Assembly: GCF_006345805.1 (NCBI RefSeq)
Contig: NC_043002.1
Location: 74,152,001-74,216,000 of the forward strand
Source: Octopus sinensis
Lineage: Eukaryota
Direction of reading: 5' to 3'
Length of the DNA: 64,000 nt
The notes below the pieces were generated by a model. The model worked only from the letters and a program-made list of their open reading frames with translations. It was not told the DNA's origin and ran no database searches. A program made the translations under genes and the position numbers. Positions within the stretch are counted from its first letter, which is position 1; the number at the start of each line of letters is the position of its first letter. Of this stretch, positions 1 to 64,000 are shown piece by piece.

Positions 1-1239
1 AATCAGGTGTGTCCTTCCTAGTCCAGTATTTATTGTTAAATTTCATTAATGATTTACATGCTGTAAGTATAATATTAATTTCCTGGTAAGACAAGTTAGT
101 ATGATGCTTAGTAAAGATGAGGCACTATTTGGTACTATGGGGTTTATTGAGGAGTAGTAATCATTTATATCGACATCTATAAATATGTCTATCCTTATTA
201 TCAATTCTATTGAACTACTTGATTACTTCACAATATCTTACCCTAATTACATAATGTCCCTCATCAAATAATTTCCAAATTGCAATCTGTCCCTCTTGAC
301 TACAAATATATATATATATATATATATACATGTTTCATACCATTTGCTAAAATAATTTTTTTCCAATCTGTATCTCTCTTATATCTTGTTGCAAAGGCTA
401 TTCCCTACTATTTCTCTTACTAGCTTAGGGCAAAGTCTGCCATCTTCATCCATTTCCGGCTGTCACCTCCACACCTGTTCCCCCACCTCTCAGACTTTTA
501 TTAGTTTATTCCATGTGTTTGGCCGTTTCATGACACTTGAAAATATGCACAGCCAAGCTAAGAATTTCTCTTGCTATTTTTAAATGCTTCATTCATTCAA
601 ACTCGTCTATTCTCTAAAATAATTCGTTCTTGTTTGTTCTGCCCCTAAAATGACTAACCTTGTTTCTTGGCTACATGTATATACACATTTTGTACTTTTC
701 TCTAAAATAATTCTTTTTTGTTTGCTCTACCCCTTAAAGTGACTTTTCCGTGTCTGTGGTCGCACCCACCCTTTCCCAGCCCCACCACCAATACCAGAAA
801 TCTCTTTCTCTCACCGGACATCCAGTTGCCCTTTCTCTATCTCTTCTTATATTGGTAATCTTGCCACCCTTTCCTTTCTCACCCCATCCCACATCTCTGG
901 ACTAACTAAACCAGATAGCAGCCCACTTACCACCTCTCTCTCTCTTTTCTTTTTTTTCTCCACTTATATCTGTAGCATCAGTAATGCTTACACCCACAGT
1001 GCTCATAATGCTTATATTAATGCTTATATTTACAATGCCCCAAACACTTTCATATACAATGCTTCCTTACTCCCACTCCTCAGTAGAGGCAACAACTTTA
1101 ACAATTCTAATGTATGAATGACGGTAGATTAAAAGCAAGAACAACTATTATGACGTCTGTTACCAAATGATCATGGGAACCTTCTTTACAGGTGTTGAAT
1201 AGCATCTCTCCTTCCTGTGTTACCTCCTATATCTCTTTC

Positions 1240-2882
1240 CTAGTTTTCAGAGTTGGCACTGTAAATGTAGGCACATTGAAGGGTAGGTCTAACGAGAGTG
1301 TCAAGATGCTTGAATGGAGATGTATTGATGTATGTTGTGTACAAGAGGTAAGGTGGAGAGGAGCTTCAGCTAGAGTTCTCACAGGCAAAGCAATAGGTAT
1401 AAACTCTTCTGGGAAGGTAATAGTGATGAAATAAGGGGTGTGGGCATACTTCTTGCAGAGAAATGGGTAGATAAGGTCATAGAGGTAGTGAGGGTGTACA
1501 ATAGAGTGATTAAACTCAGGCTAGTCTTGCAGAATGGTATAGCTACAATTATCTCTGCCTACGTCCCACAAGGGGGCTTATCAAATGAACAGAAGGATCA
1601 CTTTTATGATATTCTTCTGCAGGCTACCCCAAAGATGAGTGACAATGATCTCATCTTTGTGGCTGGAGATTTTAATGGGCATGTCAGATAAAGTCATAGA
1701 GGTTGTCAGAGTATGCGATAGAATACTTAAGCTCATTTTTATGATACCCTTCTACAGGCTACTTCAAAGACAAGTGGCAATGACCTTATCTTTGTGGCTG
1801 GAGATTTTAATGGGTATGTTGGGTGGCAATCTGGTATCTTCACTAGCATACACGGGGGCCATGGTATTGGTTCCCGAAATGATGAGGGAACTAAGCTACT
1901 GGAGTTTTGTGATGCATGTTGTAACCTTTTAATCTGCAACACTAACTTCAGGAAGCCAGATAGCCACATGATAACCTATCAATCAGGTGACTCTGCTAGC
2001 CAGATTGATTTCATCCTCACCAGACAGCGGGACGCAGGGTTGCTCTTAAATACAGCCCCACCCCTGATGAAGAATGTACCCCTCTGCTAGCATAGGCTAG
2101 TCATTAGTGACTTTAGGCTCGAGGCCAGAAGGATACCAAGAAGCAGAACAATCCAAAAAAGAAGGATTTGGAAGCTAAAGAACCCTTTACATGGTCAGAG
2201 ATTTAGGGACATCCCCATCAAGAAATTTGATGAGAGGGAGGAGGAACTACAGACATCAGACATAGAAGGTAGCTGGAAATTCCTATGGGACAGCTTGCTG
2301 AGTGCCACAGACCAAGTCTGCGGATGGTGCAAAGTCCCTTCCAGACCTAGAATTACATGGTAGTGGAATAGTATGGTAGACATTAGAGCAAAGAAACAGG
2401 CCTAGAAAGCCTGGAGGGTGGGTAGCAGGGAACTGTACCAGGTAGCCAGAAGGGAGGCAGGTATACATAGCCAAGAGCGAAGCGGAAGAGAAGAAGTTTG
2501 CCAATGTTCAGTGACGTGAGGACCAAAGAACTGAAGTATTTCGGTTTGCAAGACAGTGTGTGAGAGAAAATTGTGATGTCACAGGAGAGAAATGTGTCCA
2601 CATGGATGATGGTGCACTTGCTTTTAATGATTCAGAAAAGAAAGAGCCTTGGAGAAGCCATTATGAAAGACTACTGAACATGGAGAATGAATAGGAGGAG
2701 AGCCTGCCAAATGTTGACCCAGTAGAGGAACCAGCTATCCGAATAGACAGCTCCCTGGTAGATAAAGTAATTAAGGGTATGAAGCCAGGAAAAGCCCCCA
2801 GCCCACCAGGAATTACTGCTGAGATGCTTAAAATATCTGGTGGTGTGGGATATGGCCTAGTTATCTGCATTGTAAACCAGGA
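1240..2882 (+). mobile_element. Decayed RTE-clade LINE, APE endonuclease and linker region
   Basis: Fragments VGTVNVGTLKGRS, VCCVQEVRWRG, AGDFNGHV, SQIDFILTR; many stops and frameshifts. Confidence 0.88.
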
Positions 2883-3051
2883 ACACAGATAACAAATTAT
2901 TTTATTTGTTCATTAATGTTTGAAACCTAGGTACAAGTGGTAACTATAGGAAATGTTTTTATTTTTCGTCCCCTTCGAAATTACTCTTAACTGTGGTTTG
3001 GGCTCTGACTGCTCCTTTTAGCATGTCCACTAATTTAATATATATATAAAG

Positions 3052-3235
3052 TCGCCATGATAGTTAACTACTACACATATTTTTTTCTCTCCTTGTTTTT
3101 TCTGTGTCCCTTTCTGTAGAAGAGCGTAGGATCGAAACGTAAGAGGCTTTTTCTATTCCTGAGTGCTATACTAATACATCTGTTTGTTTTGTACACCACC
3201 TGACTTCATCTTTTGTTTTTTTCATAAACTCTCCC

Positions 3236-3240
<5 letters not shown>
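3052..3240 (+). mobile_element. Short PLE pLTR-like repeat with hammerhead-like motif, ending in (TA)n
   Basis: Near-identical copy at 61154-61345 and a related one near 24650-24810. Confidence 0.55.
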
Positions 3241-3269
<29 letters not shown>

Positions 3270-3271
3270 TA

Positions 3272-6036
3272 CTAATACTAACTTCAGAAAACCTGCCAGT
3301 CACCTCGTCACCCACTGCTCTGGCAGACACACTAGCCAAATTGACTACATCCTTACCAGAAAAAGGTAAAGATGGCTGCTTATAAATGCCAAAACCTTCC
3401 CAGGCAAAGAATGTACCCCACAACATAGACTGGTAGTTAGTGACTTCAGGATCAGGGCTAAATAGATGCCCAGAAGACGACCAGCAAAGAGAAGAAGGGT
3501 CTGGAGACTTAAAGATCCTGCAAACAGACAGAGATTTAGAGACATAGGACCAAAGACTTGAGGTATTTTGTGTTGCAAGACAGTTTGTGAGAGAGAATCA
3601 TGATGTTGGAGCGAAATGTGTTCGCATGGATGATGGCTCACTTGCACTAAATGAGGCTGCAAAGAGAGCGGTTTGAAGACACCACTATGAAAGGCTGCTG
3701 AATAAAGAAAATGAATGGGAGAAAGACAGTCTGCCGAATGTCGACCCAACAGAGGGACCAGCTATCCGAGTTGACAGTACCTTGGTAGATAAAGCAATTA
3801 AAAGTATGAAGACAGGGAAAGCCCCCGGCCCACCAGGAATCACTGCAGAGATGCTCAAAATATCTGGCAGTGTCGGCTATAGCCTAGTCACCCGTATAGT
3901 TAACCAGGTGATACACGAAGGAGTCCTACCCAATGACTGGTGTAGCAGCATAATAGTCAACTGCTACAAAGGTAAAGGTGACACTTTAGATACAAATAAT
4001 TACAGAGGTATCAAGCTGTTGGATCAGGTAATGAATGTTATGGAGAGGGTCATAGCCCAACTGATTAAGGAAAGAGTCAGCTTGGATGAGATGCAGTTTG
4101 GTTTCATGCCAGGGAAAAGCACCACTGATGCCATATTTCTGGTAAGACAGCTGCAGGAGAAATACCTAGTCAAAGATAAGCCCCTGTACTTGGCTTTCAT
4201 TGACATGGAGAAAGCCTTTGACAGGGTCCCCTGATCCCTTATCTGGTGGTCAATGAGGAAACTAGGGATAGATGAATAGTTAGTGAGAGCCGTGCAAGCC
4301 ATGTACAGGGACGCTGTCAGTAAGGTGAGGGTTGGCAACGAGTACACTGAAGAATTCAGGCTAGAGATAAGGGTCCACCAAGGTTCAGTCCTCAGCCCCC
4401 TCCTATTCATCATAGTCCTCCAGGCAATAACGGAGGGATTCAAGACAGGATGCCCCTGGGAGCTCCTCTATGTTGATGACCTTGCTCTAATTGCTGAGTC
4501 ACTATCAGAGGAGAAGTTTCAAGTGTAGAAACAAAGTTTAGAATCAAAGGGCCTTAGAGTCAACCTAGCTAAAACCAAAGTCCTAATAAGTACGAAGGCA
4601 GGCAAACCACAAATCCCTTCAGGTAGATGGCCCTGCTCAATCTGTAGTAGAGACGTAGGTAGAAACTCTATAAGATGTACCCAGTGTAAGCTATGGACAC
4701 ATAAGAGGTGCAGTAATATCAAAGGAAAGCTAACTGGGAAGATAGTTTTTGTATGTGGCAGATGGTCGGGAGCATTAAACTCTGAAAATGCGCAGAGAAC
4801 AACTTCCGCCACATTCCAGGGAGGAAAACTAGAAGTAGTTGATAGCTTTCGTTACCTAGGTGATCAAGTCAGTAGCGGGAGAAGGTGCACTGAAAGTGTA
4901 GCTGCTAGAATAAGAATAGCTTGGGCAAAGTTCAGAGAGCTCTTACCCCTGCTGGTGACAAAGGGCCTCTCGCTCAGAGTAAAAGGTAGACTGTATGACG
5001 CATGTGTACGAACAGCCATGCTACATGGCAGTGAAACATGGGCTGTGACTGCTGAGGACATGTGTAAGCTCGCAAGGAATGAAGCCAGTATGATCCGATG
5101 GATGTGTAATGTCAGTGTTCATACTCGACAGAGTGTAAGTACCTTGAGAGAAAAGTTGAACCTAAGAAGCATCAAATGTGGTGTGCAAGAGAGACGACTG
5201 CACTGGTATGGTCATGTGGTGAGAATGGATGAGGATAGTTGTATGAAAAAGTGCCACATCCTAGCGGTTGAGGGAACCTGTGGAAGAGGTAGACCCAGGA
5301 AGACCTGGGATGAAGTGGTGAAGCACAACCTTCGAAATTTAGGCCTCACCAAGGAAATGTCTAGTGATTGAGACTTTTGGAAACATGCTGTGTTTGAAAA
5401 GACCCAGCAAGCCAAATGAGACCATAACCTTGTGGCCTATGCCAGGGGCGTAACCAGCCCACTTATGCGTACCTTTTCCTTCTTTGGACGCTAAAACCCT
5501 GCTTGCATCCGTGCTAGCGGGGTGCAAAGAGCACCATACGAGTGTGATCGCTGACAGAGCGGCTAACTGGCTTCCGTGTCAGTGGCACATAAAAGGCACC
5601 ATTTGAGTGTGATCGTTACCAGCGTCGCCTTACTGGCACTTGTGCCCCATGCTAGTAGGGTGTTAAGAGCACCATCTGAGCATGATCATTGCCAGAGCGG
5701 CTAATTGGCCTCTGTGCCGGTGGCATGTAAAAGGTACCATTCGAGCATGATCGTTACCAGCATCGCCTTACTGGCACCTGTGCCAGTGGCATGTGTAAAA
5801 GATTCGAGCGAGGTCGTTGCCAGTACTGCCTGACTGGCCCCGTGCCGGTGGTATGTAAAAGCACCCACAACACTCTTGGAGTGGTTGGCGTTAGGAAGGG
5901 CATCAAGCAGTAGAAACACTGCCAGATCAAGATTGAAATCTGGTGCAGCCATCTGGTTTGCCAGCCCTCAGTCAAATCGTCCAACCCATGCTAGCATAGA
6001 AAGCAGATGTTAAACGATGATGACGATCATCATGAT
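3272..6036 (+). mobile_element. 5'-truncated RTE LINE (end of APE, RT, 3' UTR, (GAT)n tail)
   Basis: NYRGIKLL, QFGFMPGKSTTDAIF, FIDMEKAFDRVP, HQGSVLSPLLF, LLYVDDL, FRYLG, RGRPRKTW; tail motif ggaagggcatc and gatgatga. Confidence 0.93.
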
Positions 6037-6037
6037 A

Positions 6038-6472
6038 TCAAAATAAGCAACAAGGATATCCAGAGGTAATGCAGTACGATTGTTTCAAGCAACTCCAATT
6101 AATTGAACAATGCAATCATTACATTAATTTAAACGCAGAGCAATCTTCAGCTGCATAAAGACATAGAATTTAATTAAATTAAAATAGATGGACGCATTAG
6201 TATAATTTTACCTCAATTCTCCAAGAAGGTAAGGAGATAGACAAGAACATGCTGTCTTCACTTCAGCTTAAAGTGAAGACAGCATGTTCTTTGTCTATCT
6301 CCTTACCTTCTTGAAGAATTGAGGTAAAATTATACTAATGCGTCCATCTATTTTAATTTAATTAAATTCTATGTCTTTATGCAGCTGAAGATTGCTCTGC
6401 GTTTAAATTAATTGGAGTTGCTTGAAACGATCGAACTGTATTACCTCTGGATATCCTTGCTGCTTATTTTGA
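6038..6472. repeat. ~435-bp inverted repeat (fold-back) with a hammerhead-like motif in each arm
   Basis: Arms 6038-6263 and 6271-6472 are near-perfect reverse complements around a 7-nt loop. Confidence 0.9.
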
Positions 6473-7049
6473 AATTGTATGGATAATACCATACTAAATT
6501 CTGGTGCCTCAACCTAAGTACCATATTCATCTGAATCTAAATTTATATATATATATATACGTGTGTGTGTGTGTATGTATGTAATACAAAATGGGACAAG
6601 AACGCAAAACATCGAGATAGATGATACAAAGAAAACAAGGCTGGGTCATTCGGAGTTTTCTTTCCTCAATCGAGTTCCTGATTATCTTTGCAATTTTGGC
6701 TGGTTATATTCGAGATTGCTCCAATCTGGCCAGTCCCAAGGGAAAACTAAGCCAAGAGCATTAGATTCCTTGGAAGAAAGCAGCAAATGTATATGAAAAC
6801 AAGGATGGAAAAGAAAAAACAGAGAATGTTACACAAATATAAATAACAGGCCATAACATGTTATGTAAATTGAAATGGCTGTAAGTGAAGATGACCAATT
6901 TGCTGTTAATAATAAACAATTATTAACTGCACAATCTCCATTTTCTTCTTCTTTTAAATGAATATAAATTGTTTTTATATATACCTATTATTTTAAGGAA
7001 ATTCATTTCCCCAAAATACTAGGAGCACCCACCAATATTATCATCTTTT

Positions 7050-7490
7050 CAATGACCATTCCTGTCTGATTGGCTTTTGGTAAATGAGAGTTTAATTGCG
7101 TCCCTTGTTTGAGATTCTTGCCATGATGTCGGTTTATCTCGGATTTTGGACAGCAGAATGTCAAGTTGCTTCTTGGAAACATCTACTCACACTTCATGTA
7201 CATCTGTTTTTTTTTTGTTTTTTTTTTGGCAAAATATTAAATAGTTGTGGAGCTTTGAATCCTAAGCGCTAGACGAGATGCTGGGACATTTGAGACAGTG
7301 TAGTGGCGTCCTGTTCTGGGCTGGTATATCTTCTGATGCCAATGTTTGGTGCCAGCCCCTCTAAGATCTTTCATATGTATATTAGTGATTTTATCACCGC
7401 ATCTCCCGTCTTCGATCCAGTGAGTAGAGTCGTAATACTTTCAGTTCCCCACAAAAGCTCAAGCGTGTCATTGACGCAATCTTGATGTAC
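7050..7490 (-). mobile_element. Old CR1-like LINE 3' fragment
   Basis: Reverse strand gives LKVLRLYSLDRRRE and PRTGRH-like peptides resembling the LINE C-terminus at 12303-12659. Confidence 0.6.
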
Positions 7491-9155
7491 CTAGCACTAC
7501 TGAACTGCCTCACGATCCGCTATTAAAGTGACACTGTGCGGTGACCATAGCTGAGAGCAGTAGTCCAGAAACAGAGTGGACAAACACAACAATTTTATCT
7601 TCAAAATATTAAGTTTCATTTTGTATGTTTGTGTGTCAGTATGTATGCGTGCATGCGCGCCCTCCATTTTCCATTCACTTTAAACTGCGATGTAATCATA
7701 TCGAATCAAGGTAAAAAAAAAAAAAAAAAGTCACAAGGGTTTTGTCCGGTTCCCATAAATTGTGACTTTATTACTGGTCACCATAAATTAATTGTGACTT
7801 TATAACCGGTCACCATCAAATCTACACAATCCGAGAGGTATTTGTAGAAAATATCCATTTTTCTGAAGATTATAAGGATACGATGCTTTTATTATTCACT
7901 ACATAATACTTACAGTATTTAGAAAACAAATGCAGCGGAGATTTAAAAAGGCATACTAAAATAAGTTGGTGGTGGAGAAGACTCACTTAAACGATTAGCC
8001 TCTTTGAGCCCAATGTAATAAGTTACGTGTTTTGTTAGTTTCGTTTAAAGTCAGATTTATAAAAGTAAACAGTAACAGAAAAAGCAAAGAAAAAAGTAAT
8101 TAGTAAATAAACAAACATAAGCAAAACAAAAACGTGTATACATCGCTCAATGGGACACTGGATTCTCTAAACTTTTGAAAACTTAAATCACTGACAGAAT
8201 TATCCAGTTTAAAAGAAGTGTGTTAAATAGAAAATAATTTATCATTAACATTCAGAGAAAATTTATAAACAAACAAAAATTATTGTTAAAAAAATAACGA
8301 CAAAACTAGACTTGGTAAATGCTCTTGTGCTGAATCAGAACTTAAAAAATTTAAAAGCTTAATTAGTGCCAAAATAAAATAAACTTACAAAAAATTTCCC
8401 AACTGCTAAATGACTTAAGCGAAGCCAACAGTTTTCTTTGATTCTGTATTTGAATATATTTAATAAAGTTTGAAGAGATTTTTGAAACAATATTGTTGAT
8501 TATTTAGACATAAAAAATTGTTATCAAACAAACGTAAAACTTAAAATTACTTTGTTCGAAAATAATCGCAGTAGATGTATAGTTGTAAATTGGCTGGCTA
8601 TCGTGATGGTTTGAAAATTCTCTTCCTCGTTGGTTATTTATTGATTGGTAAAGTATTTACTGACTTATATTTCATTATAATTTTTACAAACAAAACTTTT
8701 CCGAAGCTGGACTCTATTTTTCATTCAGCCGGAATGTAGAAGCAACTTTACTTCCTATTTATTTAATACATGTTCTTTCCATTCGGACTAACTTCGGTCT
8801 GACCTAACTTGTTGCTTTTATTTCCTTCCGCAGCAAACTCGAGTGCTCATATACACAGCTGTTCTACACTCTAGAAATTGCAGTAAAATCTCCTTCGTGT
8901 AACAGTTACTTTCTTTAAGATGGAAGGACACATTTGGATAATGTTGTCATACATATTTAGTCAGTGCATATATCCGAAAAAAAAAGCACACATGAAATTA
9001 AGGGAAATTAGATATATATCCAGTTATAAAAATGACTAATAGTTTCGCATTCGTAAAGCGCTTAGCTGTCTCCAAATAGAAGGTGGGCCAATCTGACGTC
9101 ACACTTTTTTTACTTTCCTCCTGACAGCTAATTCATACATACATACATATATATA

Positions 9156-9200
<45 letters not shown>

Positions 9201-9229
9201 TATATAGATGGAAGTATGCGTGTGCGTGA

Positions 9230-9790
9230 GAAGACCCGCAAGAGAGTGAAGCCATAACCCATGGCCACTACCTGGGACGTAGTCACTCCACCTGTGCATA
9301 CCTTCCTGCTTGTGATACTTGTGAAGACCTGTTGAGGCAAGTGAAAGTCAAGTCAATCGAATCAAATCAAAGAGATGAATATCAATGGAATTTGTATCAT
9401 TGTGGTACCAGTGCCGGTGGCACAAGGAAAAACCTCCGAACGGGACCGTAGCCAGTACCGCCATCGACGGGCCCCGTGCTGTGGGCACGTAACAAACACC
9501 ATCCGATCGTAGCCGTTCGCCAGCCTCGTCTGGCACCTGTGTCGGTGCACATAAAAAACACCATCCAAGCGTGGCCGTCTGCTAGCCTCATCTGGCACCT
9601 GTGTCGGTGGCACATAAAATCACCCACTACACTCTCGAGTGGTTGGCGTTAGGAAGGGCATCCAGCTGTAGAAACACTGCCAGATCTGACTGGCCTGGTG
9701 CAGCCTTCGGGCTTGCCAGACCCCAGCTGAACCGTCCAACCCATGCTAGCATGGAAAGCGGATGTTAAACGATGATGATGATGATGATGA
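9230..9790 (+). mobile_element. RTE 3' UTR fragment
   Basis: gaagacccg... start, internal gtgccggtggcac repeats, ggaagggcatccagctgtagaaac motif, (GAT)n tail. Confidence 0.8.
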
Positions 9791-9835
9791 TATATATATA
9801 TATTATAATATATATACATACATACTACATACATA

Positions 9836-9885
<50 letters not shown>

Positions 9886-9899
9886 GATATACATACACA

Positions 9900-12760
9900 T
9901 AACACATGGCACTCACAGAAACGCATCTTGTGGACCCGATATAGGGGATGCAGAAATACACATACAGCAATATGCAGTCATATACGCTCAGATAGAAAAG
10001 GGAGGAGCCATGGTGGAGTTGCAATGTACATCCGAGATGACCTCACGCCCCGGTCCTGTTGTCATATCAAACTCAGTGTGTGACACTCAAATTGTACACA
10101 TAAGACAACTGAATATCGTCATATTACTACATATCGCCACCAGATGCCGTATTCACTCAGCATGTTTGAAGACTGCCTACAAAATAGGAGAAGTTCTCAC
10201 CAATCTGGAACAACACAACAGTGTATTTTTCATGGGTGACTTTACTTCCCCAATGTGGAATGGCCTGGGGGGAAGATGCTCCCAGGGATGACACACCATC
10301 AGCAGGCACAGGCAGATTCCGCTCCATCTCACAAATGCCTCTTTCATGGAGCAAATAGTGCTGCAACCAACAAAGGCAGATAATATACTGGATCTCTGCT
10401 GCTTCACAAACATATGGATATTATCCATAATGTTAAAGTGATGCCGACAATGATCTCGGATCACAACATTATAGAGCTGTCTATGTATGGACCAAAAGCC
10501 CCCCAGACACACAGCCTATACGAAGCATCCACATCTCTCCACTTAACTTTCATAAAGCAAATTGGAAGTTGATCAAAAGAGATCCTCAAAAGGATTGGCC
10601 TAAATGTCTCTGTCTCTCACACTGGACATTAACATGAAACACAAACACTTCATGTCCATAATACAAGCCATATGTGACAAATATGTCCCAGTGTGCAGGG
10701 CCAGCACACACAAAAACAAAACAGGATCCCTAGAGAAAGGATTTTTTCTTATGAGACGATGGACAAGGATTGCGAACCACCTGAGCAGCACACCAAGTGG
10801 TGAGACGTCTCAGCCTCGAGAGAATGCTAATGGAATTTGAGAAAAGTCTGCATCAGTCTCATGAAAAGGAGAGAGCAGATAAAGAAGCTTGGGTAATAGA
10901 AAATAAGTCAACCCTAAGCTTTCTTTAAGTTTGCCAAGAGACAGCCACAGTGCACCAGAGATAGGACTTCTCTTCCAAAAAGATGGCTCTCTCACAGGAA
11001 ATCCTACGAGGATAAGTGAAATACTGAATGAACAGTTCCAAGCGTGTTCACTACTACACCTCTAGGACACAGGCAAGTAACAACCCAGAAGAATTCTTTG
11101 CCACTTTACCTGTGGCCAAAGAGGCAAAAATTGAGTACATCAACATTGAAGATGATGATACACTGGCCATAGATGAGATTGACACAAAATCAGCTGCTGG
11201 ACCTGATGGATTTCCAGCGATCCTTCTCAAATCATGCAAACGAGCCCTTGCAAAACTGCTACAGCTTCTTTTTCAGAGCTTTCTTGCAGTGCAAGTGTAA
11301 GCTCCCAGTCAAATTGAAAGAGGGGGTAATATATATGCCCTATCCATAAGGGAGGTACAGAGCAGATGCTAAAAATTATAGGCCTATCTCTCTGACCTCA
11401 CACATCAGCAAAGTCATGGAACGAATAGTCCGCAAGAAACTAATCATGTTCCTTGAAGAAAATGACTTGCTGACTGACACCTAGCATGGATTTCGACCAG
11501 GTAGAAGCTGCCTAACACAGCTCCTGCAACACTATGACTGGGTGTTAAAACAGCTACTAAATGGCTCAAATGTGGATGTGATATATCTTGACTTTGCAAA
11601 AGCCTTTGATAAAGTCGACCATGGTCTGATTTGTCACAAACTGCATGGTCTTGGTATAGGCGGAAAACTTGGAGAGTGGCTGCACAACTTCCTAAAAGAT
11701 AGAAGACAGGCAGTTGTGACCAATGGAGCCACCTCCAAGGAAACACAAATAACAAGCGGTTTCCACAGGGCACTGTCTTGGGGCCACTGCTGTTCATAGC
11801 GGCTCTTTCAGGTATGCCCTCAGTTGCTAAGATGGCCACCCTTGCTAGCTATGCAGATGACACAAAAGTCTCCCACACAATACAAAACCCTGGAAATATT
11901 GCACATCTGCAACAGGAGTTGGATACAATATACAGGTGGGCTGAGGACAACAACATGCAGTTTAATGCAGGTAAGTTCCAGGCCCTGCGCTACTGGCACA
12001 CAAAGGTAAACGACATGCAGACTGGATACACTGGCCCGGGAAGAATTGCAATCCCTGAGTCAAAATCAGTGCGTGACCTGGGCATTGACATGAGCAATGA
12101 TGCATATTACTAATCTGGTGATAAAATGCAGACGGCTAGCTGGATGGATTCTCCGAACTTTCAGAACAAGAGAGAAGGAGACACTGATGGTCCTCTGGAA
12201 AACTTTTTTCCTCAGCCGCTTGGACTACTGCTCCCAACTATGGTTACCACACAATATAAAACTAACATCAGAACTTGAAGTAATTCAAAGAAGATCGACT
12301 CAATGCAAAATATCAGCTACTGGGAAAGACTGAAAGTATTAAACCTCTTCTCCCTAGAGCGAAGGTGGGAGAGATATGCGGTGATATACATCTGGAAAAT
12401 CCTGGAGGGTCTTTTCCCAAACTTTGGCATTCAAAGTTACCCCAACCGCAGAATGGGGCGCCACTGCATGGTGCCAAAGATTCCAACATCACCATCAAAA
12501 TACAGGACCAGATACTGCAACAGCTTCGGTTTCAGAGGACCACAGCTCTTTAACATCCTCCCTAAATGCCTGAGAGACTTGCATGGTGTGGATGTGGGCT
12601 TCTTTAAAACTAAACTGGATCTCTTCTTGTTGGGGATCCCAGATGAACCTACCTCATGACAGGAGACACAGATGTGGGCAGCGGCATCGAACTCCCTTGT
12701 TGACCAAGTGCCATATTTCAGAGGTGGATTCACATATTAGTGTAGCTCATTCAGCGGTGA
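9900..12760 (+). mobile_element. Decayed CR1/L2-group LINE (APE plus RT)
   Basis: RSDRKGRSHGGVAMYI, MGDF, YRPISLTS, YLDFAKAFDKVDH, SYADDTKV, RDLGI, SLERR; frameshifted. Confidence 0.9.
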
Positions 12761-12890
12761 TGCCCCATTTTTAAGGATTTAAGGATACATATGTATACAT
12801 ACACACACACACACACACATATATATATACATACATATATATATATATATATACACATACCACACACACACATATATATATATACACATA

Positions 12891-12938
<48 letters not shown>

Positions 12939-14257
12939 GTCATAGGATATCTAGAGATCAGTCTGTATCGTAAGGTCCTAGAAAGATATGGCAGCCCTTT
13001 CTCCATCTACATAGAAAACAACTGGAAGAGATATCTAGATGACTGTTTCATTCTTTGGCATAAAAATATAGAAAACTCATAGAATTCCAAGAAATTTTAA
13101 ACGGACTGGACGTAAACATCCAATTCACGATGGAATATAGCCAGCAACAACTCCCCTTCCTCGATATCCTCATAAGAAAGCTAATAATGTAATAGAAACA
13201 GAAATATATTATAAGCCTACAGATTCTAAGCAATATCTTCCATTCAATTCATGCCACCCCAGACACACCAGGATGAATATCCCCTTCAATCTAGCAAAAA
13301 GGATATGCACTATAGTTTCTAATGCAAACACCAGAGACACACGACTACAAGAACTAAAAGATACCCTTATCACCAGGAACTACCCACCTTCACTTATTGA
13401 CATGTGCATTCAACGTGCCCTTCAACTTAACATCAAGAAACTGAGACATCCCAAATCAAAGAAAAACTTACGACCAAAAGCCTTACCATACATCTCCACA
13501 CACAACCCTCTCAATAATGAAGCCTTCGGCACCATCCTCCACAACATACCCCTCCTAAAAAAAGACCACAGAATGAACACAATCCTCCAAACACACACGA
13601 TCATAAAAAGCAAGAGACAGCCTAAATCTATGAAAAGTCTCCTAACACAAGCCCGAATACACTCTTCAACACAGAAGCCGACAGTAAAAAAATGTGGAAG
13701 ACCCAATTGCGGAATATGCGATTATCTAATTGAGGGATCAGAGTTCTCCTTCAAACAGGGACAACGGTTTACAGTGAAAAGCAACTTCACATGTGCCTCG
13801 GAGAACCTAATATACTCACTAACCTGCTCCGGGTGTCAAGAGCAGTACATAGGCCAAACAAAAAATAGTTTGCGTAAAAGAATGGCCCTCCACAGATCCC
13901 AGATAAAAATTCCCCAAAACAGAAAAATAGCTTTCAGCCAACACATAGATACTTGCGCCAACAACAAAACACCAGGCTTCAGGATTTTCCTCCTCTACCA
14001 ATTTAGGGACGATACAACCTCGAGACAACGAATAAATAAAGAAACTCTCTTTATTACAAAATACAGGCCACTTCTTAACGGGTCTACGACAAACGATTAA
14101 TATACCTCAACTTTAGAATAAAAGAAATACACACACAAATATTACATTCCAAAGAATCCATTACAAATCAGCCCCAATCACAGCTATAATCCATAACGTG
14201 CCAACTTCAAGTCATACAACACCTCACTATTTTCACCCACTCATATTCTCCCTTCTC

Positions 14258-14422
14258 TTTTTTCTTCTTCTTCTTCTTCTTCTTCTTCTTCTTCTTCTTC
14301 ATCATCATCATCATTATCATCATCGTCGTCATCATCATCACCATCATCATCTTCTTCTTCTCCTTCTTCTTCTTCATCATCATCATCAACAACATCGTCA
14401 TCTTCTTCTTCTTCTTCTTCTC
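14258..14422. repeat. (CTT)n/(CAT)n compound microsatellite
   Basis: Seen directly. Confidence 0.95.
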
Positions 14423-14756
14423 CACCTTCTACCTCTTAACTTTATCACTAATGCTTTTTAGTATAACACCTATGCAAATTCCATAAACAAACCTTTCAAT
14501 AGAAATATTCTCCTGAATTGAACTGCAACTGCTAGCCGCCACTGACCATTCAAAATACGACCATCAAGGCACTCCCAAATTTTTCCACCCCCTCTCCACA
14601 TCAACCTTCTTCTTCTACCCTACCAAGAATTCACAACTCGAACACACAAGTGCAAACAAGGGAGACAGAGAAAGGCAGAATGCCACTTATATTTGAACAC
14701 TATATAAATATTCCTTAAAAAAAACTTTTCTTTTAATTTTTCTAAATTTAATCGTT

Positions 14757-14796
14757 ACAGTTGAAAAGGTCTCAAAATGACCGAAACCGGTACTGA
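14757..14796 (+). ncRNA. Minimal type I hammerhead ribozyme, U3-A8 variant
   Basis: CAG-TTGAAAA-GGTC tcaaaat GACC-GAAA-CCGG-TA-CTG in the PLE 3' region. Confidence 0.65.
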
Positions 14797-14845
14797 AATG
14801 TTCTTTATAAAATTATTTTAGCATTTTCTATTTGACTTGTTTTTT

Positions 14846-14969
14846 CATATATATATATATATTATATATATATATATATATATACACATATATATATACA
14901 TATATATATATATACTATATATATATTATATACACATATATACACATATATATATATATATATACATAC

Positions 14970-15001
<32 letters not shown>

Positions 15002-15182
15002 TATATATAATATATATATATATATATACATACATACATATAGACATATATATATAATATATATATATATATAATATATATATATATATGCTAGCATGGA
15101 AAGCGGATGCTAAATGATGATGTGTGTGTGTGTGTGTATGTATATATATATGTGTGTATATATATATATATATGTATATATA
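14846..15182. repeat. (TA)n-rich microsatellite; similar tracts at 9135-9207, 9789-9900, 12786-12937, 30858-30969, 46347-46450, 47140-47506, 48283-48418
   Basis: Seen directly; source of the spurious YI-rich ORFs. Confidence 0.95.
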
Positions 15183-16036
15183 TCATCATCATCATTTAGC
15201 ATCCGCTTTCCATGCTAGCATGGGTTGCACCAGGACCAGTCTGATCTGGCAATGTTTCTACAGCTGGATGCCCTTCCTAACGCCAACCACTCCATGAGTG
15301 TAGTGGGTGCTTTTTACGAGCCACCGGCACAGGTGCCAGACGGGGCTGGCAAATGGCCACGGACGGATGGTGCTTTTTACATGCCACCGGCACGGGGGCC
15401 AGGCGAGGCTGGCAACAGCCACAATCGGATGGTGCTTTTTACGTGCCACTGGCACGGAGGCCAGTCGGGGCTGGCACTAGCAACGGCTACGGTCGGGTGG
15501 TGCGGGGGCCAGGTGAGGCTGGCAACGGCCACGATTGGATGGTACTTTTTACATTCCACCTGCACGGAGGCCAGTCGGGGCGGCGCTGGCAACGGCCATG
15601 ATCGGATGGTTCGCTTACGTGCCACCGGCACTGGTATCACAGCTGCAATTTCCATTGATGTTGATCGACTTCGATTTTGGTTCTGATTTCCACTTGCCTC
15701 AACGGATCTTCACAAGTGGAGTTTTGTGTCCCAAGAAGAAAAGGTATGCATAAGTCAACTGGCTACATCCCAGGTAGAGGCCACGGGTTATGGTCTCACT
15801 AGTCCTGCCGGGTCTTCTCACGCACAGCATACTTCCATAGGTCTCGGTCTCTAGTCATTTCCTTGGTGAGACCTAAAGTTCGAAGGTCGTGCTTCACCAC
15901 CTCGTCCCAGGTTTTCCTGGGTCTACCTCTTCCACAGGTTCCCTCAACCGCTAGGGTGTGGCACTTTTTCACACAGCTATCTTCAGCCATTCTCGTCACA
16001 TGACCATACCAGCGCAAACGTCTCTCTTGCACACCA
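15183..16036 (-). mobile_element. RTE LINE 3' end
   Basis: GVQERRLRWYGHVTRM...GRGRPRKTWDEVV on the minus strand plus 3' UTR and (GAT)n tail. Confidence 0.9.
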
Positions 16037-18203
16037 ATATATATATATATATATACACATGCATGCATACATACACACATACATACACACACACACATAC
16101 ATACATACAAACAAACAAACAAACAAAACGCATGTCTCAGAACAAAGTTATCAGACGAGTATATAGCTCTAATAAGAAAAAGAGATGACATGGGAAAAAC
16201 GATGGTTATGTTATAAACGTTATTACCTTACAGATGTTTCTGCCATAAGATAGTTGAGTGCCTGAATAACATCCTATAATTTCATCGGAACTGCAAATAT
16301 GAAGTACAGTTTATTTGGGAAAAAATTACATTTGTGTCATGCATTTGTACAAATGAAAATTTTCCCCAAACAAATTGCACTTCGTATTCAAGGTTCCAAT
16401 AAAAATATTGTAAGTTATTCAGGCACTCAACTGTGAAGATAGTTGTGTGAAAAAGTGCCACACCCTAGCAGTTGAGGGAACCTGTGGAAGAGGTAGACCC
16501 AGGAAAACCTGGGACGAGGTGGTGAAGCACGACCTTCGAACTTTAGGTCTCACCAAGGAAGAAACAGCTGTAAGCTAAAGGAGTTCACTAGCCTGTTGTA
16601 TATATATATATATTTATTTATATATATATTCTCTTTTTTCCCTCTTTTACTTGTTTCACGCATTTGACTGCGGCCATTCTGGAACACCACCTTTAGTCGA
16701 AGAAATCGACCCCAGGACTTATTCTTTGTAAGCCTAGTACTTATTCCATCAGTCTCTTTTGTTGAACTACCAAGTTACAGAGACGTAAACATCAACATCG
16801 GTTGTCAAGCGATGGCGGGGGTACAAACACAGACACGCACATCATCATCATAACTACTGTGGAGGGCTCTTCATTGGGCCTTGAGCCCAATTAAGACATT
16901 TCTTGCATTGAGTACATATAAAATTTTATCAAACTTGACCAATATTTTTCAAGCAATGAACAATTTTTATCAAAACAATGATATATGTGACTTGGAACTT
17001 ATTGCAGAGCTTCATAGTAAACAACATTTTTTCTGCCCATTTGGTGGTGGGGTCAGTACAATTTTTTGTTCCTGTCTAACCTTTTTTCCCCCTCTCTCTT
17101 TCTGTTGATTGTTTTCAGTCATCACCATCACCAGTACTACCATCACCGCCACCACAACTGCCATACACACACCGTTCAGACTTCTGACGCCACCAACATC
17201 AACACCTTTGACTTTGCTGCCTTCCCCTCCACCACCATCACCACTGTCTTTCACATCCCTTACTATCACTGTCATGCTTGACTGTCTCAGCTACCATCGC
17301 CACCACCACCACCACCATCATCACCGTCGCCTCTGTCTCTATCACAACTACAGCTCATACTATTACTGTCACCTCATTACCATCTCAACTGTCAATCTAC
17401 TACCGCCCTCACCATCTCTATGCCTACTATTGCTCTCACTCCTGCAAGAGGAGCAGAAATGTCATTGAATAGTGAGAGATGGGGCCAAGGTGTGACACAC
17501 TGACACACAGAAATTCGTTTTGGCATTTATCATTATAGATGCATGTGTGTGTGTGTGTGTGTGCATGTCTGACTGTTCCCCACAACCACTTGACAACCAA
17601 TGTTGGTGTGTTTACACCCTTGTAACTTAGCAGTTCAGCAAAAGAGACCAATAGTATAAGTACCAGGCTTAAAAGAAAATATAAGTACTGGGGTCGATTC
17701 ATTCAACTAAAAGTTCTTCAAGGCGGTGCTCCAGCATGGCCACAGTCTAATGACAAACAATTAAAAGATAAAAGAAATATATATAATTAAGTACACAAAT
17801 GAGCTGAGGTTCACTACAGCTGTTTCAGACGGTTTTTTCATGATGTCATTGATTTATCCATCAATAAAAAATGCTTCTGAAACAGCTGTTGTGAGCCTCA
17901 ATCCATTTGTGTTCTTACTTATTTTACACCATACCTGGAACTTTACCTGTGTTGAGTCTGCAACTTAAAGTGGACCTTGAGTACATTTGTGATTTTACTC
18001 ATACATGAATATTTATATCGATCAGCATGTTGATCTGTTCATGGACATGTATATGTAAGTAGTAGGACAAGTCTGTATGTGCATTAGTACATGCGTGAGT
18101 ATCTGTATATACAGTTGATACATGGATATGCTATTCTCAACCCTAACTTGGTATGCTTATTCTTGAAATACCTTGATTCAGTTGGATCCTGCAAATATAT
18201 ATA

Positions 18204-18780
18204 TAGGGTGGCCCAAAAGTAGGTTTTCAGTTATTCAACTATCTCTTTTGCATTCATATATTCATTAAGTTTTGATCTTAATTATTAAAAAAACCTGAAA
18301 CCATTATGCTATGCTAATTTAGATAAGTTTGTCAAGTTCCTTTTTCAGTTGACTGTAAGAGACTACCTTAACCAAGCCTTTCCACACAGCATTGGTTTGG
18401 AAGATGGGGTAGCATCAAATGGCCTCCATGTTCACCTGACCTGACACCAATGGATTTTGTTTTTTTGGAGTGTTGTAAAGAACAAGGTTTATGAGAAGAA
18501 TCCCAAAACAGTAATAGAATTAAAAGATTTTATTTCTGACGCATTCACTGAAATTGATGGAGATCGGAATTTGTACCGCACTGTGTCAGAGTGTTCTGAA
18601 GAGGTTTGAAGAATGTTGCAATGTTGAAGGAGGACATTTTGAGCATCTGTGAGATTAAACATTGTCTGCTTAAGGTGTGCATAAACAATATGGTAGCAAG
18701 ATAGAAATTTAAATAAAATGTTTTAAAAGAAATTTAAAGTGCCTACGTGATAACTGTAAACCTACTTTTGGGCCTCCTTG
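18204..18780 (+). mobile_element. Internally deleted Tc1/mariner-superfamily DNA transposon
   Basis: TIRs (t/c)agggtggcccaaaagtaggtt ... aacctacttttgggcctccttg with TA flanks; remnant WPPCSPDLTPMDF...VKNKVYEKNPKTVIELK...GGHFEHL. Confidence 0.85.
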
Positions 18781-19789
18781 TATATATATATTGTATATAA
18801 TGGGATGGTCTTCACTGTAATGCTTTGATCATGTCTTCTTGAAACATGGTTTTAATCAGGTTGTTTAATATCAGCGGTCAACCATAACTGGTCAGAATGA
18901 TTATAAGCATTCCAACCATGACTAACCTGTCATCTTGAGCATTATATATCTAAGAATATATTGTTTAATGTATTCCACTGGTACTTTAAAGACATTAACG
19001 TGTGATTTGAGGGAAATGTTACTACTATTTCTAGTATGTTAACTGGTTTCAGGGCTCCCATTTGTAACTTGATTTTTGTTCTTAGGTTGAACAGAATGCA
19101 GTTTTGTGGGTTTATTTTCTTGAAAAATGTAGTGTATGTTTTAATTCTTCTGAATGAGACTAGTTTGTCAAGTTTCCATTGCAATGTTTTGAAGTCTCTG
19201 TTTTCTGATGATGCACATGATTGCAGGAAGTTTTAAGTTTGTGTGGGCAAGGCTTGCATGCAGAAAATGATGGATTAGTGTCAGAGTATCATCTGTTGAA
19301 GAATGTATGTCAGAGGAGTGTGAAAAAGTTTACTTAATTTTGAGATATACCTTCTAAGTTGATAGGACAGGAAATCTGGAAAAGGCTGTGTCAAAAACAT
19401 GTTATTCTAGAATGACTTGTAAGAGGTTTGTATTTCATGTGGTTGAGGTAGAATACATAGACATGGGCACCAAACTGGACTGGTGATTTTTTTATCAAGC
19501 CTGAAAAGGCATAGTTGACCTTGGCTGAATTTGAACTCAGGAGTGCAGAGTCAGAACAATTACTGCAAGATATTCCATCTGATTCTCTAATGACTCTGCC
19601 AATTCACTACCTGTTATGTGTTCTGTCATTCATTCACACTCTCATTGCACATTTAGTAAAGCATACTTGCCTTCTTATGCAAGCTTCATACAATTTGTTC
19701 TTCATTTGCAGGGAAAATTCTTTGGTTACCATCAAAGATAATAAATTCCTGAATTTTTTCATACCTGTGTTTGCTCTGCAATGTTCTTA

Positions 19790-21230
19790 GAATACCCACC
19801 GCCACTGCTAATTAGGTCACCTAGGTCTTGAAAACTGTCAATTACTTATTGGGAACCTTCCAAGCATTTGAAGAAAGTCATTTTATGGTTACTTTTACTG
19901 CTACCTATTTTTGTGTATCCACCACATACAACATCCTTTTCTTTCAGGCTGGCTGCCTGTGATCCTACTACATCTCTCGGTATCCATAGTTCACAGTAGA
20001 TATTCTGAATGGCATTCCTGTTGACACCTTTTCTGCACATTCAGCATGGACGCTTAACAGATATCAGTAGAATCCTGCCTTCCTTCCTGCTAACTGTAAC
20101 TTTTGTCATTGTTTGGTTCAATTTGAGACCTCTTGATTCTAGGCTTTGTCTCATCATTGTCATTTAACATTAATGATCCATGTTGGCATGAGTTGGACAA
20201 TTTGACTGGATCCAGTGGGTCCAAGGACTGCAAAATGCTCTAGAGTCTGTTTAGGCATGGTTTCTATGGCTGGGTGACCTTCCTAATGCCAACCACTTTA
20301 CAGTATGTACTAGGTGCCTTTTTTTTTGTGCCACCAACACTATTGAAGTTGCCATGAAGCTTTCAAGACTATGAAACCCAAGGGAGGGGATGTTGGCTTT
20401 ATACTAGGGGATGAGGAGTGTAAGTATGAGAGAAGTGGAAGGGGGTACAAAGTTTCTTGTAGAAGAGCTTCGTGGTTACTCATTTAGGAGAGGGAGAGAA
20501 TAATCAGAAGTGATGAAAAGATAGGTACTGCAGATGAGGTGTCCATATGGCCTCTCAAGACATCAGATGAGTTGAAGTAGGGGAGTGGAAGACTGTAAGA
20601 TTGTATGGAGAGGCTGCTGGCAACTACCAAAAAATTAAAAAAAGGAAATTCTTCTCTCATTCTTTGATAGGGTCAGTTATGAAAACTAGATCAATGGCAT
20701 ATAGGAGTTCCACCAGACAACAAATTATAATCCTCTATAATGACTAGAACTACAATAAACAAAAGGAAGCTGAGAACTGAGCCAAGATGGATATTTACTT
20801 GCATACTAAATTCCTCATTGAACACTTTGCTTAATTTCACTTTGCTGACAGTATATATCTGTACATGACTTGCATAGCTCTCACAAATCATTCATCTATA
20901 CCTAGATTTCTTAGTGAACATTTGACAACAGAACAAGACATGATATTAGGTGTAGTGGCTTACTAAGAACTTGTGTAGTTATCTTGTTGGTAGTCCCTAA
21001 TCCTTGTACCAACTCAAACTGTATCTTATCTAAATTCCCTTCCTAAATAATTGTGCTAAATGTTTTTCTATTACTTTCATAACTTGGTCTATCAATTTGA
21101 TGGACCAAGCTCTTTGTAGAGCATCATCTTTGCCCTTGTAGCAGTACTTGATAACTACACTGCTATACCAGTCTTCAGATATGCCACATCTCTGTACTAC
21201 CTGACTAACTCTGATTAAGCTGTCAAATGG
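19790..21230 (-). mobile_element. Old, interrupted RTE RT fragments
   Basis: CYKGKDDAL...IKLIDQVMKVIE, IHLGSVLSFLLFIVVL and a decayed Cys-finger segment on the minus strand. Confidence 0.7.
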
Positions 21231-21735
21231 CATCCGGTTGTAGGAAATCCAAATTCCACTCGATCTATACAACCATGGAAAAGTGGACATTGTTTTGAAT
21301 TAGTCATGCATTATTTTGTAGCATTAAGATTTCAATGATGTGCTTGTATATTTTTAGAATGACATTATTGGGGAGGTGTGAGATGCCAGATCTGACCACT
21401 TTGAACATATAACATGTCAAATGCTAAAGCATTTACACAAGTTATTATTGTATGACTATGAGTTTTTTTTAGAAACCACATGAATGAGAGAAGTGACATT
21501 ATAATATGAATTGTTTGCAATAGTACTCTTTAGTGTTACAGCTAATTCAGTTGAACATTTCACTTCTAGGCCAACCAGTTACATCGACAATCTTTTCTCC
21601 TGCACCTTCTTCCCTCTTTTGTTTACTTCCACTCCATACTTTACTTCCCTTCTTACTCTCCATTTATGTTTTCAACTTCAACTTATAACATCTACTCATA
21701 CCAAATTACTGCTGTATATAAGGGAAATCTTTGAA

Positions 21736-21965
21736 GGCACATGGCTTAGCAGTTAGGGTATTGAACTCATGATCATAAGATTGTGGTTTCAATTCCTGGA
21801 CTGGATGATGCATTGTGTTCTTAAGCAAAACACTTTATTTCATGTTGCTCCAGTCCATTCAACTAGTAAAAATGAGTAATCCTGCAACAGGCTGGTATCC
21901 CATCCTGGAAGGAATATACACACTAGAGAAACTGGGGAAGTGACCCTATTCTCCTTACAGAATAA
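21736..21965 (+). mobile_element. tRNA-derived SINE (second copy near 59370-59595)
   Basis: A/B-box-like head tggcttagcagtt...gtttcaattcc; shared tgtgttctt(a/g)agcaaaacact core. Confidence 0.65.
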
Positions 21966-23205
21966 TGTGGACTAACCATAAGGGAAATTTTGTCTTGCCA
22001 AAATCTGATTTGAGAAGCTAAAATGTTAAGGAAGCATCTATCATCATCATCATCATTTAATGTCTGTTGTCCATGCTGACATGGGTTGGGCAGTTTGACT
22101 AGGGCTGGTAAGCTGAGGGACTGCATCAGACTCCAGTCTGATTTGGCATGGTTTCTATGGCTGGATGCCCTTCCTAACACCAACCTCTCAGAGTGTAATG
22201 AGTGCTTTTATGTGCCACCAGCTCAGGTAAAAGTTGCATGATACCAATATCCACCATGACTACGATTTCACTTGGTTTAAAGGTTCTTCTTCTCAAGCAC
22301 AGCATATTACCAAAGGTCCTGATCATTTGTCATTGCCTCTGTGAGGCCCAATGCTCGAAGGGTGCTTTTTACATGCCACTGGCACAGGTGCCAATTACAT
22401 GATAATGGCATCGGCCACATTGTCTCCATGAGGCCCAATGCTTGACAGGTACTTTTTACATGCCACCAGCATGTGTGTCAGATGCTTCTGTGAGGCCCAA
22501 TGCTTGAAAGATGTTTTTTATGTGCCACTGGTACAGGTACCACTTATGCAACACTGACATCAACCACATTGACTCTGTAAGGCCCAGTGCTCCACAGGTG
22601 TATGTACCACTGGCATGGGTGCCAGGTATGCGACACAGGTAATAAATATTACATACACATACAGACAATCTATGTATGTCTCCTTACTACAGTCATAGAA
22701 GTATTGAATACATAACTGTTTTCCATTTGTTAATCAATTGTACTGTCACATAATTTGATACTGGAACCTTTGCTTATTAATGAATTTGTAGGTGTACATC
22801 TTTTTTGTTTGTTTTCTTTTTTATCCAACACTGTTATTGAAAACTATCATTGTTTACTGATTTGCTGGAGCTTATACTATTTCAAACAAATGAAGATATA
22901 GTTTACAGTTTTTGAGTCTAGTTTAGTAAGCTAGAAGAGAATGCATTAATTATAATGTGCATATACTATCTCAACAGTAAGTAAACCACCTCATGGCACT
23001 TATTTAGAACACGAACAGAAAAAATTGTCTTAAACCCTCACCTTTAGACCTGGAGGCCAATACTTTATTGATTTAGTCAGCTGTGACTCAATACATGTAT
23101 ATTAAACATATTAACAACAAAGAATTATACAATTATGTTATTCTTAATTTCTTTAAAGATTTTTCTCTTGTTTTCAGTAAAACCAAAACGTTCAAATACA
23201 CAAAT

Positions 23206-23637
23206 ATGACTGGCGTTCCTGAAGGTGATAAGAGTGACAAATATGATTGCATTATAGTCTATTGTGAAAAAGATGAAGATAGAGCTAAAGACATACAAAA
23301 TGAATTGCTAAAAATTGAACTAAATGATAAAAAACCTCTCAATATTGAACTGGAGGAATATGTTGGTGGTACATCATTTAAACGACCTGAACATTTACAA
23401 AAACTTAAAGACAAGGCGTTATTCATTTGTGTTTTAATTTCAGACAAAATAACTGACATTACTAAACATGAATATCATGAACTCTTAAATGACAACCATG
23501 GTGGGATACTGCCAATCCTCTTGCATTGTCATTGTATGATTTCTGGTTTCCAAAGTCTTAATTATATTGATTGGACTAACAAACATAAACTAGACAAATT
23601 TAAAAACATTGTCAACAGGAAAAGGAAGGGAGACTAA
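23206..23637 (+). CDS. TIR-like domain protein (143 aa from ATG 23206; may be the last exon of a longer CDS)
   Basis: Intact non-repetitive ORF with TIR-type order: box-1-like KYDCIIVYCEKDEDRAKDIQNEL, BB-loop-like EEYVGG, betaC LFICVLIS, alphaC ITKHEYHELL, betaD ILPILL, betaE LNYIDW. A strong acceptor (ttttctcttgttttcag) ends at 23177, and the ATG has A at -3. Confidence 0.75.
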   Translation: MTGVPEGDKSDKYDCIIVYCEKDEDRAKDIQNELLKIELNDKKPLNIELEEYVGGTSFKRPEHLQKLKDKALFICVLISDKITDITKHEYHELLNDNHGGILPILLHCHCMISGFQSLNYIDWTNKHKLDKFKNIVNRKRKGD

Positions 23638-23748
23638 AATTACTCAGGAAGTACAAAATGAATTGAATAGGTTAAATTTCAAATTAGTTTTCTGTTAAAA
23701 TTAAGGCAATTTATAGAATGGCAAAAATTAAACTACTCTGGTGAATAT

Positions 23749-24139
23749 AGTTCTATATTTAAGAGATGAGGAATTATGTACATTATTTACATTTGACAGA
23801 TATTTGTCCTCATCTTTGTTGCTAACACAATGTTTCAGCTGATATACCTTCCAGCCTTCTTCAGGTACCTTGGGGAAATTTCAAACCTGGGTTCTCATTC
23901 CTAAGGTATTTTTTGATGTTTTTATTATTATTATTATTCAGGTCACTGCCTGGAATCGAACTTGGAATCTTGGAGTTAATAGCCCTCGCTCTTAACCACT
24001 ACACCAGATGCCCATGGGAATCTGGTGTAGTGGCCAATTTCCCCAAGACACCTGATGAAGGCTGGAGGGTATATCAGCTGAAACGTTGTGTTAACAAACA
24101 AATAAGATGAGGACAAATATCTGTCAAATGTAAATAATG
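23749..24139. mobile_element. Fold-back tRNA-head/hammerhead element, copy 1
   Basis: Inverted arms; TSD tctggtgaatat at 23737-23748 and 24140-24151. Confidence 0.8.
24047..24092 (+). ncRNA. Minimal type I hammerhead ribozyme motif
   Basis: GACAC-CTGATGA-a-GGCTG(10 nt)CAGCT-GAAA-CG-TT-GTGTT; stem I GACAC/GTGTT, GUU triplet. Confidence 0.7.
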
Positions 24140-25024
24140 TCTGGTGAATATGTTTGGAAAGACTGAGTGAGTGAACAAGCTAAAGATGTATAATGAAAAA
24201 TTTGATGCAAAGGAACAAAGAAATGAATACAATACTGTATGTCTTATGAACATGTCAATTTTTCTCTATATTAAATGTCTTAACATACATGTATCAAAAA
24301 TATATAATCCTCTATATATGTGAATAGTATTTCATACTATTTTTTATTAATTTTCCCATGGTTATATGGACAAGACAGTTTGCACAGAAATTAATCAACC
24401 AACAAGAACACATTCATCAGCCTACAAAAGCACATAACGACATCTCATCTTACACATACACACATATCCTGACTGAACTGCCCACTCTCTTGGACTTGCA
24501 TATCTTAACCACTTTCAGCACCTCTCCTCATCTACATACCAGCACTCTACCTGGATTACCACTGGATCTTCGTACTCTTTTGGACTCTTCATGGACCTCA
24601 CTGATTTATTTTTGTTGATGTAAATTGCTCTAATCTACCATGACTTTTGAACTTTCTGAACTCCACATGTTCTTCTTATTTCTTTCTGTTGAAGAGCATA
24701 GTCTTGAAACGTAAAAGATTTTTTCATTTTCCCCCAGCATCAAACTAAAACACTTGCTTATTGTTCCTTCACCTGTCATCTTTCTTTTTCTATAAATTTG
24801 AACCATATATATATAAATATCATTTATCATCATCATTTTTATGTCTAGTTTTCCATCCTTGCATGAATTGGACAGAGTTTATTGAGGCAGATTTTCTATT
24901 GTCATATCGATAGAATAAGTACTAGGCCGACAAAGAATAAGTCCTGGAGTCGATTTGTTCAACTAAAGGCAGTGCTCCAGCATGGCTGCAGTCAAAATGA
25001 CAACCAAATAAAAGAATATGTATA

Positions 25025-26280
25025 CTAGACTACCTGTGACTTGGTAGGTCACCAGTAATTCAAGGTACCTGGAAAGACTGAGTTTCCCAGAAACGGAGTT
25101 TTGTTTCGTGGGTTTTTTTTCCTTTTCTATGTCATTTTGCATGCTTTCAACAAATGTGACATTGAAATCACGCAGTAAATGGCTCCTTTCCCCAGAAAAA
25201 GAAAGATTTGGCTGTTATTTCTTGCATGCTCTGCTACAAAGTAACAAGTATTTTGGGTCCTTTATTGTAAACAACTCTTATGCAGAGTAGGGCATGCTAG
25301 AAATAGCAGCCAAATCTTTGGAGGTGAGATATGTTGAATGCACTCAAAAGAGACCTATGGAAAAAAACTATTTCACACTGATGTTACGAACGGGTTTTTA
25401 CAAAATATTTACAGCATTTTTAAAGTCATTTTCACTTTAAAATATTTTGATTATTATAATGTGTCTAATGGAAAGGTTAGTTTCTTCCCTTTCAGGGTTA
25501 TTTTCCCATTATGCAGTTTTGGGTATTTATACCCCCAGAACCCCGAATATCTCAATAACTACTGGTCTGATTTATGCGAAACTTGTTTTATTCCGTTTGC
25601 ATTCACATTTCAAACTATTTTCCCATTATGCGCTGGTTTGGTTGTGTAACATTGCAAGCAAGCAAGATTGAAGTTGATTTTTAATGTAATACTAGACTAC
25701 CCATGACCCATTGGGTCACTGGGAAACTGAGTTTCCTAGCAACAAAGTTTTGTTTCATGGGTTTTTTTCGTTTCCAGGTTATTTTGCATGCTTTCAACGA
25801 ATGTGACTTCGAAATCATGTCTAAATGGTTCCTTTCCCCAGAAAAGGAAAGATTTGGCTGCTATTTCTTGCAAGCCATGCTTCCACGTAACAGGTATTTT
25901 GGGTCCTTTATGGCAAATAACTGTTACATTGTAGCATGTAACAGTTAAAATACTGTGTTTAACAAAAGTGAAAATAGAAACATTTACTGTAAAAAAAAAA
26001 TCGTATTTTTTTTTGCTGTCAACTCAGTCTAATTGAAAGGTAAGAGTTTCTTCCCTTTCAGGATGAAGATTATTTTCCCATTAAGCAACATTTTCGGTAT
26101 TTATACCCCAAAAATGTCTAATATCTTGAAAAGCACTTTCCTGATTTACATGAAACTTGTTTCATTTTGTTTGTATTAACATTTCAGGGTAAAATTATTT
26201 CATATTATTTTCCCATTATGTGCCAGTTTGGCTGAGTAACATTGCAAGCAAGGAAGCAAGATTCATACGGACTTTTAATG

Positions 26281-26285
<5 letters not shown>
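25025..26285 (-). mobile_element. Two head-to-tail non-autonomous Helitron-like units (25025-25690 and 25692-26285)
   Basis: On the minus strand each unit ends in a GTGACC..GGTCA hairpin followed by CTAG; the units share long homologous blocks. Confidence 0.65.
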
Positions 26286-26327
<42 letters not shown>

Positions 26328-27361
26328 CACACACCAGGCTTTTTGTGTTTCCTTTTACTAAGTCCAGTCACAAGGCTTTGGCTGGCCTGGGGCTATAGTA
26401 GAAAACACTTACCCAAGGTACCATGTTGTGGGACTGATTGCAAAACCATGTGATTAGGAAGCAAACTTCTTGGATGAATATATTATTGGAGTTATTGTTT
26501 TACAGACAGTTGCCCTTCATAGCTCTTATCTTTTTTCTAAGTAAGAGAGAATTTATTCTACCTGGCTTCAAAGACATGAAGTGCTCAGACAATTGGTTGA
26601 TAGGAGAAACTGACAACACTGTGTTCCACACTTTTGAATGAGCAATTGCAGCTGAAAGCAAACATACAGGCTCTCATATGTACCTGTGTGTGTGTGTGAG
26701 TATACACACACACACACATCAGTTCAGATCTGGAGAATATGGTCCTTAGTTACCTTCATGAAGTTAGTTTTCACATCATCCAGTCTTCTAGGGGTTCAAT
26801 TCCCTTTAAGCCCTCTGATATAATTTCTATGGCTGGGTGCTCTTTCTCCCATGAACAACTTCACAGAGTACAAAGTACATTTTATTATGGCACCAATACA
26901 AGAGAGGTTGTCTTATCTCAGGCAAAACTAAGTAAAGGATCTTAGTTGTCTGAGTACAAGAATACTTATTTTGACCTCAGCAGAACTAAATAGAGTCCTC
27001 TCTTCCTTGCATTTAGTTTGTTCATGTACTTTGACCTACTCAGGCACCACCAAACCATTTGTCTTTCCCCTCTTGTACACCCATCCCTTTCTCACCAAAA
27101 AGCTGGCCCTCTGGAATTTTTTCCCTGCAAGATGTTGACCTGAAACAGTTTAAATGAACATCTGAACATTAACAATGTCAAGCTCACTGGTCTTACAGAA
27201 CCTGCAAAGACCCAAGTGTTGCCCTTCTTCTAATCTCAGAAAATAACATATGTAGGGTAGGAAGAGAGCAACTTAGTGAGATATTAACAGAAGAGAACTT
27301 GAGTGACAGGAATAAGAGAGATGCATGTTCACCCTTTTGTTATAATATTTCTGTTGAAATA

Positions 27362-27575
27362 AAGTGGCAAGCTGGCAGAAACATTAGCATGCTGGATGAA
27401 ATGCTTAGTGGTATTTCCTCTGTCTTTACATTCTGAGTTCAAATTCCACCAAGGTCGACTTTCCCTTTCATCCTTTCGGGGTTGATAAATTAAGTACCTG
27501 TCGCGTACTGGAGCTGATCTAATTGACTGGCCCCTCCCCCAAAATTTCAGGCCTTGTACCTAGGGTAGAAAAGAA
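27362..27575 (+). mobile_element. tRNA-derived SINE with cctttcatcctttcgggg core (minus-strand copies near 34965-35150 and 63025-63235)
   Basis: tggcagaa A-box-like and gagttcaaattcc B-box-like head; repeated in the window. Confidence 0.7.
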
Positions 27576-29333
27576 TATTTCTGTTGAAATACACTGCTAA
27601 ATTTATATCATAGAACTTGTGACTGTATCAGGTGGGTTGGTATCAAAAAGGTTAAATAATAAATCATTTTATTAATTATGTCAATTTGCATATATATCAT
27701 CATCATTATCTACTATCTGTTTTCTGTGCTGGCATGGGTTAAACAGTTTGACTGGATATGTTTAAGCTGGAAAGCTGCATCAGGTTCCAGTCTGGCTTGG
27801 TTTTTACAGCTTGATGCCCTTTCTAACACCAACCTCTAAACAGAATGTAATGAGAGCCTTTCATGTCACCAGCATATATATATATACACATACGCACACA
27901 GTCTGACAATGGCTTAACTAGCCGAAACTTTGAAGGCACTGTCAACAATATTCTTGTTTAAGAATAAACTTGTATTCTACAAAAGTATTCAGATTAATGT
28001 GAAACTGTTTTTATTATAACTGAACGTAAAAAAACATTAACAGAATGTGTGTGTGTGTGTATTTTCTCTGACTATTCTCTCACTTTCCTTATGCTTTTCT
28101 CTTTCTTCTGACGAAGGACTAATGTCTGAAATTCTTACTATTAAAGCTTTAAGCAAAAACCTTATTTGTTAAACCTCGTTTCTCTGGTGTTGTCATTTTT
28201 GTTTTTGTTCATTGTATTTACACTAGTATATTTGATGACAAAAAGGCCCCCAATTTCAGCTGTGCATATTCAGGACAAAAAGTTTAAGTGCATTAAAGCT
28301 TATGGGAGGTTTAGGGATATTTTTTGGAGGTAAAAAGTGTTTCGTATGCCATCAAATACATTATGTTTTGCTATTAAGAATGTATTTTAGAAGTGGAAAC
28401 CATTCTGAATGAAATTTAAAAACTCTCATAGCTCTACTGAATGTATTGACAGCAATCATGCAGTTTCCAGATATAAAAGTAAAATAAGTAGGCTGGAGGG
28501 AAAGAAAAAGATATATTGTTTTATTCTTTCACTTGTTTCAGTCATTGGGCTGCAGTCATTATGGGGCACTGCCTTGACAGTTTTAGCTGATTGAATCCCC
28601 TCCAATACTTCTTTTTTTCTGAAGTCTAATAATTGTTCTCTTGATCTCATTTGCCCAGCAACTAAGTTACAAGGACATAAACAAACCAACATTGATTTTC
28701 AGGTATTGTGGATGGGGACAAAGACATGCACATATGCATACATACATATGAGTATATATATCGTCATCATCCTTTAACGGCCATTTTCCATGCTGGTATA
28801 GGTTGAACAGTTTGACCAAAGTTAGCAATCTGGAGAGATGCACCAGGTTCTATGGGTGGATGCCCTTCATAACACCAACCACTTTACAGTGTGCACTGGG
28901 TGCTTTTAATGTGGCACCAGCACAAGCACTTCTATGTGATGACAACATGGGTACTTTATATATCTATCTATATATGTAGACACAAAATGGGCTTCCACAC
29001 AGTTTCCTTCTGCTAAATCCACTCACAAGGCATTGGTAAGCCCAGGGTTACCTTACAAGACACTTGCTCAAGTTGCTGTGAATGAACCTGAAAGCAAGTA
29101 ATTGCAAACTTCTTAACATCACTTTTTACTATTCACTAAGCTCTAAATAAGAGCTATAAGGTGGTTTACTAACTGTTGGGATAGTATATGCACATTATAA
29201 TTAACACAGTCATGGGAGTGATGAGGTGTAATTAATTTTTTTTATAGACAGAATTGATAAAATTAGAAAGAATGGAAATTAAAAGACAATTTTTTCTTTA
29301 ATGTTATTTTCAGAAAGGAATCATAAATATTAT

Positions 29334-29339
29334 TTTATT
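29334..29339 (-). terminator. Candidate polyadenylation signal AATAAA for EXOC7
   Basis: tttatt on + strand about 310 nt downstream of the stop; AT-rich context makes it non-unique. Confidence 0.4.
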
Positions 29340-29649
29340 AAATACTTAATTCGTTTAAATAAAAAGCAAAATTAAAGCTTAATTTAAAATGAAATAATCA
29401 TAACAACTAACAAATGACAAAAATTCCAAAGCACTTTGCAAGAGTTCTTCTGGTCATCAAATGGTTCTGTTCAATATCTTGCTAAACACAGAGTCTCTAG
29501 AAATGCAATCAAACATTAATATACTCAGCACTTTAATGAGACAGCAACCTTCTTGGCCTGAGATTTTGTAGCATTATCTGTACTGAGAGTATGTTGAGTC
29601 ATGCTAATATAAAGAAACAAAAATACTTGATGAAAGTATGTAATCAAAG

Positions 29650-29886
29650 TTAAGCAGATGCATCAAAAAATTTATCGATCATTTTGCCAACATCTTCTAC
29701 GGTGTATTTGATATATTTATCAGGATTTTTTGTGAAGTTCAACTGAGTATATTTGTCTCGAAACATTTGGTACATAGGAAGGATGTAATCTTTGTTTTCT
29801 TTCTTTAATGACTGTCTTAAATCGAGGTCTGGAATAGCATAGCTTTTTTGAATGCGGTAAATCTCTTCTAGTTCTTTGTTGAAACC
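29650..29886 (-). CDS. EXOC7: EXOC7 terminal coding exon (GFNKELEEIYRIQKSYAIPD...FTKNPDKYIKYTVEDVGKMIDKFFDASA*)
   Basis: 237 nt including TAA, acceptor ttctag; conserved Exo70 C-terminus. Confidence 0.96.
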   Translation of the reverse strand, partial: GFNKELEEIYRIQKSYAIPDLDLRQSLKKENKDYILPMYQMFRDKYTQLNFTKNPDKYIKYTVEDVGKMIDKFFDASA

Positions 29887-30918
29887 CTAGAAAAGAAAAT
29901 TTGAAGTAAATTTTGAAGACAGTAATAAAGTGCTGCTTTGAGTTACATAGTAAGCTTATACATACACACACATATGCAAATACAGATAATACATGTGTGT
30001 GTGTATGTATATTTATACATGCATACTCAATTTCAAATAGATTTGTTTATTTGCGAATAAAAGACTGGGAAGTAGGAAAAACATAAAAGAAACATAGAAA
30101 TATCACTGATAAAAAAATTGAAATAAAGTACAGTAGCAACATTTTGTATCTTATCTTTATCTTCTGTTTGAGTCATTTGACTGTGGCTATGGTGGGGCAC
30201 CACCTTGAAGGCTTTTAATGGAACAAATTGACCCCAGCGTTTATGATTTTTAAAAAAAGTCTTGTATGTTTGTATGTATGTGTGTGTGTATACATACACA
30301 CATACATACATATACACACATATATATACACACACATACATACATATACACACATACATACATATATATATACTGCATGTATAGAAGCATGATAAGAAAA
30401 CTGCATGCATGCATTAAGGAACACATGCAGGCAGACACTTCCCTGAAGAAACGTCTACAGAAATGCCAAGCCCAGTAATTCACAGTGCACGTGAAGGCAA
30501 CACAGTGAGACAGGGGCAACCTTAGAATCTCTGAGGGCATCCTCATACACCAAAAGAAAACCAAGGTCAACAATACAAGGGAGTTACAGGAAGCTAGCTG
30601 GTTGCTATAGTAACAGCCTTCAGTGTATGTCCACTCCACACACGCTCACACATATGCTCATCAGCAACATTCGTCAATTTCTTGAATATGGGGTCATAAC
30701 CCGAAATATTGAATAGAAAGTAAGTCTACATTAATTCACATATTTGTTTTCTTGTGATTTACCTTCCATTTACTTTGCATTGTTTTGGCCTTAACCTACA
30801 ATCTTTTATACAATATATATATGTACTACAGAATAATTGTCACATATTATATTTACGGATATATATATACATATATATGTATATATATATATATATATAT
30901 ACATACATATATAATATA

Positions 30919-30949
<31 letters not shown>

Positions 30950-33900
30950 TATGTATATATATATATATACCTAGCTAAAACCAAAGTCGTAATAAGTAGG
31001 AAGGCAGACAAACCACAAATCCCTTCAAGTAGATGGCTCTGCTTGATCTGTAGAAAAGACGTAGGTAGAAACTCTATAAGATGTATCCAGTGTAAGCTTT
31101 GGACACATAAGAGATCCAGCAATATCAAAGGCAGGCTAACTGGGAAGATTCCAGGGAGAAAAACTAGAAGCAGTTGATAGCTTCCATTACCTAGGTGACC
31201 AAGTCAATAGCGGGGGAGGGTGCACTGAAAGTGTAGCTGCTAGAATAAGAATAGCCTGGGCAAAGTTCAGTGAGCTCTTACATCTGCTGGTGACAAAGGG
31301 CCTCTTACTCAGAGTAAAAGGTAGACTGTATGACGCATGTGTACGAACAGCCATGCTACATGGCAGTGAAACATGCACCCTGATTGCTGAGGATATGCAT
31401 AAGCTCGCAAGGAATGAAGCCAGTATGCTCCGATGGATGTGTAATGTCAGTGTGCATAGTCGACAGAGTGTAAGTACCTTGAGAGAAAAGTTAGACCTAA
31501 GAAGCATCAGATGTGGTGTGCAAGAGAGACGACTGCGCTGGTATGGTCATGTGACGAGAATGGATGAGGATAGCTGTGTGAAAAAGTGCCACATCCTAGC
31601 GGTTGAGTGAACCTGTGGAAGAGGTATACCAAGAAGACCTGGGATGAGGTGGTGGAGCATGATCTTCGAACAGTAGGCTTCACCGAGGCAATGACTAGTA
31701 ACCGAGACCTTTGGAAATATGCAGTGCATGAGAAAACCTGGCAAGCCAAGTAAGACCGTAAACTATGGCCTATGCCAGGAGTGTAACCACCCACTTATGC
31801 GTATCTTTCCTTCATTGGACACTAAACTCTGCTTGTGAAGACCTGTTGAGGGAATTGAAACTGAATCAAATTCGATGACTGGCACCAGTGCCAGTGGGGT
31901 GCTAAGAGTACCATCCGGGCATGATCATTGCCAGAGAAGCTGACCAGCTACCATGCCAGTGGCACGTGAAAAAACATTCAAGCGAGGTCATTGCCAGTGC
32001 CGCTGGACTGGCTCCTGTGCAGGTGGCATGTTAAAAACACCATTTGAGCGTGGCCGTTGCCAGTACCACCTGACTGGCCCTCATGCTGGTGGCACGTAAA
32101 AGCACCTGCTACATTCTCAGAGTGGTTGGCATTAGGAAGGGCATCCAGCTGTAGAAAGTCTGCCAGATCAGATTGGAGTCTGGTGGGCCAGTCCTCAGTC
32201 AAATCATCCAACCCATGCTAGCTTGGAAAGCAGATGTTAAACGATGATGATGAAGACAGTACTCCAGCATGGCCGCAGTCAAATGGCCGAAAGAAGTAAA
32301 AGAATATAATATATATAACGGCTGAAGGAACCTGTGGAAGAGGTAGACCCAGGAAGACCTGGGAGGAAGCGGTGAAGCACGACCTTCGAACTTTAGGCCT
32401 CACCGAGGCAATGAATGGTGACCGAGACTTTTGGAAATATGCTGTGCTTGAGAAGACCCGGCAAGCCAAGTGAGACCATAACCACGTGGCCTATGCCAGG
32501 GGCATAACCAGCCTACTTATGTGTACCTTTCCTTTTTTGGACACTAAACTCTGCTTGTGAAGACCTGTTGAGGCAAGTGAAATCGAAATGAAATTTGATG
32601 ACTGGCATCTGTGCTAGTGGGGCGCTAAGAGCACCATCTGAGCGTGATCATTGACAGAGCAGCTAACTGGCTTCCGTGCCGGTGGCACGTAAAAGGCACC
32701 AATCAAGCGTGTGTGAATGTATGTTATTTTCAGGTCACAACTAAACCCTAATCTAAGCCTATGCTAACATAGCAAAAGGGGGCTCAGGAGCCTTTAAAAG
32801 GCAGTGACTAATCCTGATCTAGTCCTAACCCCTCCTAGGGGTACTATTAGTCAAGGCTGCATCAAAAATATGCATTAGAGAAGGCTGCATCGAAGATCTG
32901 CATTGGAGAAGGTTGCATCGAAGGTTTGTATTGGAGATCTGCAGTGAAGAAGGTTGACTCAAAGATTTGGATCGCCTGCAGGGGGCAAGTTACCTGGTCG
33001 GGGAGGAAAGGTAAGAGGCCTTAATGCTTTGATTTAAAATTCGAATTTGCTATTTTTTGGTAAAAGGCTCAGTGCCTCATCTTGTAAGGATGATTGCGTC
33101 CATTCTTTGAACTTTGGTAAGAGGTTAATACCTCATTTTGTGTTATTGAGAAAAAGGGAACAATGTTTTTGGGAAACAGCAATCAGTGGGCTTTGTCTGC
33201 TTTCCCCACCGACCATCTTTTCATTTTTTTCATTCCATTATCATTTGCGTCTTTGTCCAGCCTGCAGCTACATCTTTGTAAGGCTGCATGGCCAATTTAT
33301 GAAATAAAATAGCTTGCTTACCAACCAGATGGTTTCAGATTCAGTCGCACGGCATGGCACTTTGGGCAGGTGTCTTCTACTATAGCCTCTGTCTGACCAA
33401 AGCCTTGTGAGTGATTTGATAGACGGAAACTGAAAAATGCCCGTTGTGTGTGTGTGTGTGTGTTTGTGTGTGCGCACGTGCGCGTTTGTCCCCCAACATC
33501 GCTTGACAACCGATGCTGGTGTGTAAACACACTGCCATCGGTTGTCAAGCGATGTTGGGGGGACAAACACAGATACATAAACATATACAAACACACACAT
33601 ATATATATATATATGTACAAACATACATATATATATACGCGATGGGCTTCTTTCAGTTTCCGTCTACCAAATCCACTTACAAGTCTTTGGTCGTCCCGAG
33701 TAGAAGACACTTGCCCAAGGTGTCACACAGTGGGTCTGAACCTGGAACCATGTGGTTGGTAAGCAAGCTACTTATCACACAGCTACTCCTGCACCTATAT
33801 ATATCATCATCATCATCATCATTTAGCGTCCGTTTTCCATGCTAGCATATGTTGGACGGTTTAACTGGGGTCTGTGAAGCCGGAAGGCTTCATCAGGCCC

Positions 33901-34035
33901 AGTCAGATTTGGCAGTGTTTCTACGGCTGGATGCCCTTCCTAACGCCAACCACTCCGTGAGTGTAGTGGGTGCTTTTTACGTGCCACCTGTACAGGTGCC
34001 AGACAGAGCTGGCAAACGGCCACGAATGGATGGTG

Positions 34036-34077
<42 letters not shown>

Positions 34078-37000
34078 ATGGGTTTTCATACAGTTTCTGT
34101 CTATCAAATTAATAATTCATTCAAAGACACTTGTCGTAGGTGTCAAATAGTGGGACTGAACCCAAAACCATGCGGTTGCAAAATGAGCATCTTAGCCACA
34201 AAGCCATGTCATGTAGTTAAGGTAATAACTTTAGAAAGGTAATTTTGCTGAAAACAATAAAAACTGTATTTAAAATATCATATATGCTAAATACAAAAAC
34301 ATATCATATATGCTAAAAAAAAAACAAACAAATAAAAAAAAAAAACTACTATTCACCAACTGCAAAGATAAATATTTTGAAAAATAAATGTAAATGTACT
34401 TACAGTAAACTTATCTTTAATATTTTGTCTTTCTTTATCTTTCAGCTGAAATGAATTATAAATGTACTATTAAGTACATGATTAAAAATGAAAATAAAAA
34501 TTTAATACTGTGAGATACTGTGTTTTAATGGCTTAACCCTTTTGTTACCAGAGTTACACTGAATTCTATTATTTTTGAAAATAATAAAGATTTTTAGAAA
34601 TATAACTTTGTCACTATTAAGTTGGTGTTTGGAATATAAATCAACATGAAATTTTGATTAAAGGTTTCAATTTAGATCAGGGATTTGTATCATGGAACCA
34701 ATGATGGTTTCAGGCAGACTGGTATCAAAAAGGCTAAACTAATCAGATGCCACCTCTTGTTTGGATTTTCAGCAATTACAAGTAGAGAGTTGCTGTCACT
34801 CTTCATGGCAGAATAATTAATTATAACAACTCCCTGTATGAAATTTTTCCCCATTTTGTTTTTTAAAAGGAATGTGAGAAAGGGTGAGTAAATTAATTTG
34901 TCTGAATTTTGATTGGTAAAATTCTTATCCCTATCATCGTTTTAACATCCACATTTCCATGCTTTTCTATTCTAGGCACAACACCCGAAATTTTGGGGGG
35001 AGGAGGTGGGGCTAGTCGATTAGACCAACCCCAGTACTCAATTTATCAATTCCGAAAGGATGAAAGGCAAAGTCAACCTTGGCAGAATTTGAACTTAGAA
35101 CGTAAAGACAGATGAAATACACTAAACATTTCACCTGGCGTGCTAATGTTTCTTATTTCTTTATAGCCCATTTGGCATTTCATGTGTTCTGCCAGCTTGC
35201 TACCTTAAGGTATTTTAATATTAAGGTTGTTATAATTTGGCCAGGTATGAATATATTTATATTGATTGTCATTAGACATGGACAAAGCAACAAAACATCA
35301 ATAGTGAGAAAACATTTTAAGGCTTTCTCAAGTTTAATGACACAAATTGTTAGTAATGAATATGAATTACCTTAGCTAGTTCAGGTTGCTGTGCTCGTTG
35401 AACAGAAATTGGTTTGTGAACTTCCAAAATATAATGTAGAACTCGGCTCCAACTAAAAACAAAGAAAATAAACTTTAAAAATCCAGTAATAATGTAAAAC
35501 ATATAAAGTGGAGAAAATATTTTAAAAACTCATTTTAAAATCAATTAAAGATTCTGTAACAATTTTCAGTATAGTATACCCCCAAAAGCACTCTGTCCAC
35601 TTTGTAACATGGTTGGTGTTAGAAAGGGCATCCAGCCACAAAAACCATGCTAAAACAGACAGTGAAATCTGATGCAGTCCTCTAGTTTGCCAGTTCCTGT
35701 CAAACCATTCAACTCATGCCAGCATGAAAGATAGATGTTAAATAATGATGATGATGAAAAAAGAACAAAATCTTTTTTGATGTACATCACTTCTAAAGGT
35801 ACATTTATTAAGCATTTGGTGTTTGGTACTGCTCCTCTAAGCCAATCTCAGACACCACAGTCTCTCTAGCTATAGTTTGCACTAAAGTTCAACTGAAAAA
35901 TTCATTAATGAAGCTGATGGGTGCAAAGGACTTCTACTGAACCCAAAACCTCTTTAGCACAAAGCTGGTGAGAGATTACCTGGATAGCACACTTCTTTAT
36001 TCTATCAACTTTATATTAGGTACAATGATCGACATGGTACACAAGCCATTAATTACAGCATTGGTGAAACATTGTTCTATCATTATGTTTTTCAAAGTTA
36101 ATAACCACCTGGAGCCATGACCATTCACAGGAATGTTATGGCCATTGGGGTTTATATCATTGTCTGCTCTCAAAAGTAGAGGCAACGCTAACAAGATAAG
36201 ATTAATTAGAAATTCTTAGCCATAGTCTCTTACTTGAAGAAACCTGGAAGATATCTGTATCAGTTGAGCAAATTGCATCAGTACTTTATTTTATTACATT
36301 TGAAGAGATGAAAGGTAAAGTTAATTGCAGGATGATTTAAAAGATTGCGATGGGCTGGAACTAAATAAATACCACAAGACATTTTATCTGATGCTTTAAC
36401 AATTCTCTTAATCAACTGCCAAAGCTATTGTAAGTCATTAAATGTACCAGATAGTCTGGTACATATATTTCTTTTAGGGAAACTGAACTCATCACATTTA
36501 TAAAAGCTTAGCCAACAGTGTGTCTGGAGCTTCAAAATTAATCTTCAAATGAATTAAAAAATTTACACATAGGCGTAGGAGTGGCTGTGTGGTAAGTAGT
36601 TTGCTTACAAACAACATGGTTCTGGGTTCAGTCCCACTGCATGGCACCTTGGGCAAGTGTCTTCTACTATAGCCTCAGCCAACCAAAGCCTTGTGAGTGG
36701 ATTTGGTAGACGGAAACTGAAAGAAGCCCGTTGTATGTATGTATATATATGTGTGTGTATATGTTTGTCCCCACAACATCGCTTGACAACTGATGCCGGT
36801 GTGCTTACATACCCATAACTTAGCGGTTCGGCAAAATAGACCGATAGAATAAGTACTAGGCTTACAAAGAATAAGTTCTGGGGTCGATTTGCTCGACTAA
36901 AGGCAGTGCTCCAGCACGGCCACAGTCAAATGACTGAAACGAGTAAAAGAGTTTTACTCTTTTTAGAGAGAGTAAAGACATTTATAAAAGCTTTAGTCAA

Positions 37001-40000
37001 CTTTTAGTAATTACACTTTCAGTAGTCATACACAATATTGATCATAAAACTGAGGTTAAACAAAGTTAAAGCTAGTGGCTATTCACATAAGTTATTCAAT
37101 GAAACACATAACTTATAATATCTAATAAACTGATATCCTGTAAAACAAAGCACAAAATCAGGAGTGGTATAAGAACACAATGAACACACAAGACATGATC
37201 TGATAGTATGAAACTTTGTCTACGTAGCTCTTTTCTCTACTTAAATTTCTGATACTACATGCAAATGCCTAAATCAGTAGCATCTCCCCACTTAAAACAT
37301 GTGTAAAATAGTAACAAAATGTTTCACAAGATGAATAATATACTTATGAAAATTAAAACTAGAGAAAATTATACCTTTGAGAATAATTTTTCTTTTGTTC
37401 AGTGATGTTATTGTCATAGAATGTGCCAACATCTTTATTCCACAAGTGAATAAAGTCCAAAAGACCAGATCTGCAACAAATCATGAAAATCAATTTAAGA
37501 ATTACTACCTAAGACTCAGGACTGGATTCAGATGGGGTGCAGCCCTAAGCTACAAGAACTTGTAGAGACCCTAGGTGGTAAGTATTGATAGAAAATAAGA
37601 GTGTAACAACTGAACTTAGTAAGAATCACCAAAATGTATAATAAAATCAATAAGTAGAGAAAGTGGAGCTTCTTTAGAACTCAAACACATATAATCATTC
37701 TACTTAACAACTTCAAAATGGAAATAGTGTATTGAATTGACATTTGGGCACAATTATAAAATAATAAATTATGATAAACTTGTGTAAATTTTTCAATGTT
37801 AATTAATATAAATCATTACTTAAATCTAAATTATAATAAAACTGTAGCAAAGAAAGGACAATTCCAAGATTTTGAGAGTCTCCTTTTAGAGTGTGTATTT
37901 GTAAGTTATAGGTTTTTACAAAAATGCCTAAATCAAGCCTTACTATTTTGTACTGAGCTGTGGCAGCTTATGCTGTGTAAATGATTTTTCCTTTACAGTC
38001 ATTGTTTGAAGGTCTTCATTTAATGCAATGAACAGATTATTAGCGATAGAACAGAAACATAAAAACTTTAACTAACATTGTCAAACTACAATAAAGATGT
38101 TTTTTCTGCCATTACCAATATACTTAACCCTTTCGTTACTGTATTTATTTTGAGATGCTCTGTGTTTCTTTCAATTACTTTAAATATAACAAAGAATTTA
38201 GTAAAATAACTTAGTTATCATTCAGCTAGTGTTAGGAACATAAATTGTGACTAAGGTTTGGTGGAAGATTTTAATTCAAAACTTATGAAATCAAGACATT
38301 TGTACTCAGAGCCAGAGCTGGTTTCAGCTGGGTTGGTAATGAAAGGGTTAAAGAAAGCAAAAATAAGCAAAGTTGATGTCAAAGGACAGAAGAGGGAGAT
38401 CCAGGAAGACATGAGATGAAGTATTGAAGGCTGATCTTAAGACACTGAGCCTTACAAAGGTGATGTCAAAGGACTGAGATGTCTGGTACCTTGCTGTACT
38501 CAAGAAGACTCATCCACTACAGCAGAATTGATACTGGTACTGGCGCCACATAAAAAGCACTGGTGCTGGTGCCACGTTAAGAGCACTGATGCTGGTTTCA
38601 CATTAAAAGCACTGATGCTGGTGCCACATTAAAAGCACTGATGCTGGTGCCACATTAAAAGCACTGATGCTGGTTCCACATTAAAAGCACTGATGCTGGT
38701 GCCACGTTAAAAGCACTGATGCTGGTTCCACATTAAAAGCACTGATGCTGGTTCCACATAAAAAGCACTGATGCTGGTGCCACATTAAAAGCACTGATGC
38801 TGGTGCCACATTAAAAGCACTGATGCTGGTTCCACGTTAAAAGCACTGATGCTGGTTCCACATTAAAAGCACTGATGCTGGTGTCACATTAAAAGCACTG
38901 ATGCTGGTTCCACATAAAAAGCACTGATGCTGGTGCCACATTAAAAGCACTGATGCTGGTGCCACATTAAAAGCACTGATGCTGGTTCCACATTAAAAGC
39001 ACTGATGCTGGTTCCACATTAAAAGCACTGATGCTGGTGCCACGTTAAAAGCACTGATGCTGGTTCCACATTAAAAGCACTGATGCTGGTGTCACATTAA
39101 AAGCACTGATGCTGTGCCACGTTAAAAGCACTGATGCTGGTTCCACATTAAAAGCACTGATGCTGGTTCCACATAAAAAGCACTGATGCTGGTGCCACAT
39201 TAAAAGCACTGATGCTGGTGCCACGTTAAAAGCACTGATGCTGGTTCCACATTAAAAGCACTGATGCTGGTGTCACATTAAAAGCACTGATGCTGGTGCC
39301 ACGTTAAAAGCACTGATGCTGGTTCCACATTAAAAGCACTGATGCTGGTTCCACATTAAAAGCACTGATGCTGGTGCCACATTAAAAGCACTGATGCTGG
39401 TGCCACATTAAAAGCACTGATGCTGGTGCCACATTAAAAGCACTGATGCTGGTGCCACATTAAAAGCACTGATGCTGGTGTCACATTAAAAGCACTGATG
39501 CTGGTGCCACGTTAAAAGCACTGATGCTGGTTCCACATTAAAAGCACTGATGCTGGTTCCACATTAAAAGCACTGATGCTGGTTCCACATTAAAAGCACT
39601 GATGCTGGTTCCACATTAAAAGCACTGATGCTGGTTCCACATTAAAAGCACTGATGCTGGTGCCACATTAAAAGCACTGATGCTGGTGCCACATTAAAAG
39701 CACTGATGCTGGTTCCACAGTAAAAGCACTGATGCTGGTTCCACATTAAAAGCACTGATGCTAGTGCCATGTTAAAAGCACTGATGCTGGTACCACGTTA
39801 AAAGCACTGATGCTGGTTCCATGTTAAAAGCACTGATGCAGGTACCATGTTAAAAGCACTGATGCTGGTGCTACGTGAAAAGCACTGATGCTGGTACCAT
39901 ATAAAAAGCACCTAGTACACTATGTAAAGTGGTTAGTACTAGGAAGGGCATCCAGCTATAGAAACCATGCTAGAACAGACAATAGAGCCTGGTGCAGCTC

Positions 40001-43000
40001 TTGTCAAATGATCCATCCAACCCATGCCAGCATGGAAAACAGATATTAAATGACAATGATGATGATGATAGTAATGATACAATAAGTGCTCAGACCAAAC
40101 CAAGTGCCTAAACTCAAGTAATAAGTGCTAGGATGCAGGATCCATAGCATATAAACATATAAATAAGTTTTAGTAAATTACATTTACTAAATTTAAAAGC
40201 AAAATTGTAAAGTAATCATAATGTGCAGGCTTACTTTACAACTAAAAATTAATAAATTCCTTACAAGTTTTCTGATGTGAAACAATGTTACATAAAGAGT
40301 TAACTTGGCTTCTACCACCCTAAATAAGGATCACATTTAAGTGTTGTCATTAGTAGTCAAATACCAAATATATGTGTACACATAGATATACTTGTGTCTA
40401 TGCAAATGTTTATATTCTGCACTCTGCATAATGAAAGCATTCACAAACAGTGAGCTACAAATAGTGAAGTTTGTTGACAATTCCCTATGATCAAAGTATC
40501 TGATAGCTCTGTACTTTTGAAGATGTGTGGAATAAAACATCCTTTATTTAAAAAATAGGCAAGAATTGGTGAGAGAAGTGGTATCTGTTTGTAAAACAAC
40601 GCCTTGATAATATGCATTCATCTAACCTATTCCAGCATGGAAAAATTGATGTAAAATGAACAAATGAATAACTGTTGATGAAAATTAGCCAACAATCACT
40701 AGAGTAGCCAGAGTGTGTGCCATCTGGGGTGGCCCTTCTGTTTGCTGCCCCTGGATCCCACAAAAAATACATATTGCCTACAGCAGACCCAAAAGTGCCA
40801 CCAGGGATGGACCACTTCAGCTACGCTAGTGCCAACAATGTATCTGTAGCTGCAAAACAGATCTTTAAATGAATATAAAAAGTAATTCAACACATTTATA
40901 AAAGCTTGAGACAGCTTTAAGTTATTACACTTTCAGTTGTCATATCACAAAAGATGATGCTAAACAAAATCAAACAAAGCTAGTAGTTATTCTCATAAGT
41001 TATTCAGAGAAACATAATTCCTAATAAACTTCTCCTGTACTGCTGAAATGATAACTACTAAAAATGACCTTACAGAAAAGAAAAAAGAAAAAAAGATAAC
41101 CACTTACGTCTTGAGGGATTTGATAATATAATTATAGTTGTTCAAAAGAAATATATATTTTAGAGTTTGGTCACTGTAAGTTTCTGACTTATTGGTCAAG
41201 TTCAGACCCAACTCAGAGAGAACTTTAGCTGCAAAAAAGAAATATCAGACAAAATTTCACAATTTATGTTAAATTGAAAAATCAGTAACAGTGAAAATTT
41301 GAAATTTTTTTTTCTAGGTACAGTTTTGCTTTATATTTTTTCACAACAAAAATGAACGTACAGTTCTATTTTTAAGAGATGAGGAATAATGTACAATATT
41401 TACATTTGACGGATATTTGTCCTCATCTTGTTTGTTGTTAACACATTTTGGCTGATATTATTATAATTATTATTATTGTTGTTGTTGTTGTTCAGGTCAC
41501 TGCTTGGAATCGAACTTGGAATCTTGGGGTTAGTGACCTGAACAGTAATAATAACAACATTGGAAAATACCTTAAGAATAAGAACCCAGGTTCGAAATTT
41601 CCCCAAGACACCCGAAATCAGCTGAAATGTTGTGTTAACAAACAAGATGAGGACAAATATTTGTCAAATGTAAATGATGTAAAAATAAATGTGTTGGTTG
41701 CAAAAATTTTTTTAAATTTTCATAAATTGTTGAAGCAATTGTTTTTATGACTAAATGAATGCACTTTCGAAAAGTGGTAAAGCTATATATTTTTAACAGT
41801 ATCATAATGAAGTCATTATATACAGTAATTTCTATTGTTCAAGGAAATTAATCAATACCTGCTATGTAAAAGGCACCCATGTCAGTGTCACATATAAAGC
41901 ACCCATGCTGATGCCATGTAAAAAGCACCCGTGCTGGTGCCATGTGAAAAGCACTCAGTACACACTGTAAAGTGGTTGGTGTTAGGAAGGGCATCCAGCC
42001 ATAGAAACCATGCCAAAAGAGGCAACTGGAGCCTGGTGTAGTTTTCTGGCTACCCAGCCCGTCAAATCATCCAACCTATGCCAGCATGGAAAAAGGATGT
42101 TTGATGATGAGGAAGATATAATTCCTTAATTGCTATTGAGTTACAAGAAAGAGAATTGGATTTATTTTACTCCTCTCCACTCCTTATATTCCTAGCATAA
42201 AGTTCCCTTCCTTAATCAAGTTTGTAGTCACGTGTGCTGCATGGCATCCTCACTAGTGGTGGAGTTACAAAAAAAGTGGATGGTGTTAGGAAGGGCATCA
42301 AGCAGGAAAAACCATGCCAAAGCAGATGCTGGAGCATGATGCATCATTGGGCCCACTGGATGCTGTCAAACTGGAAATCCTATGCCAATATGAATGTTAA
42401 ATATTCGTCATCATCATCGTTTAGCATCCGCTTTCCATGCTGGCATGGGTTGGACGGTGCAACTGGGGTCTGGGAAGCCAGAAGGCTGCACCAGGCCCAG
42501 TCTGATCTGGCAATGTTTCTACGGCTGGATGCCCTTCCTAATGCCAACCACTCCATGAGTGTAGTGGGTGCTTTTTACGTGCCACCTGCACAGGTGCCAG
42601 ACAAGCCTGGCAAACAGCCACGGTCGGATGGTGCTTTTTACATGCCACCGGCACGGAGGCCAGGCGAGGCTGGCAACGGCCACGATCGGATGGTGCTTTT
42701 TACATGCCACCGGCACGGAAGCCAGTCAGGGAGGCACTGGCAATGGCCACGTTCGGATGGTTCTCTTATGTGCCACCAGCACTGATATCACAGCGACAAT
42801 TTCCATTCATGTTGATCAATTTTGATTTTTTCCATTTTTAATCTTTTAATTTTTTTTATTTGATTTTCACTTGCCTCAACAGGTCTTCACAAGTAGGGTT
42901 TTGTGTCCCAAGAAGGAAAGGTATGCATAAGTGGACTGAGGCCATGGGTGATGGTCTCACTTGTCCTGCCGGGTCTTCGATCATAACATAGGGGGAGTAT

Positions 43001-46000
43001 ATTTGATAGGGGATCCATAAATAGTAGCTAATCAACTAAATACTTTAATTCCTGTGGGAATTTCAATAATTATTGTGGCGGCTGTAAAGTATGCTCATGT
43101 ATCTACATCTATACCAACTGTGAATACTTCTCACGCACAGCATACTTCCAAAGGTCTCGGTCTCTAGTCATTTCCTAGTCATTATATATATATATATATA
43201 TACAACAGGTTAATGAACTCCTTTAGCTTACAGCTGTTTCTTCCTTGGTGAGACCTAAAGTTCGAAGGTCATGCTTCACCACCTCATCCCAGGTTTTCCT
43301 GGGTCTGCCTCTTCCACAGATTCCCTCAACAGCTAGGGTGTGGCACTTTTTCACACAACTATCTACATCCATTCTCGCCACATATTGATGATGATTTTTT
43401 ACATTAATATCTTAAAAATATATTTATTGCATCAATTCATGTAAATACAATTTGTAGAATATTCTAGCTTATAATAGTTTGGCAGCATACATGAGGAAGG
43501 GAGAAATTATATTGACTTATTCTGTTCACATCTTACGAAGACTAGGAAAAAAGGAAAGCTGTCACATTGATAACTTTATATATCTTCAGTGCTCATGATT
43601 TCACAAATGCTAACCTTAACAGAATAGACATGGAAAATTTAAATTTTGAACAGTTACAAAAAGCTTCTTTGTTCACTTGGATACCTCAATTAAAAGTGTA
43701 ATAGATAAATAAACAACATTATTGTAAATGTAAAACTTTAAATAAGCCAAACACTGTAAAATATTAACTTGGTGATAAATGACTTTTTCTGAATTCCTTT
43801 AGGCTCAAACAATATTGCATTCCTACAATGCTTGTTTACTTTTCACTATGAAAGACAGTTTAGAAGTCTTTGATCCTTAACCATTTAAACCAGCCACATC
43901 CGGCCCAAAAGTTTCTACCTGCTTTATGTTCAAAATGGTAAGATCTGGACTCTCACACCTACCCAACGATGTCATTGTTAAAATATACAATTACATCATT
44001 GAAATCTCAAAGCTACAAGCTACAACACCTGAATGTGTGTCAGTGTTGTATCATTTGTTCTCATCATCGTTAAATGTCCACTTTTTCAGGCTTGCATGGG
44101 TTGGACAGAATATGTTAAGGCACACTTTCTATGGCTGGATGCCCTTCCTGATGCCAACCTTTCAAGTAAAATAATATATGCCTGTAGCTGGACATGTTTT
44201 CAAGGAAGATTAGAAATAAAGGACACTGCCTATATGACGACACTCATTTGCAACAAACTCGTACACGATGGGCTTCTTTCAGTTTCCATCAACTGAAACT
44301 CACCCAGAAGGCTTTGATTGTCCCAGGGCTATAACAGAAGATATTTGCCCAAGGTACCTCACAGTACGACTGAACCTGGAACTAAGTGGTTGGGAAGCAA
44401 GCTTCTTAACCACACAGTCATGCCTATGCCTATTTTACCAATGAAAAAATATGATAAAATAGATTTTTTAAAAATGTCACCAAGCAAACATCAATCTGTT
44501 TAGGAGACCAATGACTATTACTACATTATTATTACATGATTATTATTATTGATTACATGATTAGAAGTTCAAACTATACTACTACAGAAATCCCTTGCCA
44601 TATCACAGTTCACCTATCGCGCACTCAGTACATCAAGTATTTTTCTGGCTAATATATGTAAAATTATATCACAGACTCCTCAGTATATCGCAGGTTTCTG
44701 TGGCTGATACGTATTAATATTTTTTTAGATTTTACTAATTTGTGTGGGTGGTTTTGGAATGTAAAACCCATGATAGTCGAGGGATACTGCATAACTATTA
44801 TATTATGTCCCTGAACAAGTCCTATAACTCTGCTTTCCTCAGTTTCACTGATAGACAAACAGGTTCAGCTGCTTTTCCAATAGAAAACGTATTCAGCTGT
44901 AAAATAATTGCTTCAACAATATGAAGATGTCGAGATTTTTGAAAATTCATCCCAACACATGTCAAACAATAATATAAAGAATAACATATAACATACTCTT
45001 TTCTGTCTTCCAACTTACTTGGAAACCTCCCTAATACATGTAAAAGGCACCCAGTATACACTGCAAGGTGTTTGGCATTAGGAAGAGCATCCAGCTGTAG
45101 AAAATATGCCAAAGCTAACACTGGAGCTTAACGCAGCATTGTGGATTGCCAGACCCTGTCAAACCATTTGACCTGTGCCAGCATAGAAAATGGATGTTAA
45201 ATGGAGATGAAAATGATGAATATACTGTGGCTACCTCTCTAGTGCCGGTGTCATGTAAAATGCACCTACTATAAAGTAGAAAACTGTGAAGACTGTTTAG
45301 TCTCATCGAGGACATGACACCTCTCTAGTGTTGGTGCCATGCAAAAAAAAACCCATCTGCTTTACTCTGTAAAGTGGTTGGAGTTAAGAAGGGCATCCAA
45401 CCACAGAAACCAAACCAAAAATGAAATGTACGTGGGATGAAGTCCTCTGACTCATTAAGGTAAGGAGTACTTCTGAATACATTAGTGATCCTGATTGTGG
45501 CAACCTGTTCAGGTCATACCAGCATGGTAAGTTGAGGACGAAAAAAAAATATGATGATACTTACTGATGTAATCTGCAAGTTTCAGTTTACTTTTTTCAG
45601 TGTCCTTGCCAACAGATGGTGCTGATGGATCAGTGGCTGTAGGGCACAGGAAAGAAGAAAACATTTGGTTTAATTTGTATCGGAAACAGAATCATAGACT
45701 AAGAAAGGAACTATTCTTAAAGATTTTCTTCCCTCAAGAATCTAAATTTAACATTTTAAAAGTAATAGCCTCCTCTAGTTGCCCAGATTTCCAACAGAAA
45801 GAATAATTAAAAAAAAGCAATGTACATTACTTCTATTCCCACCAAAGACTTAGGATGAAATACATAAAGCTAAAATAACTGGTAAATAAAAGTAATAAAT
45901 AAAAAAAGAAACAAAAGAAAATATATTTTAACATGCAAAAGATTAAGGCTGGTCAAAAGAATTGAAAGGAAAATGAGAATATAAGATGGAAGTGATGAAA

Positions 46001-46369
46001 ATGAAAAAGAAAAAAAATTAGAAAATGCAAGAGAGAGAAGAAAGGCAAAAAGAGGTAACATTCAGAGAACAGAAATGAGTCTTGGCAAAGTAAATATTAT
46101 AAATTCATATTATATATTATATATTTAAATCAATGTGAAATATCTTATATAGCATATTTTTTAAACAGTCATAGGTCAAGGAAAGTCATTGTGTGTGTGA
46201 GAGAGAGAGATGCATACACCATAAGAATTTAATGAACTTTTGAGAGAACATGAAATAATTCTTTATTGGGAAAGTAGATCTTGAAGTTTTATGTGCTTCA
46301 AGATCAGCTATTCCAAAAGAAGGTATATACCCACATTAATTTTATACTATATATATATATATATATATG

Positions 46370-46439
<70 letters not shown>

Positions 46440-47137
46440 TCTGTGTGTGTATTTAGTATACAAACACACAGAAAAAAAATTGATAGTGACATCAATGTTG
46501 TGCCATGGGCTGGAATTATCTAATAAAGCCATCCCATAACAAAACTTCAAAGTTACTGTCAACCATTTCGTTATAAAAATGAATTTGATATTCAATTGTA
46601 TAGAATGATCCGTCAGTTAAAGATTTATCTTTTTATACAAAATTATACACTAAAACCCCACACATTCTATATATTATACACACACACATATTTATTTTAT
46701 TATACGGGTTCATAAGTATCAAGGTGCATCAACCTGCAGAACATCAGAAAAGGCAGGTACAATAACATAAGGCTCACATTGAAATAACATTCAATACATC
46801 AAGTGTTGGTAGGGGACTGTCGATAATGCAAGTACCAAATCAAATTTAAACCACAGGTCTGACTCAGGAGTGGGTCGTTGACATGACATAGATATAAAAA
46901 TTAAATACAAATGGCGTTTAAAATTTATGACAGCTGTTTTGATGGACTTTTATTTATCTAATGAAGTCATAAAAGATTAAATCATAATATATAATCCACT
47001 ATCGTCATTGTTGTCTATGCCCAGGTCGGTGTTTAAAATCTTACCTGATAATGGTAGATTATCTATTATGATGTAATCTTTTATGAATGCATTAAGTAAA
47101 ATTCTATAGAAACAGCTGTCATGAATTGTAAATGCCA

Positions 47138-47168
<31 letters not shown>

Positions 47169-48325
47169 ATATACATACACACACATATATTAATACACAC
47201 CCACACATATATATACACACATATATACATACACACATATACATACATATAGACACATATATATACACACACATATATACACACACATATACACACATAC
47301 ATATATATACACATACATATATAATATACACACACACATATATATACACATACATATATAATATACACACACATATATATATATAGACACACATATACAC
47401 ACACACACATATATATACACACAAATATATACACACACAAATATATGCACCCACACACACACATATATGTATATACATATACACACATGTATACACATGT
47501 ATATACAGCTCTCTGCTAGCGGGCTCCATGTCAAACCGTCCAACTCATGCCAGCATAGAGAGCAGATATATATATATATATACATATTATATACATACAC
47601 ACACATACACGCAGCCTCTCCCTCAGAGTGAAAGGTAGATTGTATGATGCCTGTGTACATACAGCTATGCTACATGGCAGTGAAACACAGACTTTGACTA
47701 CAGAGGACTTGTGAATGCTTGAAAGAATTGAAACTAGCATGCTCTGCTGGATGGTTAACGTCAGTGTGCATTCACACCAGAGTGTAAATGATTTAAGAGG
47801 AAAACTGCACATAAGAGACATTAGATGTTGGGTGCAAGAGAGAAGACTGTGCTGGTTTGGTCACATGATTCGTATGGATGAGAACAGTTGCATAAAGAAG
47901 TGCCAAGTTCAAATTGTGGAAGGGGTAGACCTAGGGAGATGTGGGATGAAGGATCTTCGGATGCTGGGCCTCACTGAGGAAATGACAAGAGACCAGAAGA
48001 TGTGGCAATTTGCTGTACTTTATAAGACATGTCAAGCTAAGTAAAATCGCTGCCTTCCACACATAGGATTGTCCTTTTAGGTGCCAGTGTCACTTAAAAA
48101 GCACCTGTGCTGGTGGCATGTTAAAAGCACTCAACATGGTTGGCATTAGAAAGGACATCCAGCCATAGAAACCATGCCTCAACAGGCAGTTGGAGTCTGG
48201 ACAGCTCTCTGCTAGCCAGCTCCATGTCAAACCGTCCAACTCATGCCAGCATAGAGAGCAGATGTTAAACAATGATGATGATACATACATATATACACAC
48301 ACATATATATGAACATAAGTGTGTG

Positions 48326-48411
<86 letters not shown>

Positions 48412-51400
48412 CATACACAGCGCAGTGAACACATTGTGTAAATTACATAAAAATATTATCTTGAAATACTAAAGAGTAAATCTATTCAATAAAATCGCCA
48501 TTGGCTTCGACTAGTCTCCAGACGATTTTGGAATCTCTTGCAACTCTTCGAGGGCGGGGTTCCTTGTTGAATGCTACCATAATCCTTGCCTTCAGTTCAT
48601 CTTTGGTGTTACAAGGAGTTTTGTTGATCTCTAGCTCAACTGCTCCCCACACATAATAATCAAGGGGGTTAAGTGGCCAGATGTTAGTGGGTAATGTAGT
48701 TGCAGAAATTGTCTGACAGCTATGACTGGGTTCTCCTGTTTGTGTGGCATGGTGCAGAGTCCTTTTGCTAGACATAAGGTCTTCCAGCAGCCAACCTCTT
48801 GACCACGGCAGCACTACCTCCTCTAGGCACTTGTTGTAGGCCTCCGTGTTGAGTCTTACATAATAAAACAAGCTTAAAACATTTTCCCCTTACAATATGT
48901 TTTGTGCACACTTAATTGTTCCTCACAGTCTAAGCTGTTTCCATTGATATGTAGCAACATAACAACCATTTTAATTACCCAGAATGAGATTTTCATTTAC
49001 CTTCAGTATTCCTCAACTGCCTAAGCTTACCCAGATTCATATGTTCCTACAAGGAGTTTGAATTATTCAATGATAGCAACAAGGGAATTATATCTGTATA
49101 TTTTACTTGTTTCAGTCATTTGACTACAGCCATGCTAGAACACTGCCTTGAAGATTTTGGTTGGACAAATTAATCCCCAGTTTGGTGAAGCAGTATCAGG
49201 GCCATGGGACAACAACACAAAGACACACACGCACAACATACATACACACACAACAGGCACCCACAGTTTCCATCTATCAAATTTGCTCACAAGGCATTGG
49301 TTGGCCCAGGACTATAATAAAAGACACTCAGCAAAGGTGTCATGCAGTGACACTGAACATGAAACCATATGGTTGCAAAGTGAGTTTCTGAATCACACAG
49401 CCATACCTGTGCCTATACATAGATTAAGAAAAAAATTATTGGGTTAATCATAGGTAAATGTGATCAATAATGAAAAAAAAATTAAAATAATGTCCAATCA
49501 CCACTGGACTCAAGATTATCTTTTCACAATCTTCTACAATAAAGATAGATTTATTGAACAATTTTATTACAATTAAAAGTAAGATAGAAATAAACAGCAA
49601 TCTGAAGACCAGTAATCATTAATTCACTGAAATGATAGTAACTTATCTCTTTAGCATTCAGATTACTTTGCCAAATATAATGCTTATTTATTCACATTTT
49701 TATGAATTAATTATTCCCTATCTTGTAGTCTCAAGATTTTGATGATGTGATCACTTATTTTTAGAATGACATTGTAGGGTAGGTGTGAGAGGCCAGACTT
49801 AGCCAGCTTCAACATGAAACAGAGTTAATATTTGGACCCGATGAGACCAGTTTTAATGCTAATGGATTAGTACATTTGATTCTTCTGATATTAGTAAATA
49901 TTAAGTACTGAAGCTTCCTGATTCACCTATTTCTACCAAATCAAATATACATTCAATTTAATGTTACTTTTTACCGATATACAATTAAATAAAACAATTT
50001 CACATAGATTTGTTGCTACACAGTTTAATGCTTCACAAAGTTATGCAATTAACCAAATTAAGCAATTATCTAGTATGTGATTAAACATAATTGCCAGCAA
50101 GTATCTGTTTGAGTGTCATGAATCATGAATTTTACTCAGTCAAAGAAGTTATTTATGTTCAATTACAACAGCTATATATATGTATGTAAGTGTGTGTGTG
50201 TTTATATACACACACATACACACATATATATACACACAATCAATGGTGTGAAGTTTATTACTTAGAAAATTATATTTCTGATCATCAGCATTAGAAATAG
50301 CAGCACTCAGAGATATGCTTCATGATTTGTCTGTTTTCAAGTCTTGACAAATCATACATACCTATGTTGCCAACAGTGAAAAAGTGTTTAGCAGTAGGAA
50401 AAAAAAGAAAAAAGAACCTTAGTACATTTCTTTACGAGATATTTGAAAGAAACTCGATATATCTGAGAAATTTATTATGTCCCATTTACATCTTCATGCC
50501 TTACTTTATTTTTCTGTCAACCAGGTACTACAATTCTATACAGTTCTATATTTAAGAGATGAGGAATTATGTACATTATTTACATTCGGCGGGTATTTGT
50601 CCTCATCTTGTTTGTTGTTAGCACAACGTTTCAGCTGATATATCCTCCAGCCTTCTTCAGGTGTCTTGGGGAAATTTCGAACCTGGGTTCTTATTCCTAA
50701 GGTATTTTTCGATGTTATTATTATTATTGTTAGTGTTCAGGTCACTGATTGGAATTGAACTCGGAATCTTGGGGTTAGTAGCCTGCGCTCTTAACCCACA
50801 GGCATATGGCGTAGTGGTTAAGAGCACAAGCTACTAACCCCAAGATTCTGAGTTCGATTCCAAGCAGTGACCTGAATAATAACAATAATAATAATGATAA
50901 CATCGAAAAGTACCTTAGGAATGAGAACCCAGGTTCAAAATTTCCCCAAGACACCTGAAAAAGGCTGGAGGGTATATCAGCCGAAACGTGTTAGCAACAA
51001 ACAAGATGAGGACAAATACCCATCAAATGTAAATAATGTACTACAATTCTATATTTTAAAGAAAGAGAAAATAGGTTGTTGTAATATTCATACCCTCTGC
51101 AATGGCTAAGGGAAGAAAATTGGCTTCAAGTGAAATTGATTGTATTGATTATTGGTTCATATCTAGTATTAAAATGTAATTAATTAAAAATGATGAATTT
51201 CAGGAATTAGAGTTGTATTTTCTCACTTTCACACCAGACAAAGTATGAAATCATCATCATCATTATTTTAACACCTGCTTTTCCACTTTTCCATGCTTAC
51301 ATTCATCAGACAAGACCACACTGAGGCAGAGTTTTTTCCTACAGTTAGATACCCTTCTTGACACCTGTTTCCAAGCAGAGTAGTATTCCTTGTTTGTCAA

Positions 51401-54272
51401 ACAACCACCAATCCAGACACAGTTATGCAGGGGACTGGAAATAGTGTAACTTTTGTTTACAATCAGAGAACATGCATGTGAAGAGATGAGGGGAAAATAT
51501 CCACTTACACACACACACACACGTGATGGTTTTTTTCAGTTTTCATTTCATCTACTAGTTTCACTCACAAAGCATTGATCAATCGACAGCTATACTAGAG
51601 AATACCAGCTGACAGTGTCCTCATAGTGTGGTCAAAACCTTAACCATATCATTTCAAAGCAAACTTCTTAATTACACAACTATCCTCACACCTATGTCTT
51701 AATCTGTTGTAAGGAGTGGGGACGGGAAGAGCATCCAGCCATAAAAAAAATTGTGCCATACACAAAGAACAGCTACTTTTCTCAGTAGCTCGTCTGTGTC
51801 AAATGGTTAAAGACCATGATGAGTAGCTAGACATTACTGGACTCAAACTGGTCACAAGTAGTTACCTCTCCAACAAGAGGCGACAACACCTTGGACCTGC
51901 TCTTCACCACAACTCCTGAAGCGGTTATCAATTGTACTACGGAGGAACCTCTAGGCGACTGTTCATGCTATGATCATCGCCAATCCGGCTCTTGCGGGCA
52001 ACAACAAAAACCTGAACCATCTCCAATCTGCTTCCTTCAATTAGAAGAGAGCAGATTGGAACCTGTACCACACTGAATTACAGTACCCAAACTGGCGTGA
52101 ATTCTACAACTCTGGAGATGTGAATACTATACTCCAGAGTATCCTGGACTTAATATGGGCAGCATGTGCAGCATCAGTGCCACGTAAACAGAAAAAGAAG
52201 AACCGCCCCAAAAGTGCAATTTGGGAAACTTCAGCGGTCCGACTTGCCAGGAAGGAACGTCGGACTGCTGAACAGGAATACAAGTAGCATAAATCAGACA
52301 CCAACAGGAAAAAGCGGAATAAATCTTCCAACCATCTCAAGCAAGTGACAAAAAAAGCAATGCTTGAATTTGAACAGTGCATAGCAGCCAATCCTGACAG
52401 CAAGGTTTTCTGGAAATATGTGCATTCGAAGCAGAGACCTTACTCTCCAGTGGGCCCTCTTCGCAACCCTCACACAAACCAGATCACTGATGATCCCAAG
52501 GAATGCGCAGAACTCATTGCCGAGTGCTATGCAAACATATTCACTGTTGAGAATCAAAATGTACCATCTTCACCATCTCTAACAGCAAATTCCATAACAA
52601 CTATGGAATTTACACCTGCAATGCTGCGACGTCACCTTCAAAATAAGCGCAACTATGCCTCCCCTGGTCTTGATGGAGTTACATACCTGCTTCTCAAATG
52701 TGGCAGGTACTTCCTTTTACACCAGCTTTCTATTTTCTTCCAGTACTGTCTCAACAATGGTGCTACTCCGGAGCAGTGGAAAACTGCCAGTGTCATTCCT
52801 CTGTTCAAAAAGGGCGACCGCACATCACCTGTCAACTATCGCCCAGTCAGTCTCACTAGCTGTATTGCAAAACTGATGGAATCGTGTGTCAGAGAAACAC
52901 TTTGGAACTTCTGGAGCTCTCACAGTCTCATCCAACCCTCACAATATGGATTTGTCCCTAACTCCAGCTGCAGTGATCAGCTTGTCGAGTTCCTTGAGGA
53001 GATTACTCAGATCACTGACAGTGGCTCATGGGTGGATGTTGTCTACCTTGACTTTGCTAAGGCTTTCAACTCTGTGCCACACAAAAGGCTTATGGTGAAA
53101 CTCTCTGCAATGGGTGTGACGGATGATCTTTTTAACTGGTTGAAATCCTTCATTCTCAGCCGAAAGGAGGTAGGACAGCATTCTACACCATATGAGATGT
53201 CATCGGGTGTACCACAGGGATCTGTCCTTGGTCCCCTCTTGTTTGTGGCATACATTAATGACATAGATGCCAATTTAAAGAATGTCACAGTATTGAAATA
53301 TGCAGATGACATCACGCTGTACCTTGAAATCAAGAGGACAGATCCTGTTGTCTACAGCTCTTTCCTGCAATCAGACCTGGACACAATGCAGCAATGGATC
53401 GCAGACTGGCAACTGAAACTGGCTGTGGACAAGTGTACCACCATGCATTTTGGGAGAAAAAACCCTGCGTCCACATACTCCCTCCACAACACTGATATCA
53501 AGAAATCCTCTTGCGAGCGTGACCTAGGCATCACTGTCAGCAGTGATTTGCGTTGGACAAAGCATATCTCTAAAATTGTCAAGAAGGCCGAGGGTGTCTT
53601 GGCATCACTCAGCAAGACTTTTGTTAGCCGCTCTCCAGCCATCTATTTAAAACTGTATACAGCTATGGTACGACCACACTTGGAATTCGCATCATCAGTT
53701 TGGAACCACTATCTTGCTCAGAACATTGACCTCCTGGAATCTGTTCAGAGACATGCAACCAAACGCATACCCTCCATCAGACACCTACCATACTCTGAGC
53801 GCCTTGTTTCCCTGGGCATGGATTCACTGAAGCTCTGGCGATGGACTTGGTAAACACCCACAAAGTTATCAACCACCTCACCAACAACAACACTGAACAC
53901 CTTTTTGATCTTCATGTGTCTAACACACGTGGACATGCCTACAAAGTCAGAAAACAACACAGCTCCCATGACTTTCGGAAACATTTTTTCACGCTCAGAG
54001 TTGCTGAAGCATGGAACAAACTGCCTGTATCAGTTGTTGACTGCCATGACACTGCATCCTTTAAGGCCCTCATGCTTTCCGAAATCTGCCGAAACTACAC
54101 CTGATTATACATACACTTTAGATGAGTTGTAGAGCACCTGAGCACTGTACACAATGTTTTTTTTTTTATTTATTTATTATTATGAGAGCCAGCAAACTCA
54201 TGCCAGCATGGAAAAACGAACATAAAATGATGATGATGATACTAAACTAAGTATAACTAAGTATTAATATAT

Positions 54273-54318
<46 letters not shown>

Positions 54319-57300
54319 GAAAGACAGACAGATGAATGGATAGACAAACAGAGAGAACAGTAGGGGCAACTATTCTGCAATAATTATGTAACATTATTAC
54401 AGACCAAGCAGTTTTGATATATAGTTAATTACAGAAATAAATCTAAATAGATATAGTTGATAAGAGAATGTATCATCTATTTAGAAAGATTCATTCAAGC
54501 AGCACTGCTTCAGAAAGCATTCCGGTTTACTTTACCTAAAAATGACACTGTAAAGCTGAAGACAACGGTAGACACTCCTGTAAGAAAATATTGCTATTAT
54601 GTAAAATGTCATTTAATTTTAAAAGTTGATCCCATCAGCCTCAGGGGGCTTGTGAAGGCCAGAGAAACAAACCCTTTGTTCCAGGCAAACCCAGTAAATG
54701 AATAAATACATATATAATTAAAAAGGTTTCAGACTATTAGTCCTGGTAGCAGAATCAAAGAATTATCTACAAAATGTATTTGTTCACTTTCATCCTTATT
54801 TTTTTCCCAAACTATTACAAGACCCTGAATGTTACTGAATTTTACTGGATTAAGGTGATGATCAATTATAGAAATTTACTATATTGCAGTCATAATGAAC
54901 TTGATACAATAAGTTTTATTCAACAAATTAGACAGTTACAGGACAAAGTAGATATATATATCTACTATGGAGACATATATGCAGAATACTGATTGGTTAG
55001 AATCAGGCCACTTGCATTCCTGTTTTATACATTAATCATTATAATTTATGTCAGGAGTAATGTTGATTTCTTATGTTAAGGCTCGAAGCTAATTCTTTTA
55101 ATAGTATCAGCTCTGTTTCTAGAAAGATGGATGTTAAACACTACACCACATGATTAGAACTTATGACAGTGAGGGAACAAATGAAATACAGCAATATTCA
55201 AAGTGTAGTGTTCCAACTGGGCTTGAACTCAGAGCAGTAAAGTACTGAACAAGCAGCAAAGTATTGAACAAACAGCAAAGTACTATACAGGATGATGTTT
55301 TGCTATCTTATCCAGTAATTAATATCGTAGTAACCATATAAACTCGTTATCAGTTCAAATATGTTAAAGTCATATTCAAATCTGTAAGAAAGTCATTCAC
55401 TGTATTTTGTCATGAAGAAAAATTCTTGCTGTAGACAAATAGGTGTAAACACACCAATTCTCTTCAAAGCATCCCCTATTCAAATCAAAGGATGCATGCA
55501 AATTCTGAGGAGTTATCTCTTCAGTATCAAATACCAGAAAGGAGGTGCTATGAACAGACGAGAGACCAGGTCCTTATTATATTCCACTCCACACCACACA
55601 AAGTTAAGATAGGCTGGAATGTCTTTGATCACAGGTCTGTTGGGTCAGGACAGACTCAAGACAAACCAACATGTATAAATCAGCAATTCTTCAGTTGATT
55701 GGCTGACAATCAAACAATTCTGGTCCCCAAAGAGAGAAATACTAAAAATTAAGATACTATGTAAAAAATTCTTTTAAATTTATAAATTTTCTTAGAGTTT
55801 ATCACTTATTTTTGTTAATTCATAACATAACATAAAGAAACAACTTTAAAACATCTAATTTTAATGCGAGCTGTTGGATCTTAAATACAATTAACAGATA
55901 TTGTAAAATTTTAGGTTTAAAAGCAACACTGACAAGAACCAAATATATTTAAGGTTATTAACTAACAATGACTACAGAATAAAAACAACATTTACCATAT
56001 TTCATTAACATTGCACCAGCTGTCTCAGCATATTCTTTTAGTTGGACAAGAAATATGATTGTCTGAAAATGTAATAAGAACATATTTTACAACTTGGAAC
56101 ATTTTTAAGAGGCAGCAAAAAGAAAACAGCTTTATTCTATTGTAAAATTTAGAAACTATTGCAAACATACTTTGGTCGTTGAGAACTTAGCAATTGTTTG
56201 TTCCCAATAACCAGAAATACATTTTGACATATTTCCAGTTTGATAATGATGATGGTAATTTCTTTGTATCCAAGGATCATGAGAATGAGTAGCAAGCTTC
56301 AAGTGACTTAGTAAACTGATCCTTGAGGCTGCAGGACTCTTCTTCTAGTCTGCACTTATCAGTTTTAAAGTGAGAGTTAGCCCGCACAATCCGCTCTCAT
56401 TCTTTAGATTTGGAGGTTTCACCACAGCAGCTCAGAGGGTTAAAGCAGTTGTAGTGACCAGCAAGCTGGAGTGGCCATCTCCTAGGGTTGGAGAGCTCCA
56501 GCTACCTAGGAATTGCTTGAAGGGTGTAAAGAGGGCAGTGGATTGCTTGATGGACTCCATTCTTTAATTTGCTATTGAGGTTAACTCTTCGAGCCCTTTC
56601 TTTTTCTTAAAGCAGCCATAAAGCAGTGAGGGTTTATGCTTGGAGTTCTTTTCACAGCATGCAAATTAATGCATAGTTGGGACCCTAACAGATGTTACTA
56701 CTCCAGGTCAGAGTAGACCTGGAAACAATTGGGACTAAGAGGTGGTTCCATACTCCTTTAAACCCTGGAACTTCCAAAACAGGACCCCCATTACCAAATA
56801 CAGTTTGAAGTCACACCTGGGACTATTTCTACAATTCAATACTGTGTGATATAACAGCAATGACAATTCTGTTTTAATAATCCATGTAAATATTTCAGAA
56901 CCATATAATCCATGCTAACATAATCTTTTCTAGTTCTAGGTTGCTTTTAACACTTGAAATCCTTATACTATAGGCCAACATAGAAAGGAATCTAATGTTT
57001 CCAATATGAGGGTAAAATTTCATTTTCAACCAAAACTCTCACCAGCTGTTACATATTGTTGTAAGAGATTTAAGTTTTAAAAAATGTTAAAGATACATAC
57101 AAGAAACAGAAAAGTTCAATGACTTTTCAATAGCTTTGCTTTAATGAGAAAAATACTAAATTTATTTATTGGAAGGAGAATCAAATTTTAAAAATTTATT
57201 GTATCAAACAAAATAAAAAAGGTTTCCCCAAATCTTATTTTCTTCTTGAAATACTTACATGGTTTGTTAACTCATGGACAGTTCCATCTTTGGGCATATT

Positions 57301-60300
57301 TGAGACTTTCTCAGGGTCTATCTAGAAGAAATTGGAAACAATTACTTATTAAAACTATTCAGGTGAATATTCACAGATTATATATGTAACTATGTACCAT
57401 TCAACATATTCTATGAAGAGAGGATCCTTTACCTGACAATAAGACAGTAACACATATGCATGCACATGCACACACACAGGGAGCCTTTCATCAATTTTTG
57501 GATATCCTTATTTTAAATTGTCTAATCATTCAATTTTTCTTCACTAAATGCCTTTATATTCTTTTGGTTCTTATAAATCCAGTAACAAGCAAAACTATAT
57601 TTCACCGATGAGGTCTAATAAGAGTGAAACATGTTCCAAGTAATCATTTTACTCACCAGAAATCAGACTCACTCCCACTACACAATTTTTAATCAATTTT
57701 GATTTCAGTGTTATCCTCCTCCTCTTTCTTGACAAGCATTATCATTAATGTTCACAAGTTTTCTTTTCACTCCAGGTATAATTTTGCTGTAGACAAATAG
57801 GTGTAAACATCATCATCAACATTGTTTAACGTCCGCTTTCCATGCTAGCACGGGTTGGACGATTTGACTGAGGACTGGCGAACCAGATGGCTGCATTAGG
57901 CTCCAATCTGGTCTGGCAGAGTTTCTACAGCTGGATGCCTTTCCTAACAGCAACCACTCCGAGTGGCACTGGCAACGACCTCACTCGAATGTTAAAAATT
58001 TTACAGGACCTACTACATTAAATATGTTAACTGCCAATTAGCTCTTAGGTTCTTCATGCAGAGGCATCCTTGGGGAAAATTCCAGGCTAGTTTTTATGGA
58101 ATATGTAAATAACATTTGTAGATATCCATGAATGTCATCAAGCTACTGCATTCTCATTGTAGTGAACACATACGTCAATGCAGCGCAGCTCCCAAGAATG
58201 CTAAAGAGCTTCATTTCATTCTACAGATTATATCTAATACATATCGAGTGCCAGGATTAACTTTGCTATTCACAATTGATGAAAAAAGTACCTATTGTAG
58301 GTGATGGGTTGGTAGAACTGTAACAATATTGACCAGATAGACATCCTATGGTAGTCATTCCAGTTTTAGTTTCTGAGTTCAAATCCTACTATAGCTTACT
58401 TGGATGATAAACTTAATCCCTCATCCAGTTTAACACCACTACCTGGCAACTTTGATGCCTTTAGCAGAGTCTACTCTGTTGCAAACATTCAGACCAGATC
58501 CCTACTCCAAGGATATTTCCATCTTACCCTTCCTCTCACCAGTCTTAGAGCCTTTGCAAAGGGTCATGGACATGGCCTGACTAAAAGATAAAAAAGAAAA
58601 AATATAACAGTATGTAAGACCTTGTCAAAATCCTTAAAATTTACATCATTATCTAACATCTGTTTTCCATGCTGGCAAGGGTTGGAAGGTTTGACAGGAG
58701 CTGGCAAGGGTAGGAGCCACTCCAACTTCCATAGTGTATTTTGGCTTGATTTCTACAGCTGAATGCCCATCATAATGCCAACCACTTTACAGAGTGTACT
58801 AAGTGTTTTTTTTTGTGATATGAGCATTGGTACTTTTTACATGGCACCAGCACCAGTGCCCTTCATGAGCAAGCACTATCAATGTGTATCGTTTCTGTTC
58901 TGTTGTGGTGGATGGGTTGTCTTGAGTACAGCAATGCACCATATACCTCAGTCCTTTGTCTACATAGCCATGATATTATTCTGAGTTCCTCCTTCACAAA
59001 CAGCTCTTGTATAACCAGGTTCCTGAATATTTGTTCCTAGATACATCTCATAGATGTTCTGAGATGCAACATCAGTAAAGTTTCTAGGGTGTCAGGAGGT
59101 TGAGATTTCAGCATTAGACCCAATCACCCAGTTGACCTAGCCAGGATTGATCAAGTCCCAGTTTGCATCCCAGTAACAGCAAACCACTGGTCTGCTCCCT
59201 TTATTCATAGCCACTTTGTAGCTTTCTCTACAATGTCAATAAAAGAATTTGTAGCTCTTTCTCATCACAGAGAGAACTCGACCAAAGTGAAAATGTTGTC
59301 ATCTTTGAAAGGAAGCCAAATGATTTTGACATTTTTCACAAGGAAGGAATTTCTGATATTCTTATTTTCCAAGAGTTGGGTGTTGGACTCATGATCATAA
59401 GATTGTGGTTTTGATTCCTGGACTGAGCAGTACATTGTGTTCTTGAGCAAAACACTTCATTTCAAGTTATTCCAGTCTATTCAGCAGGTAAAAATGAATA
59501 ATCCTGCGATGAACCAGCGTCCTGTCAGGGAGGAACATATATGTCAGGAGAAACTGGGAGACCGGCCCTATGTTCCTTACAGAGTGATGTGGACTAACCA
59601 ATTATTTTCCAAGAGTATAGTGAGTAGTGATGTAAATACTAACAACACCTACACCTCCCTACCTGTTGAAGACTATGGCATTAACTCTTTTGTTACCATA
59701 TTTCTGTTGAGATGCTCTGTGTTTCTTTCAATTAATTTTAAATATAACAAAGAATTTAGCAAAATAACTTAGTCATCATTAAGCTAGAGTTAGGAAAATA
59801 AATTGTGACTAAGGTTTAGTGGAAGATTTTAATTCAGAATTTTTGAAAACAAGACAATTGTATTACAGAGCCAGAGGTGGTTTCAGCCGGGTTGATATCA
59901 AAAGGGTCAATTACCATTGTCCTTTAATAGGATTGCCTGATAACAAAGTGCTAAAATAGTTTATTGTATTCATCTCATTTTTATTTTTGTGCTTTCATTT
60001 GTTTGTTTTATGTCCATTTTTTCCATGAGTTGGATGAATATGCTGAGGTACTGTTTTACAGTTGGATGTTCCTCCTGATGCTAATCCTTCCCTGTTTTGC
60101 AAAGTCACAGATCACTTATTCCACGTTGCTTCAAAGGCACAGACAATTTGTTGACAGGAGAAACTGACAACACCACTACTCACCGCACACATGTGTATGT
60201 GATTGCAGATGTAAACAAACACACAGACACATATGCACATCATCACTTAATGTCCATTTTCCATGTAGGCATCGGCTGGACAGTTTCATCAGAAATGACC

Positions 60301-61342
60301 AGCTGGAGAGCTGCCAAGGCTCTAATTGTCTGTTTGCCATAGTTTCTATGGATGGATGCCCTTCCTTACACCAACCACTTTACAGAGTGGACTGGGTGCT
60401 TTACATGTGGCACCAACACGAATGCTTCACATGTGGTACCTGCACAGGTGTTTTTTCTGACACACATACATGAAAGTTTTCTTTCAGTTTTCTGTCGACT
60501 AAATCCACTAAAGGCTTTGGTCAACCAGGGGTTGTAGAAGAAACTTGCTGGAAGTGTTACACAGTGAGGCTACAATCATAATCATGTCGTTGGAAAGCAA
60601 ACTTCTTAACCACACAACCATTTTATATATAAACATATATGACGGATTCTCTTGTCATGAACAACAAATGAAAGTTCAGTAAAATAAAGCATTGATCATG
60701 TTCTGTGGACATGAAAGTGTCACTTGAGGTTTGCTGGTGCCTCGCAAACCTTTTGGCAAATGGAACAAGTTGAGGACTCAGTTTGCTTGAGTGCTGGTGG
60801 ATTATTCACAATGTGTTTTCTTGAGTGGCCGGCTATGCCTGCTCTGCTTCATGCCACAAAACGACAATGACACAAAGTTGGTCCTGGTGTTGGAGTCCAT
60901 TTTGCTCACATTTTTGAACCGAGACGAAGCAGGACTGGTGCCAAGTCCTGCATTCTGATGTTTTGTTTTCCCAGGAAGAAAAGGGAATGTTGCAACGTTT
61001 CAGATTGTCTTTTAGTTTGTCTTTGAAGTGCAAGGAGTGGCCTTCCAACTGACTTTGGCCAAAGAGAAGTTGCTTAGGAATTCTGATATCACTCATACGT
61101 GAGAGATAACCTGACCATCTAACCTGTATGTGTGTGAGTGTATATGTGTAGTCAGTCGCCATGATAGATCGTTAGCCACTACACACATTTTTTTCTCTCC
61201 TTGTTTTTTCTGTGTCCCTTTCTGTAGAAGAGCATAGGCTCGAAACGTAAAAGACTTTTTCTATTCCTAAGCATTATACTAATACGTCTGTTTGTTTTGT
61301 ACACCACCTGTCTTTGTCTTTTGTTTTTTTCGTAAACTTTCC

Positions 61343-61391
<49 letters not shown>

Positions 61392-62988
61392 TATACACTC
61401 ACACACACATATATACTCATATACACAGACACATATATACACACTCACAAACACATGCACATGTATTGAAACAAAGTTCTTTTCCAGATATAAATAAATC
61501 ATTTGTTATTTGAAAGAAATTAGCAAGAGAGAATACTTACTTTGATGTTTTCTATGAAATCATCCAAAGCTTTTGCACCCTACAATGGAAAGGCAAAATA
61601 TAATAGAAATATGAATAGAATCACTTCTATTACAGAGAAATATTTGAGGATGAAAATATATTCTAATTTATCAGTTTTCTGAAAAGAAGTTAGGAACAAT
61701 TGAATCTAGATAAATATGGCAATGACAGAAAATGAAGATTACTTACTGTAGAATCCAGTACAGATAGCAGTGATGCCAACTTAGATCTTGTTGGAGCTTG
61801 ACAGCCCTATAAAGAATCAAAAAAGGTTTTTCTTGAAACCCTACATTGTTTAAACTATTAATATGCATAAAAAAGTGATATTTAGTTGAGGCGGGGGGGG
61901 GGGGGGTACAGAGTCAGCTTATTCAAAGATAGGGGGTTTCTTTGATGTAAAAGAATTAAGTTTCATTTTATATATATAAGTCCAGCTTTCAATTTTGTCA
62001 CTAAAAAATTTTTTTTGCATCATCATTTAATGCTGGCATGGGTTGGACAGTTTGACCAGAGCTGGCAAGCTGGAAAGCTGCACCAGGATCCCAGTCTGAT
62101 TTGGAATAGTTTCTACAGCTGGATGCCCTTCTTAAAGTGGTTGGTGTTAGGAAGGGTATCCACCCATACAAACCATGCCAAAATAGATTGGATCCTAGTG
62201 TAGCTCTTCAACTTGCCAGCCTTGGTTAAACTGTCCAACCCATGTCAGCATGGACAGCAGATGTGAAATGATGATGAGCATAGTATCTAAAGTGCCACAG
62301 ATTATTAATGATAGGTATTATAAGATTAATACAATGCTATTGTTAATATAATAAAACTGGATCCTAGTGTAGCTCTTCAACTTGCCAGCCTTGGTTAAAC
62401 TGTCCAACCCATGTCAGCATGGACAGCAGATGTGAAATGATGATGAGCATAGTATCTAAAGTGCCACAGATTATTAATGATAGGTATTATAAGATTAATA
62501 CAATGCTATTGTTAATATAATAAAACTGGATCCTAGTGTAGCTCTTCAACTTGCCAGCCTTGGTTAAACTGTCCAACCCATGTCAGCATGGACAGCAGAT
62601 GTGAAATGATGATGAGCATAGTATCTAAAGTGCCACAGATTATTAATGATATGTATTATAAGATTAATACAATGCTATTGTTAATATAATAAAACTGGAT
62701 CCTAGTGTAGCTCTTCAACTTGCCAGCCCTGGTTAAACTGTCCAACCCATGTCAGCATGGACAGCAGATGTGAAATGATGATGAGCATAGTATCTAAAGT
62801 GCCACAGATTATTAATGATAGGTATTATAAGATTAATACAATGCTATTGTTAATATAATAAAACTCACCTCTAAAGTAAGATCAAATTGTGGTTTAATGC
62901 AGCGTAAATGCTGTACAATAGGAAATATTGACAAAACTGATGTGTATTCATGACGAGCAATGTTCTTTTTAGCATTTGCAGCTATAGC
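29650..62988 (-). CDS. EXOC7: Exocyst complex component 7 (Exo70), 3' part; complement join of 62869-62988, 61747-61806, 61541-61579, 57259-57321, 55996-56062, 45565-45636, 41108-41228, 37375-37470, 35371-35452, 34404-34445, 29650-29886
   Basis: Manually spliced exons total 999 nt, all GT-AG with matching phases. The translation carries Exo70 hallmarks: GAKALDDFIENIK, NMPKDGTVHELT, IFLLNNYNYI, LKDKERQNIKDKF, GFNKELEE, FTKNPDKYIKY, FDASA*. 5' exons lie beyond 64000. Confidence 0.96.
30390..30820 (+). mobile_element. Penelope-like 3' fragment (GIY-YIG C-terminus plus decayed hammerhead)
   Basis: RKLHACIKEH...NLRISEGILIHQKKTKVNNTRE, followed by ttgaata-t-gggg tcata accc-gaaa. Confidence 0.55.
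30969..32710 (+). mobile_element. Two RTE LINE 3' fragments (30969-32255 and 32317-32710)
   Basis: High similarity to 4564-6030: LAKTKV, Cys finger, YLGDQV, RVKGRLYDACVR, 3' UTR. Confidence 0.9.
33310..33795. mobile_element. Inverted pair of tRNA-derived SINEs
   Basis: A plus copy (cttaccaacc...ggcactttgggcaggtgtcttctact) and a minus copy meet at a palindromic junction near 33525. Confidence 0.75.
34404..34445 (-). CDS. EXOC7: EXOC7 exon (LKDKERQNIKDKFT)
   Basis: 42 nt, acceptor tttcag, donor gtaagt. Confidence 0.93.
35371..35452 (-). CDS. EXOC7: EXOC7 exon (WSRVLHYILEVHKPISVQRAQQPELAK)
   Basis: 82 nt, acceptor tttttag, donor gtaatt. Confidence 0.9.
36571..36952 (+). mobile_element. Near full-length tRNA-derived SINE (abundant family; fragments near 16640, 17570, 24910, 26340, 44270, 49100, 63680)
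   Basis: Head ggagtggctgtgtggtaag...gggttcagtccc, core ggcaccttgggcaagtgtc, internal microsatellite, tail gactgaaac..gtaaaagag. Confidence 0.8.
37375..37470 (-). CDS. EXOC7: EXOC7 exon (SGLLDFIHLWNKDVGTFYDNNITEQKKNYSQS)
   Basis: 96 nt, phase 2/2, acceptor ttgcag, donor gtataa. Confidence 0.9.
38128..38347. mobile_element. piggyBac-type MITE (copies at 34537-34733 and 59685-59906)
   Basis: TTAA|CCCTTTCGTTAC ... GTAATGAAAGGG|TTAA. Confidence 0.8.
38385..40070 (+). mobile_element. RTE 3' end hosting a minisatellite
   Basis: GRSRKT*DEVLKADLKTL before the array; ggaagggcatccagc and (GAT)n tail after it. Confidence 0.75.
38533..39911. repeat. 26-bp minisatellite, about 53 copies (AAAAGCACTGATGCTGGT[G/T]CCAC[A/G]TT)
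   Basis: Period measured between 38583 and 38609; contiguous units with no spacers. Confidence 0.97.
41108..41228 (-). CDS. EXOC7: EXOC7 exon (TKVLSELGLNLTNKSETYSDQTLKYIFLLNNYNYIIKSLK)
   Basis: 121 nt, acceptor tttgcag, donor gtaagt; IFLxNNYNYI motif. Confidence 0.95.
41360..41680. mobile_element. Fold-back tRNA-head/hammerhead element, copy 2 (internally deleted)
   Basis: Same termini as copies 1 and 3; degenerate TSD aaaaatgaacgt (41348-41359) / aaaaataaatgt (41681-41692). Confidence 0.75.
42406..43382 (-). mobile_element. RTE 3' end, interrupted
   Basis: Same subfamily as 15183-16036. Confidence 0.85.
44585..44960. mobile_element. Tigger/pogo-like DNA transposon end fragment
   Basis: TA|CAGAAATCCCTTGCCATATCACAGTTCACCTATCGCG resembles pogo-type TIRs; second TIR not found. 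Confidence 0.4.
45565..45636 (-). CDS. EXOC7: EXOC7 exon (ATDPSAPSVGKDTEKSKLKLADYI)
   Basis: 72 nt, phase 1/1, acceptor ctacag, donor gtaagt. Confidence 0.88.
47612..48282 (+). mobile_element. RTE 3' fragment
   Basis: SLRVKGRLYDACV...QERRLCWFGHMIRM, tail motif. Confidence 0.85.
48418..48860 (-). mobile_element. Tc1/mariner transposase C-terminal remnant
   Basis: NIWPLNPLDYYVWGAVE...NTKDELKARI...VEANGDFIE*. Confidence 0.8.
50541..51037. mobile_element. Fold-back tRNA-head/hammerhead element, copy 3 (most complete)
   Basis: About 230-bp inverted arms; tRNA-like head 50801-50872; hammerhead motifs near 50620-50665 (-) and 50950-50992 (+, decayed); TSD gtactacaattctata at 50525-50540 and 51038-51053. 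Confidence 0.85.
51760..54182 (+). mobile_element. 5'-truncated CR1-clade LINE with a 502-aa open RT frame (52345-53853)
   Basis: NYRPVSLTS, YLDFAKAFNSVPH, GVPQGSVLGPLLF, KYADD, ERDLGI, VRPHLEFAS, TRGHAYK; (TAT)n-like tail. Confidence 0.93.
55996..56062 (-). CDS. EXOC7: EXOC7 exon (TIIFLVQLKEYAETAGAMLMKY)
   Basis: 67 nt, acceptor ttttcag, donor gtaaat; ETAGAML motif. Confidence 0.93.
57259..57321 (-). CDS. EXOC7: EXOC7 exon (IDPEKVSNMPKDGTVHELTNH)
   Basis: 63 nt, acceptor ttctag, donor gtaagt; contains the conserved PxDGTVHELT motif. Confidence 0.95.
59050..59245 (-). mobile_element. Possible Hero/R2-superfamily non-LTR 3' end
   Basis: Minus strand VEKATKWL*IK followed by tgatcaatcctggctaggtca..ctgggtga, resembling Hero 3' UTRs as I recall them; not verified. 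Confidence 0.4.
60780..61127 (-). mobile_element. RTE-BovB-like LINE C-terminal fragment
   Basis: QVRWSGYLSRMSDIRIPKQLLFGQ...FKDKLKDNLKRCNI...WE. Confidence 0.75.
61541..61579 (-). CDS. EXOC7: EXOC7 exon (GAKALDDFIENIK)
   Basis: 39 nt, acceptor ttgtag, donor gtaagt. Confidence 0.93.
61747..61806 (-). CDS. EXOC7: EXOC7 exon (GCQAPTRSKLASLLSVLDST)
   Basis: 60 nt, acceptor tttatag, donor gtaagt. Confidence 0.92.
62189..62865. repeat. 4 x 169-bp near-perfect tandem duplication
   Basis: Units start at tggatcc at 62189, 62358, 62527 and 62696. Confidence 0.97.
62869..62988 (-). CDS. EXOC7: EXOC7 exon (AIAANAKKNIARHEYTSVLSIFPIVQHLRCIKPQFDLTLE)
   Basis: 120 nt, acceptor ttccaag, donor gtgagt, phase 0/0. 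Confidence 0.93.
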
Positions 62989-64000
62989 CTTGGAAAAAGA
63001 AAAAAAACAATTAATAATATCTTGGTTTCAAATTTTGGCACAAGGCCAGTAATTTGGGGGAGTGGGCAGGTTGATTAAGTCATCCCTAGTGCTCAACTGG
63101 TACTTATTCTATCAACCCCAAAAGGATGAAAGGCATAGGAGACTTTGGCAGAATTTGAACTCAGAGTGTAAAGACAGACGAAATGCTGTTAAGGATTTTC
63201 CCTAGTGTGCTAATGATTCTGCCAGCTCACTGCCTTTAAAATAAAAATAACAACATATAATAACATATTAGAATGAAATAACAGTTCGAAAGCAGCAGAG
63301 ATTTAAATGAACAGTTAATGTGATTTTTACTTAATTTCAGATATTCTAAACATCATATTATTTTTGGTATCAAGAAATATTATGAAGGATCAGTTGGCAG
63401 AAGAGATCCTTATTCAACATTGAAAGGAGAAAAATAAATTAAAAGAAAGATTATTTTGATCTTTTACTATATTCAGCCACTGGGCAATGGCCATGTTGGG
63501 ACACTACATTTAGAGTTCTGAGACCAATGTAATTTCAGTATGGTCCTTATTTTATCGATCTCTATTTAGCAGCTAAGTTACCTTTTGGCATAAAGGGACA
63601 TGATTGAATACACTGGTTTACACTATTAGAAACAGGCACACAAACACACACATAAATATATATACATCTTTTATCTTTTACCTGTTTCAGTCATGGATTG
63701 TGACTAAGCTGGAGTATCACCTAGAAAGGTTTTAGTTGAACAAATCAATCTTAATACTTATAGTATCAGTCTCTCCTGTTAGACCATTTAGTTACAAGGA
63801 CTTAAACAAACCTACACCACCATTTGTCAAACTATAGGAGAGGGGGACAAATATAACACAAAGATACAGACATGTAAGCATGCATACACACACACACAAT
63901 GATGGCCGTCCACACAATTTCTGTCTACAAAATTCACTTATATGGCACTGGTTGTCCAAAGTGACACACAATGGGATTGAACCCAAAACCATGTGGTTGC

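What the first reader, a model, noticed from the sequence alone, without database searches (positions are those of the whole stretch)
50525..51053. Fold-back element family joining a tRNA-like Pol III head to a hammerhead ribozyme, with retro-type TSDs
Seen: three copies (23749-24139, 41360-41680, 50541-51037) share termini and are built from two head-to-head inverted arms. In the best copy each arm reads: tRNA-like head (on the plus arm, A box TGGCGTAGTGG 50807-50817, loop CTACTAA, B box GTTCGATTC 50852-50860), (AAT)n, spacer, minimal hammerhead (GACAC CTGA[T/A]GA a GGCTG..CAGC[C/T] GAAA CG TT GTG), tail. One end has an extra ~30-nt extension (cagttctatatttaagagatgaggaattat). Each copy has its own 12-16 bp direct repeat. 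Established: variable-length TSDs indicate target-primed reverse transcription; minimal hammerheads, inverted pLTRs and a short terminal extension are features of Penelope-like elements; tRNA SINEs normally borrow LINE tails. Inference: a Pol III-driven, self-cleaving non-autonomous retroelement (SINE/retrozyme hybrid) mobilised by PLE machinery. I do not know of a description of this architecture.
Basis: partly seen in the sequence, partly recalled or inferred. Interest (0 to 1): 0.82.

Follow-up and report, generated by a model that had tools for sequence, protein, structure and literature searches.

The report
Penelope retroelement with tRNA-type promoter
The hairpin-shaped repeats are the short end-pieces of a protein-coding Penelope-like jumping gene that carries a tRNA-like promoter sequence and no run of four T's on its coding strand, so it likely was copied by RNA polymerase III, an enzyme not expected to make protein-coding transposon RNA.

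Summary
The fold-back repeats are real, with thousands of copies. They are not a separate SINE: each arm is the terminal repeat (pLTR) of a protein-coding Penelope-like element (PLE). Upstream the arm joins the GIY-YIG end of the ORF; downstream the hammerhead and 30-nt 'tail' encode the ORF's N-terminus. Inverted arms, one-sided tail (86 of 97) and ~12-bp TSDs are known PLE features; two earlier notes of this scan saw such fold-backs elsewhere.

New: (1) the pLTR carries a tRNA-like A/B-box head, and most reverse transcripts end at its 5' edge (16 of 19; 54 of 86). (2) The ORF has no ancestral T4 run in 2,440 columns; all 80 homologues have one or more. This fits polymerase III transcription of the whole element (inferred; RNA-seq gave no support; an RTE control is also T4-poor; two scan notes report a similar LINE). 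(3) A 3-nt deletion sits on the hammerhead cut site in 47 of 286 arms, independent of subfamily and of the partner arm: possibly a scar of in-vivo cleavage. (4) Arms of one insertion often differ at subfamily sites, pointing to two RNA templates.

New variant of a known kind.

The parts
50525..50540 (+). left target-site duplication (16 bp exact; about 12 bp if the first 4 nt belong to the element's short end)
50541..50570 (-). PLE 'tail': 30-nt extension on this arm only; in full-length copies it runs on in frame into the ORF
50541..50796 (-). inverted arm (pLTR copy) from the tail end back to the D-loop of the tRNA-like head; A box missing; reads as 51 open codons matching the N-terminus of the PLE protein
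   Evidence: (tblastn to P0003, E 2.7e-5)
50619..50665 (-). intact minimal type I hammerhead (core 50660-50654, GAAA 50632-50629, predicted cut between 50625 and 50624)
   Evidence: descriptor scan, not Rfam
50800..50872 (+). tRNA-like head with A box 50807-50817 and B box 50852-50860; acceptor stem lost; likely polymerase III promoter
   Evidence: (z 3-7 against shuffles for 7 tRNA isotypes of G000)
50875..50902 (+). (AAT)n microsatellite between head and ORF start; length very variable among copies
50921..50923 (+). ATG that likely starts the PLE ORF, ten codons before the hammerhead-coded residues
   Evidence: start site inferred
50950..50995 (+). degenerate hammerhead of the plus arm: core mutated, and carrying the recurrent 3-nt deletion at the cleavage site
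50797..51037 (+). direct arm (pLTR copy) ending at the 'short' end, without tail
51038..51053 (+). right target-site duplication
23737..24151 (.). second insertion of the same family with exact 12-bp TSD; minus arm complete with tail, plus arm internally deleted with intact hammerhead at 24047-24092
41361..41678 (.). third, decayed insertion; hammerheads deleted, no TSD above chance

Best explanation
[quoted passage not shown] Shown: the arm is the pLTR; its order is ORF stop, about 25 nt, tRNA-like head, (AAT)n, ATG, hammerhead, tail, ORF. Inferred: polymerase III starts at the 5' edge of the head and, meeting no T4 run, can read through the whole ORF and on into tandem copies. The RT-endonuclease protein would bind its own RNA at the ORF start, cut both target strands about 12 bp apart and prime two reverse transcriptions, one at the tail end and one 30 nt earlier. 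Priming at the first pLTR of the transcript copies only about 285 nt before running off the RNA 5' end, which explains the mass of short copies ending at the head. The two cDNAs join head to head, often through the small palindrome at the head's edge, to give the fold-back. The hammerhead likely cut part of the templates, and the RT jumped the cut with loss of 2-5 nt. The short copies are likely dead on arrival.
For: pLTR identity: arms run into the ORF end upstream and into the ORF start downstream; L199/L215 is a partial tandem and L477 runs head-ORF-head. Tail asymmetry: 86 of 97 two-armed loci have one tail end and one short end, none tail/tail (45 of the loci were picked by the tail pattern), matching the two RT start sites of the anole PLE (PMC11167929). 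TSD of 10 bp or more with at most 1 mismatch in 60 of 85, mode 12, control 1 of 301. 5' step: 16 of 19 arms that reach the head end within -11..+9 of the head's palindrome (plus L097); 54 of 86 sites (hand count of the 100 rows); 3 of 30 head-anchored loci read on upstream; about 7% per 20 nt expected from the mean 272-nt extension of 29 ORF-end copies (hand count). 28 of those 54 join to something other than the mirror head, so the palindrome alone does not explain the step. Four ORF-bearing copies also begin at the head, four go further up. T runs: 0 runs of 4+ T in 2,440 majority columns, coverage 30 or more; copies 0.40/kb against 3.27/kb in 53 T-matched homologues; 0 of 80 homologues with zero; fitted P(0) 0.0004-0.002. 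8 of 25 homologous pLTRs have a TATA-like box 35-50 nt before the hammerhead, none of 111 homologue loci matched the A/B-box pattern, and this family has no such TATA. Two templates: arms differ at the CUGA[U/A]GA site in 10 of 62 insertions, about 1 expected from self-copy (p 8e-7). Cut-site deletion: 47 of 286 arms lack 3 nt, 4 lack 2, 6 lack 5; 17 of 100 in an independent sample; other sites of equal microhomology 0-6 of about 250; unlinked to subfamily (p 0.58) and independent between arms (39/19/4); also the only deletion listed in RNA reads of organism B, 7-8% of reads.
Against: No direct transcript evidence: RNA-seq of a related organism gave equal depth on both strands, 71-73% of reads running on into unrelated flanks, and no pile-up of starts or ends at the head or the cut site (ordinary libraries, family probably inactive). 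T-run scarcity is general (TT and TTT are low too); given only 12 TTT runs, no T4 has a chance of about 0.02-0.1; the lowest homologue reaches 0.43/kb; an RTE LINE of the same genome has only 0.99/kb and one ancestral T run in 1,455 columns. The closest relatives (P0001, P0002) could not be read as DNA. 32 of 86 head junctions read on upstream, so longer templates were common. Arms are more alike than random pairs (10 discordant against 25 expected, p 5e-5), so part of the insertions may be self-copies. 5' truncations do not pile up at the hammerhead cut. Hammerhead core columns are no more conserved than others among copies (3.5% against 3.9%), as expected for dead copies. No intact ORF was found (longest 551 aa among 150 scored). 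How an uncapped polymerase III RNA would be translated is unexplained.
Confidence: 0.6

Rival explanations
1. Ordinary PLE with a passive relic: a tRNA-derived SINE once landed in the 3' UTR and was carried along; transcription is by polymerase II; cDNAs stop at the head's edge because the small palindrome snaps back or stalls the RT; the lack of T runs is lineage composition.
For: The palindrome is exactly at the step and many junctions are perfect mirrors. The (AAT)n looks like a SINE tail. The RTE control is also T4-poor. Drosophila Penelope has a LINE-like internal promoter without TATA (abstract). RNA-seq shows only read-through.
Against: 28 of 54 ends at the step are not mirror junctions. 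An RNA hairpin should stall RT before it, not after copying it (inference). No free SINE with this head and another shared body appeared in 30 head-anchored loci. T4 absence lies beyond all 80 homologues.
Confidence: 0.25
2. Mixed mode: polymerase III makes only the short non-coding templates from the head, while the mRNA for the protein comes from polymerase II read-through from flanks or tandem copies.
For: The step at the head is strong while read-through copies are also common. It needs no cap-independent translation.
Against: It does not explain why T4 runs are absent over the whole ORF rather than only near the 5' end; L477 begins at the head and spans the ORF.
Confidence: 0.1
3. One reading: an independent, self-propagating SINE/retrozyme hybrid that borrows PLE proteins.
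For: Short copies greatly outnumber long ones (first-look candidates 4,592 for the arm, 240 for an inner ORF stretch) and begin at a tRNA-like head as SINEs do.
Against: Head, hammerhead and tail belong to the coding element. Same alleles in short and ORF-linked arms; frame-keeping 9-nt repeat steps. Junctions differ from copy to copy.
Confidence: 0.05

Closest known systems
Canonical endonuclease-positive Penelope-like elements, Penelope/Poseidon type (PMC8557442 passages; PMC11167929 main text; PMC4209133 main text)
   Same: Single RT plus C-terminal GIY-YIG ORF, pLTRs in partial tandems, 5' inverted truncated copy, one-sided 30-40 bp tail, minimal hammerhead overlapping the ORF start, AC-rich stem-loop at the tail, many short dual-hammerhead copies on opposite strands.
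   Different: tRNA-like A/B-box head inside the pLTR, 5' ends piled at that head, no T4 run in the ORF, recurrent deletion at the hammerhead cut. The anole study found no RNA reads ending at the cut site.
Schistosoma SMalpha / Sjalpha SINE-like elements (review passage PMC6765202; passages PMC8490949; originals not read)
   Same: Polymerase III-type promoter followed by a type I hammerhead.
   Different: Non-coding tandem repeats with a canonical hammerhead; here the unit is the pLTR of a coding element, the hammerhead is minimal and protein-coding, and copies are inverted.
TRIMp3: Cassandra, Helenus, Ajax (passages PMC10886601)
   Same: Small-RNA-derived polymerase III promoter inside a terminal repeat.
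   Different: All are non-autonomous LTR elements of up to 1.3 kb; that paper argues that autonomous partners must use polymerase II. Here the promoter sits in a 2.7-kb coding PLE.
Animal non-LTR retrozymes (bioRxiv 10.64898/2026.07.22.740005, parts 1-3 of 5; passages PMC7229834)
   Same: pLTR-related short elements with type I hammerheads, linked to PLEs.
   Different: Head-to-tail tandems yielding circular RNA; no tRNA head found in the parts read; here copies are head-to-head and dispersed.

Membership tests
Penelope-like element (EN+) | ORF with telomerase-like RT and GIY-YIG endonuclease | tested here: met
   551-aa frame of L165 has 1,583 homologues at E<=1e-30, most of the 120 listed labelled PF00078/PF26215, three also PF01541; own Pfam scan of L165 gave no hit; motif names are recalled
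Penelope-like element (EN+) | pLTR from partial tandem, same sequence at both ends of the ORF | tested here: met
   L199/L215, L480, L477
Penelope-like element (EN+) | inverted 5' copy and one-sided 30-40 bp tail | tested here: met
   86 of 97 two-armed loci
Penelope-like element (EN+) | minimal hammerhead in the pLTR | tested here: met
   descriptor scan; 81 of 223 arms keep core and cut site; stems I and II fold; not found by Rfam
Penelope/Poseidon clade | RT phylogeny with named reference elements | tested here: inconclusive
   quick tree separates it from two other PLE families of the genome but holds no named reference; the clade label rests on recalled motifs and the hammerhead-coded N-terminus
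tRNA-derived SINE (SINE2) | tRNA-related head with A and B boxes at the 5' end | tested here: met
   parent tRNA not identified (best of 7 isotypes: Arg-TCT 49/76)
tRNA-derived SINE (SINE2) | non-coding lineage separate from its autonomous partner | tested here: not met
   arm is part of the coding element; same alleles; frame kept
tRNA-derived SINE (SINE2) | transcribed by RNA polymerase III | not testable with these tools
   indirect only; RNA-seq uninformative
Non-LTR retrozyme | head-to-tail tandem units with a hammerhead in each | tested here: not met
   copies are dispersed and head-to-head
Non-LTR retrozyme | self-cleavage and circular RNA | not testable with these tools
   no assay; no start or end pile-up
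MITE (DNA transposon) | fixed short TSD and symmetric terminal inverted repeats | tested here: not met
   TSD 10-17 bp with mode 12; ends asymmetric

The most novel reading that the evidence does not exclude
An autonomous Penelope-like retroelement that swapped a polymerase II promoter for a captured tRNA promoter, lost every polymerase III terminator along 2.7 kb and made its protein from a polymerase III transcript; its thousands of dead copies also record in-vivo hammerhead cleavage as a 3-nt scar and show that the two arms of PLE insertions come from two RNA templates.
Probability: 0.4. Interest if true: 0.87.

Novelty: new variant of a known kind. Interest (0 to 1): 0.68.

Why it matters
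Protein-coding retroelements are held to need RNA polymerase II (or I for R2, recalled); PMC10886601 says so for the partners of tRNA-bearing TRIMs. A coding PLE driven by a tRNA promoter would break that rule, would show how SINE-like short copies can come straight from an autonomous element, and raises the question of cap-free translation. Separately, whether PLE minimal hammerheads cut in vivo is open (PMC11167929 found no such reads; PMC4209133 found weak activity in vitro). A deletion at the cut site in about a sixth of arms makes this testable in any genome rich in PLE copies, and the arm-to-arm comparison makes the origin of PLE inverted repeats testable.

Tried and rejected
Rfam on the whole window and on 50500-51100: only microsatellite-driven miRNA hits, no hammerhead or tRNA. 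ARAGORN: none at default, nonsense calls when relaxed. PF01541 search of G000 returned other PLE families with intact ORFs of 775-883 aa, none sharing this hammerhead or tail; rejected as partners. Search of JGI metagenomes with P0003 alone and of viral contigs with alignment A1 found nothing. No RNA holder was listed for the window copy; three raw RNA runs of organism B were laid instead. Test of a cut-site deletion in other hammerhead families of the genome failed for lack of copies (1-2 each). A codon-shuffle test on the single copy L165 showed no T4 deficit (2 seen, 2.6 expected); it keeps the copy's own codon use and private mutations. Parent tRNA not found: only 7 isotypes were at hand and Ile, which I recall as similar, was not among them. 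Hammerhead covariation across families was not scored, because the loci were chosen by a pairing descriptor. In a replicate set (28 of the 30 head-anchored loci) the 3-nt deletion was rarer, 3 of 32 arms. MITE, retrozyme and stand-alone SINE readings were rejected (see membership tests). Lunse et al. 2017 was not held. Repbase and Dfam could not be searched, so the family may already be annotated there as Penelope or as a SINE; supplements of PMC13282606 (octopus repeat library) and of the 2026 preprint were not read and may bear on novelty.

Full report
Observation. The three copies, their head-to-head arms and the one-sided 30-nt extension are in the sequence. Two have exact direct repeats of 16 and 12 bp; the third has none above chance. 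The A and B boxes are where stated. The best copy is less regular than reported: its plus-arm hammerhead is broken and its minus arm lacks the A box. Rfam and ARAGORN see nothing, but a family head aligns to all 7 tRNA isotypes taken from G000 at z 3-7 against shuffles, best Arg-TCT with 49 of 76.

Copy number and age. Exact patterns match 3,632 (tail end), 4,715 (hammerhead) and 3,369 (head) places, with reversed controls 0. Copies differ by 3.9% from column majority at non-CpG sites, so about 10^4 insertions is my estimate; 20 evenly chosen 10-kb stretches held 1 copy. Sampled words occur in runs of five coded organisms. No intact ORF was found among 150 scored matches.

What the arm is. Some copies run on upstream of the head into a shared sequence. 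Searching with it gave 30 loci, most of which have the arm directly downstream, and whose upstream part translates as the endonuclease end of a PLE ORF. Longer copies show RT, endonuclease, pLTR and a 5' inverted pLTR. In L187, L191 and L199 the tail runs in frame into the ORF; the hammerhead and tail encode residues that align with the N-terminus of an 847-aa homologue, P0003, and so do both arms of the window copy. L199/L215 is a partial tandem and L477 runs from one head through the ORF to the next. The arm is therefore the pLTR of a coding PLE. The label Penelope/Poseidon rests on recalled motifs; the quick tree has no named reference.

Known features. Of 97 two-armed loci, 86 have one tail end and one short end and none has two tails (45 input loci were chosen by the tail pattern). 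TSDs of 10 bp or more (one mismatch allowed) occur in 60 of 85, mode 12, against 1 of 301 swapped flanks, and ORF-bearing copies behave alike. Craig et al. describe the inverted copy and tail (passages); Frangieh et al. trace the tail to two RT start sites in an AC-rich stem-loop (main text), and this tail folds such a stem-loop; Cervera and de la Pena report opposite-strand minimal hammerhead pairs as truncated PLEs (main text). Two earlier notes of this scan filed similar fold-backs as ordinary.

First new point: 5' ends pile up at the head. In the tail-anchored set (44 loci) 16 of 19 arms that reach the head end between -11 and +9 of the small palindrome that lies 6 nt before tRNA position 1 (L098 counted once, L097 added). 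Among the first 100 rows of a junction pattern, 14 were mirror pairs, leaving 86 sites: 32 read on upstream and 54 did not; 28 of the 54 join to flank or to another part of the opposite arm (hand count; the pattern needs an intact 16-mer). Of 30 head-anchored loci 3 read on upstream. Background truncation, from 29 ORF-end copies, is about 7% per 20 nt (hand count). Among ORF-bearing copies whose 5' pLTR reaches the head, four start there and four go further. An RNA 5' end at the head is the simplest reading; a snap-back stop is the rival.

Second new point: no polymerase III terminator. Over 153,302 aligned bases the copies have 0.40 T4+ runs per kb; by column majority there are 360, 66 and 12 runs of one, two and three T and none longer in 2,440 columns. 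Of 111 homologue loci, 80 had at least 1.2 kb of match; none had zero, and 53 with similar T content average 3.27 per kb; a negative-binomial fit gives P(0) of 0.0004-0.002. Two other PLE families of the genome have 9 and 10 runs per 2.3 kb. Against: TT and TTT are low too, the lowest homologue has 0.43 per kb, an RTE of this genome has 0.99 per kb with one ancestral run in 1,455 columns, and a codon shuffle of one copy shows no deficit. Of 25 distinct homologous pLTRs, 8 have a TATA-like box 35-50 nt before the hammerhead; no homologue locus matched my A/B-box pattern. This suggests a promoter swap. RNA-seq of organism B shows only two-strand read-through with no start or end peaks, so it neither shows nor excludes past polymerase III use. 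After I had formed this idea, two scan notes on a tRNA-headed, T-run-free LINE in other genomes turned up; they are unchecked.

Third new point: a deletion on the ribozyme cut. 47 of 286 arms lack 3 nt at the predicted cleavage site, 4 lack 2 and 6 lack 5; an independent pattern sample gave 12, 4 and 1 of 100; a smaller replicate gave 3 of 32. Other sites with equal or longer microhomology show 0-6 of about 250. The deletion is unlinked to the core T/A allele (p 0.58) and independent between the two arms of an insertion (39 both whole, 19 mixed, 4 both deleted; 21 mixed expected), whereas the T/A allele is shared more often than chance. It thus behaves as a per-copy event. The product is what an RT would make if it ran off the 3' cleavage fragment and re-primed on two matching bases of the 5' fragment (inference). 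It is also the only deletion listed in the reads of organism B. Truncations do not pile up at the cut, so a slippage hot spot is not excluded; I put the scar reading at about 0.5.

Fourth point: two templates. Arms of one insertion differ at non-CpG subfamily sites more than later mutation allows: 10 of 62, 8 of 82 and 7 of 32 (p 8e-7, 3e-4, 8e-3), though less than random pairs at the first site. At least a part of the fold-backs were made from two RNAs, which fits the two-strand priming and predicted dimer of the anole protein.

Head-start and read-through arms share alleles at five sites, and the tail repeat varies in 9-nt steps in 88 of 93 arms. The short copies came from coding masters, not from a separate SINE.

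Literature. Ten searches found no paper on a tRNA-type promoter in a PLE pLTR or on cut-site deletions. Read: bioRxiv 2026.07.22.740005 parts 1-3 of 5; PMC11167929 and PMC4209133 parts 1-2 of 4; passages of PMC8557442, PMC6765202, PMC7229834, PMC8490949, PMC13282606, PMC6962438, PMC13725137 (hammerheads can aid cap-free translation in RNA viruses) and PMC10886601; abstract of PMC2377424. Subscription papers, Repbase, Dfam and supplements were not seen.

Verdict. Real; a member of the Penelope-like elements; a new variant. Confidence 0.95 that the arm is the pLTR, about 0.7 that the head marks a polymerase III start, about 0.45 that the whole element was polymerase III-transcribed. Interest 0.68.

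Noticed in passing
window 13141-14100: Fragment of a different PLE family (GIY-YIG by Pfam), unrelated in pLTR to the finding.
   Followed up: partly
L061-L070 (e.g. G000:C1:207473500-207480500): Young PLE family with intact 780-883 aa RT-endonuclease frames and an upstream frame of up to 479 aa; many near-identical copies, possibly still active.
   Followed up: partly
window 3677-5371, 15799-16227, 31140-31610: RTE-like LINE copies (label recalled); this family is also poor in T4 runs on its coding strand, worth checking for its own promoter.
   Followed up: partly
window 52288-53853 and 11444-12659: LINE RT fragments, one a 521-aa open frame.
   Followed up: no
window 23077-23637 (+): 186-aa open frame next to the 23749 copy that by eye resembles a TIR-like domain; not scanned.
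   Followed up: no
window 38403-39500 and beyond: Long tandem array with a 26-nt period; a 169-nt tandem of a SINE-like repeat at 62189-62995; a 122-bp near-perfect inverted repeat at 6123-6412.
   Followed up: no
window 48482-48889: 135-aa frame that by eye resembles a Tc1/mariner transposase end.
   Followed up: no
L478 (G000:C4:154068900-154074400): Head-to-head copy whose two arms both run 350-420 nt into the ORF: priming inside the ORF rather than at the tail.
   Followed up: no
L415-L445: 31 PLE-like loci lie in bacterial and archaeal genome bins; probably host-animal contamination.
   Followed up: no
L067 6629 and its inverted copy; L063 5521; L034 2621: Other hammerhead types with a palindromic stem III, too few copies to study.
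   Followed up: partly
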